Source of the DNA: Thermoplasmata archaeon
Lineage (GTDB): Archaea > Thermoplasmatota > E2 > DHVEG-1
DNA: 64,000 bases
NCBI GenBank assembly: GCA_014894395.1
Contig: JADBLO010000051.1
Coordinates: 4,641 to 68,640, forward strand
Direction: 5' to 3'
This document shows positions 1 through 64,000 of the stretch, piece by piece. Position 1 is the first letter of the stretch; every line of letters starts with the position of its first letter. Made by a program: the position numbers and the translations under genes. The notes beneath the pieces are model-generated. The model was not told the origin of the DNA and ran no database searches. It saw only the letters and a program-made list of their open reading frames with translations.

Positions 1-1148
1 AAACCGGGTATAACATAGGTATTGCTGTCGATAAAAAAACAGAAATTCTGCTTGTACAGAAACAAAAAACCACGGAAAAACAAACCAAAAGAATTCCATA
101 TGATCAAAAAAAACCAACCATCTCCATCGTTGGAACCGGGGGAACGATCGCCTGTTACATTGATTATCGGACCGGTGCGGTCCATCCTGCCTCATCTGCA
201 GAGGAACTCGCGTTCTCAGTCCCTGAAATCTTTGACCTTTGTAACGTGAAATCCCAGGTCGCATACCAGATGCTGAGCGAAAACATCGAGGTTTCTCACT
301 GGCAGGCCCTCGCGGAGATCATCGCAAAAGAACTCAACAACGGTGCAGCTGGCGTGGTAATCCCTCATGGAACTGATACGCTCGGATACACGGCAGCAGC
401 ATTATCATTTCTTCTGAAGAATCTCTCAGGACCAGTGGTGCTTGTCGGAGCGCAACGATCCAGTGACCGACCATCCTCTGACGCAGCGCAGAATCTCATC
501 GCTGCAGCAACCGTTGCTGCAACCTCAGATATCGGGGAAGTCGTCGTCGTTATGCATGGGGAAATCTCCGATACCTTCTCAACGATTCATCGAGGCACCA
601 AAGTACGAAAATTCCATACATCCAGACGAGACGCATTTCAAACCGTCAACGACCTTCCACTGGGAAAAGTAGAAAACGGTGCAATCACACTACACGCTCC
701 CTATCGCAAGAAGACAACAGGCCCGGTGACAACCGATACCAATATGGAGGAAGACGTCGCGATACTTTATTTCTATCCAGGGATGAAACCAAAGGACATC
801 CCAGAGAAAAAAGGGATTGTGCTAGCAGGGACCGGGCTAGGGCATGTATCAACAAAACTCCTTCCACGTGTCACTAAACTTATCAAAGACGGCACGGTAA
901 TCATCATGACCTCACAGTGTCTGTTCGGACGAGTCAACATGCGGGTGTATTCCGCAGGGCGCGACCTCATAAAAGTAGGCGTTCTCTCTGGAGAAGATAT
1001 GCTCCCTGAAACTGCCTATGTCAAACTCATGTGGGTACTTGCGCATGCAAAAAACAAGCAAGATATTGAACAACTCATGATGACGAATATTGCTGGTGAA
1101 ACAGCAGAACGAACAAAAAGTAACGCTTTCCTCCAACAAAACAATTAA
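1..1148 (+). CDS. gatD: Glu-tRNA(Gln) amidotransferase subunit D (GatD), 5'-truncated by window edge
   Basis: Frame 3 is open from base 3 into the 246..1148 ORF. It contains asparaginase-type motifs ISIVGTGGTIA and IPHGTDTL and the archaeal GatD C-terminal asparaginase domain. The N-terminal domain lies upstream of the window. Confidence 0.8.
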   Translation, partial: TGYNIGIAVDKKTEILLVQKQKTTEKQTKRIPYDQKKPTISIVGTGGTIACYIDYRTGAVHPASSAEELAFSVPEIFDLCNVKSQVAYQMLSENIEVSHWQALAEIIAKELNNGAAGVVIPHGTDTLGYTAAALSFLLKNLSGPVVLVGAQRSSDRPSSDAAQNLIAAATVAATSDIGEVVVVMHGEISDTFSTIHRGTKVRKFHTSRRDAFQTVNDLPLGKVENGAITLHAPYRKKTTGPVTTDTNMEEDVAILYFYPGMKPKDIPEKKGIVLAGTGLGHVSTKLLPRVTKLIKDGTVIIMTSQCLFGRVNMRVYSAGRDLIKVGVLSGEDMLPETAYVKLMWVLAHAKNKQDIEQLMMTNIAGETAERTKSNAFLQQNN

Positions 1149-2182
1149 CCGATTTTTTCAGGGACTAAAAAAAGGTAACCGTCAAGTTTCACGGTTTTCA
1201 CCATCGCAGTATCAACAGAAGCGGTTTTTGGTTTCCGTATTTCAACGGTAGCATAGGTTTTCGGATCCATGAGTTGAATCTCGTTTTTTGACTGACTGAC
1301 CACAATCATTTCCCTGATGAGTTCTTTGCCGCCATAGATCCTTGATGGCTGAATGTCTTTTCCATCAATCACTTTCTCTGTCCACGCCGAAAGTTCAAGT
1401 GCACGGACCTTATTTTCATGAAGCGACACGATTAAAAAAAACGAGTTATCGAACAAGAAGAAATCACCTTTACGATACGCTGGAATCCGTACAAGATAGG
1501 TCATCCGGTACACCTGTCTGCTGTCTTTCATCCCCGCAGAGGATGCTGATTGTTTAAAGTCACCACCGAATTGATCCTGGACCCTTTTGGCAATCGAAAA
1601 CGCAGTTCCTTTTTCACTGAGAAAAAAATCAAGACCCTCACGTTTTTCAGCAATATCAGTAATAAATAACCCTCGTTTGCCACTCTCTTGATATTGTCCG
1701 ACCATGGTTTCAACAGCGGATCGAAGGGTCTTCAGCTCCGTGTCTGTGAATTTTCGCTGATCTGCTCGAATCTGTAAAATCGCCTCATAATACCCCCCAG
1801 CTTCCCGAGAACAAATCTCACAGGTGTTATGTCTGATTCGTACCGTAATCGGGTGCTGCTCCGTGATCGTTTGATCCTCAAGAGAGCCTGAGATGAACAC
1901 CATACAAGCGAGAATCCTCTCCTGCGCTTTACACTGGGTTTGTATTTCAACATGTTTGAGTTCAGGACTGACAGTAAACGCTTCTTTCACGTACCGTTTC
2001 AGGATATCGTCAAAGGACTCTTGAAGCCATGTGTTCTTGTATTTATAGGATGAACAACGAGGGCACATAATAATATCAAGGATTGCTGGTCCTTTGGAAA
2101 ATTGTGTGGCTTTCAGATAGCAGTTGAGGCAGACACCATTTCGAAAGATTGGTTCGTCTTTTCCGCATTCGACACAAAACAT
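1145..2182 (-). CDS. NMD3-family 60S ribosomal export protein homolog (archaeal Nmd3)
   Basis: N-terminal CxxC...CxxC clusters (MFCVECGK..CLNC..CPRCSS) and a further Cys cluster (CEICS), about 345 aa, typical of archaeal Nmd3. Convergent 4-nt overlap with gatD. Confidence 0.7.
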   Translation of the reverse strand: MFCVECGKDEPIFRNGVCLNCYLKATQFSKGPAILDIIMCPRCSSYKYKNTWLQESFDDILKRYVKEAFTVSPELKHVEIQTQCKAQERILACMVFISGSLEDQTITEQHPITVRIRHNTCEICSREAGGYYEAILQIRADQRKFTDTELKTLRSAVETMVGQYQESGKRGLFITDIAEKREGLDFFLSEKGTAFSIAKRVQDQFGGDFKQSASSAGMKDSRQVYRMTYLVRIPAYRKGDFFLFDNSFFLIVSLHENKVRALELSAWTEKVIDGKDIQPSRIYGGKELIREMIVVSQSKNEIQLMDPKTYATVEIRKPKTASVDTAMVKTVKLDGYLFLVPEKIG

Positions 2183-2200
2183 GCTCTTGTTCCATTCCTG

Positions 2201-3079
2201 TTAGGTTTTTTGGGTGAGATATACACCATAGATTATTAAGGCTGCGCCCAGAAGGAAAAACCATGTCAGAGATGTACCGAGGAAAAACGACATCAGAATC
2301 GTAAAAAGCGGGATGAAATTCAAAAAGACCGCTGCTTTACTCGCGTCGATGCGTTTCAACGCATAGTACCACCCGAGATACCCAAAGATAGAACAGGTGA
2401 GTGCTAGGTAGAGGACCGCAAGCCATCCATTCAGTGACGTCTGTTGAAGAACGGGGCCAAGATGCAACACAACGAAGGGGATGTAGAAAAGTGTCCCAAA
2501 ACCAAACGCGTAGGTAGTAATTACAAATTCATCATAGGTTTTCAACAGTCGTTTCCCAACAAACGAATAAAGCGCCCAACACAATGCAGACAGCAACATG
2601 AGGATGCCGCCGATGAAAAATAGATTGTCAAAGGTCAGCTCTTGTTTTGAGAAATCGGAAAACATTATGACGAAAACCCCGATAAAAGAAAGAACAATGC
2701 CTGCAACTCTTTTCCTTGTCAGCGTTTCATGTAAGAATAAGCCGGAAAGAATCGCGATGAAAATCACGTTGGTGTTAATGAGCACGGACGCGGTTGGTGC
2801 ATTCGTGAAATGAATGCCAAGGAACTGGAAGAGATATAAGAGAGTCACCCCGGTCAGACCAAGGACAACGAGCCAAGGGAGTTCCTTTTTTGGAAGCAAT
2901 AGTGGTTTCTTTCTTAATACGGCAATCAGTATCATCAAGGGTGTTGCAACAAGAAACCGTAGAAACCCCAGATCAATGGGGTCCATCTCCTTTGTGGTAA
3001 TATCGACGACAATAAACGATCCTGCCCAGACAAACGAAACAAGAATGAGAATCACTGCAATGATGAGATTCTTGTTCAT
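2201..3079 (-). CDS. EamA/DMT-family transporter (10 predicted TM helices)
   Basis: 292 aa, uniformly hydrophobic, duplicated EamA-like halves, DMT superfamily pattern. Confidence 0.65.
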   Translation of the reverse strand: MNKNLIIAVILILVSFVWAGSFIVVDITTKEMDPIDLGFLRFLVATPLMILIAVLRKKPLLLPKKELPWLVVLGLTGVTLLYLFQFLGIHFTNAPTASVLINTNVIFIAILSGLFLHETLTRKRVAGIVLSFIGVFVIMFSDFSKQELTFDNLFFIGGILMLLSALCWALYSFVGKRLLKTYDEFVITTYAFGFGTLFYIPFVVLHLGPVLQQTSLNGWLAVLYLALTCSIFGYLGWYYALKRIDASKAAVFLNFIPLFTILMSFFLGTSLTWFFLLGAALIIYGVYLTQKT

Positions 3080-3247
3080 GAGAACCGATAAACAATGACG
3101 TGGTTATTAAACGATATCCTGTGATTCGTATCACAAAAATCTTTGTAAAATGTGTTTTGGGTAAGGAGTGTACAGGACCCTGGTACTTGGTGTACAACAA
3201 CACGCTTTAAAGAAAACAGACAAAACAGGGAGTGAGGAGTGATTAAA

Positions 3248-3367
3248 ATGATGATTGTTGGTCAAGTATCAAGTCCCGAGGAAGCAACCGAGGTGGAATT
3301 TATCGCAAAATCCTTTGTCGTCGCAAACCGCGCACGCGCCCTTGCACTACGACTACGAGAGGTGTAG
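3248..3367 (+). CDS. candidate small ORF (39 aa) with strong SD
   Basis: ATGATG preceded by GGGAGTGAGGAGTGA about 6 nt upstream. Encodes MMIVGQVSSPEEATEVEFIAKSFVVANRARALALRLREV. Not in the ORF track (<60 aa). Confidence 0.2.
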   Translation: MMIVGQVSSPEEATEVEFIAKSFVVANRARALALRLREV

Positions 3368-3467
3368 GCAGATGGCAAAAAAGACAAAGGGGAAGAAAAA
3401 TATCCCAACCGACATCCCGATTTTCTGGGTGAACATCGTGGAAACAGACTCTGATGACTCTGCTTTC

Positions 3468-6257
3468 CTATGATTTCACGACGCCGACCGGTTTTTTAGG
3501 ATTTTTTTTTGCTGTTTTCCCACTATCTTTTTCATCGGAATCGTTGATTTTTTTGCCGCTCTCAAGGGTTCCATCGGTGAGCCCTTCATCAAGGAGAACA
3601 TCATACTCCACCTTGTATTCACCAGGGTCACCCTCTGAGAACTTGAAGTTTTTCTCTCGGCATAACGCAATCATCGGGTAATTATCCTTCAGGACGACAC
3701 CGTTGACCTTTGTCAAGTTCTTATCTTTCGCGATTTCAATGAGGTAATCCAGGAACTCAGAGCCGAGTCCTTGTCGCTGCCATTCATCTGTAACAACCAG
3801 CGCGAATTCTGCTTCATCAACTCGTGCAGGATCAAGAATAAGCCGAGCAACGCCAAGCAGTCGCTTTTTCCCGTTTTCCTCCATTTCAGCAACAATCCCA
3901 ATTTCCCTGTCGTAATCGATATTACAAAATCTCGTACGAACCTCATGGGGCGTGTCTTTGATAATTCTGAAAAATCGGAATCGCACGGTTTCTTCAGAGA
4001 ACGTCTTGAACATCTCCAGCCACATGTTTTCATCCTCTGGTTTTATCGGGCGGAGCAAAGCTTTCTTTCCATCTTTTAGTGTGATAGGTTTCATGTACTT
4101 GGTCGGATATGGTGTAATGATGAGATGCGGATGTTTCTCTGGCTCAGGATCAAGGATTATCCGCGCGTCCACCGCAATGAGATCATTTCCCTGCGGAATC
4201 AATGGGTTGATATCAACTTCTTTAATCTCAGGATGATCGATAAGCATCTGTGAAAACTTAATCATGGTTTCTTCGACTTTCTTCATATCAACAGGCGGGA
4301 CGTTCCTGAATCCTTTCAAAAGCTCATAGGCTTTTGTTTTTTCTATGATACGCTGTGCCAAGGTCTGGTTCAGAGGTGGAAACCCGATCGCTCGATCCTT
4401 AAACAACTCCGTGTAGATACCACCTAACCCAAAGAGAATCACCGAACCAAACACCGGGTCTTTTTTCGACCCAAGAATCAGTTCATACCCATAGTTCTTC
4501 ACCTGCTTCTGAATTGTTACTCCAAGAATCGTCGCATTCGGGACCTTTTCTTTCGCCTGTTTCGTCATCGCTCTGAATGCTGTTTTAACATCATCGCCAC
4601 AGCGTAAATCAAGGACGACACCACCGACATCACTTTTATGGCTAATCTGAGGAGATAATATCTTCATCACGATAGGGTACCCGATTTTCTCTGCTGCTTT
4701 CACTGCTTTGTTTTCATTTTCTGCAATCATCGGTGTTGCCGTAGTAATCCCATAGAGTTCTAGAAATGTCTTTGCTTCACTCTCATTGAGCAGGGTTCTT
4801 TTCTCTTTGGCTGCCGCATCTAAGATTTTTTTGATTATCTCTGTATGAGCCGGGGTTTGTATGTTTAACTCCTCAGGAGTCTCATATAATTGACCTAAGT
4901 GACGTTCATAATGATACAAATACATATAGGATTCAACCGCTTCATCAGGCGACGCGTAGGTTGGGATATTGTTCCGGTTTAGGATTTCTCGTGCGTGATA
5001 CACACTTGCCGCACCGATAAATGAGGTGAGAATTGGTTTGGTTGATTTACGGGCAATATCAACAAGCCGGTCTGCAAGTTTCTGCGGGTCAGCCATCACC
5101 TGTGGGACACACAAGATTAACAGACCATCGATGTTTTTATCCTCAAGACAAATCTCAATTGCTTTCTGATAACGCTCCTCGTCACCATCTCCGATGATGT
5201 CAACAGGGTTGCCATGACTCCAATGTGACGGCAACACTTTATTGAGTTTTTCTATAGTTTCCGCAGACAACTGTGCAAGCTTACCACCTTTCTCGATGAT
5301 TGAATCCGTGGCAAGAACACCAGGTCCTCCAGCATTGGTCACAATCGCAATGTTCGGTCCCATCGGACGCGGTTGTTTCGCAAGAATAGAGGAGCAATTG
5401 AATAAATCCATGATATTCATAACACGGACAACACCAGATCTTCGGAATGCAGCATCATAGATGACGTCTTCACCGGCAAGAGCTCCTGTATGGGACGCGG
5501 CTGCTTTTGCTCCTTCTTTGAACCGACCGGATTTAATCACAATAATCGGTTTTGCGCGCGCGAACGCTTTCGTCGCACTCATGAACTTCCGTGCATCTGT
5601 AATCGATTCGATATACAGAACAATGCTTCGGGTGTGAATGTCCATCCCAAAGTAATCAATTAAATCACCGAAATCAACATCTAGCATAGAGCCAACAGAG
5701 ACGAACGAACTAAAACCGACCTTTGCCGCCGCAGCCCAGTCAAGGATCGCACCACACACCGCACCACTCTGAGAAACCAATGCAATAGACCCTTTCTCTG
5801 GCATGGAACCTGCAAATGTCGCATTCAAATTCAGGTACGGCATGATGAAACCGACACAATTTGGACCGATGATACGCAACTCATATTTTTTCTTCAGATC
5901 TAACAGACGCTGTTCACGTGCGACACCCTCAGGCCCGATTTCCTTAAATCCAGCAGAAATAATGAGAATACCTTTGATGCCTCGTATCCCACATTGTTCG
6001 ACAACATCGCAAACAACAGTTGCTGGTGTTGCAATAATCGCCAGATCAACAACTTTAGGAACCTCATTGATGGATGGATAAGCTTGTACTCCTTGAACAC
6101 TTTCTCGTTTTGAATTCACTGGGAAAACAACACCATCATACCCAGATCCTATCAGATTTCGAAAAATCCTGTATCCAGCTGAGCCGATGGTTTCGCTTGC
6201 GCCAATCACTGCGATACTTTTTGGTTTGAAGACTTTATCAAGATTTGCACCATTCAT
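3468..6257 (-). CDS. ADP-forming acetyl-CoA synthetase (fused alpha/beta, NDP-forming acyl-CoA synthetase family) with C-terminal GNAT acetyltransferase domain (Pat-like architecture)
   Basis: N-terminal CoA-binding domain (SIAVIGASETIGSAGYRIF), CoA-ligase domain with phosphohistidine motif AAASHTGALAG, and ATP-grasp with SPQISHKSDVGGV. C-terminal GNAT with the acetyl-CoA motif WQRQGLGSEFL. Start placed at MNGANLDKV (6257), which has GGAGGGA 7 nt upstream; the longer ORF to 6314 has no RBS. Confidence 0.85.
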   Translation of the reverse strand: MNGANLDKVFKPKSIAVIGASETIGSAGYRIFRNLIGSGYDGVVFPVNSKRESVQGVQAYPSINEVPKVVDLAIIATPATVVCDVVEQCGIRGIKGILIISAGFKEIGPEGVAREQRLLDLKKKYELRIIGPNCVGFIMPYLNLNATFAGSMPEKGSIALVSQSGAVCGAILDWAAAAKVGFSSFVSVGSMLDVDFGDLIDYFGMDIHTRSIVLYIESITDARKFMSATKAFARAKPIIVIKSGRFKEGAKAAASHTGALAGEDVIYDAAFRRSGVVRVMNIMDLFNCSSILAKQPRPMGPNIAIVTNAGGPGVLATDSIIEKGGKLAQLSAETIEKLNKVLPSHWSHGNPVDIIGDGDEERYQKAIEICLEDKNIDGLLILCVPQVMADPQKLADRLVDIARKSTKPILTSFIGAASVYHAREILNRNNIPTYASPDEAVESYMYLYHYERHLGQLYETPEELNIQTPAHTEIIKKILDAAAKEKRTLLNESEAKTFLELYGITTATPMIAENENKAVKAAEKIGYPIVMKILSPQISHKSDVGGVVLDLRCGDDVKTAFRAMTKQAKEKVPNATILGVTIQKQVKNYGYELILGSKKDPVFGSVILFGLGGIYTELFKDRAIGFPPLNQTLAQRIIEKTKAYELLKGFRNVPPVDMKKVEETMIKFSQMLIDHPEIKEVDINPLIPQGNDLIAVDARIILDPEPEKHPHLIITPYPTKYMKPITLKDGKKALLRPIKPEDENMWLEMFKTFSEETVRFRFFRIIKDTPHEVRTRFCNIDYDREIGIVAEMEENGKKRLLGVARLILDPARVDEAEFALVVTDEWQRQGLGSEFLDYLIEIAKDKNLTKVNGVVLKDNYPMIALCREKNFKFSEGDPGEYKVEYDVLLDEGLTDGTLESGKKINDSDEKDSGKTAKKNPKKPVGVVKS

Positions 6258-6311
6258 TGTGCCTCCCTCCATAGAATGAGCTGTAGAGCACCGAAACGAG
6301 GAAAGTAGAAT

Positions 6312-6326
6312 CAATTATATAAGAGT
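6312..6326 (-). promoter_or_regulatory. candidate archaeal TATA box (TTATATAA) for the ACD-GNAT gene
   Basis: On the minus strand TCTTATATAATTG lies about 55-60 nt upstream of the ATG at 6257 and just downstream of the PFOR terminator T-run. Confidence 0.3.
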
Positions 6327-6354
6327 ATCGCCACCTCTGATTTTTCATGGAAAA

Positions 6355-6370
6355 TGAAAAAAAAAAAGAC
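6355..6370 (-). terminator. oligo-T (T11) archaeal terminator downstream of PFOR
   Basis: An A11 run on the plus strand (T11 on the coding strand) about 26 nt after the PFOR stop. Confidence 0.4.
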
Positions 6371-6392
6371 GAAAAATCTGCCGTTAAGGATG

Positions 6393-10004
<3,612 letters not shown>

Positions 10005-10058
10005 CTAACCGGTATCCTGGGTCGATAGATAAATATTTGGTTATCAGGAGAAGACGGG

Positions 10059-11093
10059 TTAGAGGCTCCAGTAATCACTAAGGTATTGCTTTAGCTGCTG
10101 AACGGTGTTTTTTACTTCTTCCGGGTCGGTATCAGGTATTTCCTCTTCTTCTAAGAAATCATCATTCCCAAGGAGTCCACAGAAAATATTATAGTAGGAT
10201 TTAATGCAGGCCACACTATTATACCCCCCACCAAGGAGAACAAGAAGTTTCCTACAAGTCTCCTGGGAGAGCCCCGCAACACTTTTTGCCAGATGATAAT
10301 ACGTCTGATAGGTAAGATTCAGGTCAGCAAGTGGATCCGCATGATGGGTATCAACACCGGATTGATAGAGGATGATGTCCGGCTTGAATTGCCTGGTGAT
10401 TGGTGGGACGATTTCTTCAAATGCCATTCTATAGCTCGCTCCACCAGTACCGGGAGGAAACGGGAGATTGACGGTATAACCTGTAGCCTCTTCCCGACTG
10501 ATGGTTTCGACACTCCCGGTACCAGGATATAGGGTCCGTCCATCCTGATGAAACGACAGGTTCAAGACTGTTTTATCATCAATATAAATATCCTGGGTAC
10601 CGTTCCCATGATGGACATCCAGGTCAATGATCATGAATCGTTTCAATTTGTGTTTCTGTCGGAGATACTCAATGGTTATTGCGATATCGTTAAAGAAACA
10701 AAACCCTGAGGAGTGCCCCTTGCTTGCATGGTGAAAGCCACCGAGCGGATTTACCGCTACCTCATATCCTTCAAAGAGTTTTTCACCTGCAAACATACTT
10801 CCGCCAGTAGCAAGACTTGCCACCTCAAAAATCCCTTTTGGGGCAGGTGTATCTTCTGAAAGCCATCCACCGGTTTGACTGAGCTTTTTCACATGCTCTA
10901 CGTAGGATGGATCATGTACTTTGAGCAAGTCTGCTTCTGTTGCTTTTTTTGGTGTAAAAATAATAAATTCAGAAAGCACGCTTTTTTCTTTGAGAAACGC
11001 CATGGTGTTCTTTGGTTTATCACCAATGAGCGGATGATCGGTGCCCAGGTCATACTTGTTGTAATCCTCATGATAAACAATAGCTCGTTTCAT
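10059..11093 (-). CDS. histone deacetylase-superfamily protein (AcuC / acetoin-utilization / acetylpolyamine amidohydrolase-like Zn deacetylase)
   Basis: HDAC motifs GGFHHA, DLDVHHGNGT and GGGY; 345 aa from MKRAIVYHEDY (11093). The longer ORF to 11195 adds an unlikely 34-aa leader. Confidence 0.8.
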   Translation of the reverse strand: MKRAIVYHEDYNKYDLGTDHPLIGDKPKNTMAFLKEKSVLSEFIIFTPKKATEADLLKVHDPSYVEHVKKLSQTGGWLSEDTPAPKGIFEVASLATGGSMFAGEKLFEGYEVAVNPLGGFHHASKGHSSGFCFFNDIAITIEYLRQKHKLKRFMIIDLDVHHGNGTQDIYIDDKTVLNLSFHQDGRTLYPGTGSVETISREEATGYTVNLPFPPGTGGASYRMAFEEIVPPITRQFKPDIILYQSGVDTHHADPLADLNLTYQTYYHLAKSVAGLSQETCRKLLVLLGGGYNSVACIKSYYNIFCGLLGNDDFLEEEEIPDTDPEEVKNTVQQLKQYLSDYWSL

Positions 11094-11277
11094 AGTAACC
11101 GATAGGGAAATCGCACGGTATGTAAAAAGGTTCCCTTCCATGTATAAATATTCACAGTTAAACACATATATCTGTTCAGTATTTACATCAAACACCTAGT
11201 TACCTCTCTGTGGGGGATCTCTTCAACAACACACTTGCATAAATTACGAAGGAAGGCACCTAGATTCCTGTGTCATC

Positions 11278-12291
11278 ATGGTGACGATAATGACCACCGA
11301 AAAAAAGAAAAAAGAATCAAGCAAGAAACTCCAGATCGCATTGTATTGGGCTGCAAGCTGTGGCGGTTGTGAAATCGGGATGCTTGACATTGACGAAAAA
11401 ATCCTCGATGTGACCGCTGCTGCTGATATCGTGTTTTGGCCTGTTGCTATTGACACAAAATACAAAGACGTTGAGGCATTAGAAGATCAGAGCATTGACG
11501 TATGTTTTTTCAACGGCGGTATCCGCACCTCAGAACATGAACATCTCGCAAAACTCCTACGGAAGAAATCAAAGGTTCTGATCTCATTTGGCGCCTGTGC
11601 GGTGAGTGGAGGAATCCCTGGTCTCGCGAACCTCGCAAACCGCGAGGAGGTCTTCAAAACAGTGTACTTGGAGAACCCATCAACAGAAAATCCAGAGAAA
11701 ATTCTCCCGAAACCAAAAACCAAGGTAAAAGAAGGAGAACTCACGATCCCAGAATTTTATGACACGGTGAAAAGCCTTGATCAGGTCGTTGAGGTTGATT
11801 ACTTCATTCCTGGTTGCCCGCCCCCACCATGGTTGATCCTTGATGCGTTTAACGCTATAGTAGAAAACAAGCTTCCATCGAAAGGTTCAGTTCTTGCACC
11901 ACTTAAATCAGTATGTGACGAATGCCGATTCAAATTATCAGAAAAGAAAATCAACACCATCAAACGCATTTACGAACTTGAAAAAATCGAGGAGAAATGC
12001 TTCCTGGAACAAAGCGTGATCTGCATGGGACCTGCGACACGGTCTGGGTGCCGTGGCAGATGCATGGAAGGTAACATGCCGTGTACCGGCTGTGGTGGAA
12101 TACTCCCCAACGCTCTTGATCAGGGAGCAAGTATGATTTCCGCGCTCGCTTCAATCCTTGGCGTGGAAACCGAACAAGGGATGAACGATGAAGAGGTCGA
12201 CAAACTCATCGAAGAGGTACGGGATGTGGTCGGAACATTCTACAAATACACGTTACCAGCATCACTGATTAACCGGAAGGTGATGAAATGA
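11278..12291 (+). CDS. mvhG: [NiFe]-hydrogenase small subunit, Mvh/group-3 type (MvhG-like)
   Basis: CGGCEIG proximal-cluster motif near the N-terminus and further Cys clusters (CxxC..CxGC). ATGA overlap with the large subunit gene. An alternative ATG at 11290 is possible. Confidence 0.85.
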   Translation: MVTIMTTEKKKKESSKKLQIALYWAASCGGCEIGMLDIDEKILDVTAAADIVFWPVAIDTKYKDVEALEDQSIDVCFFNGGIRTSEHEHLAKLLRKKSKVLISFGACAVSGGIPGLANLANREEVFKTVYLENPSTENPEKILPKPKTKVKEGELTIPEFYDTVKSLDQVVEVDYFIPGCPPPPWLILDAFNAIVENKLPSKGSVLAPLKSVCDECRFKLSEKKINTIKRIYELEKIEEKCFLEQSVICMGPATRSGCRGRCMEGNMPCTGCGGILPNALDQGASMISALASILGVETEQGMNDEEVDKLIEEVRDVVGTFYKYTLPASLINRKVMK

Positions 12292-13745
12292 GAACTATAA
12301 CGATTGACCCGATCACCCGGTTAGAAGGCCATGGAAAAATCAGCATCTTCCTTGATGAACACGGTGATGTCGAAAACGCGTACCTACAGATCCCAGAGCT
12401 CCGAGGATTCGAAAAATTCTCAGAAGGACGACGCGCTGAGGATATGCCGCAGATCACCTCTCGCATCTGTGGAGTCTGTCCAGTTGCTCATCATATTGCT
12501 GCGGCGAAAGCATTGGATGCAGCGTTTCATGTCGACCCGCCCGCGGCAGCAAAGAAACTCCGGGAACTCTTGTATTGCGGATACATCATCTATGACCATA
12601 TCCTGCATTTCTATTTCCTTGGGGGCCCTGATTTTATCGTTGGCCCGGAAGCACCAGCTGCAAAAAGAAACATCCTAGGTGTTATAGAAAAAGCAGGAAT
12701 TGACGTTGCAAAGGATGTTATAAAACATCGGGCGTACGGTCAGAAGATCACCGCGATCCTTGGCGGGAAAGCAACACACCCGGTCTGCGGGCTTCCTGGT
12801 GGTGTCTCCAAGGGACTGGTAAAAGACGAGGTCAAAGAAATCAAAGACATGGTTGCTTCCTGTAACACCTTTGCAAAATTCACCTTGAATTTATTTGATG
12901 ATATTGTGCTTAAAAACAAAGAGTATGTGGACCTTATTCGCTCTGACCCGTACACGCTGAAAACCTACAATATGGGTCTCGTCGATAAGCATAACAAGGT
13001 CAATTTCTACGACGGGATGATTCGAGTCAGCGACCAAGAAGCAAACGAAGTCGAAAAGTTCGAAGGCAAAGACTATACAAAACATATCGCAGAGAAAGTC
13101 GAAGAATGGAGCTACATGAAATTCCCGTACCTTAAAAGCATTGGATGGCATGGACTTCAAGACGGGAAAAAAAGTGGCATATACCGTGTTGGCCCCTTAG
13201 GAAGGCTAAATGCAGCTGAAGGCATGGCAACCCCACAAGCAGAGAAAGAATACAAACGCATGTTCGACACCCTAGGAGGAAAACCAGTGAACTCAACACT
13301 TGCGTTCCATTGGGCACGACTCATCGAACTGTTGTATGCAACCGAACGAGCCAAAGAACTCATTGAGGATTCAGAGATTACCTCTTCACATATTCGAAAC
13401 CCGGTCGGAAATCCAGGGGCAGGAATCGGCGTGGTTGAGGCGGCACGAGGAACCTTGATCCACGACTACAAACTTGACAAGAACGGATTAGTTGAGAAAG
13501 CAAACCTCATTGTTGCAACCACGAATAATGCGGGTGCAATCACCATGTCGGTCCGTGATGCCGCCAAAGGCGTGATAAAGAAAGGAAACGTCAACGACGG
13601 GCTGCTCAACAAAGTCGAAATGGCGTTCCGTGCGTACGACCCGTGTTTTGGGTGCGCGACGCATACATTACCTGGTGGGATGCCCTTGACCGTGAATATT
13701 TATGATCACAAGAAGAACCTCTCAAAAACAATCTCACGAATCTAG
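12288..13745 (+). CDS. mvhA: [NiFe]-hydrogenase large subunit (MvhA-like)
   Basis: N-terminal RICGVCPVAHH and C-terminal DPCFGCATH Ni-binding motifs, followed by a ~22-aa C-terminal extension of the kind removed by the maturation protease. Confidence 0.9.
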   Translation: MRTITIDPITRLEGHGKISIFLDEHGDVENAYLQIPELRGFEKFSEGRRAEDMPQITSRICGVCPVAHHIAAAKALDAAFHVDPPAAAKKLRELLYCGYIIYDHILHFYFLGGPDFIVGPEAPAAKRNILGVIEKAGIDVAKDVIKHRAYGQKITAILGGKATHPVCGLPGGVSKGLVKDEVKEIKDMVASCNTFAKFTLNLFDDIVLKNKEYVDLIRSDPYTLKTYNMGLVDKHNKVNFYDGMIRVSDQEANEVEKFEGKDYTKHIAEKVEEWSYMKFPYLKSIGWHGLQDGKKSGIYRVGPLGRLNAAEGMATPQAEKEYKRMFDTLGGKPVNSTLAFHWARLIELLYATERAKELIEDSEITSSHIRNPVGNPGAGIGVVEAARGTLIHDYKLDKNGLVEKANLIVATTNNAGAITMSVRDAAKGVIKKGNVNDGLLNKVEMAFRAYDPCFGCATHTLPGGMPLTVNIYDHKKNLSKTISRI

Positions 13746-13752
13746 GAGAACA

Positions 13753-14211
13753 ATGAAAACGATTGTGCTTGGTGTCGGAAACCCGATTCTGCAGGACGAT
13801 GGTGTTGGAATCCATGTCATCAATGAACTACGTGAACATTTGAAAGATTCAAGGGTAATTCTGGACATCGCATACACTGGAGGAATGAATCTCCTGGACA
13901 TGATCCGCGGGTTTGACAAAGTCATCCTTGTTGATGCAGTTAAGCAGGAAGGCAGCAAAACAGGTGAGGTCAAACGTTTTTCACTGACTGAAGCACCTGC
14001 TGTTCATTCCTGCAATCCTCATGATGTCTCACTTTCTGAAGCATTGCTTCTAGCAAAACAACTGGGAGAAGAGCATCTCCCTCAAGAGATCGTCGTGATC
14101 GGTATCGTCGTGAAGAACACCCTCGACTTTGGAGAACAACTCAGTAAAGAGGTTGCATCTGCGGTACCAACCGCGGTGAACTTAGTTCTCACTGAATTAA
14201 AAAACGCGTAG
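13753..14211 (+). CDS. hydrogenase maturation endopeptidase (HycI/HyaD family)
   Basis: MKTIVLGVGNPILQDDGVGIHV N-terminus, about 152 aa, GGAGA 5 nt upstream. Lies immediately downstream of the large subunit gene. Confidence 0.85.
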   Translation: MKTIVLGVGNPILQDDGVGIHVINELREHLKDSRVILDIAYTGGMNLLDMIRGFDKVILVDAVKQEGSKTGEVKRFSLTEAPAVHSCNPHDVSLSEALLLAKQLGEEHLPQEIVVIGIVVKNTLDFGEQLSKEVASAVPTAVNLVLTELKNA

Positions 14212-14223
14212 AGGAAAAACAAT

Positions 14224-14646
14224 ATGGTAAAAGAATTCGAACCAAACATCCTTGGATTCCTCTGTAACTGGTGCAGTTACGCGGGAGCAGACCTTGCCGG
14301 TACAAGCAGGATGAAGTATCCTTCGAATCTGAAATCAATCCGAGTCATGTGTTCTGGGAGAGTTGACCCGGCGTTTGTCCTTGAAGCACTCAGAAAAGGA
14401 GTTGACGGAGTGCTCATCGCAGGATGTCATCCTGGTGACTGCCATTACCAATCGGGAAACTATAAGACGAACCGCAGGGTTAAACTCTTAAAAAAATTAT
14501 TAGAGGAACTTGGGATTGATCCGAAACGAGTACGGTTTGAATATGTCTCTGCCTCGGAAGGACAAAAGTTTGCAACGGTGGTCACTGAGTTTGTCGCTGA
14601 GATTAAAAAAATTGGACCTAATCCTATAATCACACATAAGAAATAA
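14224..14646 (+). CDS. mvhD: methyl-viologen-reducing hydrogenase delta subunit (MvhD, [2Fe-2S])
   Basis: Conserved Cys pattern (CNWCSY..C..GCHPGDCHY), 140 aa, typical MvhD. Confidence 0.85.
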   Translation: MVKEFEPNILGFLCNWCSYAGADLAGTSRMKYPSNLKSIRVMCSGRVDPAFVLEALRKGVDGVLIAGCHPGDCHYQSGNYKTNRRVKLLKKLLEELGIDPKRVRFEYVSASEGQKFATVVTEFVAEIKKIGPNPIITHKK

Positions 14647-14795
14647 TATAAAAAAAAGGAAAAGCAGAAGAAGTTGCTGAAAAAACCGGAGAGGTTATAG
14701 GGAAAGGCGCAAAGAAAGGTTGGGGCGTCGTCAAAGCATTTGGAAAAGGAGTAAAAGATGCTGCCACCAAAGAAAAAGAAGAAAAAAATAAAGCC

Positions 14796-14814
14796 TTTTT
14801 TCTCTTTTTTATTT
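14796..14814 (+). terminator. T-rich terminator after mvhD
   Basis: CCTTTTTTTCTCTTTTTTATTT run about 150 nt after the mvhD stop. Confidence 0.3.
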
Positions 14815-14832
14815 AATTACTGTTAAAAATAA

Positions 14833-15348
14833 TTATTTAATTTCTTCAAATAAACCTGTTTGTTTATTTTTCCTGGCATTATCCCAATCAAAGAATTTCC
14901 CATTCATTGAGATATAAACCCCCGGTGGGAGTGTTTGAATAAACGCAAGAGCGCTTCCTAAATTAAACAAACCATCGGAGCTACCAAACGCATAAGGGAT
15001 CATCGCACCTGTTAAAATAATGGTTTTATCTTTGATATGCTGCCCTAAGAGTTTCGCAGTTTCAGTCATGGTATCGGTGCCATGAGTGATAAGTATTTTA
15101 TTTTCTATACAAGTCTGGCATTCTTTTAAAATCTTTTTACGATCAACATCAGTCATGCTCAGACTATCCTTCATCATTACTGTTTTTATTTTTATATTTA
15201 ACCGTGATCTTCCCAGTCTTAGCATCTCATTTACATGTGATTTTTTAAAAGACAATTCGCCGGTTAATGAATTATATTCTTTATCGAACGTTCCGCCGGA
15301 AATTAAAATTTTTATTGTCATATATTTTCTCTTATGCATCTTCTTCAA
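14833..15348 (-). CDS. short asparaginase-domain protein (L-asparaginase N-terminal domain only)
   Basis: ILISGGTFD and ITHGTDTM motifs match the asparaginase N-domain, but only about 162-171 aa long. The gene is markedly AT-rich compared with its neighbours. An alternative start at 15321 (MTIKILISGG) is possible. Confidence 0.55.
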   Translation of the reverse strand: MKKMHKRKYMTIKILISGGTFDKEYNSLTGELSFKKSHVNEMLRLGRSRLNIKIKTVMMKDSLSMTDVDRKKILKECQTCIENKILITHGTDTMTETAKLLGQHIKDKTIILTGAMIPYAFGSSDGLFNLGSALAFIQTLPPGVYISMNGKFFDWDNARKNKQTGLFEEIK

Positions 15349-15548
15349 TTATAAATTGTTACAAGGAACTATACGTCCGTTTTAAGACGTCAATATCATC
15401 ATATTCTGTAAAATTTTTTTTCTTATTTGACATCATATTAATCAAACCTTCTTTCTGGCAAATCAAAAGAGATATTTAAACCTTTATCATAAATATAAAA
15501 GGGAAATCAATGCAATTTTTATAAAAAGAGAGGCATGAGATGGAAACC

Positions 15549-15992
15549 CTACCGTTTCACTTGCTCCGCTATCGAGACAACCGTGACGTTCACAACTAAT
15601 CGTTTCCCTGCCAGCTGATGATTTAAATCCAATGTAAACGTCTGTTCATCCATTGCGACAATCGTACCAACAAAAGATTTCCCGGTGGGCACATCAATCT
15701 TAATGCGCGAGCCGACCTCCAGTGGCACTTCAGGTTTAAACACCGTCTTTGGCACCTTAATGACCAGGTCATCCATATGAGGACCAAACGCATCCTCAGG
15801 TTCCAGCGTCACGACCTTTGATTCTCCCTCCGCCATATCCTGTAATACTTTCTCAATTGCAGGAAAAAACTTCCCTTCTCCGACCACAATCTCAATGAGG
15901 TTCTCTGTATTATTCTTATAACAAAGCTCACCAGTTTCTAATTTCGCCTCACATAAAATCTGAACCTTATCCCCTTCCTTAATACTCTCCAT
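15549..15992 (-). CDS. FKBP-type peptidyl-prolyl cis-trans isomerase (SlyD-like, with IF insert)
   Basis: GDKVQILCEAKLETGE..GEGKFFPAIEKVLQDMAEGESKVVTLEPEDAFGP. Start chosen at MESIKEGD, which has a GGACGGAG SD-like sequence upstream; the ORF track extends to 16139. Confidence 0.75.
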   Translation of the reverse strand: MESIKEGDKVQILCEAKLETGELCYKNNTENLIEIVVGEGKFFPAIEKVLQDMAEGESKVVTLEPEDAFGPHMDDLVIKVPKTVFKPEVPLEVGSRIKIDVPTGKSFVGTIVAMDEQTFTLDLNHQLAGKRLVVNVTVVSIAEQVKR

Positions 15993-16126
15993 AGTCGCTC
16001 CGTCCGTACGCCCATCCCAACAAACAAAAAAAACACACTCCTCGGAGTATTGGTGCATCAATTTCATCCGTAGGATAAAAGTTCCTATCGCATCACGGTA
16101 CTTAAATATTTGTGTTTTTATCAGGA

Positions 16127-18202
16127 TTAGAGAGGGCATAAACCTGTAGGACAGCCTCCCGCATAATCAGTCGTAACCACGATCGGTTTTCCCGTACCAA
16201 GATACAAGACTTGTTCTGGTTTACTGCCGTACCGGTAAACCGTGATCCCTTTACATTTCAACTTCCAAGCAAGCAGATAAATATTTCTCACGTCTTGCAT
16301 CGTGGAATCCTTTGGGAGATTCACGGTCTTACTGACTGCATTATCGACATGTCGTTGGAACGCAGCTTGCATCCGGACATGAAACTCTGGTGAAATATCA
16401 AGCGAGGTTACAAAGATTTTTTTCAGATCTGCAGGAAGTTTGATGTCCTGTATGTTCCCGGTTTTTGAAATCTTTCGAATCAACTCATCTGAATACAGGT
16501 CACGTCGGATCAACTCCCGTTTGAAGGTCTCGTTTATCTCGGGTAATTGTTTGCCTTCCATTACCCGCCGAAGGAACGCTAACGCAAACACAGGTTCGAT
16601 ACCCGAGGAACAACCGGCAACGATACTGATAGTCCCTGTAGGTGCGATCGTGATACAGGTCGCGTTTCTCATCGCAGGATATTGCCGGCACCAAGTGCTT
16701 TGTTCGAAATTCGTAAACGAACCACGCGTTCTTCCAAGCTCCACTGACGTTTCTCGTGCTTCTTTTGCAATAAACGTGATGAGCCGCTCACCAAGCCGCA
16801 ACGCCTCCTTACTACCATAGGGTATCTTAAGCATGAACAAGAGATCAGCAAATCCCATCACACCGAGACCGATTTTCCGATGCGCTTTCGTGATCTTCTC
16901 TGTTTCTTTCAACGGATAGTTATTCGCATCAATGACGTTATCTAAAAAATGAACCGCAAGTCGTGTGGTCACCCGAAGTTTCCCCCAATCTATTTTTCCT
17001 TTCTTCACCATTTTTACTAAATTAATACTCCCTAAGTTACAGGATTCATACGCAAGCAACGGGACCTCACCACACGGGTTTGTCGCCTCAATTTCACCAA
17101 CATTCTTCAAAGGATGTCTCCGGTTAATCTCATCAATGAACAACAACCCAGGATCCCCGGTCTCCCATGCGTTCTTGACAATCATATCAAACAAGGCTGC
17201 TGCATTGATCTTCCGAACAATCTTCCCACCTTTTATGCTTCGTAAGGTGAGTGTTTCGCCTTTCAACGCCTTCCGCATGAACACATCAGTCGCAGCAACC
17301 GAGATATTGAAATTCGTGAGCCGTTTCCCTGATTTCGCGGTCACAAACTCAGCGATATCAGGATGTAAACAGGAGAGGATACCGATGTTTGCCCCACGAC
17401 GTTTCCCTCCTTGTTTGATCACCTCTGTTGTACTATCATAGATACGAATGAACGAGATAGGACCACTCGCAACACCCTTGGTGCTTTTCACAATCGCTCC
17501 TTTCTCCCGCAGATTACTAAAACTAAAACCAGTTCCACCACCGGACTGCTGAATCAACGCCATATTCTTTAGGGTCGTGAAAATACCCTCAAGACTATCC
17601 TCAATCGGTAGAACAAAACACGCAGACAATTGCCCGAGTTTGGTTCCCGCGTTCATCAATGTCGGTGAGTTCGGAAGAAACTCAAGGTTACACATCGCAG
17701 TGAAAAAATCCTCTTCGGTTCTCTTCGAGTTTGTTCCATATTTATTATCCACAATAGCGATTGCCTTTGCGACACGTCGGAACATCTGCGTTGGTGTTTC
17801 AATGATATTGCCATCTTCATCTTTCAAGAGGTACCGCTCTTCAAGCACTTTTAGGGCGTTGACCTCAAGTTTCAGATCATCCCGTATTTTGAAATACTGT
17901 TTTATTTCTCGTGCAATCCCCCGTGAGCGTCGATACAACGAATAGACTTTATACACTCGTTCTTCTCGTTGCTCAAGGATATCTTCAACGGTTTCTTGAA
18001 TTTGTTCAATATCGGGGATACCATCCAAAAAAGTTGATATTTTATCTTGGAGGGAATCAACAATTTCTTTGGTGAGGAATTCAGCTTTTTTTCTGTTTTT
18101 CATATCTAAAGCAAACATTGCCTTCTGAATAGCAACCGTAATTTTTTCAGCATTAAAAGCAACAAGCTCCCCGGTTCGCTTTCGAACAGTAGTAATCGTC
18201 AT
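16127..18202 (-). CDS. nrdJ: adenosylcobalamin-dependent ribonucleoside reductase (class II RNR) with N-terminal ATP-cone
   Basis: ATP-cone (VRKRTGELVAFNAEKI), class II RNR catalytic core (NPCGE), and C-terminal CPTGLCPL redox tail; 691 aa. Confidence 0.85.
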   Translation of the reverse strand: MTITTVRKRTGELVAFNAEKITVAIQKAMFALDMKNRKKAEFLTKEIVDSLQDKISTFLDGIPDIEQIQETVEDILEQREERVYKVYSLYRRSRGIAREIKQYFKIRDDLKLEVNALKVLEERYLLKDEDGNIIETPTQMFRRVAKAIAIVDNKYGTNSKRTEEDFFTAMCNLEFLPNSPTLMNAGTKLGQLSACFVLPIEDSLEGIFTTLKNMALIQQSGGGTGFSFSNLREKGAIVKSTKGVASGPISFIRIYDSTTEVIKQGGKRRGANIGILSCLHPDIAEFVTAKSGKRLTNFNISVAATDVFMRKALKGETLTLRSIKGGKIVRKINAAALFDMIVKNAWETGDPGLLFIDEINRRHPLKNVGEIEATNPCGEVPLLAYESCNLGSINLVKMVKKGKIDWGKLRVTTRLAVHFLDNVIDANNYPLKETEKITKAHRKIGLGVMGFADLLFMLKIPYGSKEALRLGERLITFIAKEARETSVELGRTRGSFTNFEQSTWCRQYPAMRNATCITIAPTGTISIVAGCSSGIEPVFALAFLRRVMEGKQLPEINETFKRELIRRDLYSDELIRKISKTGNIQDIKLPADLKKIFVTSLDISPEFHVRMQAAFQRHVDNAVSKTVNLPKDSTMQDVRNIYLLAWKLKCKGITVYRYGSKPEQVLYLGTGKPIVVTTDYAGGCPTGLCPL

Positions 18203-18256
18203 AGTTTCTAATCATTGTTAGGTTATAAAAACATATTTAACGAAAAGAAGGAATGA

Positions 18257-19381
18257 TTACGAATGATGGTTACGATGTACATCCTGCAAACCGTTCGTAA
18301 GCGCTTCTAACCCGCTCTGCAAAGTTTCCTTATCGCCACCAAATGATAATCGAATAAAACCTTCCGAATTGAAGTACGCACCAGGGTTTACCAATATCTT
18401 CTGTGCCTCAAATAAGTGTTTACAGAGCACCACAGAAGGAACATTTAGGGAATATTTCGGGAAACACACAATACCACCATCAGGTTCCACCCACTTCAAT
18501 AAATCCTTATGTTGCGTCATCCATTTCTTCACAACAACACGGTTTGTTGTCGCGTGTTTCTGAAATCGTTTTATGACTTCATCACGAGCATTTTTAAGCA
18601 GATGAGCAGTCATAATCTCGGAGATAGATGACGACGCGCCTGTTGTATGTGCTTTCATGCGTTGACATTGTGCTGCTATCCCTTCTGGTGCGATGATCCA
18701 TCCGGTATGGTGTCCTCCGAGACCGTATATCTTCGTTGCACTTGATGTCACCAGAACATTCGGTATCCCAAAACAGGAGGGTTTTTTTGAATAGGAGCCA
18801 TCAAGAAAGATTTCATCGACCAGGACATACGCACCACCTTCTTCTGCGATCTCAGCAATAGTTTTGATTGTTTGTTGATTCGTTAAGACGCCACTGGGGT
18901 TGTGAAGGTTAGTGAGTACAACCAGCTTGGTTTTTTCTGTGATAAGGCTCGAAAGTGTTTCACTATCAACTCTGAACTTGTTTTCAAATTTTCTCGGCCA
19001 GTTGATTCGTCGAGCACCAAGCATCTCCGGGGTCAACCACATCGGTTGATATCCTGGCTGTTCGATAATGAACTCATCTCCTTGAGAAAGGAGGGAGGAG
19101 AACACAAGGAAGTTCGCCTCAGACGCTCCAGTGGTCGTTACGATATTGTCTGGTGTGCAGTTGTACATCACACTCAGAGTTTCTTTTAGCTCGTGAGCGC
19201 CGTATTGTGCGTTTGAACCAAGATCAAAATTTTTTGGAAGTGTAAAATCAGTATATTTTTGATATTCTTCCACGGTTAACCCATAAATGTTGCTGAATGC
19301 GAGATTATAAGTGGCGTTGGGGGCGTTCTGGAGCAACCATTCAAACAGGTCGATACGGGGAGCATGCATGACTAAAAGCAT
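18257..19381 (-). CDS. class I/II PLP-dependent aminotransferase (HisC/CobD-like)
   Basis: SATKIYGLGGHHTGW PLP-lysine motif, about 370 aa, fold-type I aminotransferase pattern. Confidence 0.65.
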   Translation of the reverse strand: MLLVMHAPRIDLFEWLLQNAPNATYNLAFSNIYGLTVEEYQKYTDFTLPKNFDLGSNAQYGAHELKETLSVMYNCTPDNIVTTTGASEANFLVFSSLLSQGDEFIIEQPGYQPMWLTPEMLGARRINWPRKFENKFRVDSETLSSLITEKTKLVVLTNLHNPSGVLTNQQTIKTIAEIAEEGGAYVLVDEIFLDGSYSKKPSCFGIPNVLVTSSATKIYGLGGHHTGWIIAPEGIAAQCQRMKAHTTGASSSISEIMTAHLLKNARDEVIKRFQKHATTNRVVVKKWMTQHKDLLKWVEPDGGIVCFPKYSLNVPSVVLCKHLFEAQKILVNPGAYFNSEGFIRLSFGGDKETLQSGLEALTNGLQDVHRNHHS

Positions 19382-19457
19382 TGGGTATGAAGTATATTAT
19401 TGTATGGAGGAAAAAGAAAAATAAAACGGAGGGATCCAAATAATAAGTTCCTACTAC

Positions 19458-20798
19458 TTATGGCTGTTTAGCGTCTAGCAGATCATAGAGATTGAAATAA
19501 TGGGGTTCTGTCTTGAATGCCATTTGGTCATGGGTTGCGAAACTGACGACCATATCACCGGTATCGGGGCACGCGGTCCATTGGTTCCATGCCTCTGCCA
19601 TCCCAGTGCCTTTCCCTAGTATTTCGATAAGTCTTAAGAGAAAATTGTGATCTGCACGGTATCCGTTTTGCAGTGCCTGCATGGTTCCATTCAGATCCAT
19701 AGTACCCCAGGAAGTATTTATTTCATTGCTCACGGATGAGTATAATTGGTAGACTGCAAAAAACGGACAATTGGTTTTTTTATAGAGGAGCAGGTTGAGA
19801 AATCCGATGAATCCGGTAGGGTCGTAGCGTTTTCGTTGAGTTTCTGCGATGGTCGTTTCAAGAAACACATTGGTTCGTCGTACCACATGATCAAAGCCCC
19901 AAAAAGGATGTTTGGATTCAACGGAGTCATTATAGGTGCCAACGTAGGTATGGTTCGCTGTTTGTTCAACGATGAAACCTTCTGGTGGACTTGCTTGCGA
20001 GATGATAAAGTTGAATCCATGTGTTCGATTCGTATTTACTATGTTTATCGCGTCTTCAGCGGTTGTCGCGTAATCAAGGACTTGTTGAACCCGGAAATGG
20101 TACGGATTTCCCTGGAAGGTTTGGTCTTTGCTCCAGCAGATTTGAATACCAAGAGCGATCCCATGCTCATTGATGCCTCCACCGGTGTGAAATGACCCTG
20201 CAATCGAAGGACACAGCGAAGCAGAACCATTAGTTGGTTTCCGGACGACAAGCACAGTATTATTATGAGCATATCTCCCGGTCACCGGATCTTGGATGGT
20301 TGATGGCAAATCAAAACTCCGAGCGTGATACAATTTTCCATCAATAGTAGCAGGACCCCATGCAGCGATGCCGTAACACCCATGATCTGCATATTCGATC
20401 GCTGCAATCGACACCGCGATATCGTTAAATGAGATGTTTGCGCCATCCGCAATCCCTTGCAACTCGTCTTTGTATTCCTGCGGAACATACACGTTCATAG
20501 TGTCCCACATGGCAAGGAGTGCATCGTATGAGATAGAAGTGTTTGCAAAGTCCAAAAACGCACGAATATTTTCCTGAACTTTTTCTTGCAGTAGGTACCC
20601 ATGCTGGTATCCCATTTGATAATTTGATCCATTCACATGAAGTATCGTGACGTTCTCTCGTTCCTCAAGCCATCCTCCGTTTAATAAGGCAGCGCGAGAA
20701 GAACTCTGTTTTTCTGTTTGTGTGGTGTTGAGATAGTTTGCTTGGGTGATAGGTAGCGTAAGTAAGAGGCAGATGAATATAACCAATATATTTCTCAT
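19458..20798 (-). CDS. secreted peptidase-C45 / acyl-CoA:6-APA acyltransferase-like Ntn-hydrolase, heavily sequon-decorated
   Basis: Signal peptide MRNILVIFICLLLTLPITQA. GSNYQMGYQHGYLL resembles the C45 N-terminal motif and DHG-CYGIAAWG is a putative autoproteolytic Gly-Cys site. At least 12 N-x-S/T sequons. Confidence 0.45.
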   Translation of the reverse strand: MRNILVIFICLLLTLPITQANYLNTTQTEKQSSSRAALLNGGWLEERENVTILHVNGSNYQMGYQHGYLLQEKVQENIRAFLDFANTSISYDALLAMWDTMNVYVPQEYKDELQGIADGANISFNDIAVSIAAIEYADHGCYGIAAWGPATIDGKLYHARSFDLPSTIQDPVTGRYAHNNTVLVVRKPTNGSASLCPSIAGSFHTGGGINEHGIALGIQICWSKDQTFQGNPYHFRVQQVLDYATTAEDAINIVNTNRTHGFNFIISQASPPEGFIVEQTANHTYVGTYNDSVESKHPFWGFDHVVRRTNVFLETTIAETQRKRYDPTGFIGFLNLLLYKKTNCPFFAVYQLYSSVSNEINTSWGTMDLNGTMQALQNGYRADHNFLLRLIEILGKGTGMAEAWNQWTACPDTGDMVVSFATHDQMAFKTEPHYFNLYDLLDAKQP

Positions 20799-20896
20799 GT
20801 GAAAATTCCTCTATTCCTATAATAGAGGGACTTCTTTATAAAAATGTTGTTGTAAGCCTCTCTCTATGATCTTTCGAAAAATTAGGGACCGAAGAT

Positions 20897-21100
20897 TTAT
20901 TCCACACCTTTCATATCATCTCCTATCAGTTTGTCGAGTTCCTTGTCAACCCCTTGCTCATGCGCGATCTTCTGCATGTCTGCGATAATATTCTCCCAGA
21001 TTACTTGCTGGGCGAGTGCGTAATCCCAAAGATCCAGGCGTTTCGGCCCGTCACCTTTCTTGAAATCTTCTATGAACTCCTTTTTATCGTCCTCATTCAT
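20897..21100 (-). CDS. small acidic helical protein, paralog A (67 aa), unknown function
   Basis: Shares FIEDFKKGD..KRLDLWDYALAQQVIWE..ADM..IA with the adjacent ORF. Confidence 0.5.
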   Translation of the reverse strand: MNEDDKKEFIEDFKKGDGPKRLDLWDYALAQQVIWENIIADMQKIAHEQGVDKELDKLIGDDMKGVE

Positions 21101-21115
21101 GTGTGCTCACATCAA

Positions 21116-21298
21116 TTATTCTTCTTCCATCACTTTTCCTTTCTGCGGGTTTGTCGCTTGTGCGATCATGGACATTTCCGCGAGAGCTTCTTCCCAGATT
21201 GCTTCTTGCTCGACTGCGAAGTACCACATGTCCAGCTTTTTTGTAATATCTGCTTTTTTGAAATCGTCAAGAAACATCTTTATGTCTTCTTCTTTCAC
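21116..21298 (-). CDS. small acidic helical protein, paralog B (60 aa), unknown function
   Basis: Shares FLDDFKKAD..KKLDMWYFAVEQEAIWE..AEM..IA. In tandem with paralog A, 15-nt gap. Confidence 0.5.
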   Translation of the reverse strand: MKEEDIKMFLDDFKKADITKKLDMWYFAVEQEAIWEEALAEMSMIAQATNPQKGKVMEEE

Positions 21299-21444
21299 GA
21301 TGAATCCCTACTAGCAATACGGAAATAGCAATGACATATATATTTCTTTATTGTTTTGTTAACACGACATCATTATTCCCCTGAAAACAGGTAAAAATAT
21401 TAATAATAAAACATCTTAATAGGGAACCAAAAGAAGGATTACCT

Positions 21445-21915
21445 ATGGAGAAAGCTACGTTTGGAGCAGGCTGTTTCTGGCACGTTGAAGAAGCGTTTCG
21501 ACACCTCAAAGGAGTGAGCTCCACCACCGTGGGGTACATGGGAGGAACATTGAAAAACCCAACCTATGAAGAGGTCTGCACCGACAAAACCGAGCATGCG
21601 GAAGTCGTTGAAATAACCTATGACCCAGGCAAGATATCCTATGAGGACCTCTTAACTGTGTTTTGGGATATCCATGATCCGACAACAAAGAATCGACAAG
21701 GGCCTGACGTCGGAACACAATACAGATCAGTCATATTCTATCATACCGTAGAACAGAAAACAGCAGCAGAAACATCAAAAGAGGATCTCGAACAATCAAG
21801 GAAATACAAAAAAAAGATCATAACTGAAATTACAAAAGCAACTCCATTTTACCCTGCAGAAGAGTACCATCAGCAGTATCTAGCAAAACATGGATTGGCA
21901 GCCTGCCCTCGTTAA
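21445..21915 (+). CDS. msrA: peptide methionine-S-sulfoxide reductase MsrA
   Basis: ATFGAGCFWHVEEAF catalytic Cys motif, 156 aa. Confidence 0.85.
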   Translation: MEKATFGAGCFWHVEEAFRHLKGVSSTTVGYMGGTLKNPTYEEVCTDKTEHAEVVEITYDPGKISYEDLLTVFWDIHDPTTKNRQGPDVGTQYRSVIFYHTVEQKTAAETSKEDLEQSRKYKKKIITEITKATPFYPAEEYHQQYLAKHGLAACPR

Positions 21916-21930
21916 AAAATATTTTTTCCG

Positions 21931-22815
21931 TTGACACAGCCCATAAAGCTTATCTCGATGAAAGAGATTCTCTGGTTAGGAGTATATCGTATGTTACCAC
22001 GTGTGAAAAAGAAACTACTGCAGACCGGAAACATACTTGCAGTAATAATTACCATCCTCGTCAACGCCCTTGCAGTGATTCTTCCACTCAACGGTAAAAC
22101 CACCCAAGAACTCTCAGACGCATTACCAAACTTATTCGTACCCGCAGGTATCACCTTTTCTATCTGGGGTATCATCTACATCCTCTGGGTTGTCTTCGCG
22201 ATGTACCAAGCAAGAGACCTCTTTAAAAAAGAAGAACTCGAGATGCCATTTCTGCAACAAATCACCTTTTTATTCGTCGTAAGCAGCATCGCAAACAGCG
22301 CCTGGATTTTCCTGTGGCACTACGAATATGTCGGTCTGTCGTTACTCATGATGATCATCCTCCTCATCTCACTCCTAGCAATTTATATTCGTCTCAACAT
22401 CGGTAAATCAAACGTCACCATGACAGAAAAACTCTGCGTCCAGGTCCCGTTCAGCGTGTATCTTGGTTGGATTACGGTTGCTACTATCGCAAATGTCGCC
22501 GCATTCCTTGTTTCGGTGAAATGGGACGGTTTTGGGATTGACCCATTAACCTGGACGATCCTTATTGTCGCGGTCGGAACACTTCTTACCATCCTAATGC
22601 TTGCATTACGGAAAGACATTGCGTTTAGCCTTGTTGTTCTCTGGGCGTTCCTTGGAATCTGGATGAAACGAATGACACAGCCAACTACAACCACCGACGT
22701 GAATGTTGCAACCACGACGAGCATCGCTATAGTACTCATCATTGCTTGTCTGCTGGCGGTCATTGGTTATCAACTGATGTACAAAAACAAACAAAAATCT
22801 GTACAGAAAACCTGA
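21931..22815 (+). CDS. TspO/MBR-related tryptophan-rich membrane protein with extra C-terminal TM helices
   Basis: PNLFVPAGITFSIWGIIYILW, ANSAWIFLWHY and VPFSVYLGWITVATIANV resemble TspO signature segments. About 8 TM helices in 294 aa, against about 160 aa for canonical TspO. Confidence 0.45.
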   Translation: MTQPIKLISMKEILWLGVYRMLPRVKKKLLQTGNILAVIITILVNALAVILPLNGKTTQELSDALPNLFVPAGITFSIWGIIYILWVVFAMYQARDLFKKEELEMPFLQQITFLFVVSSIANSAWIFLWHYEYVGLSLLMMIILLISLLAIYIRLNIGKSNVTMTEKLCVQVPFSVYLGWITVATIANVAAFLVSVKWDGFGIDPLTWTILIVAVGTLLTILMLALRKDIAFSLVVLWAFLGIWMKRMTQPTTTTDVNVATTTSIAIVLIIACLLAVIGYQLMYKNKQKSVQKT

Positions 22816-22887
22816 ATATAAAAGATGCCCCCCTCGTTTCTCTGCAGAATAGCTTTTAATACGACACAGGATGTATCAGCGGACCCT

Positions 22888-23565
22888 ATGATTAAAGTAA
22901 TCTCCTTTGACTTTGATGGTACCATTGCGAAACATACCTTCGCAGATGCATTCTGGCTCGAAGGCGTACCAGCACTCTACGCCAAACTACACCATGTTGA
23001 TGTAGATGTGGCAAAGAAATATCTCTTCGAAGAATACGATAAGATAGGAGACAACCGGATCGAATGGTACGACCCCGGATACTGGTTCGACCGCTTCGAC
23101 CTTCAAGCTGATTGGAAAAAAATGCTCTTAAAATATCGAAAAAACGTTGAAATCTATCCCGAAGTTTCATCAGTCCTGAAGCGATTATCAAAACACTATA
23201 GCCTCATCATCAGTTCCAACGCAAAGAAAGAATTCATAGACGTACAACTCAGAAAATCCAAACTCAGCGGCTACTTCGACCAGATTTTTTCATCAACCTC
23301 AGACTTTCACACGGTTAAAAAAGTCACGGATTTCTATGCGATGATCTGCAAAAAACTTTCAATACAACCGCAAGAAATGGTTCATGTTGGTGACCATAAA
23401 GAGTTCGATTACCTTTCCCCACAAAAACTTGATATCGCCGCGTTTTATCTCGACAGAAACAAAACCAGTTCCGGACCATATGTCGTGCATGATCTTTCTC
23501 AATTCGAGGAGACCGTTATAAAACGTTCATCATCCAATCGTGAGCATCGTGGAAGAAAAATGTGA
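22888..23565 (+). CDS. HAD-superfamily hydrolase
   Basis: ISFDFDGTI motif I directly after the Met, plus downstream HAD motifs (SSN, GD..D). Confidence 0.7.
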   Translation: MIKVISFDFDGTIAKHTFADAFWLEGVPALYAKLHHVDVDVAKKYLFEEYDKIGDNRIEWYDPGYWFDRFDLQADWKKMLLKYRKNVEIYPEVSSVLKRLSKHYSLIISSNAKKEFIDVQLRKSKLSGYFDQIFSSTSDFHTVKKVTDFYAMICKKLSIQPQEMVHVGDHKEFDYLSPQKLDIAAFYLDRNKTSSGPYVVHDLSQFEETVIKRSSSNREHRGRKM

Positions 23566-23681
23566 AAAATCAGTCTTTTTTCTCGTTTGATTCTTCGGCT
23601 CCAACGTTCTTTGTGTTACAAATATTTATATACCAAACTGATATAATATTTACACAACAAAATGAAGAGAGGAAGGTAAAT

Positions 23682-24623
23682 ATGAAGAAACTATTGTCAG
23701 TCGTAATAATAGGGATTATGGTCCTTGGCGGATTAGGAACTATTGCAACCGGTGCATACCAACCAGCAAAAAAAACTTATACAAACAACACAGTAGGAAC
23801 AACCTATGTCGATGAACTCGATCAATCGATGATCGATTACGATGGATCATTACCCTTAGGCCCAACAAATTTTTTGGGATTCTATGCGAATCTCTCCGTA
23901 GCACAGTCATTCATACCGCAAAAAGAACTCTTGACACGAACACAATTCCTCATGGCTCGAAATGCATCAACCTCATCCCCCTGTGTTCTTGCGGTTCGAG
24001 ATAATCTCACCGGTGAGAACCTCGCTATTATTTCCGTCACACCAGGTGAATTCCCTGTTGTGAATGGGACCCCGACAGAGGATCAACTGGCATGGATCAA
24101 TTTCAACTTTGATGACATCTGGGTGATCCCTGGACAGACGTATTACCTTGTTGTCTACACAGCAAATATTACTGAGAACTATTACTGGATTTCTGGTAAT
24201 GGCACGAACATGTACCCAAACGGAAGCGTGATGCTTTCTATCGACGATGGAAAAACCTGGGGTGAATTAATTCCGAACGCTGACGGATGTTTCAAAACCT
24301 ATGGTTTGAGAGAAACATTCCTTGGTATCACCATGAACAGCAACTTCTTTGGACCTTCGTTCGTCATTAAAAACATCGGGAATTATTCCGCATGGGATCT
24401 CACCTGGAATTACACGACTTCTGGTGGATTCTTATTATTCAAGAAGGATGTCACCGGTAGTATCTCAGAATTATTACCAGGAAATGAAATCATCGTGAAA
24501 TCAGGATTCATCTTTGGGTTTGGAAAAGTGACACTATCATTGAAAGTGTCCGCAGCAAACGTTAAAGAGTTATCCATACAAAAAGATGCCATAGTCCTAC
24601 TCTTTTTTGTTAAAATCATCTAA
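23682..24623 (+). CDS. secreted or membrane-anchored hypothetical protein, sequon-rich
   Basis: Start at MKKLLSVVIIGIMVLGGLG (GGAAGGT SD) and about 10 N-x-S/T sequons. The longer ORF from 23562 lacks an RBS. No family recognised. Confidence 0.5.
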   Translation: MKKLLSVVIIGIMVLGGLGTIATGAYQPAKKTYTNNTVGTTYVDELDQSMIDYDGSLPLGPTNFLGFYANLSVAQSFIPQKELLTRTQFLMARNASTSSPCVLAVRDNLTGENLAIISVTPGEFPVVNGTPTEDQLAWINFNFDDIWVIPGQTYYLVVYTANITENYYWISGNGTNMYPNGSVMLSIDDGKTWGELIPNADGCFKTYGLRETFLGITMNSNFFGPSFVIKNIGNYSAWDLTWNYTTSGGFLLFKKDVTGSISELLPGNEIIVKSGFIFGFGKVTLSLKVSAANVKELSIQKDAIVLLFFVKII

Positions 24624-24627
24624 CAAG

Positions 24628-24655
24628 CATCTTTTTTTTCTTTCTTTTTCTTGAA
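24628..24655. terminator. bidirectional T-rich terminator between convergent genes
   Basis: CATCTTTTTTTTCTTTCTTTTTCTTG between the stops at 24623 (+) and 24689 (-). Confidence 0.35.
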
Positions 24656-24688
24656 TCTAACAAGATAAGAAAAAAATAGACAAGGAAA

Positions 24689-25453
24689 TCAACCGATATA
24701 CCTGATATCATCAGGTTTTTCCTTAACCATAGTTTCCATTTCATTGAGCTGCTGAGCGATGTACTCTATCTCCTTTGCTTTTTCCTCAAGCCGAGACAGA
24801 TCGATCTCAACATTCACCGCTTTCGTAAGAACCTTCAGGACCGCTTTCGCACTCTTTGGGTCAACGAGGTACCCTGGTGTCTCGCCCATAAAGCAGGTGC
24901 CGGCCATGCCCCGGAGTTTCCCCAGTCCAAGGAGAAGTCCGCTTGCACCAATGATACCACCGCCAGGTTCGTTTTTCTTAAACACCGCACCATACTTTTT
25001 CATGGTTTTTACTAGATGCACATCGGTTGTTGCAAACAGTACCTTTGGTTCTTTGATTTCCCGACCGAGACCATACCCACCAAGGGTAAACATTTGTTTT
25101 ACGCCAAGACTCTGCACAACATCAAGGATGGACTCTGCAAGTTCATACTGCCCTTGGGAAGACAGCCCTTGGTAATCCCCGGTCAGAAAAACGATATCTC
25201 GTTGACTTCGCTTCTTTGCTTTCCAATAAAAAAACTCGTTGTTAACCAACTTGATGGTGCCATCCGGGTTAATGAACACCTGTGGCGGAAAATCCTTGCT
25301 ATACAATTCAGCGAATTTTTTTGCTTTCATCGAATCAATGAGATGTTCAACAGCGAGTTTCCCAACATTCCCGATCCCGGGTAATCCTTCGATAAAAATC
25401 GGATTTTTAAGCTTCGGTTTTTTCTCAACGTACTTTATTTCAACTAATTTCAT
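24689..25453 (-). CDS. PAC2-family proteasome assembly chaperone-like protein (PbaA/PbaB family)
   Basis: IEGLPGIGNVGKLA (GxPGxGxVG) signature, about 254 aa. ATGA overlap with the nop10 stop. Confidence 0.65.
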   Translation of the reverse strand: MKLVEIKYVEKKPKLKNPIFIEGLPGIGNVGKLAVEHLIDSMKAKKFAELYSKDFPPQVFINPDGTIKLVNNEFFYWKAKKRSQRDIVFLTGDYQGLSSQGQYELAESILDVVQSLGVKQMFTLGGYGLGREIKEPKVLFATTDVHLVKTMKKYGAVFKKNEPGGGIIGASGLLLGLGKLRGMAGTCFMGETPGYLVDPKSAKAVLKVLTKAVNVEIDLSRLEEKAKEIEYIAQQLNEMETMVKEKPDDIRYIG

Positions 25454-25623
25454 TGTCTCAGTTCGTCCTTATCCCTTTTTTTTAACGCCCGACGGTACTT
25501 CCCATAATGATCCTGAGGCGAGAACCGTGCAGGCGTGTTTAAAACTGTTTTTTCTTTACAGGTGCTGCAGACCGGATGGATGGTGTACCGCTGACAGTTT
25601 TTACAATAGAGTATCTCAGACAT
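25450..25623 (-). CDS. nop10: H/ACA snoRNP protein Nop10 (57 aa; absent from ORF track)
   Basis: Manual translation gives MSEILYCKNCQRYTIHPVCSTCKEKTVLNTPARFSPQDHYGKYRRALKKRDKDELRQ, with a Zn ribbon plus the PARFSP.D.Y.KYR motif. TAATG overlap with the aIF2alpha stop. Confidence 0.85.
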   Translation of the reverse strand: MSEILYCKNCQRYTIHPVCSTCKEKTVLNTPARFSPQDHYGKYRRALKKRDKDELRQ

Positions 25624-26411
25624 TATTCTTCGACTTCGCGTTGAAACTCACATTCGCCTTTCATTTTTGTCATAAATGTTTCTGCCCGCTCGACTGCTTT
25701 TTTCATCTGTGATTCAGCAATCTTATAATCAGGAGCTTTTACTTTAATCATGTAGCGAGGTGCGCCAATGTATTTGATATCGATGCTGACGTCATCAAAC
25801 TCGCTTTTTTCCGCAACTATGAGTGCTTCTTTGATATGAGTAATCCCATCTGGTAGGTATGAAGTGAGAAGCAACATGCCTTTAATTTCAACGAAAGGAA
25901 CAGTGATACTGGTCTTTGCAACCTCATCAAATTTCTTGAGCCAATCCCCAGAAAATCCATCGTTTTTCAGGGTGTTTGCATCATAGGCGCATTCTTCAAA
26001 TGCGGCATACATCGTCCCGTATTTCTTGATGAGCCCATCACCGAATTCTTTATAACACTGGTCCACTGATTTGCCGAGCCCTTGTGCAACCATCTCAAAG
26101 AGCTTGGCTGCTTTCTGCGCATTCTTCCAGTCCTGGATTTTCTCCCGGCGTTGATGATCATTCACCTTCTTAAGGGAAAGGTCGATGTGTTTCTTTGCAG
26201 CATCAACATGAACAACCTTACAGACAACCTTCTGTTTTTCTCTGACAAAATTACGGATGCGTTTAACCCATCCGGTTGCTATTTCAGAAATATGTATGAA
26301 CCCTTCTTTATTCGGGTATTCATCAAGTGACACAAATGCACCAAAGCCTTGGACTTTGGTAATAGTACCAACAACGAGTTCTCCTTCTTCAGGGTACTCC
26401 TTCTTCAACAT
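25623..26411 (-). CDS. eif2a: translation initiation factor 2 alpha subunit (aIF2-alpha)
   Basis: N-terminal S1 domain (GELVVGTITKVQGFGAFVSLDEY), 262 aa. Confidence 0.9.
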   Translation of the reverse strand: MLKKEYPEEGELVVGTITKVQGFGAFVSLDEYPNKEGFIHISEIATGWVKRIRNFVREKQKVVCKVVHVDAAKKHIDLSLKKVNDHQRREKIQDWKNAQKAAKLFEMVAQGLGKSVDQCYKEFGDGLIKKYGTMYAAFEECAYDANTLKNDGFSGDWLKKFDEVAKTSITVPFVEIKGMLLLTSYLPDGITHIKEALIVAEKSEFDDVSIDIKYIGAPRYMIKVKAPDYKIAESQMKKAVERAETFMTKMKGECEFQREVEE

Positions 26412-26422
26412 GCAGATGAACC

Positions 26423-26611
26423 TTATTCGATGGTCTCTAAAATGGTTCCTTTAATCCGTGCTTTCCCACCATTTGGGGTTGCAAGTTTACTACCGCAGAT
26501 GTGGCAGAGGACCGTGGTACTTGCCTTATCAAACAGAACTTGTTCGTTTTCACAATCATTGCATCGTACCTTAATGAACCTGCTTTTTGGTTGATCCATT
26601 TGTTTATTCAC
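26423..26611 (-). CDS. rps27e: ribosomal protein S27e
   Basis: C4 zinc finger (CNDCENEQ...CHICGSKL), about 60 aa. Confidence 0.85.
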   Translation of the reverse strand: MNKQMDQPKSRFIKVRCNDCENEQVLFDKASTTVLCHICGSKLATPNGGKARIKGTILETIE

Positions 26612-26885
26612 CTTCTATCTCAAATTTTTTTGACCGGATACTTGGCGGCTGATGCATCTTTTTACAGACTGTACACATAAATCGGGTCGCTATCCGCCTG
26701 CTGGTTTTCTCTCGCCCCTCTGGTTTTGGTCGTGGGAACCCTCCGTATCCGCTGGTAGCACGTCTGAACCGCCGTTGTCCTCGTTTCAGCTCACTTGCTT
26801 TCCGTTTTTTCATCTTGTCAACTTCGTGAAGCGTGTGTTTTTTGCAGAACGGACAGTATCGTTTGATTTTCCGGGGAATCTTCAT
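26604..26885 (-). CDS. rpl44e: ribosomal protein L44e (eL42)
   Basis: MKIPRKIKRYCPFCKKHTLHEV...CTVCKK zinc ribbon. Start chosen at MKIP (26885); the ORF track extends to 26894. Confidence 0.85.
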   Translation of the reverse strand: MKIPRKIKRYCPFCKKHTLHEVDKMKKRKASELKRGQRRFRRATSGYGGFPRPKPEGREKTSRRIATRFMCTVCKKMHQPPSIRSKKFEIEGE

Positions 26886-26944
26886 AGATATCACAGTTCG
26901 ATTGTAACCGTAAGTAAGAAAGGTATATAAAAATGTAGGGTGCC

Positions 26945-27541
26945 CTATTTTACCTGTTTTACTACCCCTTTTTTTAGGAGTGGTTCGGTCATTTCGCTGG
27001 GGAGTGAAAGCACGTCTTCTTTGCGTAACGAATAGGTTTTCTCATCGGTCCCGATAAACTCAGGTGTATCTTCCAGGACGCGGACGATCGGATTTGTATT
27101 TGGATCTCTCTTCAGTTGATCAACAACCGGCGGAGATGCTGGTTGTTTTTTTGAATGGCGGTCTGTTGGTTCTTCAAAGATTTCCTTACGAGAGACCGCG
27201 ATCTGTTCAACAAGAGCACTATAAAGTTTTTTTTCGATGTCTAAGAGATTCTTGAGGTCAGGGGCTGCACCACGTGCTGTCGCAAGAGCAGCCTGGACGA
27301 TTTTTTTCTCTCGAAGCTCATAGATGCTATTTGCGATTTTCTTTGTATTTTGAGCCTCATCAGTGAAGAGTTTGAGTTTCAGTGGATTCTTTTCATTTTC
27401 AACGCTTTGTTCAATAGTTTTTACATAAGAAAAAAGATCCTGGTAGAAATTCACATTGATTTTCGTAAGAACAGAAGAGGTCTGTTCTCCCTGTTGGAGT
27501 CTCCGGAGTGTTTTATAGCTAATTTCCTCGTGTTCATCCAT
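26945..27541 (-). CDS. GINS complex subunit (Gins51/Gins15-like)
   Basis: C-terminal B-domain IVRVLEDTPEFIGTDEKTYSLRKEDVLSLPSEMTEPLLKKGV matches the archaeal Gins51 pattern, with a helical N-terminal A-domain. Confidence 0.6.
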   Translation of the reverse strand: MDEHEEISYKTLRRLQQGEQTSSVLTKINVNFYQDLFSYVKTIEQSVENEKNPLKLKLFTDEAQNTKKIANSIYELREKKIVQAALATARGAAPDLKNLLDIEKKLYSALVEQIAVSRKEIFEEPTDRHSKKQPASPPVVDQLKRDPNTNPIVRVLEDTPEFIGTDEKTYSLRKEDVLSLPSEMTEPLLKKGVVKQVK

Positions 27542-27679
27542 AGTCGTTCATTAAATCATAACTAGTGTTAAATAGTTTTAGTTCTCTGTTTTGATATTTG
27601 TTTCAACGTATTGGATATAAAAATATTATATTCAAAAGATTAATATACAGAGCGTGATTAATGCACCCTGGGGAAAGAG

Positions 27680-29773
27680 ATGAAAGGAATCGTAATCAAA
27701 ACCGGATTAGTCTTCGGACTTGTTATGGTGCTGCTATCAACAAACATTGCTCCCGGTCTTCTGGGGCACTCTAGAGACTCTTTTGAACAAAAAAGTGTTG
27801 ATGCACTTTTTATTCCAACAACTGAGAAAACCTCGGTGTTTTCTCTCAATGTTTTTGGTACAACCGGCCTGAAAAAACAAGACGTCGCTCTCTCAGCTGA
27901 TGATGCTACACTGATTTTTGATAAATTGAAAGAGCTGAAATCTGAGATGACGCAACATCCTTATAGTGAGAAGACTCAATCCTTAAAAATAGCGTTTGTC
28001 GATCTGCTCGATGAAAAAGGATTAATCCCGCAAGGTGTATCAAAAGAAGCCTATCTTTCCTTACTCAATCCCAGATGGGTAGAGCGACTACAAAAGACAG
28101 GAAACACAGCATCCTTACCACAACCATTTGCCAACCGAGGAACCTGTGCGCTCTGCAGCATGGGCGGGGAGGGATCAGGAATACTAATTCCGTTATTTCT
28201 TCTCCCAAGACCTCGTATAGCGATGCTGTGGCTAGGCACTGGCCTCTCCACTGCAGCAAACCTGCTCACCAGCAAAGGCTATGTTGCAGAAGGTGCACAA
28301 ACAGGGTTCGCATTCGGTTTCATGGGAATTGGCATCTCCTACGCACTACCAGGTTACACTCTATACGGATTCATCGGATACGCATTACTAACGTCTACGA
28401 CCGCAGAATATGTCGAACATTATCCACCCAATAGAGCACCGATCATTTCTGATATTTTACCTGCTGATGGAGAACAAAACGCCCTTGTCTCGCTTTCAGA
28501 GTTACAATTTCGAATACAAGATCCCGACGGTGATCTGATGAGCTATAGTGTTACAACCGAGCCGGACATTGGTTCTGGCAGTGGGAATTTAAAACCCTTT
28601 GGATTGTACACCGTTCCTATTAGTGGTCTTGCTATCGATAAAATCTATCGCTGGACAGTTGAAGTAACCGATGGAAAAGAAACAACAACCGCAACATATG
28701 GTTTCTTCACTGAAGGGAAACCACCATTCGACCCGTTTACCCAAGGATGGAACTATCGGAAAAAGATCACTATCGATCATAATCAAGTTACAGGGGATTT
28801 AACAAATTTCCCTCTTCTTATTAGTGTTACTGATCAAGATTTACGGGATAAAGCACAGAATGATGGCGACGACATCTTATTCATGGACAACTTGGGTGTT
28901 GCTACAAAGTTGTATCATGAAATTGAATATTTTGATGGTTCTACAGGTATACTGACTGCGTGGATGAATATACCAATTGTCCATTCGACAGAAGATACTT
29001 CGCTCTACATGTATTATGGGAATTCATCGAGTTCTAATCAGCAATTTCCTGAAAAGGTGTGGATTAACCACTTTAATGCGGTTTGGCATCTGAACAATAA
29101 TCCAATGGGAAATATTATTGATAGTTCATCAAAAGATAATGATGGTACAGCTCAAGGGGATATGACGTCATCGGATTTGATTAATGGTAAAATTGGACCC
29201 TGCCTTCAGTTTGATGGCGCTGACGACTACATCTCATTTTCAGAATTTACAAACTCACTAGACACGGGTACCTGCATCGCTTGGATACAGACAACCGCCA
29301 ATGAAATAGGAGCAGTCTGGGGAGAAGCAAAAACAACCACTGATAAACCTTACCTTGTATGTGGGAAATATTACAACGATAACCTCTGGTTCGCCCGGGA
29401 TGTCTATGGGACGTCTTCGAATTATCAAGGTTTCAAGCCGAATGGGATGAATGACGGACAATGGCATCAAGCCGCCTGGTTATCTAAAGGCACTGATAAC
29501 GGAAATACGTTCTATTTCGATGGTCAACCAGTGTCACTTAACTGGCAGGATGGACAGAATCCAAATGGAATGTGGTTTGATGATCAATCCACTGACACCA
29601 ATTCTATAGGTGCTCTTGATAGACCAACCAGTCGTTCTCATTGGAGTGGTCTCCTTGATGAAATACGTATCGCTAACATACCGTTAAGCGCAGCATGGAT
29701 TGCCACTGAATATGCAAATCAAAATAACCCAGCAGGTTTCTTAAATATCGGACCGGAAGTACCCGGACCTTAA
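27680..29773 (+). CDS. large surface/membrane protein with DUF2341 and LamG (concanavalin-A-like) domains
   Basis: N-terminal signal/TM and further hydrophobic segments. WNYRKKITIDHNQVTGDLTNFPLLISV matches DUF2341. GKIGPCLQFDGADDYISFSEF matches LamG. Confidence 0.6.
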   Translation: MKGIVIKTGLVFGLVMVLLSTNIAPGLLGHSRDSFEQKSVDALFIPTTEKTSVFSLNVFGTTGLKKQDVALSADDATLIFDKLKELKSEMTQHPYSEKTQSLKIAFVDLLDEKGLIPQGVSKEAYLSLLNPRWVERLQKTGNTASLPQPFANRGTCALCSMGGEGSGILIPLFLLPRPRIAMLWLGTGLSTAANLLTSKGYVAEGAQTGFAFGFMGIGISYALPGYTLYGFIGYALLTSTTAEYVEHYPPNRAPIISDILPADGEQNALVSLSELQFRIQDPDGDLMSYSVTTEPDIGSGSGNLKPFGLYTVPISGLAIDKIYRWTVEVTDGKETTTATYGFFTEGKPPFDPFTQGWNYRKKITIDHNQVTGDLTNFPLLISVTDQDLRDKAQNDGDDILFMDNLGVATKLYHEIEYFDGSTGILTAWMNIPIVHSTEDTSLYMYYGNSSSSNQQFPEKVWINHFNAVWHLNNNPMGNIIDSSSKDNDGTAQGDMTSSDLINGKIGPCLQFDGADDYISFSEFTNSLDTGTCIAWIQTTANEIGAVWGEAKTTTDKPYLVCGKYYNDNLWFARDVYGTSSNYQGFKPNGMNDGQWHQAAWLSKGTDNGNTFYFDGQPVSLNWQDGQNPNGMWFDDQSTDTNSIGALDRPTSRSHWSGLLDEIRIANIPLSAAWIATEYANQNNPAGFLNIGPEVPGP

Positions 29774-29796
29774 ACCTTTTTTATCCTTTTTTCTTT

Positions 29797-30462
29797 TTAT
29801 TCCAACCCAACCGTACTAATTCGAAAACACGCTTTTTTCCCTTCTGGCTGTGACCGGTGTTTGATAATCGTTGCTTCTCGCTCCCCGATTCCTTTTCTAT
29901 CAAGCCGTAGAATGGTTTTCGTCATATGCTCAGCATCTCGGTTCGTGAACGGTTTGACCTCACCAGCTTTATCAGTATACACTTGCTCGGTAATAATGAC
30001 AAACAAATCCTTTTCTCGCGCAGTAACCTGCAGGTTCGTCACCTGCCTGGTAAACGAACGAATCCCGCCTTCCCGATCATCTTCGAGATTCAGTCGATAA
30101 AACATCGTGATCGTATCAACAACGATGAGACCTACTCCTTTCGTCGCAATCGCATCGCAAATCATCTGTTCTTGAGATTCAAACGATGTCGGGGTAAAAA
30201 AAAGGATATCACGGAGTATTTTCTTATAATCGCAGTCCACGCAGATCTGTCGTATCCGCTCAACCGAAACACCCTCTGTGTCAATGTACGCAACTTTCTT
30301 CCCCGATAAAACACACTCACGAGCAGCCTGCAGACACAGATTTGTTTTTCCAGTACCGGCCTCACCATAGATTCGTGTAATGATTCCGCTTTCAAGACCG
30401 CCTCCTAACAGGACATCTAAAGGCTGACACCCTAGAGATAACATATTCATGATATGAACCAT
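29797..30462 (-). CDS. radB: DNA repair/recombination protein RadB (RecA-superfamily ATPase)
   Basis: Walker A GEAGTGKTNLCLQ and Walker B LIVVDT; about 220 aa, short RadB type. Confidence 0.8.
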   Translation of the reverse strand: MVHIMNMLSLGCQPLDVLLGGGLESGIITRIYGEAGTGKTNLCLQAARECVLSGKKVAYIDTEGVSVERIRQICVDCDYKKILRDILFFTPTSFESQEQMICDAIATKGVGLIVVDTITMFYRLNLEDDREGGIRSFTRQVTNLQVTAREKDLFVIITEQVYTDKAGEVKPFTNRDAEHMTKTILRLDRKGIGEREATIIKHRSQPEGKKACFRISTVGLE

Positions 30463-30495
30463 GAGGAAACTCGGGCATAAAAAGGCTTTGCAGAC

Positions 30496-31512
30496 CTACT
30501 CAAGAATCTCATCAAAAACATAGGTCTCCCACTCGCGTCTGCCAAGAACAATCTCCAGTTCCACAGGAGTAATCATCGGCTTCTTGTACTGCAGATAGTC
30601 ATCAATCGCTATCCGTGGGCACGCGGTCGACACATAACAATCAATATCAAACCCTTGCAGAGACACCGGGGAAAATTCATCCATCGTAATCAACAAGGAG
30701 AGTTTACCTGCAGAATCAAGCATCTGTTGTATCTCACAAGCAAGTTTAATGCGTTGTTGACCACGTTTCACCCCAATAATAATACCGAACCGCCGTGCAC
30801 TCCGGCACGCAACAATTGCGCCGTACCGCTGTCGCAACATATTATTCTTCATATCTTCGATTTCTTGTTTTTTCACGGCATTGGTATACGGATCAGCGGC
30901 AATCACCGGTTTTCTTGCACTCATCAAGAGACCAACCGGGTGAAACGTTCCGCTCCCAATAAATAAAAAGCAATCAACATTCTCAGCTATCTTCGTCCCA
31001 ACAGAAAAATTGCATCCCAGAATCTGGCCCTTTGTTGATATTCGTTCATCACCCTCAGCAATGAATGGCTCAAGGTTGTGTTTCCGTAAGATCGTCTCAA
31101 CTTTCTCAAGTGTATGAAGGTGCTGCGCGGTGGTGACAAGCCCAATTTTTTTCCCTACTAACGAAGGAATTGCTTTTTCAACGACCTTGGAGACATCCAA
31201 TGTTGATTGCGCGTTCACAAAAATAGTTGGAATCCAAAAATTTTCTACATCGGATATCGCAGTATGTCCTAGATGAACAACACAATCCACGTCCATGTTC
31301 TTAAGTTCGTAATTCACGACATCACAGGCGCCAAAACACGCGTCCGCGGACACAAGAACCGTTGCACCAGTTTCTTTCTTTAGAAATTCAACCAAAGGAA
31401 AAATACTGCGTTTCAGTCCCTCTGGAACCTGAACTGCGATAGTTTTGTACCCTTGTTGTTTCATGGTTATTGCAGCGTTTTCAATATCAATCAAATAGCC
31501 TGAAATCTCCAT
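30496..31512 (-). CDS. dph2: diphthamide biosynthesis protein Dph2 (2-(3-amino-3-carboxypropyl)histidine synthase)
   Basis: IAVQVPEGLK..ADACFGACDV..HLGH motifs; 338 aa, archaeal Dph2 size. Confidence 0.8.
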   Translation of the reverse strand: MEISGYLIDIENAAITMKQQGYKTIAVQVPEGLKRSIFPLVEFLKKETGATVLVSADACFGACDVVNYELKNMDVDCVVHLGHTAISDVENFWIPTIFVNAQSTLDVSKVVEKAIPSLVGKKIGLVTTAQHLHTLEKVETILRKHNLEPFIAEGDERISTKGQILGCNFSVGTKIAENVDCFLFIGSGTFHPVGLLMSARKPVIAADPYTNAVKKQEIEDMKNNMLRQRYGAIVACRSARRFGIIIGVKRGQQRIKLACEIQQMLDSAGKLSLLITMDEFSPVSLQGFDIDCYVSTACPRIAIDDYLQYKKPMITPVELEIVLGRREWETYVFDEILE

Positions 31513-33110
31513 TAAATCACCTCACCAACATGAGAAAGAAGCAGCCGAAAGAAGCTCATCCGATACTCATATGATTCATCAGAGGTATCCATCGTTCGGC
31601 AGTCCTCTTCTGAAGTAAATGGTTCAAACGTTGTTTTTTGCTCTAGATAGATCTCCCAGCGTCCATCAGAAACAGATTTCTTCTTCAAACGATCCTCTAA
31701 ACGTTTCTTGACCACAATATCAGGACAGACACACTGAACCCTCACCAGGGTCGCATGATGTTTTGCGGTGGCATGATGCATCATATCCCGGTATTTTTTC
31801 TTCTGAAACGTTGCATCCAGGACAACGTTTTCTCCTTTTTTTAAGAAAGTTGATGCACGCCCCATAACTCGTTCGTATGTATCATCGATTTTTTTTGGAT
31901 CATAGAGACCAGTGTCGAATTGATCATGATGTTGTTCAAATTGATCAATACCAGCAGCCTCCTTTCGAACGACATCGGTGTTAATCTGCGTTGCATGGTA
32001 ATCAACCGCTATTTTGCGTGCAACCGTTGATTTACCAGTGCCGGATAAACCGCTGACAAGGAATATCAAGGGTTTATTCTTCTGTAAATCAAGTGAAAAC
32101 AAGCCTGCATAATACTGTGACAAGTCAAAGTATTTCTTCGCGGTTTCTACAAGGAGGTTCTTTTTTGCTGGGTCGATATGAGGATCGTTGAGTTGGAACC
32201 CATGGATTTTGCCGCGGACGAACGCCCGGTAAGATTTGTAGAAATTTAACACCGAATAGATATTTATGTCACGACTTTTCTCCACATACTTCTGAATCAG
32301 ATAGCTAGACAAGTATGGGTAATTCAAGTAATCGAGATCCATGGCTAAAAACCCGATATCGGAGGCGACATCACAGAATCGGAATCGGTCGTTAAACTCG
32401 ATGCAGTCAAAGATATGGATGTTCTCACCGGTCACAACGATGTTTCCTGAGTGTAGGTCTCCGTGGCAATCATAGATTCGCCCTTCTTTCATCCGGCGTC
32501 CGAACACCTCTTTTTTCCGTTCGAAAAACTTGGTTGCCGCTTCTTTAATATACGAGTACGTCTCTTTTGGAACCGTGAGGTTAATCATCGGTTTGGTTTG
32601 GTCGAAATTTTCATCAATATTTTGTTTGACTGCCTGTAATTCACCGTATTTTTTAATCTCTTCCGAGGGTTCCTGCGTGTTATAAAAATCAACGAGAACC
32701 GTACACAGATGATCAATGGTTTCTTCAGAAATTTTCGCTTGTTGAAGCATGTTTGTCATGATATATTCTTGGGGGAATTCTTTCATCTTCAATACGTACT
32801 CAACGATCGTTCCATCTCCATTGAGTTCAAGGGTGTTGTCTTTCTGTGTGATGGGGAGAACATCGAGATACATGTCAGGGCAGAGTCTCTTATTGAGTCG
32901 TAGTTCCTCTTCGCAGAAGTATTTGCGTTTATCTAATGTTGAAAAATCAAGGAAACCAAAATTCACTGGTTTTTTCACCTTGTACGCGTAGGTTCCGGTG
33001 AGGGCGACGTAGGAGATATGGGTTTGAAGTAGTTGAACTGAGGTCACATGCGGTCCATAAAACTTCGGGTTTTTCAGTTGATCAAACAGCATTCCCTGGT
33101 TCATACACAC
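31512..33110 (-). CDS. two-domain kinase: aminoglycoside/choline-kinase-like phosphotransferase domain fused to P-loop (AAA/zeta-toxin/gluconate-kinase-like) kinase domain
   Basis: Brenner-like HGDLHSGNIV..D kinase motif in the N-terminal part and Walker A GLSGTGKST in the C-terminal part. TAATG overlap with the dph2 start. Confidence 0.6.
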   Translation of the reverse strand: MCMNQGMLFDQLKNPKFYGPHVTSVQLLQTHISYVALTGTYAYKVKKPVNFGFLDFSTLDKRKYFCEEELRLNKRLCPDMYLDVLPITQKDNTLELNGDGTIVEYVLKMKEFPQEYIMTNMLQQAKISEETIDHLCTVLVDFYNTQEPSEEIKKYGELQAVKQNIDENFDQTKPMINLTVPKETYSYIKEAATKFFERKKEVFGRRMKEGRIYDCHGDLHSGNIVVTGENIHIFDCIEFNDRFRFCDVASDIGFLAMDLDYLNYPYLSSYLIQKYVEKSRDINIYSVLNFYKSYRAFVRGKIHGFQLNDPHIDPAKKNLLVETAKKYFDLSQYYAGLFSLDLQKNKPLIFLVSGLSGTGKSTVARKIAVDYHATQINTDVVRKEAAGIDQFEQHHDQFDTGLYDPKKIDDTYERVMGRASTFLKKGENVVLDATFQKKKYRDMMHHATAKHHATLVRVQCVCPDIVVKKRLEDRLKKKSVSDGRWEIYLEQKTTFEPFTSEEDCRTMDTSDESYEYRMSFFRLLLSHVGEVI

Positions 33111-33234
33111 GTGATAGACCCTGGCTTTTTATAAGACTTGTCGTTCACGGAGGTGTTTGACTGTTTTTTACAAAGGCATGGCAATAAATTTATGGTGTCA
33201 CTGATTACGCAGTGAAAAGCCAAAAAAAAAAGGT

Positions 33235-34497
33235 TTAGGCAGGAAACACAATAATCACAAAGAGCGTTTGAATAAGTAAAAGAGTAATTGCCGCAGGAAT
33301 AAACATCTTGTACATCTGTGTGGTATCTGTTTTTAAATATTCACTACTCAAGACATTGCAGAGGTGTATCGGTGAGATGAGGTACCCTATGAGAGAGCTC
33401 ATGAAAATAAGGCTTGTAAGGCCAATAATATTCACTCCAGTGAACGCGAAAAACGGGTCAACGAGAGGATAGGAGAGCGCAATCGCACCAAGATTATACC
33501 CCGTCAAAGTCCCAAGAAGAAGCGGAATAAGGATGACTATGAGAAGTGCTGGAAACGCAAGGCTTTGCATCGTTTCTGTGATAAGCAGGTGCATCTGAGA
33601 AATCTTCATCATCTCCCTAAGAATCATTATCCCAAAGATTGCTAACGCTAGATTCCAAGTTAGTGATTTTTTTATAATTGTCACATAGGTTGTAACGTCA
33701 ATGTTTATGAGAGCATACAAAAGCAGGAGGCTGAAAGATACACCGATTAAGAAACACCTTGTTTCTGAGAGACCGATAAATTTCAAAGGATAAAACAGAA
33801 GGGGAACAATCGGTGGAAGGATGTACACTAATCCGCGGTAATCCTTTACAACAGTAACCTTGGAGTGAGGAGTTTTTCCAGTGAATCGTTTGAGGAAAAT
33901 AAATCCAATCAGGACGACTCCAATAAATGCTGGGAGATCTGCAAGAATAAGCATCTGGATAGGAACCCCGGAGAATTTAATACTGCAGATAAGTATCATC
34001 GCTGCCGAGATCGGATAGATAGGGAACCAGACATGCCGAAACCAGATGTTTAAAAAATTCTTTTGATCTTTCTGCAGTTTGTATTTATCCCCCTCTTTAT
34101 CGATGAGCGGAGCAGAAAATAACGCGCCACCAGGAACAGGCATCAATCCATAGACCGCAGGAATAACCCCCAAGGTTCCTCCTTTAGAGAAAAACGTTCG
34201 TAAACTATCAATAAGTTTGGTAATTGCCCCGGTCTCTTGCATGGACTTCGCCAGAACAAAAATCAAGGTCATAAGCAAAGCAAGTTCAAGAGTCTCAGTC
34301 ATAATCTGTTGTTTTTCAAACGAATAGAAACTTGCTTCAATCATTGCTTTGGGGATATCAATTGGTGTGATAACCTCAAGAGAAAAAACACCGACAATAA
34401 GAGAACCAACAAACAAGGACAACCCAAAATTTACCTTCTTCCGAATCAGAATAAGGATGACAATAAATGCAATAACAACCCCTATAAGATTCAGCAT
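33235..34497 (-). CDS. polytopic membrane protein, probable transporter (about 12 TM)
   Basis: 420 aa, hydrophobic throughout. Family not recognised. Confidence 0.5.
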   Translation of the reverse strand: MLNLIGVVIAFIVILILIRKKVNFGLSLFVGSLIVGVFSLEVITPIDIPKAMIEASFYSFEKQQIMTETLELALLMTLIFVLAKSMQETGAITKLIDSLRTFFSKGGTLGVIPAVYGLMPVPGGALFSAPLIDKEGDKYKLQKDQKNFLNIWFRHVWFPIYPISAAMILICSIKFSGVPIQMLILADLPAFIGVVLIGFIFLKRFTGKTPHSKVTVVKDYRGLVYILPPIVPLLFYPLKFIGLSETRCFLIGVSFSLLLLYALINIDVTTYVTIIKKSLTWNLALAIFGIMILREMMKISQMHLLITETMQSLAFPALLIVILIPLLLGTLTGYNLGAIALSYPLVDPFFAFTGVNIIGLTSLIFMSSLIGYLISPIHLCNVLSSEYLKTDTTQMYKMFIPAAITLLLIQTLFVIIVFPA

Positions 34498-34522
34498 GCT
34501 GCACCAGAAATAGGCGTATGAT

Positions 34523-35827
34523 TTAACTAGTTAACTCCTGAGCGTCCTTCTCCGCACGTTCTAACGTTTCCTGCATATCAATTGTCAGGAATTCATTATC
34601 GAGCATCAGTGGCTTACCATTAACAATCGTCGTGCAAACATCAGTTCCTCTCGCAGCGTACACAAGATGAGAGACAGGATCATGAAGCGGTGTGAGATGC
34701 GGCTTTTTCAAATCAATCATGATAAGATCAGCGGTTTTCCCTTCCTCAAGAGAACCAAGAGTTTGTTGAACACCAAGACATGTGGCACCACCAATGGTCG
34801 CCAGATCAACAACCGTTTGCACAGGCAGTACTGTCGGGTCCCAGCGATGATTCTTATGGACCAGCGCGCAGAACTTCATCGTCTCAAACATATCCAGGGT
34901 GTTGTTGCTTGCTGCGCCATCTGTTCCTAAACCAACAGGAACGTGTACATCAAGAAGTTCAGGAATCGGTGCGTACCCACCGGTTGCGATTTTCATGTTG
35001 CTGACCGGACAATGAGATACCGCGACACCAGCGTTTTTCATTTCAAGAATCTCATTTTTTGTAATCCACCCGCAATGCGCAAGAATCGTACCTTTTTGAA
35101 GTAAACCGATTTTTTTCAATTGCTCAACCGGTCTCACCCCGTATCTCTTTTCTATATCGTAGACTTCGTCTCTGGTCTCAGAGCAATGCGTATGCAGAGG
35201 AACACGGTGTTTCGTTGCAACCTCAAGGGACTTTTGAAGGGTTTCTGGGTTACAGGAGTACATACTATGAGGAGCAACTACAGGAGAAATCAAGGCGTTG
35301 CCTTTCCAGCGTTTCACAAACTGTTCACACTGCAGGATTAACTCTGATGCCTTGTACTCCGGGGTATCAAAGTCAATAAGAGCAAAGCCAAGGAACCCAC
35401 GCATCCCAACCTTTTCGGTGACTTTTGCGATTGTGTCTTCAAAATAATACATGTCAAGGTACGATGTTGTACCAGACGCGATCATTTCCAAGAGTCCAAG
35501 CTCTGTACCACTCTCAATATATTTCTTGTCAAGCTTCGCTTCGACTGGCCAGATCCGCTGCGCAAGCCAGTCTTTAAGCAGCATGTCATCCCCATACCCG
35601 CGAAACAATGTCATCGGAATATGCGTATGGGTATTGATTAAACCAGGTAAAACGAGTTTCTTTGTTCCATCTATTTTATAATCAGCCTCAATAGAAAGCG
35701 GTTTCTTGGAGATCTCAACAATACGATGATCCTCTATATATACATCTCCCTGAAGTTGCTGTCGAGAATCATTCTGAGTGAGAATCGTGGAATGTCTAAT
35801 GAGAATGCTCATTGTCTTGCTCGTCAT
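34523..35827 (-). CDS. mtaD: amidohydrolase, likely 5'-methylthioadenosine/S-adenosylhomocysteine deaminase (MtaD-like)
   Basis: GLINTHTHIPMTLFRGYGDDMLLKDWL metal-binding HxH motif and downstream HCSE/D motifs, 434 aa. Confidence 0.65.
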   Translation of the reverse strand: MTSKTMSILIRHSTILTQNDSRQQLQGDVYIEDHRIVEISKKPLSIEADYKIDGTKKLVLPGLINTHTHIPMTLFRGYGDDMLLKDWLAQRIWPVEAKLDKKYIESGTELGLLEMIASGTTSYLDMYYFEDTIAKVTEKVGMRGFLGFALIDFDTPEYKASELILQCEQFVKRWKGNALISPVVAPHSMYSCNPETLQKSLEVATKHRVPLHTHCSETRDEVYDIEKRYGVRPVEQLKKIGLLQKGTILAHCGWITKNEILEMKNAGVAVSHCPVSNMKIATGGYAPIPELLDVHVPVGLGTDGAASNNTLDMFETMKFCALVHKNHRWDPTVLPVQTVVDLATIGGATCLGVQQTLGSLEEGKTADLIMIDLKKPHLTPLHDPVSHLVYAARGTDVCTTIVNGKPLMLDNEFLTIDMQETLERAEKDAQELTS

Positions 35828-36248
35828 CGATCATTGGTGTGGCTTTCTCCCAACTATCGTTAAAATATTTGTTGAGTTTTTCAAGCATATCTTTCTCAAC
35901 GGTCCACACACCAAGCTCATCTTGCTTGATAGGCCCTGAAAGAATCAACGCCCGATCATCACCAAGGATAAAGTTCCCTCTGATACCAGAATGTTGCTTC
36001 ACATCTATTCCCTTCAACATCGCTCCATTTTGATATTCATTGACCACGACTTTTGCGTTCTTTGGAAGCTCGATAGCCCCCATATTCTCCGCGATAATAC
36101 GAGGATTTGCTATCTCCGCGATACTCCATTTATGGGTTGGTCTGGTTGCCGGCTGTGTCTTATTGACTCGTCTCATCCCTATCTCAATGGCAAGTCCTAC
36201 GGTGATTACACCGATGATTAAACCTATTACAAATGCTATGACATCCAT
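35796..36248 (-). CDS. N-terminally membrane-anchored hypothetical protein
   Basis: N-terminal TM helix (VIAFVIGLIIGVITVGLAI) and an acidic C-terminal tail. Overlaps the mtaD start by about 30 nt. Confidence 0.4.
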   Translation of the reverse strand: MDVIAFVIGLIIGVITVGLAIEIGMRRVNKTQPATRPTHKWSIAEIANPRIIAENMGAIELPKNAKVVVNEYQNGAMLKGIDVKQHSGIRGNFILGDDRALILSGPIKQDELGVWTVEKDMLEKLNKYFNDSWEKATPMIDDEQDNEHSH

Positions 36249-36338
36249 CTGCTATCCATCTCCTACAACAGGTAAATCAGCATCCAGGATAAATAGATTT
36301 TCCCTGGCTGAATAAAAATAACAACAAAGACAACCTTT

Positions 36339-37289
36339 ATGTCCCATAGCGATATTCAGGACAAAAATCCGGGTTTTATCACTATGGAAAAAACACTTCA
36401 ACAACAGATACAGGAATTAAAAAAGAAACGCCATGCAGTGATCCTTGCACATAACTATCAAAACCCGGAAATCCAGGATGTCGCTGATTTTGTTGGAGAC
36501 TCCCTTGACTTATCCTTAAAAGCAACCAAAACAGATGCGAAAACCATCGTTTTCTGCGGCGTTGATTTCATGGCAGAGGCAGCAAAGATTTTAAATCCTG
36601 AGAAAACCGTGATTCTTCCCGATAAAACCGCGAACTGCCCGATGGCAGAGATGGTGGATGCGGAAAGTCTGAGTTGGCTTATCAAAGAACATCCTGACGC
36701 AGAAGTAGTCGCTTATATTAATACGACAGCGGACGTCAAAACATTAGCTGATATCTGCTGCACTTCTGCAAATGGAGTCAGAATTGTGAAAAGCAGAACT
36801 GCGAAAAAAATCATTTTTATCCCTGACCGGAACCTTGGACTATATATCCAGAAACAGGTTCCAGAAAAAGAGATGATCCTCTGGCCAGGAGTCTGTCGCA
36901 CCCACCATGATATCAAAAAAGAAGATATCGTAGTGTTAAAGAAGAAACATCCGCATGCTGAAATCCTTGTTCATCCTGAGTGTCAACCTGAAATTATCGA
37001 GTTTGCAGACTACGTCTTTTCAACCAACGGAATGGTCAATCATGCGAAGACATCACCGATAAAAGAGTTTATCATTGGTACGGAAAAAGGGCTCTGTTAC
37101 CGGTTGGAGAAGGAAAACCCCGGGAAGAAATTCTATCCGGTTCCCACAGCAATATGCCCAAATATGAAAAAAACTACGCTAGAAAAAGTATTAAAAAGCA
37201 TGGAGACTTTGGAACCGAAGATAAACCTCTCGGATGAAATTATGCAGAAGGCACGTGTGCCATTACAACGTATGATGGAAATAGAGTGA
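36339..37289 (+). CDS. nadA: quinolinate synthase NadA
   Basis: ILAHNYQNPEIQDVADFVGDSL and three-Cys Fe-S pattern. The ATG at 36384 (MEKTLQQQ) is a possible true start. Confidence 0.85.
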   Translation: MSHSDIQDKNPGFITMEKTLQQQIQELKKKRHAVILAHNYQNPEIQDVADFVGDSLDLSLKATKTDAKTIVFCGVDFMAEAAKILNPEKTVILPDKTANCPMAEMVDAESLSWLIKEHPDAEVVAYINTTADVKTLADICCTSANGVRIVKSRTAKKIIFIPDRNLGLYIQKQVPEKEMILWPGVCRTHHDIKKEDIVVLKKKHPHAEILVHPECQPEIIEFADYVFSTNGMVNHAKTSPIKEFIIGTEKGLCYRLEKENPGKKFYPVPTAICPNMKKTTLEKVLKSMETLEPKINLSDEIMQKARVPLQRMMEIE

Positions 37290-37300
37290 GGCGAAAAACT

Positions 37301-38470
37301 ATGAAGCGAGTTTTCATGGATAACGCATCCACCACGAAAGTCGATCCTGAAGTACTTAATACGATGCTTCCATATTTCACGGAATACTATGGGAATCCCT
37401 CGTCAATCCATGCATTTGGACGAGAAGCGCGAAAAGCAGTCGATACCGCAAGAACACACGTCGGTGATTTACTTGGTGCCAAGGACGATGAAATTATTTT
37501 TACCGCTGGCGGAACCGAATCAGATAACCTTGCCATCAAAGGAGTGGCCTATCTGAACAAAGATAAAAGAACGACCAAAGGGCCGCATATCATCACCTCG
37601 ACAATAGAACATCCGGGAGTTCTTGAGACCTGCCGACATCTTGAAACACAAGGATTCCAAGTGAAATATCTTCCGGTCGATAAGGATGGGATCGTCAACC
37701 CTGAAGAGCTTCAGAAATCGATTTCGAAAAACACGTTTCTTATCACCATCATGTTTGCGAACAACGAAATTGGTACCATTCAACCAATCGAGGAAATCGG
37801 GAAGATCGCCCATAAACATGATATCATCTTCCATACCGATGCAGTACAAGCGGTTGCAAAGCTTCCTATTGACGTGAAGAAACAACATATCGATTTGCTT
37901 GCGTTATCTTCCCATAAAATCTATGGGCCAAAAGGAATAGGAGCGCTCTATATTCGAAATGGAGTCAAGGTCCAGCCAATTATTCATGGAGGGGGACATG
38001 AGAAAGGGGTACGGAGCAGTACCCTTAATGTTCCTGGTATCGTTGGTCTGGGAAAAGCATGTGACCTTGCAGAAAAACGAATGACAAAAGATATTCCTTA
38101 TATGAAAACACTACGCGATCTCCTCATAAAAAATACATTACAGATTGAAGAAAGCCATTTGAATGGTCATCCTGAGAAACGTCTGGTGAACAACGCACAT
38201 TTCAGATTCACGGGGATTGAAGGAGAATCCATCCTCCTCGGATTAGATGAGCAGGGAATTGCGACATCGACAGGATCTGCATGCTCTTCTCAGAAACTTC
38301 AAGCATCTCATGTGCTCCTTGCGATAGGGTTAGACCCGGTACAGGCACATGGATCACTTCGGATGTCTCTTGGACGAGAGAACACCAAAGAAGAAGTTAC
38401 CTATGTCTCCAAAATAATCCCTCAGATTGTAGAGAAACTACGAATGATGTCTCCCTTGTGGAACCGGTAG
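37301..38470 (+). CDS. iscS: cysteine desulfurase (NifS/IscS class V aminotransferase)
   Basis: MKRVFMDNASTTKVDPEV N-terminus, SSHKIYGPKGIGALY PLP-Lys motif, and active-site Cys in SACSS. GAGG upstream. Confidence 0.85.
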   Translation: MKRVFMDNASTTKVDPEVLNTMLPYFTEYYGNPSSIHAFGREARKAVDTARTHVGDLLGAKDDEIIFTAGGTESDNLAIKGVAYLNKDKRTTKGPHIITSTIEHPGVLETCRHLETQGFQVKYLPVDKDGIVNPEELQKSISKNTFLITIMFANNEIGTIQPIEEIGKIAHKHDIIFHTDAVQAVAKLPIDVKKQHIDLLALSSHKIYGPKGIGALYIRNGVKVQPIIHGGGHEKGVRSSTLNVPGIVGLGKACDLAEKRMTKDIPYMKTLRDLLIKNTLQIEESHLNGHPEKRLVNNAHFRFTGIEGESILLGLDEQGIATSTGSACSSQKLQASHVLLAIGLDPVQAHGSLRMSLGRENTKEEVTYVSKIIPQIVEKLRMMSPLWNR

Positions 38471-38473
38471 GAT

Positions 38474-39169
38474 ATGAAGAAAAAAAAAGCGGTTTGTTTG
38501 ATCTCGGGTGGTCTTGATTCTGCTGTGACTGCTTTTATCGCAAAAAAACAGGGGTACGACCTGTATGCGCTGTCGTTTCGCTATGGGCAACGTCATACAA
38601 AAGAGCTTTCATGCGCAAAGAAGATTACGAAAGCAGTAGGCGTAAAGGATCATATTATTTTTAATATTGATCTTCAAAAATTTGGTGGATCTTCTCTTCT
38701 TATCTCCTCGTCGTATCAGATTAAAAATCATGCGTTAAATGATATTGGAAAAACGATCCCATCAACGTATGTTCCAGCGCGAAATACAGTTTTTCTTTCA
38801 CTCGCACTCGCGTATGCCGAAGCCATTGACGCGGTTGCAATCTTTATTGGCGCAAATGCCGTGGATTACTCAGCGTATCCTGATTGCAGACCAAATTACA
38901 TTCGAGCGTATCAGCATCTAGCTAATCTTGCAACAAAGCGTGGAGTGGAAGGAAAACCGATTCGCATCAATGCACCGCTCTTACATCTCACAAAAGCTGA
39001 GATTATTAAAACAGGCGTGAAATTGAATGTTCCTTTTGCGAAGACTTGGTCGTGTTATCGAGGAGAAGTCAAGGCGTGTGGTCAGTGTGATTCCTGTCTC
39101 CTCCGCCTTAAAGGTTTTCAGGAAGCGGAAGTAAAAGATCCTATACCTTACAAAACTATTCCGGATTGA
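38474..39169 (+). CDS. queC: 7-cyano-7-deazaguanine synthase QueC
   Basis: PP-loop SGGLDS and C-terminal zinc motif CGQCDSCLLR. Confidence 0.85.
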   Translation: MKKKKAVCLISGGLDSAVTAFIAKKQGYDLYALSFRYGQRHTKELSCAKKITKAVGVKDHIIFNIDLQKFGGSSLLISSSYQIKNHALNDIGKTIPSTYVPARNTVFLSLALAYAEAIDAVAIFIGANAVDYSAYPDCRPNYIRAYQHLANLATKRGVEGKPIRINAPLLHLTKAEIIKTGVKLNVPFAKTWSCYRGEVKACGQCDSCLLRLKGFQEAEVKDPIPYKTIPD

Positions 39170-39494
39170 TATCTTAAATAATGCAACTAGTGCACCTTGG
39201 CATAGAATAATTCTAATATAACATTTCTTCAGTGATTTTTCATAAATTTTCACATCACTTTTATTCTCATTTTATTTTTGAAGAATCCTATAAATTCTAT
39301 ACTTATCAGCTCTGTACAATATAATTCTATACTTCTCTTTACAGTAAAAAGTAGTAACAAACGAAAATAATTAGTCTCTGTAAGCGGCAAATTCTATTAT
39401 TGTGACAGGAGAGAAAAAAAGGGAATCCCTTCGGTATGATTCGAGTTCGCTGTAGGAAAATTTATTAATACGTGACAACTCTTTTATAGTTAGT

Positions 39495-41948
39495 ATGGTG
39501 AGAGAGAAAAAAAATAAAATATTTAATATTGAGAAATTACATGAGCTTATAGATAGCGCAGCTCTCCCTAAACACAACAATACTTCGTCGTATAATGATA
39601 AAAACCTCGAATCTTTACTAAATCGATTATCTGATGAACCATCAAAAAGCAACAAAAAAGTAACATCATCTAATTTAATACATCCAAAATCTGAGAGTTT
39701 AACACCACGAACTGTTGTCCATAAACGAGAAGATATTCAGAAAAAAGAAGAAAGAGTTATTCAGATAGAACTAGGACCAAAGGCAATAAAAAAACAAAAA
39801 GAACATGCTATCGTGGGCCTTGTTTCTCCAAGGGGGGATCTTTTTACTGAAGAATCTCTTTACGAGATTGAAAAGATTGCGTTTCTAGAAGAAGAACCTG
39901 TGGAAGTGAAACCAACAGATATTTCGAAAGAATCAGAGATTCAACAAGAATTCATTCAAGTGGTATCCGACTGGGAGCATAAAGAGAAACATCTTCCTGA
40001 ATGGGAACCAGTGACAAAGGAAATAACTGAAAAAGAAATTGTTGAGGTTAAAAAAGGAAAGTCAATTGAGACGTTTCTTCCTGAGTTTGAACGAGTTGAT
40101 GAAAAACAGTCACCGTTACCATCCCGTTCTCCTGAAAAAGAAAGCAGAATACATTCATTTGAACCAGTGAAATTTGAAGCAGTCAGGGAGGAGAAACAAC
40201 AGGTGGAACGATCAGAGGTACGAGCGAAGGAGAAAGCAGAATCACTACGCAAGAAACAGGAAGAAAAACAAGCACGACAAGAAACAAAGGAGAAAGAACA
40301 GGAAGCAAAAAGACAAGCAAAAGAACATGATAAGAAATTACAGCAAGAACGGTTACAGATCCAAAATGAACAACGAGAGGAACAGAAACGCAAAGAATTG
40401 GAGAAGAAAAAAGCATCTGCTGAGGCAAAAGAAAAAGACCTAGAAGAACAACGTCTAATAAAAGAACGCAAAGAGAAACTACGATTAGACCGATTGGAAT
40501 TACAGAAGAAGGAGAAAGCAGAATCACTACGCAAGAAACAGGAAGAAAAACAAGCACGACAAGAAACAAAGGAGAAAGAACAGGAAGCAAAAAGACAAGC
40601 AAAAGAACATGATAAGAAATTACAGCAAGAACGGTTACAGATCCAAAATGAACAACGAGAGGAACAGAAACGCAAAGAATTGGAGAAGAAAAAAGCATCT
40701 GCTGAGGCAAAAGAAAAAGACCTAGAAGAACAACGTCTAATAAAAGAACGCAAAGAGAAACTACGATTAGACCGATTGGAATTACAGAAGAAGGAGAAAG
40801 AAAAACAAAAGCCGAGGAAGTCAGAAAAAGAAAAGAAATCATTTGTTACAGCCTCAGTTGACCAAAAGAAGTCAGCTCGAGTGGAAACAACGAATGTTGG
40901 AGCTGCTCGGATTAAACAAAAGCAGATTCGTAAGAAACCTTTACCCGCCCAAAAGGAAGAACAACCGATGGTTTCCGCCTGGGAGACACTCAGTGAAGAG
41001 ACTCATAAAGAAGATGCTGGTGACATGCCTACCGAACCAAAAGAACCGTTTGCACATGAAACGATTGAGCTTATTTCAAAGGAGAAAGAACGAGAACAGA
41101 AGCGTATTGAGAAGGAACAGAATGAAAAAAAGCAGCTAGAACGATTGGAGGTAAAGAGGAAAGAGAAAGAGGAATTGAAACGAAAGAAGTTGCAGGAGAA
41201 GCAGCGGGCGGATCTATTTGCGTTAAAGAAGGAAGACAAAGAGCAAAGGAAACAAAAGAATTTGGAGGAGAAACAAGCAAAAAAGGAAGCGAAGGAGAGG
41301 GAGCTGGAGGAGGAAAAACGTGCAAAGGCGGAACTGAAATCGAAGCAGCGTATACTTGCTTTAAAAGAGCTCGAATGGAGGACGAAGGAGAAAGACGAAC
41401 AAAAACTGAAGGAACTTGAGCAGAAGGAGGAGAAGAAGCGTTTAAGTGAACTTGGTATTGTTGGAACAGCAAAGGAAACAGGATTAATAGACGAACGGAA
41501 AAAGGCAGAGGAACAGAAACAGATAAATGACGTAGTAAGAATTGCTGCGGAGGTAAAAGAACAACGAAAACTTAAGACTTTTGAACGTAAGAGGCAGAAA
41601 GAACGGAAAAAAACAGAGAAAGAAGATCAGAAATTAAAAGCGATTGAAGAAAAGAAAGCCAGGAAGAAAATGAATCTACATTTAGAAGAAGAAGTAATCA
41701 AGGAAAAACTTTCTGGTCAAGTAGAACGAATTGACATCTTCGTCGGATTTGATAGTATTGATCAAGAGACCGCAGATCTTCTCTTAAAATGTGGATATAC
41801 CTCAGTAGAAAAGTTACGGGAAGCAAACGTAAAGGACCTCATAAAAATTGGATTAAAGAAAAAAACCGCGCAGATGATACTTGCTGAAAGTGGAGAATTT
41901 GTCGAATGGGAAGTGTATGATGCTGATGAACATCTTGAGAAAATCTGA
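39495..41948 (+). CDS. K/E/R/Q-rich (ER/K-type, predicted long helical) protein with internal exact tandem duplication and C-terminal (HhH)2 domain
   Basis: 817 aa. The central roughly 500 aa is low-complexity and charged (KEKEQEAKRQAKE...). A 94-aa unit is repeated exactly twice. The C-terminus IFVGFDSIDQETADLLLKCGYTSVEKLREANVKDLIKIGLKKKTAQMIL has an (HhH)2 pattern. Confidence 0.7.
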   Translation: MVREKKNKIFNIEKLHELIDSAALPKHNNTSSYNDKNLESLLNRLSDEPSKSNKKVTSSNLIHPKSESLTPRTVVHKREDIQKKEERVIQIELGPKAIKKQKEHAIVGLVSPRGDLFTEESLYEIEKIAFLEEEPVEVKPTDISKESEIQQEFIQVVSDWEHKEKHLPEWEPVTKEITEKEIVEVKKGKSIETFLPEFERVDEKQSPLPSRSPEKESRIHSFEPVKFEAVREEKQQVERSEVRAKEKAESLRKKQEEKQARQETKEKEQEAKRQAKEHDKKLQQERLQIQNEQREEQKRKELEKKKASAEAKEKDLEEQRLIKERKEKLRLDRLELQKKEKAESLRKKQEEKQARQETKEKEQEAKRQAKEHDKKLQQERLQIQNEQREEQKRKELEKKKASAEAKEKDLEEQRLIKERKEKLRLDRLELQKKEKEKQKPRKSEKEKKSFVTASVDQKKSARVETTNVGAARIKQKQIRKKPLPAQKEEQPMVSAWETLSEETHKEDAGDMPTEPKEPFAHETIELISKEKEREQKRIEKEQNEKKQLERLEVKRKEKEELKRKKLQEKQRADLFALKKEDKEQRKQKNLEEKQAKKEAKERELEEEKRAKAELKSKQRILALKELEWRTKEKDEQKLKELEQKEEKKRLSELGIVGTAKETGLIDERKKAEEQKQINDVVRIAAEVKEQRKLKTFERKRQKERKKTEKEDQKLKAIEEKKARKKMNLHLEEEVIKEKLSGQVERIDIFVGFDSIDQETADLLLKCGYTSVEKLREANVKDLIKIGLKKKTAQMILAESGEFVEWEVYDADEHLEKI
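40227..40790. repeat. perfect 2 x 282-bp in-frame tandem direct repeat inside the K/E-rich gene
   Basis: A unit beginning AAGGAGAAAGCAGAATCACTACGCAAGAAACAGG recurs identically 282 bp later. The repeat boundary is ambiguous by about 10 nt. Confidence 0.85.
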
Positions 41949-42308
41949 TACACCACTCTGAACCTATAGAGGTTTCACCTGATATAAAAAGAGGGACCAC
42001 CACCCTTTAGAAGAGCAAATGAAATCGAGATTGTAATAAATTTGTTGCACACTAATACCATAATAAATATTATTCTTTTTTCAATAGTATTTTTGTTTTT
42101 CATTACCGTTGATATTTCTGTATAGGTTTAGATAAATTCGTAAATTTCAGAGATATAAATATTTTATTTTCAGAGAAACGAATGTAAAAAAAGACACACT
42201 TAAAATGATAGAAACGATATTCATAAAATGATCCATTATCATATCTATCCATTCGCTGTAAAAAATAGAAGCACGAGTAAAAAGACAGAGAACGGCATTA
42301 CTGACTGT

Positions 42309-43145
42309 TCAATTCGACCCTTGCTCCGGTTTCTTCCGCTTTTTTAGATAATCATATACATCAAGGATAATCGGTATTGAAACAAGAATCGCTATCACGA
42401 TTCCAAGACAAATCATACTATCCTCATGAACATTCCCAACCGTATTTTTCCCATGAAGAACATCCTCAAAAAAGAGATTAATAGTCCCAAGCCAGGGAAT
42501 CTCGAATCGTGCTTTTCCCGATACCCAATCTAATTGAACAGGCTCAGGGCAGATATCAGTGATCTCGTCAATCACCTCATTATTATCTCCCTTTGTGAGA
42601 AAACCTGAGTGAGTCCATCCTGGATCACGATTATACAACCCTAACTGAGGAATAGTAAGACTTGTTGCATTGTCAATTCCATAGTCTACGATAGTATAGG
42701 TGGTCTGACCATTTTTATTGTACACGTCAACCCAACACATCGCCCGATGAATAATCTGCGACACATCTGTTCGTCCCAGAGGTTTATAGATAATCACGTC
42801 ACCGTAATCACCATAGGATCGCCAGCCATTCTCCGCTTCAGCGCCTTTGATAAGGCCACCATGCGGGACAATATCGCTCACCTTCGAGACCTTCTGCACC
42901 AGAACCATATCGCCCGCATCGATCGTACCCAACCGACCAAACGGAGAATTCGGATGCTCCATACTCCCAGACTCAATCGCAACCATAGGGGCGGCAAACC
43001 ATTGCCCCGTATACCCCCATAAAATCATCAAAATAACAAACACCGCAAGCAATGCGATAACCACATCTCGAACAATCGAAACCTTATTGTTGTCGCTTTT
43101 CCAAAACTGGATAAACATTTTTTTGATGTTCATGGGCTCACACAA
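42309..43145 (-). CDS. signal peptidase I (archaeal/eukaryal Sec11-type, S26B)
   Basis: Catalytic Ser box IESGSMEH, N- and C-terminal TM segments, 278 aa. Confidence 0.7.
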   Translation of the reverse strand: MCEPMNIKKMFIQFWKSDNNKVSIVRDVVIALLAVFVILMILWGYTGQWFAAPMVAIESGSMEHPNSPFGRLGTIDAGDMVLVQKVSKVSDIVPHGGLIKGAEAENGWRSYGDYGDVIIYKPLGRTDVSQIIHRAMCWVDVYNKNGQTTYTIVDYGIDNATSLTIPQLGLYNRDPGWTHSGFLTKGDNNEVIDEITDICPEPVQLDWVSGKARFEIPWLGTINLFFEDVLHGKNTVGNVHEDSMICLGIVIAILVSIPIILDVYDYLKKRKKPEQGSN

Positions 43146-43661
43146 TCATAGGTTTTTTTTATGTAGCAGTGAACTTTTTGTTATTGTTCCACAGATAGGG
43201 CAGATTTTTGTTATTTCGTTAAATTGTTTTTTGCACCCTGGACAACGAGAGACCCATTTAAACTTTTTTGTTATTCCTTTCTGCGAAAACCCCTGAAATT
43301 TGATTTGCAATGTCGATGCAACATTTTGAATTGAATAATCATCGGTAAGAATCGTCGCTTCTTGGTCAGGTTCTTTGTTGATATCAATTGCTAACGCCAC
43401 AACTTCAACATCTGCAAAAGAAAGCCTGCGGTCATCGCCGGTCTCTTGTGCTGTTTTTTTCACACGATTTATTGCTTCTTTTGATGGTTCGTGAATCGCA
43501 AGACCTGTTTCCTTGAGTAACTCGAATGTACGGAAGTCTCGTCCACCAGGGCTCAATTCGTCAGAAACAGCGGGTGTTGTGACTATTGATACATTATCAA
43601 AACGAATTGGTCTTCCTGAAAGAATCGCAGAGGTATCGATAATAAAAACTTGTTTTTTCAT
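43146..43661 (-). CDS. nob1: Nob1 endonuclease homolog (PIN domain + C-terminal zinc ribbon)
   Basis: PIN motif FIIDTSAI..D, C-terminal CPGCKK...CPICG; 171 aa. Confidence 0.75.
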   Translation of the reverse strand: MKKQVFIIDTSAILSGRPIRFDNVSIVTTPAVSDELSPGGRDFRTFELLKETGLAIHEPSKEAINRVKKTAQETGDDRRLSFADVEVVALAIDINKEPDQEATILTDDYSIQNVASTLQIKFQGFSQKGITKKFKWVSRCPGCKKQFNEITKICPICGTITKSSLLHKKNL

Positions 43662-43679
43662 AGGAAATCCTATCGCAGG

Positions 43680-44948
43680 TTAGGTTTTTTTGAGTTTTGC
43701 ACAAATCTCTGTTATAGATACTATTTCTTGATTTCCGATTTTCATGTCTCGCAGGGTGACGGTTTTTTTCTCAAGTTCTTTTGGTCCAACGATGATGACT
43801 TTTTCTACATGTTTTGAGTCAGCGTATTTTAAGGATTTCCCTATACCTCGTCGGAGCTGATCGAAATCAACAGAGAATCCTTGGCTTCGTAATTGTTGAG
43901 CAATCTCAATGGATGTACAGATCATATCCTGGTTTACTGGGATGATGTACACATCGAGTTTTAATGGAGGGAATATAAACCCTTCCGCTTCAAGAGCAAG
44001 GATTGTTCGGTCAAACCCAATCGCAAAACCAGAGGTCGGGACTTCGGTACCGCCAAACAAGGAAACAAGCTCGTATGAACCTCCGCCGCAGAGTTGTTTT
44101 TCTGCTCCAAGAACGGGTGCATCGATTTCAAACACTAAACCTTTGTAATAATCAAGTCCTCGTACAATGCTTAATTTTATTCCGTACTCGGTGACATGAA
44201 ATGCATTTTTCAGTAAACCAAGGATTGTTTCCATGGCGGCAAGCTCTTTTACCGCATCAGGATCGTCAGCGATAAATGATCGAATCTCATTGACTTCTGA
44301 TGTCTGAAGAACCCTAATGAACGTTTCTGCATCTTTCCCAGAAACACCACAATCCCGAAGAGACACTTTCAGATCATCAAACTGTGACTTATCGATCAAT
44401 GGCAAGAGTATTTTCTGATCATCTTTAAGGAGATTTAATCTCTTAAAAATGGCACTGATGATCGTGAGATTCCCAATGTTAATTCGAACGTTTTTCAACC
44501 CGACATTTTTTAAAAGGGTAAATGCGAGTGCGAGTAATTCTGCAGCTGCTTCTGAGGTTTCTACCCCGATGACCTCACAACCTGCTTGTTGAAACTCCCG
44601 GTACCTTCCTTTCTGTGGTCGGTCGTACCGATAGCAGTTCCCAAAGTAAAACAACTTGAGTGGTTTTGGCTCCATCTGTAACCGCTCGACATAACAACGG
44701 ATCACTGGAGCAGTAAGCTCTGGTCGTAACGCAAGCTCCCGTCCCCCTTTATCAGTAAACGCATATAATTCATTAACAATAGATTCACCAGATTTCGCGG
44801 TGAAAAGTTCTAAGTTCTCAAAGGTCGGTGTCTGGATTTCCCCGTACCCAAATGAGGTAAACGTCGCAGCCATGTTCTGTTCGATATAGCGACGTTTCTC
44901 CATTTCCTCTGGAGTAAAATCTCTGGTTCCTCGTGGTACCTGAAACAT
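43680..44948 (-). CDS. hisS: histidine--tRNA ligase
   Basis: MFQVPRGTRDFTPEE class II aaRS HisRS motifs, 422 aa. Confidence 0.9.
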   Translation of the reverse strand: MFQVPRGTRDFTPEEMEKRRYIEQNMAATFTSFGYGEIQTPTFENLELFTAKSGESIVNELYAFTDKGGRELALRPELTAPVIRCYVERLQMEPKPLKLFYFGNCYRYDRPQKGRYREFQQAGCEVIGVETSEAAAELLALAFTLLKNVGLKNVRINIGNLTIISAIFKRLNLLKDDQKILLPLIDKSQFDDLKVSLRDCGVSGKDAETFIRVLQTSEVNEIRSFIADDPDAVKELAAMETILGLLKNAFHVTEYGIKLSIVRGLDYYKGLVFEIDAPVLGAEKQLCGGGSYELVSLFGGTEVPTSGFAIGFDRTILALEAEGFIFPPLKLDVYIIPVNQDMICTSIEIAQQLRSQGFSVDFDQLRRGIGKSLKYADSKHVEKVIIVGPKELEKKTVTLRDMKIGNQEIVSITEICAKLKKT

Positions 44949-45185
44949 GAGGAGTCGTATAGTAGGAATTCCTTAATTATGTTTCTCTCTTAACAAACGA
45001 GGAAAGATGGTTTGTGTCGTATTTTGAAATTCCGAATATTCACCATTCATATAGAAAGTGGCTCCTACAAATCCGATCATACGCCAGGAGAAATTGGTCG
45101 CAGAAGCATACAGTGTAACATAAAAGAGGCAAAAACTTCTTTTAGCAGTATTTGTTACACCTCATGAATTTCTCGTACAACGAGG

Positions 45186-45836
45186 TTGATTATAATGGAA
45201 ATAACAATGTATGTCAATAAATACAAACACGCACGATACACGTTTTTCAAATGGAGATATCAATTAGAATTCTATCATAAAGTGATCCTTGCCATAAGTT
45301 TTGCCTGTATCACCGGTATTTTAGCACAAATACGATTTTATCTTCCAGGGTCTCCTGTTCCACTGACCGGACAGACCTTTGCTGTTTTGTTAAGTGCAGT
45401 AGTTCTGGGGAAATGGTGGGGTGGTATTAGCCAGAGCATTTACCTCGGTGTTGGTATTGCTGGGGTACCATGGTTTGCTGGGATGAACGGAGGATTCGCC
45501 TATCTTGCTGGTCCAACCGGTGGATATCTCATAGGTTTCGTCCTTGCCGCTTTCTTCTTGGGATACTTCGTTGATAGATACGTTAAATCACGAAAATATT
45601 GGACGATGTTTGCGTTGATGCTTTTTGCCAATTTTGGCATAGTCTTTGGACTGGGATTGATACAACTCTATGGTTGGTTTTCGTTTACCGGAGCATCTCT
45701 TGATGTTTGGGGTTTATTACTGATGGGTCTGATACCATTCATCATCGGTGACACCATTAAGATAGCAATTGCTGCTGGTGTAGCGAGTAGTATAACACCA
45801 AAACAAGGATACGGCAGCGAAGTCGACGCGTTTTAA
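45186..45836 (+). CDS. bioY: BioY-family biotin transporter S component
   Basis: SPVPLTGQTFAVLLSAVVLG signature. The true start is possibly the GTG at 45282; the first 32 residues of the ORF look non-native. Confidence 0.7.
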   Translation: MIIMEITMYVNKYKHARYTFFKWRYQLEFYHKVILAISFACITGILAQIRFYLPGSPVPLTGQTFAVLLSAVVLGKWWGGISQSIYLGVGIAGVPWFAGMNGGFAYLAGPTGGYLIGFVLAAFFLGYFVDRYVKSRKYWTMFALMLFANFGIVFGLGLIQLYGWFSFTGASLDVWGLLLMGLIPFIIGDTIKIAIAAGVASSITPKQGYGSEVDAF

Positions 45837-45859
45837 ATATAAACGCGACTATCTTTTTT

Positions 45860-46048
45860 TTATTTTACTTTAGAAAGAGAGATTGTCCGATCATTCAACA
45901 CAATCCATTTAATCTTATCGCCATCTTTTAACTTCAGAAGCTCCACAACTTCCGAAGGTACTGTAATTCGTCTGCGTGAGCCACGGATTGTGATTGCGGT
46001 CTCTTTAATGCATTTCACTTGGTCGAGATCGATTTTCATTGATATCAC
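45860..46048 (-). CDS. AbrB/MazE/SpoVT-type swapped-hairpin DNA-binding domain protein
   Basis: RRITVPSEVVELLKLKDGDKI resembles the AbrB/SpoVT domain. 62 aa, 27 nt downstream of pstB on the same strand. Confidence 0.45.
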   Translation of the reverse strand: MISMKIDLDQVKCIKETAITIRGSRRRITVPSEVVELLKLKDGDKIKWIVLNDRTISLSKVK

Positions 46049-46074
46049 TCCTTTTTTATTTCTTCTATCAGTTT

Positions 46075-46842
46075 TTAGCTAATCTCTCCACTGAGATATG
46101 CTTTGGTCTCAGGGTTTTTTGGATTATTGAAAAACTCATCTGCGGGTCCTTGTTCAATGACCATTCCAAAATACAGGAAGATGACGTAATCAGCAACACG
46201 TTTCGCCTGACGTAGGGTATGGGTCACAAGGATGACAGTATAATCCTTTTTCAATTTTAAGAGAAGTTTTTCAATCTGTTGTGCAGCAATCGGATCGAGT
46301 GCAGAGGTTGGTTCATCACATAACAGTACTTCGGGTTGTACTGCAATGGCTCTGGCTAAACATAATCGTTGTTGCTGTCCAACAGAAAGCCGTGATGCAG
46401 GATCATGCAACCGGTCTTTGACTTCATTCCAGAGACCTACTTCTTGTAAACAATGTTGCACATTCTCGGCTAACTCTTTGGCATTTTTATCATGATGGAT
46501 GCGTAATCCGTACGCAACATTTTCAAAAATGGACATCGGTAGCGGATATGGTTTTTGGGATATCAATCCCATTTTTTTCCTAATATCTGGGACGTTATGC
46601 CCAGCAGACATGATATTGATCCCATCAACAACTATCTGACCTGTTATTTTTACATCATCTTGTATTTCTAATAACCGATTGAAAGATTTCAACAACGTTG
46701 TTTTTCCGCATCCGGATGGACCGATGATAGCAGTGAGCTGCTTCGCTGGAATTTCAATATTAATATCTTTAATTACTGGATGGTTATGAAACTCTACGTT
46801 CAGATGTTTGGTTTCAATCTGATTTATTGATGATTTTTTCAT
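46075..46842 (-). CDS. pstB: phosphate ABC transporter ATP-binding protein PstB
   Basis: Walker A GPSGCGKTT, signature LSVGQQQR, Walker B LLCDEPTSALD. Start at 46842 with GAGGAAA upstream. Confidence 0.9.
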   Translation of the reverse strand: MKKSSINQIETKHLNVEFHNHPVIKDINIEIPAKQLTAIIGPSGCGKTTLLKSFNRLLEIQDDVKITGQIVVDGINIMSAGHNVPDIRKKMGLISQKPYPLPMSIFENVAYGLRIHHDKNAKELAENVQHCLQEVGLWNEVKDRLHDPASRLSVGQQQRLCLARAIAVQPEVLLCDEPTSALDPIAAQQIEKLLLKLKKDYTVILVTHTLRQAKRVADYVIFLYFGMVIEQGPADEFFNNPKNPETKAYLSGEIS

Positions 46843-46858
46843 ATATTTTCCTCTTATT

Positions 46859-47704
46859 TTATCGAATAACATGTTTTGTGAATCGTTTGGCGAGGATTCG
46901 TGAAAGTATGCTAATGATTAGTACGATCATAAGGAGTATAAAGGCTGCAGCATACGCTTTTGGTTGTCCTGAGGGCAGTGAGTAAAGATTGTAGATCATA
47001 GTAGGTAACGCAGAAGTTGAGTCAAACAATGACCCAGGAATGCGATTGGAAAAACCTGCAGTGAATAAAATTGAAGCCGCATCACCTATACCTCTGCCCA
47101 ACCCTAAGAGGATGCCTGCAAGTATTCCAGGGAATGCCTGTTTTCGGACTACCCTTACCGCAGTTTCGAATTTTGTAGAACCTAACGAATATGAACTTTC
47201 CTTCAATCCTATTGGTACCAATTTAATGGATTCATCCATATATCGCGTGATGATAGGAATTTCAAGTAACGTCAATGCAATAATTCCTACAAGAAGAGAC
47301 GATCCCATGCCCAAATAAATCATAATCATAAGACAAAAGATCCCGTAGACGATAGAGGGAACTCCCCAAAGAACATCAAGGGTGAATCGTATGAAATTAG
47401 AAAACCAAACAGGTGTGAATTCTTTTTGGAGATACAGCGCTATACCAATTCCGATAAAGCACGCTAAACCAGTTGCAGGTAACGCAAGAAGGAGAGAACC
47501 AATAATTGCATTTAAGATGCCTCCTCCGAGGGCATTTCCCGGTGTAGGAGTTTGAGTAATCATTTCAATACTTATTGAGGAAGCACCGTTAATAATAACG
47601 AGTCCAAAGATGATGACGAGACTCCCTATGACAATACATACGGAGATCATCATAAGGAGTTTGAATATTGTTTCTTCAAGAGTGCGTCTATTCAATAATT
47701 CCAC
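46859..47704 (-). CDS. pstA: phosphate ABC transporter permease PstA
   Basis: 6-TM permease with EAA-like loop, operon position after pstC. Confidence 0.8.
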   Translation of the reverse strand: MELLNRRTLEETIFKLLMMISVCIVIGSLVIIFGLVIINGASSISIEMITQTPTPGNALGGGILNAIIGSLLLALPATGLACFIGIGIALYLQKEFTPVWFSNFIRFTLDVLWGVPSIVYGIFCLMIMIYLGMGSSLLVGIIALTLLEIPIITRYMDESIKLVPIGLKESSYSLGSTKFETAVRVVRKQAFPGILAGILLGLGRGIGDAASILFTAGFSNRIPGSLFDSTSALPTMIYNLYSLPSGQPKAYAAAFILLMIVLIISILSRILAKRFTKHVIR

Positions 47705-48606
47705 CTCTTTTTTGCTCGTCTTAAAATAAAAACTCCTAAAATATTAAAGAGTAACACAACAACAAATAAGATAAGGGCAACGAGCATGAGAGCAGATTCT
47801 TGGAGAGGAATCGCCATTAGTTCACCGTATTTTGATGCAATCAATGAAGCAAGGGTTTCTCCAGGTTGAAAAACGGATGAAGGCATAACAGGGATACCTC
47901 CTACCACCATATTGATGGCTATTGTTTCACCAAATGCTCGCCCAAAACCAAGTAATATCGCTGCTAATATACTTGGGCTAGATGCGCGAAACACTACCTT
48001 TTTTACGGTCTCCCATTTTGTTGCCCCAACAGATAACGATGCTTCTTTTAACGCAATTGGTATAGCACAAAACGACTCAACGCAAAGAGAAATGATAATA
48101 GGAAAAACCATCACCGCTAACGTAACCGCAGCAGTAAATATACACAGGCCGGTGGTCCGTACACCGAACAATGGTGCGATAACATCTTTTACTAACGGTA
48201 CGAGGAATAAAAAGGCACATAACCCATATACGACAGAAGGAACACCTGCAAGCACATCAATAAAAGGCCGAATCATCCGTCTTATCTTTGTTGGGGCGTA
48301 CTCTGCAATATAGATTGCACTGAGCAAAGAAATCGGGATTGCGATTAAAAGGGCTATCCCGGTGACTAAAATCGTTCCAATGATAATCGGAGCAAGGCCA
48401 AATTGTCCATTATCCGGATTCCATGTTGAAGAAAACAAGATATCGATGATGGAAGTATTTTCCAGCACAAGAGCAGATCTGTAAAAAAGAAGGATAAAAA
48501 TTAGGAAAAATAACACAGAAGCAAAAAGCGTGCCGATTAGCATCAAATTCGTACCAATCAAATCACGTATTTTTCGCTTATTCATATTTCCTAATTTTTT
48601 TCGCAT
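47692..48606 (-). CDS. pstC: phosphate ABC transporter permease PstC
   Basis: 6-TM permease; start overlaps the pstA stop. Confidence 0.8.
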   Translation of the reverse strand: MRKKLGNMNKRKIRDLIGTNLMLIGTLFASVLFFLIFILLFYRSALVLENTSIIDILFSSTWNPDNGQFGLAPIIIGTILVTGIALLIAIPISLLSAIYIAEYAPTKIRRMIRPFIDVLAGVPSVVYGLCAFLFLVPLVKDVIAPLFGVRTTGLCIFTAAVTLAVMVFPIIISLCVESFCAIPIALKEASLSVGATKWETVKKVVFRASSPSILAAILLGFGRAFGETIAINMVVGGIPVMPSSVFQPGETLASLIASKYGELMAIPLQESALMLVALILFVVVLLFNILGVFILRRAKKRWNY

Positions 48607-48636
48607 TTACTTCTTAATTTCTTGCAACAGGTCATT

Positions 48637-49680
48637 TTACTGTTGTATTTCTGGTCTCGTCCCATTCATTAGATATTGTATCTGTAGAGCAATGGTTTCT
48701 TCTGGCAATGGCACGTATCCTGTCTCCAGAACATATTGTTGTCCATCTGTGAGAATCCAACTGACAAATTCTTTTGTTATACCGGTAAAGTTATGCAATG
48801 TGACTACATGAAGCGCTCGTGCTGGTGGAGAAGGATAGACATAATCATTTATGGCAGTAACTATCGATGATCTATTCTCATAGACCCGTTCATTCTCATC
48901 AAGCGTGCCATTCTCATTGATATCAATAGGAACCGGTTTAATTCCATCAGCAGGTACTACTACTGTGTCACTAATTTTTTTAGTATAGACATACCCGATG
49001 TTATTGTATCCTATTCCCCATTTATCAGCTTGGATTTTCGTGGCAAGTAAATTATCTCCATTCATTGCTGCGCCTACCCGTCCTTTTTCCACTGCATTTT
49101 TTACAGCATTTGTCAAATCAAGTTGCTTATAATTCCCAAGATATTGTGCCCATGTCTCAGCTGCACCACAATCATCGGATCGCGTATAGAGATTGATAGG
49201 ATCTGTGATACTCTCATTGCCAACAAGCTCTCCCCATGTCGTAATATTTCCCGTGATAAAGATGTCTTTGAATTGCTGTTTTGTGACACCTTTTGCTAGA
49301 ATAATATCGATCACAGGGTTATCAGAATTAATTGTTGCGACAACAGCATCCTTTGCAACTGAAACCCAGAATGCTCCTTGTTCGATGCTTGTTTTATTCA
49401 CCGCTTTGGAATACATACCGATATCTGCAATACCTGATAATGCGTCTCTCATTCCGGTACCCGCGCCATTGGCATTGATATCGATATTAATGTCTGGATG
49501 AATTTTATTATATTCTAATACCCATTTTTCCATCATTGGTGTGAGTGCATAAGCTCCTTCGATTTTAATTGTATTTTTTTGTCGAGTAGTGCAGCCAGAC
49601 AGACTCATAATCCCAACCATAGTAAGTATGAGAACTGCGATAAGTGCTTTCATTTTCTTTTGTGTGTGTTCTTTCATCAT
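48637..49680 (-). CDS. pstS: phosphate-binding protein PstS (lipobox-like LSGC)
   Basis: Signal peptide + LSGC, PBP-fold sequence, first gene of pstSCAB. Confidence 0.8.
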   Translation of the reverse strand: MMKEHTQKKMKALIAVLILTMVGIMSLSGCTTRQKNTIKIEGAYALTPMMEKWVLEYNKIHPDINIDINANGAGTGMRDALSGIADIGMYSKAVNKTSIEQGAFWVSVAKDAVVATINSDNPVIDIILAKGVTKQQFKDIFITGNITTWGELVGNESITDPINLYTRSDDCGAAETWAQYLGNYKQLDLTNAVKNAVEKGRVGAAMNGDNLLATKIQADKWGIGYNNIGYVYTKKISDTVVVPADGIKPVPIDINENGTLDENERVYENRSSIVTAINDYVYPSPPARALHVVTLHNFTGITKEFVSWILTDGQQYVLETGYVPLPEETIALQIQYLMNGTRPEIQQ

Positions 49681-49911
49681 TCATCGTCTCCGTTCATTTT
49701 TTTTTTTCCCGAATCGTTGCTATGGGCTGTGATACCCAGCAACTAATTATCATAGTATATTATATTCGTAGTCCTATTTATATTTATTGGTAATATACCA
49801 ACATTACTCCAATGTTAACCAAAAGTGCATGTAATCAAAAATAAACAAATTAAGATAAGTTTTATCAAGAAAATATAATTTAATAAAGTAGAGCTTGTTA
49901 TCAACTAAAAT

Positions 49912-50094
49912 ATGATTGAACAAGGACGCCGAGAAATACTTGGACTCAAAGAACTCACTTGCCCGAAATGCGGAAGCCAGAATATCATGACACTCCGCGG
50001 AGAAATCACAGCTGGAAAACATACTGTTCATGAATGCAAATGCAAAATCTGTGACTGCGACTTTCTCGTCTCTAGCAGCATCATGAGAAAATAG
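49912..50094 (+). CDS. small C4 zinc-ribbon protein
   Basis: CPKCG...CKCKICDC; 60 aa. Confidence 0.4.
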   Translation: MIEQGRREILGLKELTCPKCGSQNIMTLRGEITAGKHTVHECKCKICDCDFLVSSSIMRK

Positions 50095-50124
50095 AATACT
50101 TTTTTGATGAAGTGGAGAAAGGAT

Positions 50125-50541
50125 TTACTGTTTCAAACTAACTTTCAACTGCGGGTTTTTCTGTTTCATCACATTCTTTGCATCAATTTTATTTTCTCTC
50201 GCAAGCCATCCAATCGCAGCATAGGCATCTTTCACGTCAATTCTTGTTAATCGTGCAAGAGACGAAATATCGACATCAGTTTGTTGTTGTGATAAAACGG
50301 TCCATATCTTTCCTGCATCAAAACCAATTTTTCCCTCAAGATTCGTACCACCGATCTTATAGACAGTGCCATTACGACATATCTTATTCTCCCGAGCAAG
50401 CCAACCAACTGCAGCATTTAATTGATGTTCATTCAAAAACGTATTATTGATTAATTTTATCTCAGATAGTGGTCCATTTTCATTTAATGCTTGCCATACC
50501 TTTCCTGCGTTTTGACCGAATTCCTCTATAATGGTTATCAT
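50125..50541 (-). CDS. tandem-duplicated winged-helix (DUF2582-like) protein
   Basis: Two repeats of AGK(V/I)W..L.......L..AxGWLARENKI, each about 65 aa. Confidence 0.55.
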   Translation of the reverse strand: MITIIEEFGQNAGKVWQALNENGPLSEIKLINNTFLNEHQLNAAVGWLARENKICRNGTVYKIGGTNLEGKIGFDAGKIWTVLSQQQTDVDISSLARLTRIDVKDAYAAIGWLARENKIDAKNVMKQKNPQLKVSLKQ

Positions 50542-50707
50542 ACCACTCCACCTTCAAAAAAAGAATATAGCATAGCTGATTATATACGTTATGACTCTTA
50601 TTACATTTAATAGTGGAGTTTACTAAAAGAAAAAAGAGAACACGATCTCATATTATTCGTTTTTTCGTTCCCTGGTAGTCACTCTTGGAACTCCTGTCTA
50701 CCTGCGC

Positions 50708-50724
50708 AACAACATTTATATACC
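50708..50724 (+). promoter_or_regulatory. candidate BRE/TATA (ACAACATTTATATACC) for the ribosomal-protein operon
   Basis: The only TTTATATA-type element in the 348-bp intergenic region upstream of rpl3. It implies a long 5' leader; the GAGGA SD lies 9 nt before the rpl3 ATG. Confidence 0.25.
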
Positions 50725-50889
50725 ATTTCTTTTATGCCTAACTTCCCTGTCTCTACCAGACATGATCGGGCAATTCTTCAAGAATCCCGGTAAGTAACAG
50801 TCTCAATGGTTTTTGGCTGTTCCGGAAATGTCACGGTTGAGACACAGTGAGATCACGAATACTTACAAGATAAAAACAGAGGATATATT

Positions 50890-51882
50890 ATGGCAAATAT
50901 CCACCATCCAAAACGAGGGTCACATGGCTATTGGCCACGGAAACGAGCGAAAACAGAAACGCCCCATATCAAAAGCTGGCCAGAAGGCAACGACAAACCA
51001 AAAATCCAAGGATTCTTCGGGTACAAGGCCGGAATGACCCATGCATTCATTGTCGACTACCGACCAACCTCAACAACCTCAGGTAGAGAAGTAAAAATGG
51101 CTGTGACCGTCGTAGAAACACCACCAATAAAAATCGCAGCAGTCCGAACGTACCAACGATCAGCCTATGGATTGCAATGCAGTGGTGAGATCTGGGCCGA
51201 GAAACTTGATCCTGAATTGGCACGCAGTATTCCCCTAGCGAAAAACCTGAAAGAGAAAAACTGGGAAATCACCAAAGATGCCGAGGAAATCCGAGTAATC
51301 GTCTATACACAACCGAAACTTGTGACAAGCACCCCAAAGAAAGCACCAGAGATCAGTGAGGTAAAGATAGGTGGCGGAAGCATTGACGATCAAATCAAAT
51401 ACGCAAAGGAAATCCTTGGAAAAGAACTGAAGATTTCTGACGTCATTAAGGAAGGAGACATGCTCGATACCATTGCTATTACCAAGGGAAAAGGATGGCA
51501 AGGCACCGTTAAAAGACATCACGTTAAACTCTTATCGCATAAAAACTCTAAACACCGCAGAATGATCGGTACCGCTGGTTCCTGGCACCCAAGTTGGGTG
51601 CAAGCAACCGTCCCACAAGCAGGACAGATGGGGTACCATCAGCGAACCGAATATAATAAACGTGTTCTGAAAGTCGGAGAAAACGGCGAGGAAATCACCC
51701 CTGCTGGCGGATTCCCGAACTACGGTGTGATACGTAACTCCTACATCCTGGTGCATGGTTCCATCCCGGGACCGGTCAAACGATTAATTGGTATGCGAGA
51801 CGCAGTCCGATATCAACGTGGTGTGAAAATCCAGAAGCCAGAGATCACCTACATCTCAACAACCAGTAAACAAGGTGCGTAA
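50890..51882 (+). CDS. rpl3: ribosomal protein L3 (uL3)
   Basis: HPKRGSHGYWPRKRA...FFGYKAGMTH; operon position. Confidence 0.95.
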   Translation: MANIHHPKRGSHGYWPRKRAKTETPHIKSWPEGNDKPKIQGFFGYKAGMTHAFIVDYRPTSTTSGREVKMAVTVVETPPIKIAAVRTYQRSAYGLQCSGEIWAEKLDPELARSIPLAKNLKEKNWEITKDAEEIRVIVYTQPKLVTSTPKKAPEISEVKIGGGSIDDQIKYAKEILGKELKISDVIKEGDMLDTIAITKGKGWQGTVKRHHVKLLSHKNSKHRRMIGTAGSWHPSWVQATVPQAGQMGYHQRTEYNKRVLKVGENGEEITPAGGFPNYGVIRNSYILVHGSIPGPVKRLIGMRDAVRYQRGVKIQKPEITYISTTSKQGA

Positions 51883-51884
51883 TC

Positions 51885-52646
51885 ATGACAAAAGTAAATG
51901 TCTACAGCATGGATGGAACCGTAAAAGAAAAAATTGATTTACCAAAAATCTTCGATACACCGTACCGTCCTGACATCATTAAAAAATCATTTGAGGTTAT
52001 TCGTTCAAACCAACGGCAACCTTATGGATCTGATCCTCTAGCTGGAACACGACATGCGGTTGCATCCGTCGGAAAAGGCAGAGGGATGTCGCGTGTCCCA
52101 CGGTTAACCCAAGGTCAAGCAGCAGCATTAGCCCCCTGTGTCGTGGGCGGTAGACGTGCACATCCGCCCAAGGTTGAGCGAAACTGGAAAGAAAAGATGA
52201 ACAAGAAAGAAAACCAGCTTGCACGAAACTCTGCTCTTGCAGCAACAGCAGATACAGAAGTTGTGAAAAAACGAGGGCATCGTTTCGATGATAAAATCAC
52301 TTTACCTATTATTGTTGATGATGATTTTGAAAAGATAAAAAAAACCAAAGAAGTCATTGAAGTCTTGGAGAAAATCGGCATTTACTCTGATGTCCTCCGG
52401 TCAGCAAACGGGAAACATGTACGTGCAGGTAAAGGAAAAATGCGAGGACGCAGGTACCGCACACCAAAATCATTACTCATTGTCTCAACAAAAGAAACCA
52501 TAGAGAAGAGCTCTGATAATTTAAGCGGCGTCGATATCGCAAAACCACATCAACTCAATATTGAACATCTCGCACCTGGCGGGATTGCTGGCAGACTTAC
52601 GATCATTACGAAATCCGCGTTAACGCAGCTAGGGGGCGCTAAATAA
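51885..52646 (+). CDS. rpl4: ribosomal protein L4 (uL4)
   Basis: Archaeal L4/L1e pattern; operon position. Confidence 0.9.
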   Translation: MTKVNVYSMDGTVKEKIDLPKIFDTPYRPDIIKKSFEVIRSNQRQPYGSDPLAGTRHAVASVGKGRGMSRVPRLTQGQAAALAPCVVGGRRAHPPKVERNWKEKMNKKENQLARNSALAATADTEVVKKRGHRFDDKITLPIIVDDDFEKIKKTKEVIEVLEKIGIYSDVLRSANGKHVRAGKGKMRGRRYRTPKSLLIVSTKETIEKSSDNLSGVDIAKPHQLNIEHLAPGGIAGRLTIITKSALTQLGGAK

Positions 52647-52909
52647 TGGTAACTGATCCATATGCAATCGTTTTATATCCATTTGTGACAGAAAAATCAA
52701 TGAGTCATATGGAAAAAAACAACGCGTTAGAGTTTGTGGTGAAAAGAACCGCGAACAAAGCCTTGATAAAAAAAGCAGTTGAACAAATGTTTGCCGTGAA
52801 AGTAAAATCAGTAAACACACGGATAACACAGAAAGGAAAACACGCAACCGTCGTCTTCATGCCCGAATACAAGGCAGAGGATCTCGGGATGCGCATAGGA
52901 GTCTTCTAA
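52646..52909 (+). CDS. rpl23: ribosomal protein L23 (uL23)
   Basis: 87 aa, L23 fold motifs; operon position. Confidence 0.9.
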   Translation: MVTDPYAIVLYPFVTEKSMSHMEKNNALEFVVKRTANKALIKKAVEQMFAVKVKSVNTRITQKGKHATVVFMPEYKAEDLGMRIGVF

Positions 52910-52920
52910 AGGGGTGAACT

Positions 52921-53628
52921 ATGGGAAAGAATCTTATCCAGCAACGCCGAGGACGGACACGGGGTCGATATACTGTTCCGTCACATAAATACCGAGGGAA
53001 CATACAGTACGGCAATGATAGAAACACGAAGGGCGTTGTTGAAGGACTCATTCATGATCCAGGTCGAAGCGCTCCTGTTGCTCAGGTGCGAATGGAGAAT
53101 AACAAAAAAGTACTAATGATAGCAACCGAAGGAACCTCAGTCGGTCGTGAAGTGAAGTTCACGGGAAGTAAAGCTGACTGTGAACTCGGGAGCATCATGC
53201 CGATCGGGAATGTTCCGGACGGGTATCCGATTTACAATATTGAAATCACACCAGGTGACGGGGGAAAAATGGTACGAGCTGGCGGTAGTGGCGCGTATGT
53301 GATCTCTCATGATGCAAAAAAAACAATCATTAAACTTCCCTCAGGTCAATTCAAAACATTAGATTCTTTATGTAGAGCAACTGTTGGGATCGCTGCCGGT
53401 GGCGGACGGCAAGAGAAACCATTCATGAAAGCAGGTAAGAAATGGAATGCACAACGCGGTAAAGGCAGAAATTACCCAGTTGTAAGAGGAGTTGCAATGA
53501 ATCCAGTGGATCATCCTCACGGTGGTGGAAGTCACCAACATGTTGGAAAACCAAGTTGTGTATCACGTGGCGCACCCCCTGGTAGAAAAGTTGGAAATAT
53601 TGCTGCCCGGAGAACTGGAAGAAGGTAA
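52921..53628 (+). CDS. rpl2: ribosomal protein L2 (uL2)
   Basis: GGGRQEKPFMKAGKKWNAQRGKGRNYPVVRGVAMNPVDHPHGGG. Confidence 0.95.
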   Translation: MGKNLIQQRRGRTRGRYTVPSHKYRGNIQYGNDRNTKGVVEGLIHDPGRSAPVAQVRMENNKKVLMIATEGTSVGREVKFTGSKADCELGSIMPIGNVPDGYPIYNIEITPGDGGKMVRAGGSGAYVISHDAKKTIIKLPSGQFKTLDSLCRATVGIAAGGGRQEKPFMKAGKKWNAQRGKGRNYPVVRGVAMNPVDHPHGGGSHQHVGKPSCVSRGAPPGRKVGNIAARRTGRR

Positions 53629-53633
53629 CGACC

Positions 53634-54089
53634 ATGGCACAAACCAAATTTAGATCATCAGCGAAAAGTAGACGGAAAAGAGACCGAAAAAAAGTAGAGG
53701 TACGAAAAAAGGAATTTCAATACCAAGGAAGAACCTTGGAGGATCTTCAAAAACTTTCTGTCGAGGAATTACTCCCACTGCTCACCTCACGTTCCCGCAG
53801 AACATTGAAACGCGGATTATCCAAAGATGAGAACAAGTTGATGAATGACATCAAAACCGCTAAACAAGGGGACTTGATCAGAACACACTGCAGAAATATG
53901 ATTGTCTTGCCTCATTTTGTTGGTCATAATATTTTGATTCACAATGGGAAGGAGTTCGAACGGGTGAATATTCAGCCCCAGATGATCGGGCATTACCTCG
54001 GGGAATTCGCATTAACCCGTAAGAAAGTAAAACACACAGGACCTGGTGTTGGAGCCACCAGAGGTTCCAAATTCATGCCATTGAAGTGA
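53634..54089 (+). CDS. rps19: ribosomal protein S19 (uS19)
   Basis: HNGKEFERVNIQPQMIGHYLGEFALTRK. Confidence 0.9.
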   Translation: MAQTKFRSSAKSRRKRDRKKVEVRKKEFQYQGRTLEDLQKLSVEELLPLLTSRSRRTLKRGLSKDENKLMNDIKTAKQGDLIRTHCRNMIVLPHFVGHNILIHNGKEFERVNIQPQMIGHYLGEFALTRKKVKHTGPGVGATRGSKFMPLK

Positions 54090-54095
54090 TGAACC

Positions 54096-54542
54096 ATGCC
54101 GAAATATTCAGCTGAGAAAGACCTAGAAAAAAGCGCACGAGCCTATGGATATGAACTGCACTGTTCTCAGAAAGATTCCATGAACATTGCACATGCGTTA
54201 CGAGGAATGACTGTTGAAGCGGCAAAGAAGTACCTCGAAGAAGTCATCGTTATGAAACGGGCACTCCCTGCGATTTACCATAAGAAGAAACGACCGCATC
54301 AAAAAGGAATCGGCCCAGGGAGTTTCCCAGAGAAAGCAGCCCGGTACATGTTAAAGGTAGTCGAGAACGCAGAGAACAATGCGGAATATAAAGGCTTTGA
54401 CGTTGAAAAAATGAAAATTACACATATCTCCGCATATCAAGGCAGAATCATCAAAGGAATGATGCCACGAGCGCATGGCAGAGCGACCGATAAGAATGAA
54501 ACCACGACCAATGTCGAAATTATTCTTGAAGAGGTAGAGTAA
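54096..54542 (+). CDS. rpl22: ribosomal protein L22 (uL22)
   Basis: Archaeal L22/L17e pattern; operon position. Confidence 0.9.
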   Translation: MPKYSAEKDLEKSARAYGYELHCSQKDSMNIAHALRGMTVEAAKKYLEEVIVMKRALPAIYHKKKRPHQKGIGPGSFPEKAARYMLKVVENAENNAEYKGFDVEKMKITHISAYQGRIIKGMMPRAHGRATDKNETTTNVEIILEEVE

Positions 54543-55417
54543 TGGCAAATGAACGCAAGTTTATTAGAGAGAATGCCAAGCGATCGTTGATCAAGAAGTT
54601 TCTCGTCAAAGAAATCGAAGGCGCAGGTTTTGGCGGCATGAACATCCAACGGACCCCGATTGGAACCAGAGTCAACCTCCTTGTCGAGCGACCAGGAATG
54701 GTAATTGGGAAGGGTGGTGCAAAAATAAAAGAACTTACAGATTCGATTCGTACCAAATTTAATGTTGATAACCCGCAAATTGAAATACAGGAAGCAGGGT
54801 CAAGTGCATCCTTAAACGCTCAAATCATGGCAGAGAAACTGGCTGAAGCACTGGAGCGAGGATGGCATTTCAGACGCGCAGGGCACTCTACTGTACGACG
54901 GATAATGCAATCAGGTGCAAAAGGCTGCCAAGTCATTCTCGCAGGGAAACTAACCGGAGAACGACACCGAACAGAGAAATTCACTGAAGGGCATGTGAAA
55001 TATTGCGGTGAACCCGCAAAAGAAGTCATGGATATCGGCCTAGCAACCGCGAAACTCAAACCCGGAGTTCTTGGAGTTAAAGTAAGAATCATGAGACCAG
55101 ACGCGAAACTGCCCGATGAAATTACGTATAAACTTGCAGCAAAAGAGGAAATAAAACCAGAAATAAAAATCGAAGCAAAACCACCAGAGCCGAAACTAGA
55201 GAAAAAAACCGATATTAAACTCATTACAAAGATTCAAGGAATTGGGCCATCCGTCTTGAAAAAACTGGAGAAAGCAAAGATCACCTCACTTGAAGAATTA
55301 TACACCATGAACCTTGATGATCTCATTGCAATCGATGGCATCGGCAATAAAACCGCTGAATTGATAGTGAAAAACATTAGAAAATTACTAGAAGAGGGTA
55401 CCAAAAATGGTTCTTAA
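54542..55417 (+). CDS. rps3: ribosomal protein S3 (uS3) with K/E-rich linker and C-terminal (HhH)2 extension
   Basis: KH domain GKGGAKIKELTD. The C-terminal about 90 aa contains IQGIGPSVLKKL and IDGIGNKTAELI HhH motifs. Confidence 0.9.
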   Translation: MANERKFIRENAKRSLIKKFLVKEIEGAGFGGMNIQRTPIGTRVNLLVERPGMVIGKGGAKIKELTDSIRTKFNVDNPQIEIQEAGSSASLNAQIMAEKLAEALERGWHFRRAGHSTVRRIMQSGAKGCQVILAGKLTGERHRTEKFTEGHVKYCGEPAKEVMDIGLATAKLKPGVLGVKVRIMRPDAKLPDEITYKLAAKEEIKPEIKIEAKPPEPKLEKKTDIKLITKIQGIGPSVLKKLEKAKITSLEELYTMNLDDLIAIDGIGNKTAELIVKNIRKLLEEGTKNGS

Positions 55418-55610
55418 GGCTAAAGAAATCAGACAGATGACTCCTGAAGAAAGGGGCGAGAAACTTAAAGAGTTGAAAGAAGAACTTATGCATGAACGCG
55501 GAGTATCAGCAATGGGAGGATCGTCACCATCCCCTGGAAAAATCAGGCAGATACGACAATCCATTGCAAGGATTCTAACGATCATGCAGGAGGAAGGAGA
55601 ACATAAATGA
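55407..55610 (+). CDS. rpl29: ribosomal protein L29 (uL29)
   Basis: 67 aa helical; operon position. Confidence 0.85.
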   Translation: MVLKAKEIRQMTPEERGEKLKELKEELMHERGVSAMGGSSPSPGKIRQIRQSIARILTIMQEEGEHK

Positions 55611-55906
55611 GTGATATATGCCCAAAGTGTGGCCTCCCAAAAGAAATCTGTGTCTGTGAAGAAATAGCACGGGAACAGCAAAGCATCACTATAGCTGTTG
55701 ACAAGCGACGATATGGAAAGACGATGACTGTCGTTGACGGTCTGAACCCCCATGATCTCGACATGAATGCGCTGGTCAGCAATCTCAAATCAATCTGCGC
55801 CTGCGGTGGAACCATCAAGGAAGGCAGAATCGAATTACAGGGAGATCACCGAGCAAAAGTAAAGGACGCATTGGAGAAACTCGGATTCACTGTTGACGTG
55901 ATCTAA
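55607..55906 (+). CDS. translation initiation factor SUI1 (aSUI1/eIF1)
   Basis: CPKCGLPKEICVCEE zinc motif plus SUI1 fold; 99 aa. Position between L29 and Rpp29 as in many archaea. Confidence 0.85.
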   Translation: MSDICPKCGLPKEICVCEEIAREQQSITIAVDKRRYGKTMTVVDGLNPHDLDMNALVSNLKSICACGGTIKEGRIELQGDHRAKVKDALEKLGFTVDVI

Positions 55907-55947
55907 ACCAACCATCTGACGCCCATAGTGCGTCACGGACGGAACCT

Positions 55948-56274
55948 ATGGAACACGAGCCGATCACCAGTGATGAACTCATTGGCCGAATGGTCACCAT
56001 CATCGAGTGCACCGATCCTTCCTGGATGAATCTATCAGGACTCATCATCGATGAGACAAAACACACGTTCCTCATCGAAACCGACAAGAAACAAAAAAGA
56101 ATCGCAAAGCAAACAGCAACGTTTGCATTTGAATATCACGGTAAAAAAACCATCGTGAAAGGAACACGATTGGTCTATCGACCTGAAGAAAGAATAAAAA
56201 AACAAGGTGAAGACATTGGCAGAAAAAAAGGAAGCACGAAACATAGGGTTGAATGTCAAACCACCCAGCGATAG
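55948..56274 (+). CDS. rnp1: RNase P protein component 1 (Rpp29/Pop4)
   Basis: [34 protein letters not shown] Rpp29 barrel. The C-terminus runs about 25 aa past the usual RPEERIKK end into rps17. Confidence 0.8.
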
Positions 56275-56551
56275 CTGTAACGATCAGGATTGCCCATTTC
56301 ATGGGACGTTACCTGTAAGAGGACGAGTAATCATGGGAACGGTAGTGTCAACTAAAAGGCAAAATACGGTCTCTGTCGAACGAGAATTCATGCACTATGT
56401 GAAGAAATACGAGCGATACGAAAAACGGACATCAACCTATCATGCTCACTGTCCGCCCTGTATGAATCTCACGGTGGGCGATACAGTCCAGATCGCGGAA
56501 TGTCGACCATTAAGTAAAACCGTGTCATTTGTGACCGTTGAAAAAGTGTAA
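56207..56551 (+). CDS. rps17: ribosomal protein S17 (uS17), GTG start
   Basis: [28 protein letters not shown]. The ORF starts at a GTG and overlaps rnp1 by 68 nt; the exact start is uncertain. Confidence 0.85.
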
Positions 56552-56566
56552 ATTTGGTGAAAGAAC

Positions 56567-56965
56567 ATGAAAGGAATAGCTGGTAGAATGATGCGAGGGT
56601 TGCCGGTAGGCGCCCGTTTAACTTGCATTGATAACACTGGTGCAAAAGTTGTACAAATCATCATGACAGTGAAGATTAAAGGTGTTCATCGTCGAACCCC
56701 AACCGCTGGCGTTGGTGATTTAGTAATAGTAAGTGTTAAAAAAGGAGCAACGGCGATGAGACGGCAGATCTTAAAAGCGGTGATTGTCCGTCAGAGACGT
56801 CCTTTCCGACGCCCGGATGGCCTCATGGTTCAATTTGAGGATAACGCTGCAGTATTAATAACAGATACTGGAGAAACAAAAGGAACGATGATAAAAGGCC
56901 CTGTTGCAATAGAAGCCGCAGAACGATGGCCAAAGATAGCTGCGTTAGCAGCAACAATTCTCTGA
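56567..56965 (+). CDS. rpl14: ribosomal protein L14 (uL14)
   Basis: LTCIDNTGAKVVQII...GDLVIVSVKKG. Confidence 0.95.
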   Translation: MKGIAGRMMRGLPVGARLTCIDNTGAKVVQIIMTVKIKGVHRRTPTAGVGDLVIVSVKKGATAMRRQILKAVIVRQRRPFRRPDGLMVQFEDNAAVLITDTGETKGTMIKGPVAIEAAERWPKIAALAATIL

Positions 56966-56966
56966 A

Positions 56967-57635
56967 GTGAGTGATATGATATCAATAAAACCAAGAAAAC
57001 AACGATACATGCTCTATAACGCACCTCTTCATAAAAAGAGAAAATGGATTTCTTCGCATCTCGCAGAGAACCTTCTGTTGAAATATGACCGACGCAGTCT
57101 GCCAGTTGTGAAAGGAGACACGGTTAAAGTCATGCGTGGAAACTACCGGGGGCATGAGGATAAAATCTCAAAAGTCAACGTACGAGACCAGACCGTGGAA
57201 ATTGAAGGAGTCACTATCACCACTGCGAAAGGAACAAAGATAGCCAAACCAATCCACGCAAGTACTTTGCTTATTACTAAATTAAATATTACTGATAAAT
57301 GGCGACGGCAGAAACTGGAGAGCGGACTCTCGGAGACAACGAAGAAAGAAATCGAAAAAGAAGCAGCAGAACAACTCAAGGTACATAAGGCTGAACAGAA
57401 AGCAGAAGAGGAAGCAGCGAAAGCAGAAGAAAAACAAAAAGAAGAGACAAAAGAACCCCTCAAAGAAGAGGTAACTACGGAGCTTCCTGAAAAAACCGTA
57501 GAACCAGCTGTAAAAGAAGAAATACCGGAAGAAAAAGTCGAAGAGAAGAGCACTGAACCGCCGAAAAAGAAACCAGCAACAAAAAAACCTACTACTAAAA
57601 CCACAAAAAAGAAAAAAGAAGAAGGTGAAACATGA
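56967..57635 (+). CDS. rpl24: ribosomal protein L24 (uL24) with about 100-aa K/E/A-rich C-terminal tail
   Basis: KOW motif VVKGDTVKVMRGNYRGHEDKISKV. The C-terminal half is low-complexity KAEQKAEEEAAKAEEKQKEE...KKKPATKKPTTK. Confidence 0.9.
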   Translation: MSDMISIKPRKQRYMLYNAPLHKKRKWISSHLAENLLLKYDRRSLPVVKGDTVKVMRGNYRGHEDKISKVNVRDQTVEIEGVTITTAKGTKIAKPIHASTLLITKLNITDKWRRQKLESGLSETTKKEIEKEAAEQLKVHKAEQKAEEEAAKAEEKQKEETKEPLKEEVTTELPEKTVEPAVKEEIPEEKVEEKSTEPPKKKPATKKPTTKTTKKKKEEGET

Positions 57636-58348
57636 GCAAACACCTGAAAAGACTCGCAGCACCGCGAGTATTACGACTCCATCGAAAAGAACGAGCATTC
57701 ACGATTCGTGCCGCACCAGGCCCACATCCGTTAGAGCTAGCTATTCCCCTTGGGTTAGTCATACGAGATTACCTTAGTTTATGCGACACATATAAAGAAG
57801 CACGAAAAATCGTGTCCAATGGAGATATCCTCGTTGATGGAGTAAAACGAAAGAACATCAAATTCCCTTGCGGACTCATGGATGTCATCTCCATTCCTAA
57901 AATGCGTAAGAATGTTCGAATCCTCTTTGATCGAAACGGGAAACTCACCCTCGTACCAATCTCAGAAAGCGATGCAGAATGGAAACTCTGCCGTATACAA
58001 AACAAAACGATAGTGAAAGGAAAGAAAGTGCAGCTCAACCTCCACGACGGCAAAAACAAACTCGTAGAGAAAGACGAATACAAAACCGGAGATGTCCTAA
58101 AAATTTCTTTCAAGGAAAATAAAATCGATGATGTGTATAGGTTTGACAAAGGAACCGTGTCGATGATCATTGGTGGAACGCACATTGGAGAGATTGCGAG
58201 TATCGACGAAATTCAGGTTGTTACTTCGTCAAAACCCAATCTTGCAAAAATGAAAGGAGAAAAAGAATTTTCCACCATCGCAGAGCATGTGTTCCCCATT
58301 GGGAAAACCAAGCCGGCTATAGCACTTCCTGAGGTGAAAATGCAATGA
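57632..58348 (+). CDS. rps4e: ribosomal protein S4e (eS4)
   Basis: MSKHLKRLAAPR N-terminus, 238 aa. Confidence 0.95.
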   Translation: MSKHLKRLAAPRVLRLHRKERAFTIRAAPGPHPLELAIPLGLVIRDYLSLCDTYKEARKIVSNGDILVDGVKRKNIKFPCGLMDVISIPKMRKNVRILFDRNGKLTLVPISESDAEWKLCRIQNKTIVKGKKVQLNLHDGKNKLVEKDEYKTGDVLKISFKENKIDDVYRFDKGTVSMIIGGTHIGEIASIDEIQVVTSSKPNLAKMKGEKEFSTIAEHVFPIGKTKPAIALPEVKMQ

Positions 58349-58935
58349 GCACGAAGAAAGCAGCTGCACCAAAAACTCATAAAACAACAACGCGTCAGAA
58401 AAAATCTGCTACAAAGAAAAAAGAAGAAAAAAAATCTATGAAGCCACGCATCGCAAAAGTGACTGTTAATATAGGTGTTGGCGAATCAGGTGAAAAACTC
58501 AAGAAAGCAGAATCGGTTTTAGAGGGTGTCACCAAACAAAAACCAATTCAAACCCTTTCAAAAACAACCAACAAAGACTGGAGTCTGCGGAAATTCATGC
58601 CGATTGGCTGCAAAGTCACGTTACGAAAGAAAGCTGCAGAGACATTTTTAATAAACGCGTTAAAAATCCGGGAGAATAAAATCTCAGAATACTCATTTGA
58701 CAATCAAGGGAATTTCTCATTTGGAGTACCGGATCATACCCTCTTTGAGGGACAGAAGTACGATCCAAATATCGGGATCTTTGGTATGGATATCTGTGTC
58801 ACCGTGGAAAACCCCGGGTACCGGATTAAACATCGCCGAATTGACCAACGGAAAATCCCGCAGCGGCATCGACTCACCAAAGAAGCAACTATGCAATTTA
58901 TTACCGAAGCATTTAACGTAGAGGTCGTAGAATGA
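58345..58935 (+). CDS. rpl5: ribosomal protein L5 (uL5) with K-rich N-terminal extension
   Basis: [17 protein letters not shown] core, plus a 30-aa KK-rich N-terminus. Confidence 0.9.
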
Positions 58936-59087
58936 GAATCAAAGAGCGGAAGAAAATGTACGGCAGGAAAATAGGATGCGAACAATGTGGCAGAAAACGC
59001 GGGATCATACGACGCTATGGACTTCATCTCTGCAGACAATGCTTCCGAGATAAAGCAGAAGAACTGGGTTTTAAAAAATACGATTAG
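58932..59087 (+). CDS. rps14: ribosomal protein S14 (uS14, zinc type; 51 aa; absent from ORF track)
   Basis: Manual translation gives [55 protein letters not shown] overlap with rpl5. Confidence 0.9.
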
Positions 59088-59102
59088 AGGTTGTTGAAGA
59101 TT

Positions 59103-59492
59103 ATGTTAAACGATCCATTGGCAGACGCATTATCAATCATCAGAAACGCAGAGATGCGAGGAATCCATAAATGTATTATCCGACCCTCATCAAAACTCGT
59201 TGGCGGGGTCCTAAATCTCTTAAAAGAGAAAGGATATCTTAGCAACTTCGAGTACGTCGAGGACGGAAAAGCAGGCATCTATCAAGTGGAACTCCTGGGG
59301 AGCATCAACAACTGCGGTGTCATTAAACCACGCTACCCTATCAAAGTCCAAGAGATGGATAAATGGGAGGCGCGGTATCTCCCCGCACGTGATTTCGGGT
59401 TACTAATCCTCACAACCACCGAGGGTATTATCGCTCATGACGAGGCACGAAAGAAAGGCATCGGAGGAAAACTCCTCGCGTATGTGTACTAA
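59103..59492 (+). CDS. rps8: ribosomal protein S8 (uS8)
   Basis: MLNDPLADALSIIRNAE N-terminus. Start at ATG 59103 with GAGGT SD; the ORF track begins at an upstream TTG. Confidence 0.9.
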   Translation: MLNDPLADALSIIRNAEMRGIHKCIIRPSSKLVGGVLNLLKEKGYLSNFEYVEDGKAGIYQVELLGSINNCGVIKPRYPIKVQEMDKWEARYLPARDFGLLILTTTEGIIAHDEARKKGIGGKLLAYVY

Positions 59493-59506
59493 AGAGTGAG
59501 ATTCAT

Positions 59507-60046
59507 ATGGTAAAGACAACTGAGATAAAAGAAGAAATCAAAATCCCTGACGGCGTACAGATCACTGTTGAGGGGAAAACCGTTCACGTGAAAGGTCAAA
59601 AAGGAGCGATGTCAAAGCTCCTGTCACATCCTAAGATAAATCTTGGGGTTAACGGCAACATTATACAGGTCTCGTGTTCACAGTCACCTCGTCGAAAAGA
59701 AAAAGCATTGATTGGGACTTACAAAGCCCATATCAGAAACATGATCAATGGTGTTACACAAGGATACGAATGTAAGATGAAAACAGTGTTCTCGCATTTC
59801 CCAATAAAAACCACTGTCGAAGGAACCGAACTAGTGATCCAAAACTTCCTTGGAGAGCGATTCCCTCGAAGAGCAGATATCCTTGAAAATGTTAAAATTG
59901 AGGTTAAAGGAGAAATCCTCATACTCACCGGCATCGACAAAGAGAAAGTAGGACAAACCGCAGCGAATATCGAACGGGCAACCAAAGTGAAAAACAGAGA
60001 TATCCGGGTGTTCCAAGATGGTATCTATATTGTCAAGAGAGGGTAA
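59507..60046 (+). CDS. rpl6: ribosomal protein L6 (uL6)
   Basis: Two L6 repeats, 179 aa. Confidence 0.9.
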   Translation: MVKTTEIKEEIKIPDGVQITVEGKTVHVKGQKGAMSKLLSHPKINLGVNGNIIQVSCSQSPRRKEKALIGTYKAHIRNMINGVTQGYECKMKTVFSHFPIKTTVEGTELVIQNFLGERFPRRADILENVKIEVKGEILILTGIDKEKVGQTAANIERATKVKNRDIRVFQDGIYIVKRG

Positions 60047-60049
60047 ACC

Positions 60050-60751
60050 ATGACAAAAGAAGCTGTTCTAAAAGAATTCGAGGCATTGAAAGGTGTCGGG
60101 AAAGCAAAAGCGAAACTCCTCTACGATAACGGATTCGATTCCATGGATAAACTGAAAAAAGCAAAGATAAAAGATCTTACAAAACTGAAAGGAATAACAG
60201 AGAAAAACGCCAATGAAATCCTTGGTCAAATCAAAGAGAAAAAAGAAAAACCAGTGAAAAAAACACCAGAAAAAAAAGACGAAGAAGAAACAAAAGAGAA
60301 GAAAGCAGATGACGTTGAAATCGTTGACCAAAAAGAAGGAGCCTACAAACCAAAGATTAAACCACAGTTAAACAAGAAAGAGAAAGAGCAACTGGTAATT
60401 AGACGACAAATCAAAAAGCGAACCCCGCATTTCCTGAGAGACGAAGGATTCCGATACAAACGTATCCCGAAGAACTGGCGACGCCCTACAGGGTATACTT
60501 CAAAACTACGCATTAACTTGAAGTATCGACCAAGTAAAGTACGCGTAGGTTTCCGCGGACCAAAGATGGTCCGTGGATTACACCCGTCTGGTTTTGAAGA
60601 AGTGATGATTCACACGGTTAAAGAACTTGAGACGATTGATCCGAAGAAACAGGCGGTGCGCATTGGCGGCACCGTTGGCACGAAGAAACGTCTAGAGATT
60701 GCGAAACGAGCCGATGAATTAGATATAAGAGTTTTAAACATGAGGAAGTGA
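60050..60751 (+). CDS. rpl32e: ribosomal protein L32e (eL32) with N-terminal (HhH)2 + K/E linker
   Basis: Core RRQIKKRTPHFLRDEGFRYKRIPKNWRRP. N-terminal LKGVGKAKAKLL...LKGITEKNANEI HhH pair. Confidence 0.9.
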   Translation: MTKEAVLKEFEALKGVGKAKAKLLYDNGFDSMDKLKKAKIKDLTKLKGITEKNANEILGQIKEKKEKPVKKTPEKKDEEETKEKKADDVEIVDQKEGAYKPKIKPQLNKKEKEQLVIRRQIKKRTPHFLRDEGFRYKRIPKNWRRPTGYTSKLRINLKYRPSKVRVGFRGPKMVRGLHPSGFEEVMIHTVKELETIDPKKQAVRIGGTVGTKKRLEIAKRADELDIRVLNMRK

Positions 60752-61215
60752 CCATGACTGATCTACGAAATCAACGCAGAATGGCAGCATCAATCATGAA
60801 ATGCGGTGGAACAAGAGTCTGGATGGACCCAGATAGACTTGAAGAGATAGCAAAAGCAGTGACCAGGAACGACATTTCGATTCTGGTGAACGGTGGCGCA
60901 ATTAAAAGCATACAAAAACAAGGGAATTCCAGTGGACGACACAAACATATCCTTCATCAGAAACAGAAAGGAAGACGAACCGGTCAAGGATCCAGGAAGG
61001 GGCCAAAACACGCCCGCCTCCCAAAAAAGGAACGATGGATTCGAACCATTCGTCCGATCAGGACCTATCTGAAACAACTACGTGAGGACACAAAAATCGA
61101 TGCGCATACCTACCGGTTGTACTATCGGAAGGCAAAAGGCGGTGTCTTTAGGAGTAAACAACATCTGAAATCACATCTTCTTGCTGACAATATCATCAAG
61201 GAGGAAAAACAATGA
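60748..61215 (+). CDS. rpl19e: ribosomal protein L19e (eL19)
   Basis: LRNQRRMAASIMKCG N-terminus. Confidence 0.9.
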   Translation: MTMTDLRNQRRMAASIMKCGGTRVWMDPDRLEEIAKAVTRNDISILVNGGAIKSIQKQGNSSGRHKHILHQKQKGRRTGQGSRKGPKHARLPKKERWIRTIRPIRTYLKQLREDTKIDAHTYRLYYRKAKGGVFRSKQHLKSHLLADNIIKEEKQ

Positions 61216-61721
61216 AAAAAGGACCACGGTACCATGTGAAACCGCGGAGACATCGTGAACGAAAAACCGATTACCGCCTGAGACTCAAACTGCTTCGAGG
61301 TAAGAAACCACGGATTGTCGTCAGAAAATCACTGAAAGCAATTCGCGTACAGTTCGTAGAATACAGCCCCCAGGGCGATAAGATTCTCGTGTCAGCAATC
61401 TCCAATGAGTTAGCCAAAGAATATGGCTGGAAATACTCAGTTGCAACCACGCCTGCTGCGTATCTCACTGGTTTACTGGCAGGAAAACGAGCAAAAGATA
61501 AAGGAATCGAACAAGGCGTTCTGGACATCGGGTTATACCATCCGACCATTGGCAGTATAGTATTTGCAACATTGAAAGGAGTCTTAGACGCAGGGGTTGA
61601 ATGCCCCCATGACGCGGAGATGCTCCCGAAAGAAGATAGGCTTCATGGAACACACTTGAACAAAGACATCAAACCGATCGTCGGTGAGATAAAAACAAAG
61701 ATTATTGGAGGCAAGGAATAA
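61212..61721 (+). CDS. rpl18: ribosomal protein L18 (uL18)
   Basis: PRLVVRKSLK-type motif ([16 protein letters not shown]). Confidence 0.9.
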
Positions 61722-61723
61722 AT

Positions 61724-62476
61724 ATGGCGGGACGAGAACGCGGAAACGCACCAAGAGGGCGGCGCAGACAATTTGACGAGGGAGCTGCCCCGGTTATATG
61801 GGCACCGAAGACCAGACTTGGAAAAATGGTGAAAAACGGGGAGATTGCCACGATGAGCGACGCCTTGAAATCCGGATTACCACTGCGAGAACCGGAGATC
61901 GTTGATATTTTACTGCCGAGTGTCGAAGATGAGGTTATCGATGTGAAAATGGTACAACGAATGACAGACTCAGGGCGACGAGTCAGATTCGTTATCACCG
62001 TTGTCGTGGGAAACAAAGACGGTTTTGTCGGTTTAGGTCAAGCAAAGGGAAAAGAAGTCGGCTTAAGTATTAAACGAGCAATTGAGAATGCAAAAATAAA
62101 TATGATTCAAATACGACGCGGGTGCGGATCCTGGGAATGCGGGTGCCGAACACCACATACGATTCCTTTCCTAGTGACGGGAAAAAGCGGTTCTGTTGAA
62201 GTCACCTTTAAACCAGCGCCTCGTGGTATCGGGCTTGCGACCGGTGATGTTGCTAAGAAGATCCTCCGCCTCGCAGGAGTCAACGACTGCTGGGCGTTCA
62301 CCGAAGGGAAAACAAAGACGGTCGTCAACTACGCAAAAGGAGTCTATGACGCCTTGAAAAAGAATGCAGAGATGAGGATTACCTCTAGTGTAATGAATAA
62401 ACTTGGTATTATACAAGGAAGTATTGGGACATCACCAAAAGAAGAACAACCCACACCGGTTAAAACGGAGGGATAA
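61724..62476 (+). CDS. rps5: ribosomal protein S5 (uS5)
   Basis: dsRBD-like and S5 C-terminal domain, 250 aa. Contains a CGSWECGC Cys cluster. Confidence 0.9.
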
Positions 62477-62480
62477 ATCT

Positions 62481-62945
62481 ATGGTCTACGCAGTTATCAG
62501 AGTAAGAGGCACGGTGAACGTAAAGCCGGATATCAAGAAAACAATGCAATTACTGCGATTAACTCGAGCGAATCACTGTGTGCTCCTTGAAGAAAACGTG
62601 GTCTATAACGGGATGCTTCGGATGGTGAAAGACTATACCACCTGGGGTGAAATCAACAAAGAAACACTGACAAAGCTAATTTCCGTCAGAGGAAAACTCA
62701 TTGGTGATAAACCCCTGACCGCAGAATACCTTAAAACCGCAACACCCTATCATAGTTTCGAAAAACTCTCAGAAGCAATCCTGGAAAATAAAGTAAAATA
62801 CAAAGAAATACCTGAAGTAAAACCCCTCTTCCGGCTCAACCCGCCGAAGAAAGGCCACCGAACTATCAAAAGATCATTTGTGAATAAAGGCTCTTTAGGG
62901 TACCGAAAAGATGAGATCAACAAACTCATTGAACGGATGCTGTAA
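62481..62945 (+). CDS. rpl30: ribosomal protein L30 (uL30)
   Basis: MVYAVIRVRGTVNVKPDIKKTMQLLRL. Start at 62481 with GGAGGGA SD; the ORF track starts upstream at 62403 inside rps5. Confidence 0.9.
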   Translation: MVYAVIRVRGTVNVKPDIKKTMQLLRLTRANHCVLLEENVVYNGMLRMVKDYTTWGEINKETLTKLISVRGKLIGDKPLTAEYLKTATPYHSFEKLSEAILENKVKYKEIPEVKPLFRLNPPKKGHRTIKRSFVNKGSLGYRKDEINKLIERML

Positions 62946-63022
62946 AGAAGCTATTTTTTCCAAAAGATTATTATAGTGATAGTATTTTATTGGGTGAATA
63001 AAGAGAAAGAGGGTGTTAGAAG

Positions 63023-63241
63023 ATGGAGGAAGTTCTCTACAACATAGAAATACATAGAAATGAGGGAAACTACATGGGAAAGATTTATTCGGATATTGAT
63101 GGGGTTAAAGAATTCGAAAACAACCGCATTGACCGGCTACTCCGCGATATCATCGTTGATATGCAGCTTGCATTAGACGATGAGTTTCTCACCAGAACAA
63201 CCGCAACTGATCTCCCTGAATTCACCGATGAGCTAAAATAA
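63023..63241 (+). CDS. hypothetical small acidic protein (72 aa)
   Basis: Sits where rpoN is commonly found upstream of rpoK but lacks the RpoN zinc motif. No family recognised. Confidence 0.35.
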   Translation: MEEVLYNIEIHRNEGNYMGKIYSDIDGVKEFENNRIDRLLRDIIVDMQLALDDEFLTRTTATDLPEFTDELK

Positions 63242-63343
63242 AATGACCCGTTTCTTTAAAAACCACTGTTCTCTCTAAAAAATAGGTCTATTTGAGGGCA
63301 ATATTTTTAAAGGTTTCTGTTATTTGGGCTTCTACCTATCCTT

Positions 63344-63547
63344 ATGCTTCGGAGGAAGACTGTGACGTATACTCGCTTTGAAAAAGCTCGCATCATTGGC
63401 GCACGAGCCTTACAACTCTCGATGGGTGCACCATCGATTTTAGCGGAGATACCGAAAGATATGATTGACCCGGTTGAAATCGCGATGCTTGAGTATGACG
63501 AAGGCGCAATCCCTATTACCGTCAAACGAAAGGAAAGAAAAGCATAA
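63344..63547 (+). CDS. rpoK: DNA-directed RNA polymerase subunit K (RpoK/Rpb6)
   Basis: TRFEKARIIGARALQLSMGAP motif. Confidence 0.85.
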   Translation: MLRRKTVTYTRFEKARIIGARALQLSMGAPSILAEIPKDMIDPVEIAMLEYDEGAIPITVKRKERKA

Positions 63548-63562
63548 ATTTGAGGAACAACT

Positions 63563-64000
63563 ATGGCTGAAGAAAAGCAAGCTGTGGAAACAGAACCGAC
63601 GATGATGGTGTCTGAAGAAACCTACATGACTTCAGGAGTACATATCGGGACCAGACAGAAAACCGCTGACATTAAAGAGTTCATCTATAAAGTACGAAAC
63701 GATGGGTTATACATCATCGATGTGAAAAAAACCGATGAAAGAATAAAGGCTGCCGCAAAGTTTCTCGCGAAATACGACCCGTCACAGATACTCGCGGTTT
63801 CAGTGCGACAATACGGACAAAAACCGGTAAGGAAGCTTGGGGAAAACACCGGAATCCAAGTACTTGATGGACGATTCCAGCCAGGAACGCTGACGAACCC
63901 AAATGCTAAAACATTTCTCGAACCAGAAATCATTTTACTCACTGACCCGCTGGCAGACATCCAAGCGTTGCACGAGGCGAAAAATATCGGTATCCCGGTG
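63563..64000 (+). CDS. rps2: ribosomal protein S2 (uS2), 3'-truncated by window edge
   Basis: [38 protein letters not shown]2 N-terminal motifs. Continues past the window end. Confidence 0.85.

Follow-up and report, generated by a model that had tools for sequence, protein, structure and literature searches.

Is the synthetase half of Pat-like proteins always dead, or can a single protein both make ATP from acetyl-CoA and acetylate other proteins? The window, a stretch of 64,000 nucleotides from a Thermoplasmata archaeon, holds a gene in which an ADP-forming acyl-CoA synthetase (ACD) is joined to a C-terminal GNAT acetyltransferase. The original prediction was that this may be a genuinely bifunctional enzyme. 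Reviews treat the synthetase-like domain of Pat as a dead regulatory module, and describe the synthetase domains of type I/II KATs as inactive (PMC8556138); the survey of fusions reported below points the opposite way. The view of the reviews rests on enterobacterial (E. coli, Salmonella) and Streptomyces proteins.

If both halves work, ATP-yielding acetate formation and the acetylation of proteins would be tied together in one protein. Such a protein would also give a concrete writer/eraser pair for lysine acetylation in archaea, which is still poorly understood (PMC12607858), and would explain the evolution of PatZ-type sensors. In abundant sediment archaea (MBG-D/Thermoprofundales relatives) the fusion gene sits with genes for pyruvate:ferredoxin oxidoreductase (PFOR) and a deacetylase. 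Because it is annotated variously as an ACD or an 'acetyltransferase', metabolic reconstructions of uncultured archaea are affected.

The fusion gene and its start

3468..6257, minus strand: ACD-GNAT fusion gene (ORF list, Pfam architecture, phmmer against PDB, AlphaFold model compared with PatZ)
6262..6270, minus strand: Shine-Dalgarno-like GGAGGGAGG, 4 nt 5' of the fusion ATG (sequence, conserved loci)
6315..6330, minus strand: CGATA...TTATATAA element, archaeal BRE/TATA-like, about 58 nt 5' of the fusion ATG
6357..6367, minus strand: T11 run, archaeal terminator-like, 26 nt past the PFOR stop codon

The longest ORF (3468..6314, minus strand) would give 948 aa from a TTG. The gene product is 929 aa long (ATG 6257-6255, stop 3470-3468); the 930 aa given originally were counted from the same ATG with the stop codon included. 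This internal ATG had been proposed because of a GGAGG in front of it, and four lines now back the choice. Besides the Shine-Dalgarno-like sequence itself, an alignment of 9 related loci shows no variation in the GGAGGGA box or the ATG, homologues begin at MNGANLDK, and the TTG (6312-6314) directly abuts the conserved TTATATAA box, so that it sits within promoter sequence. The CGATA and TATA columns of the upstream element are invariant or almost so in the 9 loci, and the element is a putative promoter. At the position of the T11 run, a putative terminator, a T-rich tract is found in 9/9 aligned loci. Since the spacer between PFOR and the fusion has both a T-run and a TATA-like box of its own, each of the two genes may have a transcript of its own.

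Domain organization

5844..6221, minus strand: subdomain 1, CoA-binding Rossmann fold, residues 13-138 (CoA_binding_2, PF13380, E 7e-23)
5385..5795, minus strand: subdomain 2, CoA-ligase, flavodoxin-like, residues 155-291 (Succ_CoA_lig, PF13607, E 1e-55)
5472..5504, minus strand: swinging-loop motif AAASHTGALAG, residues 252-262 (alignment to ckcACD1 alpha and Nmar_0206)
4941..5348, minus strand: subdomain 5, Ligase_CoA_2, residues 304-439, with NAGGPGV at 308-314 (PF19045, E 4e-15)
4152..4814, minus strand: ATP-grasp, subdomains 3 and 4, residues 482-702 (ATP-grasp_5, PF13549, E 2e-83)
4617..4655, minus strand: motif SPQISHKSDVGGV, residues 535-547, in which His540 is the second, beta-type histidine (beta-subunit alignments)
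3600..4058, minus strand: GNAT acetyltransferase domain, residues ~734-886 (PF00583 and PF13302)
3471..3590, minus strand: Lys-rich C-terminal tail, residues 890-929 (pLDDT below 50, weakly conserved)

The domain order found with Pfam (CoA-binding, CoA-ligase, Ligase_CoA_2, ATP-grasp, GNAT) agrees with the one predicted, Ligase_CoA_2 being present in addition. The motifs that had been quoted are all there, the third being QRQGLGSEF at residues 827-835. Subdomain 2 holds SQSGA (162-166) and Glu217 and is the most conserved segment of the protein, with a mean identity of 0.88 among 120 close homologues; the codon for His256 of the swinging loop lies at 5490-5492. Lys532, Asp682 and Asn684 belong to the ATP-grasp domain, which matches the beta subunit of ckcACD1 with E 2e-55. 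The Pfam match to GNAT spans residues 734-867, and the domain contains R761, F763, E817, F818 and the P-loop Q827-x-x-G830-x-G832. Identity among homologues falls to 0.29 in the C-terminal tail, which is missing from homologues of about 890 aa.

A phmmer comparison with PDB matches the fusion to E. coli PatZ (E 1e-168) and to Nmar_0206 (E 7e-155), values that mean homology and exclude chance. The best matches of the full-length AlphaFold model are PatZ chains (TM 0.70-0.77). This model is a monomer of mean pLDDT 72, with low confidence at the swinging loop and in the interface segments, and it served for the assignment of the overall fold only, active-site geometry being beyond its reach. All five ACD subdomains are present, by Pfam and by full-length alignment to 8wzu.

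The synthetase half

The claim that both catalytic histidines of ACDs are kept was borne out by alignment: both His256 and His540 occupy catalytic positions. Opposite His256 stand residue 254 of ckcACD1 alpha (4xyl_A) and H256 of Nmar_0206. His540, within SPQxxHKSDxGGV, aligns with the beta-subunit histidine of ckcACD1 (4xyl_B) and PH1789 (1wr2), and also with Nmar_0206 H535 and PatZ H531. In the P. furiosus ACD the equivalents are presumably His257 alpha and His71 beta, and we take its partner acids to be Glu218 alpha and Asp212 beta, aligned with Glu217 and Asp682 of the fusion; these acidic residues were reportedly described by Brasen et al. in 2008. H254 of ckcACD1 is named as catalytic in the paper on the PatZ structure (PMC12184503). 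Residue identities were drawn from alignments of PDB sequences and from the PatZ and Nmar_0206 papers, and the PatZ residue map is a global pairwise alignment.

Glu217, Asp682, SQSGA and NAGGPGV are identical to those of stand-alone ACD representatives, and both glycine-rich 'power helix' motifs are retained. Characterised ACDs (EC 6.2.1.13; Ca. Korarchaeum cryptofilum ACD1, 4xyl; Pyrococcus, 2csu/1wr2) match the fusion in subdomains, both histidines, partner acids, power-helix motifs and ATP-grasp residues. The 4-hydroxybutyryl-CoA synthetase of N. maritimus, Nmar_0206 (8wzu), has the same single-chain 1-2-5-4-3 order. None of these enzymes has an acetyltransferase domain, whereas the fusion adds a GNAT of ~150 residues and the Lys-rich tail. 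His256, E217 and D682 are invariant in 121/121 sequences (the fusion and 120 homologues at 71-97% identity), and H540 is invariant in a subset of 38 sequences. The NCBIfam model TIGR02717, 'acetate--CoA ligase alpha subunit', is passed marginally (568.6 bits against a cut-off of 567.15).

Could the synthetase half nevertheless be a regulatory scaffold only, one that, as in PatZ/Pat, binds acetyl-CoA (phosphate/nucleotide) and allosterically activates the GNAT, its histidines being ancestral and without turnover? E. coli PatZ (YfiQ/Pka) and S. enterica Pat (PDB 9it0, 9isq) have the same five-domain order with a C-terminal GNAT. PatZ is 35% identical to the fusion over 880 aligned residues and shares with it the overall fold, the GNAT catalytic Glu, the P-loop, the substrate-site Arg/Phe and a beta-type histidine (H531/H540). 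It is reported to be without ACD activity, while the ACD sites of its regulatory domain continue to bind acetyl-CoA and phosphate (PMC12184503). Inactivity is the stated view of the field for these domains, and separate ACD genes exist in the lineage of the window.

It is in the ACD machinery that the two proteins differ. The swinging loop of PatZ is shortened by 4 residues and lacks the His, whereas that of the fusion is intact with His256; where the fusion has SQSGA and NAGGPGV, PatZ has the degenerate SQSAA and NGAAPA, together with C134S and N684H. Since only the alpha histidine has gone from E. coli PatZ and the beta one is still there, the comparison is informative at the alpha loop and the glycine motifs. 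Of 50 columns invariant among 24 diverse stand-alone ACD cluster representatives, the fusion keeps 50 and E. coli PatZ 36, and the median fraction kept by fusions that have neither histidine any more is 0.70. H256, T257, G258, the glycine motifs and N684, needed for phosphoryl transfer only and not for ligand binding, are invariant over the 120 homologues, which speaks against a scaffold. The acetyl-CoA-clamping K23/R26/R81 of PatZ, on the other hand, are T23/S26/V81 in the fusion; K23/R26 are absent from stand-alone ACD representatives as well. An adjoining PFOR also suits a metabolic role, and we consider a mere scaffold unlikely.

The ACD half of the fusion appears, from its residues, to be catalytically competent. 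Residues 1-702 would then form an ADP-forming acyl-CoA synthetase in one chain. If it works like the characterised ACDs, acetyl-phosphate would arise from acetyl-CoA and phosphate at the CoA site, and its phosphoryl group would be handed on first to His256 of the mobile loop, then to His540 in the ATP-grasp domain and finally to ADP. The products would be acetate, CoA and ATP, and the reaction would be reversible. Syntrophus aciditrophicus has nine ACD-annotated genes, yet its extracts show only 0.02 U/mg of ADP-forming activity (PMC4992975), so intact-looking ACD genes need not carry flux.

Distribution of ACD-GNAT fusions

Both histidines are kept in 66 of 106 full-length ACD-GNAT cluster representatives, neither in 25 and one in 15. 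Retention is not exceptional, then; the majority of sampled fusions have it, and the description of a dead synthetase given in reviews does not cover the whole range of this architecture. The machinery looks intact in roughly 60% of the sampled clusters, from Archaea and Bacteria. The two histidines tend to be lost together, a pattern that suits a functional unit which is either maintained or decays in its entirety. At least 17 changes of the alpha-His state and at least 13 gains or losses of the GNAT are counted on a neighbour-joining tree that is crude (distance-based, midpoint-rooted, degenerate sequences on long branches), a hint that histidine losses were multiple across the family.

NCBI gives the name 'bifunctional acetate--CoA ligase family protein/GNAT family N-acetyltransferase' to homologues in Thermoplasmatota and 'Euryarchaeota' MAGs that are 74-88% identical to the fusion. 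Other source names for the same proteins are 'acetyltransferase', 'GNAT family N-acetyltransferase', 'acetate--CoA ligase alpha subunit' and 'hypothetical protein'. The 'bifunctional' idea already exists at the level of annotation, as a naming rule rather than an experiment, and the fusion belongs to a known, annotated but uncharacterised kind. A search of the literature found no activity measurement for any His-retaining ACD-GNAT fusion, an absence that is not proof. What became of the original prediction can be put as follows: that both halves of the fusion work is well supported by sequence, while keeping the histidines does not set the protein apart, and since databases already say 'bifunctional' the idea is incremental, not surprising.

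A bolder suggestion can be made, tentatively and with considerable doubt. The His-retaining fusion may be the common, probably ancestral, working form of Pat, in which the active state of the ACD (acetyl-CoA bound, phosphohistidine or nucleotide bound) would gate the fused GNAT. Together with an HDAC eraser this would make an undescribed archaeal switch tied to substrate-level phosphorylation, and the enterobacterial Pat/PatZ would be degenerate descendants capable of sensing only.

Gene neighbourhood and proposed function

6393..10004, minus strand: single-chain pyruvate:ferredoxin (flavodoxin) oxidoreductase, PFOR, directly 5' of the fusion (TIGR02176, Pfam)
10059..11195, minus strand: Zn-dependent HDAC-family lysine deacetylase (PF00850, E 3e-85), probable start at ATG 11093

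The PFOR assignment rests on 1926 bits to TIGR02176 (cut-off 911) and on the Pfam domains POR_N/PFOR_II/POR/EKR/Fer4/TPP; the true start is probably internal to the ORF. Synteny of PFOR with the fusion is seen at 15 related Thermoplasmata loci, and 3 further loci end inside PFOR. The translation of the next gene contains GGFHHA, DLDVHHGNG, GVDTHHADP and GGGY, which align with HDAC6 catalytic domains, and it carries the whole HDAC signature (His-His dyad, Asp/His/Asp zinc ligands, catalytic Tyr). Among solved structures it comes closest to HDAC6 catalytic domains and to the bacterial HDAH/'acetoin utilization protein' (5li3); no NCBIfam model matched this gene.

The HDAC gene adjoins the fusion on its upstream side, with PFOR in between or not, at 20 of the 22 archaeal loci with enough upstream sequence, in several genomic backgrounds. 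PFOR stands between the two in the window's clade. At five loci, three of them with unrelated flanking genes, there is adjacency to HDAC without PFOR, and this is the deeper-conserved arrangement. Neither a deacetylase nor PFOR lies near the bacterial homologues of ~50% identity (Desulfobacterota, Syntrophorhabdus). Their neighbourhoods, which have Mla transport, OmpA and protease/TPR genes instead, are uninformative.

From the observed architecture, residue conservation, neighbourhood and family distribution we infer that both halves are active, which way flux runs, what is acetylated and how the halves are coupled. We think it probable that the protein joins an ACD that forms acetate and yields ATP to a lysine acetyltransferase, and that it is paired with its own eraser. 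PFOR would turn pyruvate into acetyl-CoA, the shared substrate of both halves; residues ~734-886 would be a Pat-type GNAT that acetylates lysines of target proteins from acetyl-CoA, and the conserved HDAC-family gene would encode the eraser. The most likely logic would be an 'acetate switch' in one protein. Plentiful acetyl-CoA would be vented to acetate with a gain of ATP, while acetylation would prevent an ATP-wasting acetate/acetyl-CoA futile cycle until the deacetylase lifts the block.

A plausible target is AMP-forming Acs. The acuABC genes of Bacillus subtilis encode together AcuA (a GNAT) and AcuC (HDAC-type), which control the AMP-forming AcsA. As at the fusion locus, a GNAT writer and a Zn-dependent HDAC-family eraser lie side by side, with Acs the likely target. 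AcuA, however, is a small stand-alone GNAT, whereas the archaeal writer is joined to a complete ACD and, in the window's clade, has PFOR between it and the eraser. The functional partner of PatZ is the sirtuin CobB (PMC6456759), in contrast to the HDAC-family gene paired with the fusion. Thermoprofundales MAGs, including the source of L009 (whose fusion is 94% identical), carry AMP-forming Acs, with high transcription in several (PMC6461988); no Acs gene was identified among the neighbouring and larger ORFs scanned in the window. The same archaeal lineage has stand-alone ACD beta-subunit genes (K01905), listed for Thermoprofundales MAGs. Acetate formation can therefore be explained without the fusion, and the idea that the fusion is the sole ACD of the lineage was rejected.

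Flux could also run the other way. The ACD half would make acyl-CoA from acetate or a short acid, ATP and CoA and feed it locally to the GNAT, so that acylation, perhaps not acetylation, would report on carboxylate and ATP and not on the pool of free acetyl-CoA. A module that makes a CoA ester fused to one that uses it is what channelling would predict, and the deeper-conserved HDAC arrangement does without PFOR. Against this, the immediate neighbour in the window's clade is PFOR, a producer of acetyl-CoA, and equivalog models for 4-hydroxybutyrate and 3-hydroxypropionate ligases score far under their cut-offs (635 vs 1300 and 471 vs 1300). Nor does a channel find structural support in a monomeric model of moderate confidence. 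We regard this reversal as improbable.

The acetyltransferase half

The GNAT catalytic set is intact. That the acetyl-CoA motif is kept, as first proposed, is confirmed by the mapping of its P-loop, of the Q/R-x-x-G-x-G/A type, onto G822/G824 of PatZ. In pairwise alignment R761, F763, E817, F818, G830 and G832 correspond to PatZ R754, F756, E809, F810, G822 and G824, residues shown in PatZ to matter for activity or acetyl-CoA binding. By its Pfam domains the fusion falls within type I (class I-alpha) Pat as defined in PMC6456759 and PMC8556138. Loss of the critical histidine, part of the description of type I Pat in reviews, is not found here, where His256 and the entire loop are intact; in this regard the fusion is no pseudo-enzyme of the PatZ type.

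GNATs are functionally diverse, Pfam also matches the RimL-like Acetyltransf_3, PatZ autoacetylates (PMC8556138) and the tail of the fusion is variable and Lys-rich, so that the GNAT might acetylate a small molecule, protein N-termini or the protein itself, tail included (autoregulation), rather than other proteins' lysines, but we hold this to be very unlikely, as the PatZ substrate-site R754 and F756 are conserved, the conserved neighbour is of the protein lysine deacetylase type, and the closest GNAT structures (PatZ, S. lividans PatA, mycobacterial Pat, Sulfolobus Pat) are all protein lysine acetyltransferases. Within the P-loop and catalytic set E817, G830 and G832 are invariant in 121/121 sequences, and at position 827 there are 79 sequences with Q and 42 with H.

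Gene structure and domain layout

The fusion protein carries in one chain an intact inventory of ADP-forming acyl-CoA synthetase (ACD) catalysis and an intact inventory of a Pat-type GNAT. The longest open reading frame of the flagged region (3468..6314, minus strand) would give 948 aa from a TTG. The original prediction had instead chosen a GGAGG-supported ATG 19 codons further in, and several observations back this choice. GGAGGGAGG lies 4 nt upstream of the ATG at 6257; an upstream-region alignment of nine related loci shows no variation in the GGAGGGA box or in the start codon; and fusion homologues have the N-terminus MNGANLDK, in agreement with this start. The TTG (6312-6314) follows immediately upon a conserved TTATATAA box, itself preceded by CGATA, and together these look like an archaeal TATA/BRE element. 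Since the TTG abuts this box, the 19 extra codons are almost certainly promoter sequence. The predicted length of 930 aa was a trivial miscount: the protein has 929 aa plus a stop codon.

Pfam recovers the Pat-like order of domains that had been proposed (CoA-binding, CoA-ligase, ATP-grasp and a C-terminal GNAT), and the three motifs cited with it are found at residues 252-262, 535-547 and 827-835.

Table. Pfam domains of the fusion
CoA_binding_2: residues 13-138
Succ_CoA_lig: residues 155-291
Ligase_CoA_2: residues 304-439
ATP-grasp_5: residues 482-702 (E 2e-83)
GNAT: residues 734-867

An AlphaFold model (mean pLDDT 72, pTM 0.61) superimposes at full length on E. coli PatZ with a TM of 0.70-0.77. 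Confidence is low in the swinging loop and the C-terminal 40 residues, as would be expected for mobile or disordered parts. The Lys-rich C-terminal tail (…SGKKINDSDEKDSGKTAKKNPKKPVGVVKS; residues 890-929, window 3471-3590, minus strand) is predicted to be disordered, has an identity of 0.29 among homologues and is missing from those of about 890 aa. Lying beside a lysine acetyltransferase domain, it could be an autoacetylation substrate.

The ACD catalytic set

The top PDB sequence match of the fusion is PatZ (9it0/9isq, E 1e-168). The single-chain 4-hydroxybutyryl-CoA synthetase of N. maritimus, Nmar_0206 (8wzu, E 7e-155), and the Pyrococcus and Korarchaeum ACD subunits are also among the best matches. 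In a focused alignment the histidine of AAASHTGALAG, His256, aligns with residue 254 of the ckcACD1 alpha subunit; its counterpart on the 'swinging loop' of Nmar_0206 is H256. According to the PatZ structure paper (PMC12184503), H254 is ACD1's catalytic histidine and has no equivalent in PatZ. His540, in SPQISHKSDVGGV, aligns with the histidine in the beta subunits of ckcACD1 and the P. horikoshii enzyme and corresponds to H535 of Nmar_0206 and H531 of PatZ. Whether the histidines might lie away from the catalytic positions was checked by these alignments; all agree that both are kept there, as had been predicted. The cut-off of the NCBIfam model 'acetate--CoA ligase alpha subunit' is narrowly passed (568.6 vs 567.15 bits). 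E217 and D682, both retained in the window protein, align with what we take to be the partner residues of the P. furiosus enzyme, Glu218 alpha and Asp212 beta.

The DMSP lyase DddX (PDB 7cm9) is clearly related to the ACD module in both structure and sequence (residues 11-698, E 3e-65; TM 0.62-0.63 when normalised to the query's length and 0.81-0.82 to the target's), a reminder that catalysis in the ACD superfamily is not confined to acyl-CoA synthesis.

Conservation was assessed with the window protein as query against 1.84 billion representatives of clusters formed at 50% identity, the best 150 being aligned. Stand-alone ACDs, some 700 aa long, make up 24 of these; all have both histidines, and they define 50 alignment columns within residues 1-702 that are invariant in 24/24.

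Table. ACD-invariant columns kept
Window protein: 50/50
Fusions with both histidines: median 0.96
Fusions with neither histidine: median 0.70
E. coli PatZ: 36/50

The difference from PatZ is sharper than the original prediction described. PatZ has the beta histidine, as the fusion does, but its alpha loop (AQRLLNTTAGMD) has a four-residue deletion and lacks the histidine that the fusion carries as His256. Its helix-cap glycine motifs are degenerate (SQSGA to SQSAA, NAGGPG to NGAAPA). Among 120 close homologues of the fusion (71-97% identity), E217, H256, D682, E817, G830 and G832 show zero variation, and in a subset of 38 sequences H540 is likewise unchanged. Conservation in these homologues is highest in the CoA-ligase subdomain bearing the loop, with a mean identity of 0.88 vs 0.78 for the GNAT. 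An ACD-like domain serving mainly as a sensor would be in keeping with the inactivity that the literature ascribes in general to type I/II synthetase domains (PMC8556138). We regard this as unlikely, for such conservation is to be expected from purifying selection on catalysis, and not from ligand sensing alone.

Distribution

A GNAT is present in 124 of the 150 representatives, 106 of them with a complete ATP-grasp domain; both histidines are found in 66 of the 106, one in 15 and neither in 25. Retention of the catalytic set is thus the majority state among the sampled ACD-GNAT representatives. Both-histidine clusters include proteins of Dehalococcoidales, Chitinophagales and Altiarchaeota, and every Desulfobacterota and Syntrophorhabdus homologue examined has both. 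In a crude neighbour-joining tree the losses are scattered (at least 17 changes), with PatZ among His-retaining fusions.

Several homologues of 74-88% identity are already named 'bifunctional acetate--CoA ligase family protein/GNAT family N-acetyltransferase' by NCBI. The searchable literature yielded no activity measurement on a His-retaining fusion, and the enzymes characterised there are all histidine-less; a 2025 paper gives single-domain GNATs as the common archaeal form and describes synthetase-GNAT fusions as bacterial. The window protein is no oddity, being one of a large, already annotated and biochemically unexplored class. What is added here is the quantitative contrast with PatZ, the majority retention of the catalytic set and a conserved archaeal pairing with a deacetylase.

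The GNAT half

The acetyl-CoA motif QRQGLGSEF is kept, G830 and G832 mapping onto the PatZ P-loop (G822-G824) in a global pairwise alignment (35% identity). Alanine substitution of R754, F756, E809 or I846 significantly reduces PatZ activity.

Table. PatZ residues and their counterparts in the window protein (pairwise alignment)
R754: R761
F756: F763
E809: E817
F810: F818
G822 / G824: G830 / G832
I846: V854

A GNAT target that is non-protein or purely autoregulatory seems the least probable of the alternatives, the next-closest GNAT structures being protein lysine acetyltransferases (S. lividans PatA, mycobacterial Pat and Sulfolobus Pat).

Gene neighbourhood

The fusion gene and its neighbours are as follows.

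3468..6257, minus strand: ACD-GNAT fusion
6393..10004, minus strand: single-chain pyruvate:ferredoxin oxidoreductase (PFOR; TIGR02176, 1926 bits), immediately upstream of the fusion
10059..11195, minus strand: HDAC-family Zn-deacetylase with a full set of catalytic motifs, upstream of PFOR
11278-13745, plus strand: [NiFe]-hydrogenase small (Oxidored_q6) and large (NiFeSe_Hases) genes, divergent from the HDAC gene

The spacer between PFOR and the fusion holds a T11 run and a conserved TATA-like box, so the fusion gene may have its own promoter. The hydrogenase genes, near a ferredoxin-reducing PFOR, may bear on redox balance.

In a scan of one genome per species, the fusion was 98% identical in 'uncultured Thermoplasmata archaeon MFD00709.bin.2.100'. 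Identities of 80-94% were seen in numerous MAGs of Thermoplasmata/Thermoplasmatota, SM1-50, M11B2D and 3300003432D among them; these are MBG-D / Thermoprofundales relatives (PMC6461988). Homologous loci (L numbers) were scored from tblastn and called genes.

Table. Arrangements of homologous loci
HDAC-PFOR-fusion: 15 distinct related loci, plus 3 loci ending within PFOR
HDAC directly adjoining the fusion, without PFOR: L004, L007, L008, L022, L024 (73-80% identity)
Neither HDAC nor PFOR nearby, archaeal: L005/6, L014

Adjacency to the deacetylase is conserved, and adjacency to PFOR is found in the window's clade; none of the bacterial fusions examined (about 50% identity) has HDAC or PFOR near it. 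Apart from the HDAC-fusion pair, L004, L007 and L008 have flanking genes that are unrelated to one another, and hence the deep association is that of writer and eraser, with PFOR a clade-specific addition.

The HDAC-fusion pair of L004 and L008 has Hdr-like genes (CCG, Fer4, Pyr_redox) close by. The fusion of L005 / L006 (homologue P0103, Methanomicrobiales-labelled MAG, 1-18715), without either neighbour, is surrounded by PIN/VapB/HicB toxin-antitoxin genes and a 1092-aa Tubulin_2-family protein; the region looks like a mobile or variable one.

A possible function

The bifunctional interpretation passes every computational test available. By analogy with ACDs, one half would convert acetyl-CoA, ADP and Pi to acetate, ATP and CoA via His256 and His540; the GNAT half would acetylate proteins, and HDAC would undo the acetylation. 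AMP-forming Acs, the classical Pat target, occurs in Thermoprofundales MAGs, including the source of L009 (a locus whose fusion is 94% identical), and is highly transcribed in several (PMC6461988). Because an active ACD beside an active Acs would waste ATP, the most economical model is a fusion that makes acetate while switching Acs off, and we consider this reading reasonably probable. Stand-alone ACD beta subunits are listed in the same MAGs, so acetate formation does not require the fusion; S. aciditrophicus has nine ACD-annotated genes, yet its extracts show almost no ADP-forming activity (PMC4992975). It is also conceivable, though we think it unlikely, that the ACD half works in the synthetic direction to supply the GNAT, perhaps with a different acyl group.

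Other features of the window

Among the neighbours of the fusion gene, NMD3 and GatD-like genes are in keeping with an archaeal source. L001 / L003, relatives of the window (1189-4635, 15185-16507), have two GatD-like asparaginase-family genes, one by GatE/GatB-like and the other by NMD3; the window's copy (246-1148), cut by the window edge, is the NMD3-side one. Elsewhere, an 817-aa Lys/Glu-rich, coiled-coil-like ORF (39495-41948, plus strand), whose sole Pfam match is a C-terminal helix-hairpin-helix domain, holds a perfect 282-bp tandem duplication at 40226-40800 (2.0 copies, 100% match), which must either have arisen very recently or be an artefact of assembly. This repeat-bearing ORF accounts for the extreme purine skew at 40-42 kb.

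Follow-up and report, generated by a model that had tools for sequence, protein, structure and literature searches.

The 64,000-nucleotide stretch of Thermoplasmata archaeon DNA analysed here (hereafter the window) encodes, at 39495..41948 on the plus strand, an 817-aa protein (97.3 kDa, pI 9.2) with an ATG start and a composition dominated by E (19.5%), K (18.8%), Q (7.3%) and R (7.0%). As originally predicted, the gene is isolated between long AT-rich non-coding flanks of 325 bp upstream (39170..39494, plus strand; GC 0.29-0.34) and 360 bp downstream (41949..42308, between convergent gene ends), the GC content of both flanks being 0.27-0.34 compared with approximately 0.42 in the adjacent genes. 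The next gene (42309-43145, minus strand) is signal-peptidase-like and convergent with the 817-aa gene, and no operon partner was found in the gene context. A TATA-like element, TTTATTAATA, is located at 39461-39470 (plus strand), approximately 29 nt 5' of the ATG. As read from the sequence, this spacing matches the usual archaeal TATA-box distance, and suggests a putative promoter and a leaderless transcript. Neither an Rfam nor a tRNA scan of the window returned a match. Two antisense ORFs (39956..40753 and 40183..40842, both on the minus strand) were dismissed as by-products of the purine-rich repeat; both translations are rich in Ser, Phe, Cys and Leu, and it is the plus frame that has homologues and a dN/dS <1. 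A phage or defence origin was likewise rejected, because a phage genome collection, PADLOC and PHROGs all lacked a match for the 817-aa protein. The whole protein also has no match in NCBIfam and lacks both a signal peptide and a transmembrane segment, and its hydrophilic N-terminus (MVREKKNK...) together with the lack of an HHH_3 match led us to discard a ComEA-type DNA receptor.

The protein has 34 homologues with identities down to 33%, across which the start MVRE(K/R)K is kept, and the gene recurs, with conserved synteny, in approximately 30 metagenomic relatives within the Thermoplasmata. Loci L001-L005 share the order NadA-NifS-QueC > gene < peptidase-like < Nob1 < HisRS, a placement that holds at identities as low as 34%. 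Compared with the orthologue at locus L002, dN/dS is 0.33 for the whole gene and ranges from 0.23 to 0.52 by region, below 1 in all of them. The ORF is a genuine gene on the chromosome of an uncultured Thermoplasmata lineage. Its low-complexity sequence, the variable length of the protein within the subfamily (690 to approximately 990 aa) and the lack of a functional annotation anywhere would fit a fast-evolving ORF that has no specific function and is merely tolerated, a reading made highly improbable by the retained synteny, by dN/dS <1 everywhere in the gene, by invariant residues in each of the protein's three parts and by the fact that every indel is in frame.

Residues 1-245 (39495..40229, plus strand) form an N-terminal module that is mostly predicted to be disordered (AlphaFold2 pLDDT <50 except for two short helices), interspersed with conserved islands. 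These include helices at residues 12-21 (IEKLHELIDS) and 36-46, SLTPRxVVHK (69-78), VIQIELGP, DLFxxExLYEIEK (115-127), LPEWEPV (167-173), LPEFERV (195-201) and SFEPVKFE (221-228), with invariant columns at D20, L69, P71, F117, E124 and E126. The module has no Pfam match at E-values up to 10 and no NCBIfam match, and a profile search against the PDB found nothing. We built an N-terminal profile (A3) from the 817-aa protein and its homologues; a word-indexed search with this profile yielded mostly truncated fragments, and an exhaustive search of representatives revealed a family of 126 clusters (50% identity) in which the module always begins at residue 1. The family-defining motifs at this position (DIEKLxxIxD, SLxPxV, LYEIEK and LPEWEPV) are all present in the 817-aa protein. 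Two features were overlooked in the original prediction, namely this motif module (residues 1 to approximately 180), which defines the wider family, and the status of the gene as a derived paralogue without the family's basic C-terminal domain.

Family members share a plan that opens with a conserved N-terminal module of approximately 180 aa, continues through a charged linker into between one and three (HhH)2 domains and a W-E motif, and usually closes with a basic C-terminal domain of approximately 55 aa. The N-terminal module consists of short linear motifs, among them repeated 'aromatic-Glu' motifs resembling [LI]P[EK][FW]E[PR]V. HHH_5 was identified in 60 of the 76 full-length members (best E-value 8e-33), and the basic domain (YTLYKK...HFFSK...LPxGYxVxVNKKTGxPYLKKK) is likewise found in 60 of 76; among the 253 Trp residues of the family, 66% are followed by E or Q. 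The basic domain of the paralogues has no Pfam match at E-values up to 10 and only chance-level matches to PDB profiles (E 0.18 or above), and the only Pfam match of the linker is a sub-threshold one to DUF5819 (E 0.002, 19.2 bits, cut-off 27.1). Short paralogues such as KYK21547.1 of Thermoplasmatales archaeon SM1-50, which is annotated as a hypothetical protein, share with the 817-aa protein the N-terminal module (E-values to 1e-68 in close members), the S-I-D first hairpin of the (HhH)2 domain and the W-E motifs, and the SM1-50 MAG carries both the long and the short paralogue. In contrast to the 817-aa protein, they contain the basic domain and are located immediately upstream of the gene for the RNA ligase RtcB (RtcB-PAC2) in at least four lineages. 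The 817-aa protein stops 16 residues past its (HhH)2 domain, and its gene is not upstream of RtcB but has QueC on one side and the peptidase-like gene, Nob1 and HisRS on the other. The number of K/E-rich residues also differs, with a family median of 64 compared with 330-507 in the branch of the 817-aa protein. Sequence comparison thus places the gene as a derived paralogue in an undescribed, Thermoplasmatota-specific family, in whose branch the basic domain has been lost and the linker extended to approximately 400 aa via repeated duplication of a 47-aa module. The family comprises 126 clusters; neither Pfam nor NCBIfam has a model for the N- and C-terminal modules that define it, and no relative has been solved structurally.

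The extended linker accounts for most of the unusual composition. K, E, R, Q, A and L make up 79% of residues 231-740 and 74-90% of three predicted helices within this region, so that the initial description of approximately 500 aa as almost purely K/E/R/Q/A/L was somewhat generous; approximately 400 aa is a better estimate, and the region is broken by a linker. On the plus strand, AlphaFold2 predicts helix 1 at residues 246-437 (192 aa, 40230..40805; approximately 29 nm if straight), which contains the duplicated units described below, helix 2 at residues 521-653 (133 aa, 41055..41453; approximately 20 nm), which opens with a degenerate repeat unit, and helix 3 at residues 664-740 (77 aa, 41484..41714; approximately 11.5 nm). 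The helices have pLDDT values of approximately 80-90 (range 70-91), and residues 1-245 and 438-520 are predicted to be disordered; these are monomer models with a pTM of 0.23, with which oligomeric helix bundles remain compatible. The intervening flexible linker (residues 438-520, 83 aa, 40806..41054, plus strand) contains Pro and Gly, has pLDDT <50 and carries a W-E-[ST] motif (VSAWETLSEE, 492-501), of which WES is conserved in alignment A1.

Either an ER/K single alpha-helix or a long coiled coil had been proposed for this region, and the composition and AlphaFold2 models favour the former. The charged fraction of the three helices is 0.57-0.62 and their hydrophobic content 12-22%; in helix 1, 61% of residues are K, R, E or D and 12% are hydrophobic, with a maximum heptad a/d occupancy of 0.38. 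Across the helices, maximum a/d hydrophobic occupancy is 0.38-0.50 and no 28-residue window exceeds 0.5, and no 3.5-residue periodicity was found. Opposite-charge i/i+3,4 pairs occur at 0.36-0.45 per residue, a modest enrichment (z 1.2-2.1 versus shuffles). Same-charge i/i+4 pairs show the reverse, a depletion with z -3.25 for helix 1. The helices thus combine E/K/R-dominated stretches of at least 40 aa and opposite-charge i/i+3,4 pairing with the lack of a hydrophobic heptad seam, and a canonical coiled coil was rejected. Because no heptad register was detected, the modelled helices look like charged single alpha-helices (SAHs) rather than coiled coils, and would be expected to behave as single helices in solution. 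A filament-forming cytoskeletal or scaffold protein of the coiled-coil type, comparable to intermediate filaments or SMC, would be in line with the long unbroken helices predicted, with Leu clusters such as LRLDRLEL (one per unit) and with the Q/T/L-rich, coiled-coil-like centre of the distant family member P0108. We consider it improbable, since best-register a/d occupancy averages only 0.23-0.38 and stays at or below 0.5 throughout, there is little power at period 3.5 (approximately 0.02-0.16), and the hydrophobic content falls short of the approximately 29% or more required for a heptad seam. The helices are also more than the featureless spacer initially envisaged, because they contain near-invariant positions, such as the motif EAKRxAKEHDxKL, present in one copy per 94-aa unit, and dN/dS in the charged region is 0.24-0.38. 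R367, L368, K370, E371, H372 and D373 are among the near-invariant positions of the K/E helices.

Helix 1 contains the exact tandem duplication that had drawn attention to the gene. Tandem Repeats Finder identified a repeat at 40226-40800 with a period of 282, 2.0 copies, 100% matches and 0 indels, and in a direct self-comparison each base from 40226 onwards equals the base 282 positions downstream over 293 consecutive bases. The two 282-bp (94-codon) copies at 40226..40507 and 40508..40789 (plus strand) are identical without a single mismatch, and are followed by the 11-nt start of a third copy, GAAGGAGAAAG (40790..40800, plus strand), which also opens each unit. The encoded 94-aa unit occurs in identical form at residues 248-341 and 342-435 and consists of two half-units of 47 aa that share 41% identity. 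Furthermore, comparison of the protein segment against segment detected a degenerate copy of the unit at residues 528-633 (62.8 bits versus at most 49.3 bits on shuffled sequence). The 11-nt GAAGGAGAAAG microhomology is a likely site of slippage or unequal exchange, mechanisms which, acting at such short direct repeats, could gain or lose 141- or 282-bp blocks in frame.

The possibility that the locus varies in copy number was borne out by the search for orthologues, which differ in their numbers of units: near-identical alleles of relatives carry 1, 1.5, 2 or 4 units of the same module, and the array is still unstable. P0002 and P0004 are identical at 723 of 723 residues apart from an additional 47 aa, P0010 and P0008 at 754 of 754 residues apart from an additional 94 aa, and P0007 and P0009 also differ by 47 aa. 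Outside the indel, the two alleles of each of these three pairs are either identical or 93% identical, and all indels in the repeat array are in frame. The orthologous locus L010, on a 260-kb contig collinear with the window at approximately 92-93% nucleotide identity, contains an array of 4.0 copies with 98% identity. The repeat locus is therefore an in-frame variable-number tandem repeat (VNTR), with the reservation that the 1-copy alleles derive from short-read assemblies and could partly represent collapsed repeats.

An exact duplication may also arise in assembly, through an over-traversed de Bruijn loop or a chimeric contig, in which case the true allele would hold one unit as in the 723-aa relatives. 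The 100% identity between copies, compared with a divergence of approximately 10% between the repeat units of orthologues, is in keeping with this explanation, and the gene is indeed a trouble spot for assembly: four GTDB contigs end inside it, three are frameshifted or N-masked, and many fragments of 228-325 aa stop in the repeat. On the other hand, such a loop should require reads spanning the novel junction ...GGAATTACAGAA to GAAGGAGAAAGCAGAATCAC, which is absent from a one-copy allele, and assembly artefacts at repeats normally result in collapse rather than expansion. Furthermore, the copies at L001 (93% identical), L002 (matching at 127 of 135 positions) and L010 have diverged and are therefore resolvable in assembly, and P0004 was recovered on three contigs. 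An artefact is hence unlikely, and since alleles with 1.5, 2 and 4 copies were assembled independently at this very position, the duplication is more than a mere product of assembly; the copy number given here is that of the sequence as assembled. As the locus breaks or frameshifts many metagenomic assemblies, the length of this gene in MAGs is not to be trusted without long reads.

The C-terminus contains the (HhH)2 domain that had been predicted (residues 745-801, 41727..41897, plus strand), identified by profile and fold matches. Pfam HHH_5 (PF14520) matches residues 755-798 with 27.8 bits, barely above the gathering score of 27, and profile searches recovered NusA acidic repeat 1 (AR1; E 3.5e-6) and the RadA N-terminus (E 1.4e-3). 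In the AlphaFold2 model of the C-terminus (core pLDDT approximately 80), four helices form a compact two-HhH fold with a connector helix. Foldseek matched this model with a probability of 1.0 to NusA AR1 (1wcl; 57 columns with an rmsd of 2.0 A), the RadA/Rad51 N-terminus (1.2-1.5 A for RadA), AF1548-C (0.8 A) and Hjm; owing to the small size of the domain, the E-values are weak (0.04 or above). The likeness to the extensions of ribosomal proteins S3 and L32e encoded in the window also held: both match HHH_5 at approximately 45 bits each, and the C-terminal domain is 42% identical to the S3 (HhH)2 over 43 aa and 35% identical to that of L32e over 51 aa (pairwise E 2e-8). These appendages belong to the same Pfam family but retain canonical G-h-G hairpins (GVG, GIG), whereas the 817-aa protein lacks the first glycine hairpin and is not a ribosomal protein.

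The suggestion that this domain forms a DNA-binding tip is less well founded. Hairpin 1 (FDSIDQETA) is degenerate and acidic, with an S-I-D that is invariant in the family and contains no glycine, and hairpin 2 (KIGLKKKTAQ) is basic, with G-L-K comprising one glycine followed by KKK, so that the two G-h-G hairpins associated with contact to the DNA backbone are not present. The domain is followed by an acidic-aromatic tail (E-F-V-E-W-E-V-Y-D-A-D-E-H..., 41895..41945, plus strand), with F802, E804 and W805 as invariant positions across the subfamily, and residues 741-817 have a net charge of -7 and a pI of 4.6. By both profile and fold, the best solved relative is AR1 of NusA, whose acidic repeat 1 is a protein-binding HhH2. 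It shares with the 817-aa protein the degenerate acidic hairpin 1 (L-D-I-D-E-D-F-A versus F-D-S-I-D-Q-E-T-A) and overall acidity, but the latter is archaeal, lacks the NTD, S1 and KH domains, contains a single copy of the domain and has a strongly basic hairpin 2 (GLKKK). The domain is of the NusA-acidic-repeat type, and DNA binding is doubtful because of the degenerate, acidic first hairpin and the acidic tail.

The charge layout of the protein consists of an acidic head, basic rods (net charge +31, pI 9.6) and an acidic tail. We consider a length-variable adaptor or tether the most likely role, although our confidence in it is evenly balanced. The protein would act as an elongated cytoplasmic adaptor, whose N-terminal motif array could recruit one or more partners and whose net-basic rods of approximately 29, 20 and 11.5 nm could serve as a semi-rigid connector of adjustable length; the conserved EAKRxAKEHDxKL site in each unit suggests that the rods may also touch a polyanion or partner. 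The NusA-AR-like (HhH)2 domain with its acidic-aromatic tail would dock on a protein, another HhH2 domain being one possibility, or alternatively on nucleic acid via its single basic hairpin.

Alternatively, the charged helices could themselves be the working part, lying along RNA or DNA (rRNA, ribosomes or the nucleoid) as a chaperone or coating factor rather than as a spacer. Eukaryotic ribosome-biogenesis factors have comparable long K/E-rich extensions, and this reading gains from the location of the net positive charge on the rods, with the HhH end being acidic, and from their position-specific conservation and low dN/dS. The RtcB context of the short paralogue and the neighbours of the long one (QueC, Nob1 and HisRS) point in the same direction, as do the HhH2 domains on S3 and L32e and a K/E/A tail on L24 in the same genome. 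SAH domains are also reported as protein-RNA contact surfaces (PMC5812594). However, the protein has no detected RNA-binding domain, none of the neighbours is a co-oriented operon partner, and at approximately +0.06 per residue the net charge is low for a protein coating nucleic acid; we regard this function as rather unlikely.

A more specific form of the tether hypothesis, which we consider an unlikely, speculative proposal as a whole, is that of a cytoplasmic, length-polymorphic molecular tether or ruler. The degenerate (HhH)2 domain would then pair with another (HhH)2, e.g., the S3 or L32e appendages, for which the pairing of NusA-AR2 with the RNA polymerase alpha-CTD and of ERCC1 with XPF provide precedents. 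The N-terminal aromatic-Glu array would hold a second machine, possibly one involved in RNA processing, as hinted by the RtcB context of the paralogue, and strain-level gain or loss of 7-nm (47-aa) helix quanta could tune working distance or valency. If true, this would be a VNTR inside an archaeal cell whose read-out is mechanical. The protein also offers a handle on the binding targets of the still unexplained (HhH)2 extensions on archaeal ribosomal proteins.

Our literature search returned nothing relevant on an archaeal protein combining SAH and HhH or on a link between RtcB and HhH. Charged single helices, (HhH)2 domains and in-frame tandem repeats are each already known, and what is new is their combination. 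In-frame tandem repeats that alter the length of an elongated helical protein between strains are also features of repeat-variable rods and rulers of bacteria and phages, such as TolA domain II, YscP/FliK, streptococcal alpha-C/M-like repeat proteins and tape-measure proteins. Those are envelope, secretion or virion proteins, whereas the 817-aa gene is located among housekeeping genes, its product has no export or membrane-spanning signals, and no homology to them was detected. SAH domains are described as rigid connectors or springs present in all three domains of life (PMC5812594). The predicted rods resemble ER/K SAHs (myosin X/VI, caldesmon and the ribosomal L9 connector) in their approximately 60% charge, few hydrophobic residues and lack of a heptad seam, as well as in i/i+3,4 opposite-charge enrichment and a predicted long isolated helix. 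The rods of the 817-aa protein are longer than typical SAHs, with three predicted helices of 77-192 aa totalling approximately 400 aa, and their building block is a 47-aa repeat that shows position-specific conservation and varies in copy number between strains. This paralogue provides a clear natural series of otherwise near-identical alleles with 1, 1.5, 2 or 4 helix modules and, if the rods are true SAHs, a natural experiment on spacer length inside an archaeal cell.

The open reading frame (ORF) at 39495-41948 on the forward strand starts with ATG and encodes a protein of 817 aa, as originally predicted. Its transcript is predicted to be leaderless, with the start at 39495. Within it, Tandem Repeats Finder identified an array at 40226-40800 with a period of 282 bp, 2.0 copies, 100% matches and 0 indels, along with an older 141-bp periodicity (63% matches). 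A base-by-base check showed identity at an offset of 282 over 293 consecutive positions, and the forward-strand array therefore comprises one unit copy at 40226-40507, a second at 40508-40789 and the first 11 nt of a third (GAAGGAGAAAG), with GGAATTACAGAAGAAGGAGAAAGCAGAATCAC as the unit-to-unit junction. The exact 282-bp tandem duplication of the original prediction was thus borne out, together with the twice-repeated 94-aa unit (residues 248-341 and 342-435), which consists of two 47-aa halves with a mutual identity of 41%, and the long AT-rich flanks of the gene (325 bp and 360 bp, GC 27-34%). Two long antisense ORFs within the repeat were rejected as translation artefacts of a purine-rich strand.

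A search of a 5.8-billion-protein collection retrieved 34 homologues, every one of them metagenomic, and the few named entries are annotated as 'hypothetical protein' of a Thermoplasmatota or Euryarchaeota archaeon. When one genome per GTDB species was scanned, the gene was found in 16 species, all represented by Thermoplasmata/Thermoplasmatota MAGs, including SM1-50, M11B2D, UBA33 and UBA346; no host of the gene is in culture. Its position between NadA-NifS-QueC and a convergent series of genes for a peptidase-like protein, Nob1 (PIN_6) and HisRS is conserved across orthologues spanning 83% to 34% identity. Nei-Gojobori comparison with the orthologue at locus L002 yielded an overall dN/dS of 0.33; by region, the ratio is lowest in the HhH end (0.23), 0.24-0.38 across the charged helices and highest in the N-terminal region (0.52). 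A functionless ORF was considered as an alternative; from conservation and dN/dS we conclude that 39495-41948 is a real, constrained gene. Phage genomes, PHROGs and PADLOC contained no match to its product. In the same comparison dS is very uneven, ranging from 0.07 in the N-terminal region to 0.31 in helices 1 and 3, which suggests mosaic recombination between strains. The convergent neighbour (42309-43145, reverse strand), syntenic in all orthologous loci, encodes a membrane protein of 278 aa that contains the motif ESGSMEH. This protein had no match in a Pfam search, and its matches to the archaeal signal peptidase I model TIGR02228 (31 bits, cut-off 51.85) were only partial and below threshold.

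The closest relatives (83-89% identity) encode proteins of 723-724 aa, equal to 817 minus 94, and therefore contain a single unit. Among the relatives' proteins, P0004 (770 aa), present on three assembled contigs, matches P0002 at 723/723 residues and carries an additional chimeric 47-aa half-unit. P0008, from a lineage with 53% identity, matches P0010 at 754/754 residues and contains its own 94-aa duplication, the DNA copies of which are 93% identical. A 47-aa difference also separates P0009 from P0007. Furthermore, the orthologous locus L010, on a 260-kb contig collinear with 36300-45000 of the window at ~92-93% nucleotide identity, contains an array of 4.0 units at 98%. The original prediction had offered a very recent duplication, a copy-variable locus or an assembly artefact; the variation in unit number among relatives agrees with a copy-variable locus. 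An artefact would require an assembler to create the duplication, but a one-copy allele contains no unit-to-unit junction from which to build it, and reads across that junction must therefore have been present. At least two copies are thus likely to be real in part of the population, with an exact number that the sequence does not fix. The window's unit borders share an 11-nt direct repeat, which fits slippage or unequal exchange as the presumed mechanism.

Metagenomic assemblies often break or lose frame at the K/E repeat region: four GTDB contigs (L007, L009, L014 and L021) stop within the gene, three loci are frameshifted or N-masked at the gene (L008, L010 and L019), and many database 'proteins' (P0035-P0043) are fragments of 228-325 aa that end in the repeat. 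Many database entries of the family are truncated for this reason. The same K/E module also occurs in a related metagenome in the N-terminal extension of a type II/IV secretion-type ATPase (PF00437, ~1000 aa; P0031, L006 8001-11027; also P0034), as three 47-aa half-units plus the second half. It shares 85.8% nucleotide identity over 386 nt with the L002 repeat, so the cassette has moved between two unrelated genes.

An AlphaFold2 model based on a 30-sequence alignment (mean pLDDT 64.8) predicts a disordered N-terminal region (residues 1-245) with short helices at 12-21 and 36-46, a first charged helix (246-437), a disordered linker (438-520), second and third charged helices (521-653 and 664-740, both pLDDT ~80-90) and a small helical domain (757-801). 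If straight, the three predicted helices would form rods of ~29, 20 and 11.5 nm (0.15 nm per residue). They contain 57-62% K/R/E/D and 12-22% hydrophobic residues, lack Pro and Gly, and are enriched in opposite-charge pairs at i/i+3,4 and depleted in same-charge pairs at i/i+4. Either an ER/K single alpha-helix (SAH) or a long coiled coil had been proposed. A coiled-coil scaffold would need a hydrophobic seam, but a/d hydrophobic occupancy is ≤0.5 in every 28-residue window of the three helices in any register, and 3.5-residue periodicity is absent from them; judged by these sequence features, the helices carry the signature of ER/K SAHs and not that of coiled coils. SAH domains, found across all three domains of life, are described as springs or rigid connectors and also as surfaces for contact between protein and RNA (PMC5812594). 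The rods show more than a biased composition: near-invariant positions in their alignment, including R367, L368, K370, E371, H372 and D373, define an EAKRxAKEHDxKL motif with one copy in each 94-aa unit. An alternative reading is that the rods themselves are the element contacting nucleic acid or the ribosome.

The C-terminal (HhH)2 module of the original prediction holds as a fold. Pfam HHH_5 scores 27.8 bits, barely over its threshold of 27, and a C-terminal profile of 24 orthologues matches NusA acidic repeat 1 (AR1; E 3.5e-6), the RadA N-terminal domain (E 1.4e-3) and SAM domains. A separate AlphaFold2 model of the C-terminus (core pLDDT ~80) superposes on NusA AR1, the RadA/Rad51 N-terminus, AF1548-C and Hjm at 0.8-2.0 Å. 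The proposed likeness to the extensions of S3 and L32e also stands, with identities of 42% and 35%, respectively, to the HhH2 appendages encoded in the window, which were confirmed at ~45 bits each. Hairpin 1 contains S-I-D in place of G-h-G, invariant across the family, and basic character is confined to the second hairpin (G-L-K-K-K). Segment 741-817 has a net charge of -7 and a pI of 4.6, and the (HhH)2 is followed by an invariant acidic-aromatic tail (E-F-x-E-W). NusA AR domains are protein-binding and resemble this end of the protein more closely than a DNA clamp does. Because of this likeness, the altered hairpin and the acidic segment and tail, DNA binding is unproven.

S3 (54542-55417, forward strand) has a canonical C-terminal (HhH)2 (HHH_5, 45.2 bits, residues 227-281), and L32e (60050-60751, forward) an N-terminal one (44.8 bits, residues 9-62) joined to its core by a K/E-rich linker. 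L24 (Ribosomal_L26/KOW; 56967-57635, forward) has a ~100-aa C-terminal tail rich in K/E/A/T/P, and the next-but-one ribosomal protein, a 196-aa L5-like protein (58345-58935, forward), a ~30-aa K/T-rich N-terminal extension. This genome seems to favour charged extensions.

An HMM of the N-terminal module (residues 1-183), used in an exhaustive search, yielded 126 clusters at 50% identity, in which the module is always N-terminal. HHH_5 is present in 60 of the 76 full-length members, in up to three copies, and Zn ribbons in a few. A basic C-terminal domain of ~55 aa (YTLYKKE...GKKRTIHFFSK...LPxGYxVxVNKKTGxPYLKKK), which has no relative in Pfam or PDB, is likewise found in 60/76 and also as a stand-alone small protein, and is lacking in the window's branch. 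This branch contains 330-507 K/E-rich residues versus a family median of 64. The family is marked by arrayed aromatic-Glu motifs, which in the window protein are LPEWEPV, LPEFERV, SFEPV, WETL and EFVEWEV; E or Q follows 66% of the family's 253 Trp residues. The SM1-50 MAG encodes both the long and the short type, which are therefore paralogues. In at least four lineages (L023-L025, L026, L027 and L028-L029), the short paralogue, which combines the N-terminal motif module, HhH2 and the basic C-terminal domain, always lies directly upstream of a co-oriented RtcB at a distance of ~55 bp. RtcB is followed by PAC2, phosphopantothenate synthetase (PPS) and AspRS, and genes for PyrB/PyrI and HMG-CoA reductase diverge on the upstream side. 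For the family, this linkage hints at a part in RNA ligation or processing, a lead that does not extend to the window paralogue's own context.

The best-supported interpretation is an elongated cytoplasmic adaptor, for which a role as a tether and the existence of partners are inferred, as is the way in which the repeat recombines. The acidic N-terminal motif array would form one end and the acidic NusA-AR-like (HhH)2, with its one basic hairpin, the other, separated by charged, net-basic rods that change in both length and number of motifs by quanta of 47 aa. SAH connectors and HhH2 domains are known kinds, brought together here in a family that is undescribed and has a VNTR inside the cell.

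Elsewhere in the window, 3468-6314 (reverse strand) encodes a 948-aa fusion of an ADP-forming acyl-CoA synthetase-like region (CoA_binding_2, Succ_CoA_lig and ATP-grasp_5) with a C-terminal GNAT acetyltransferase, the architecture of bacterial Pat-type protein acetyltransferases, here in an archaeon.
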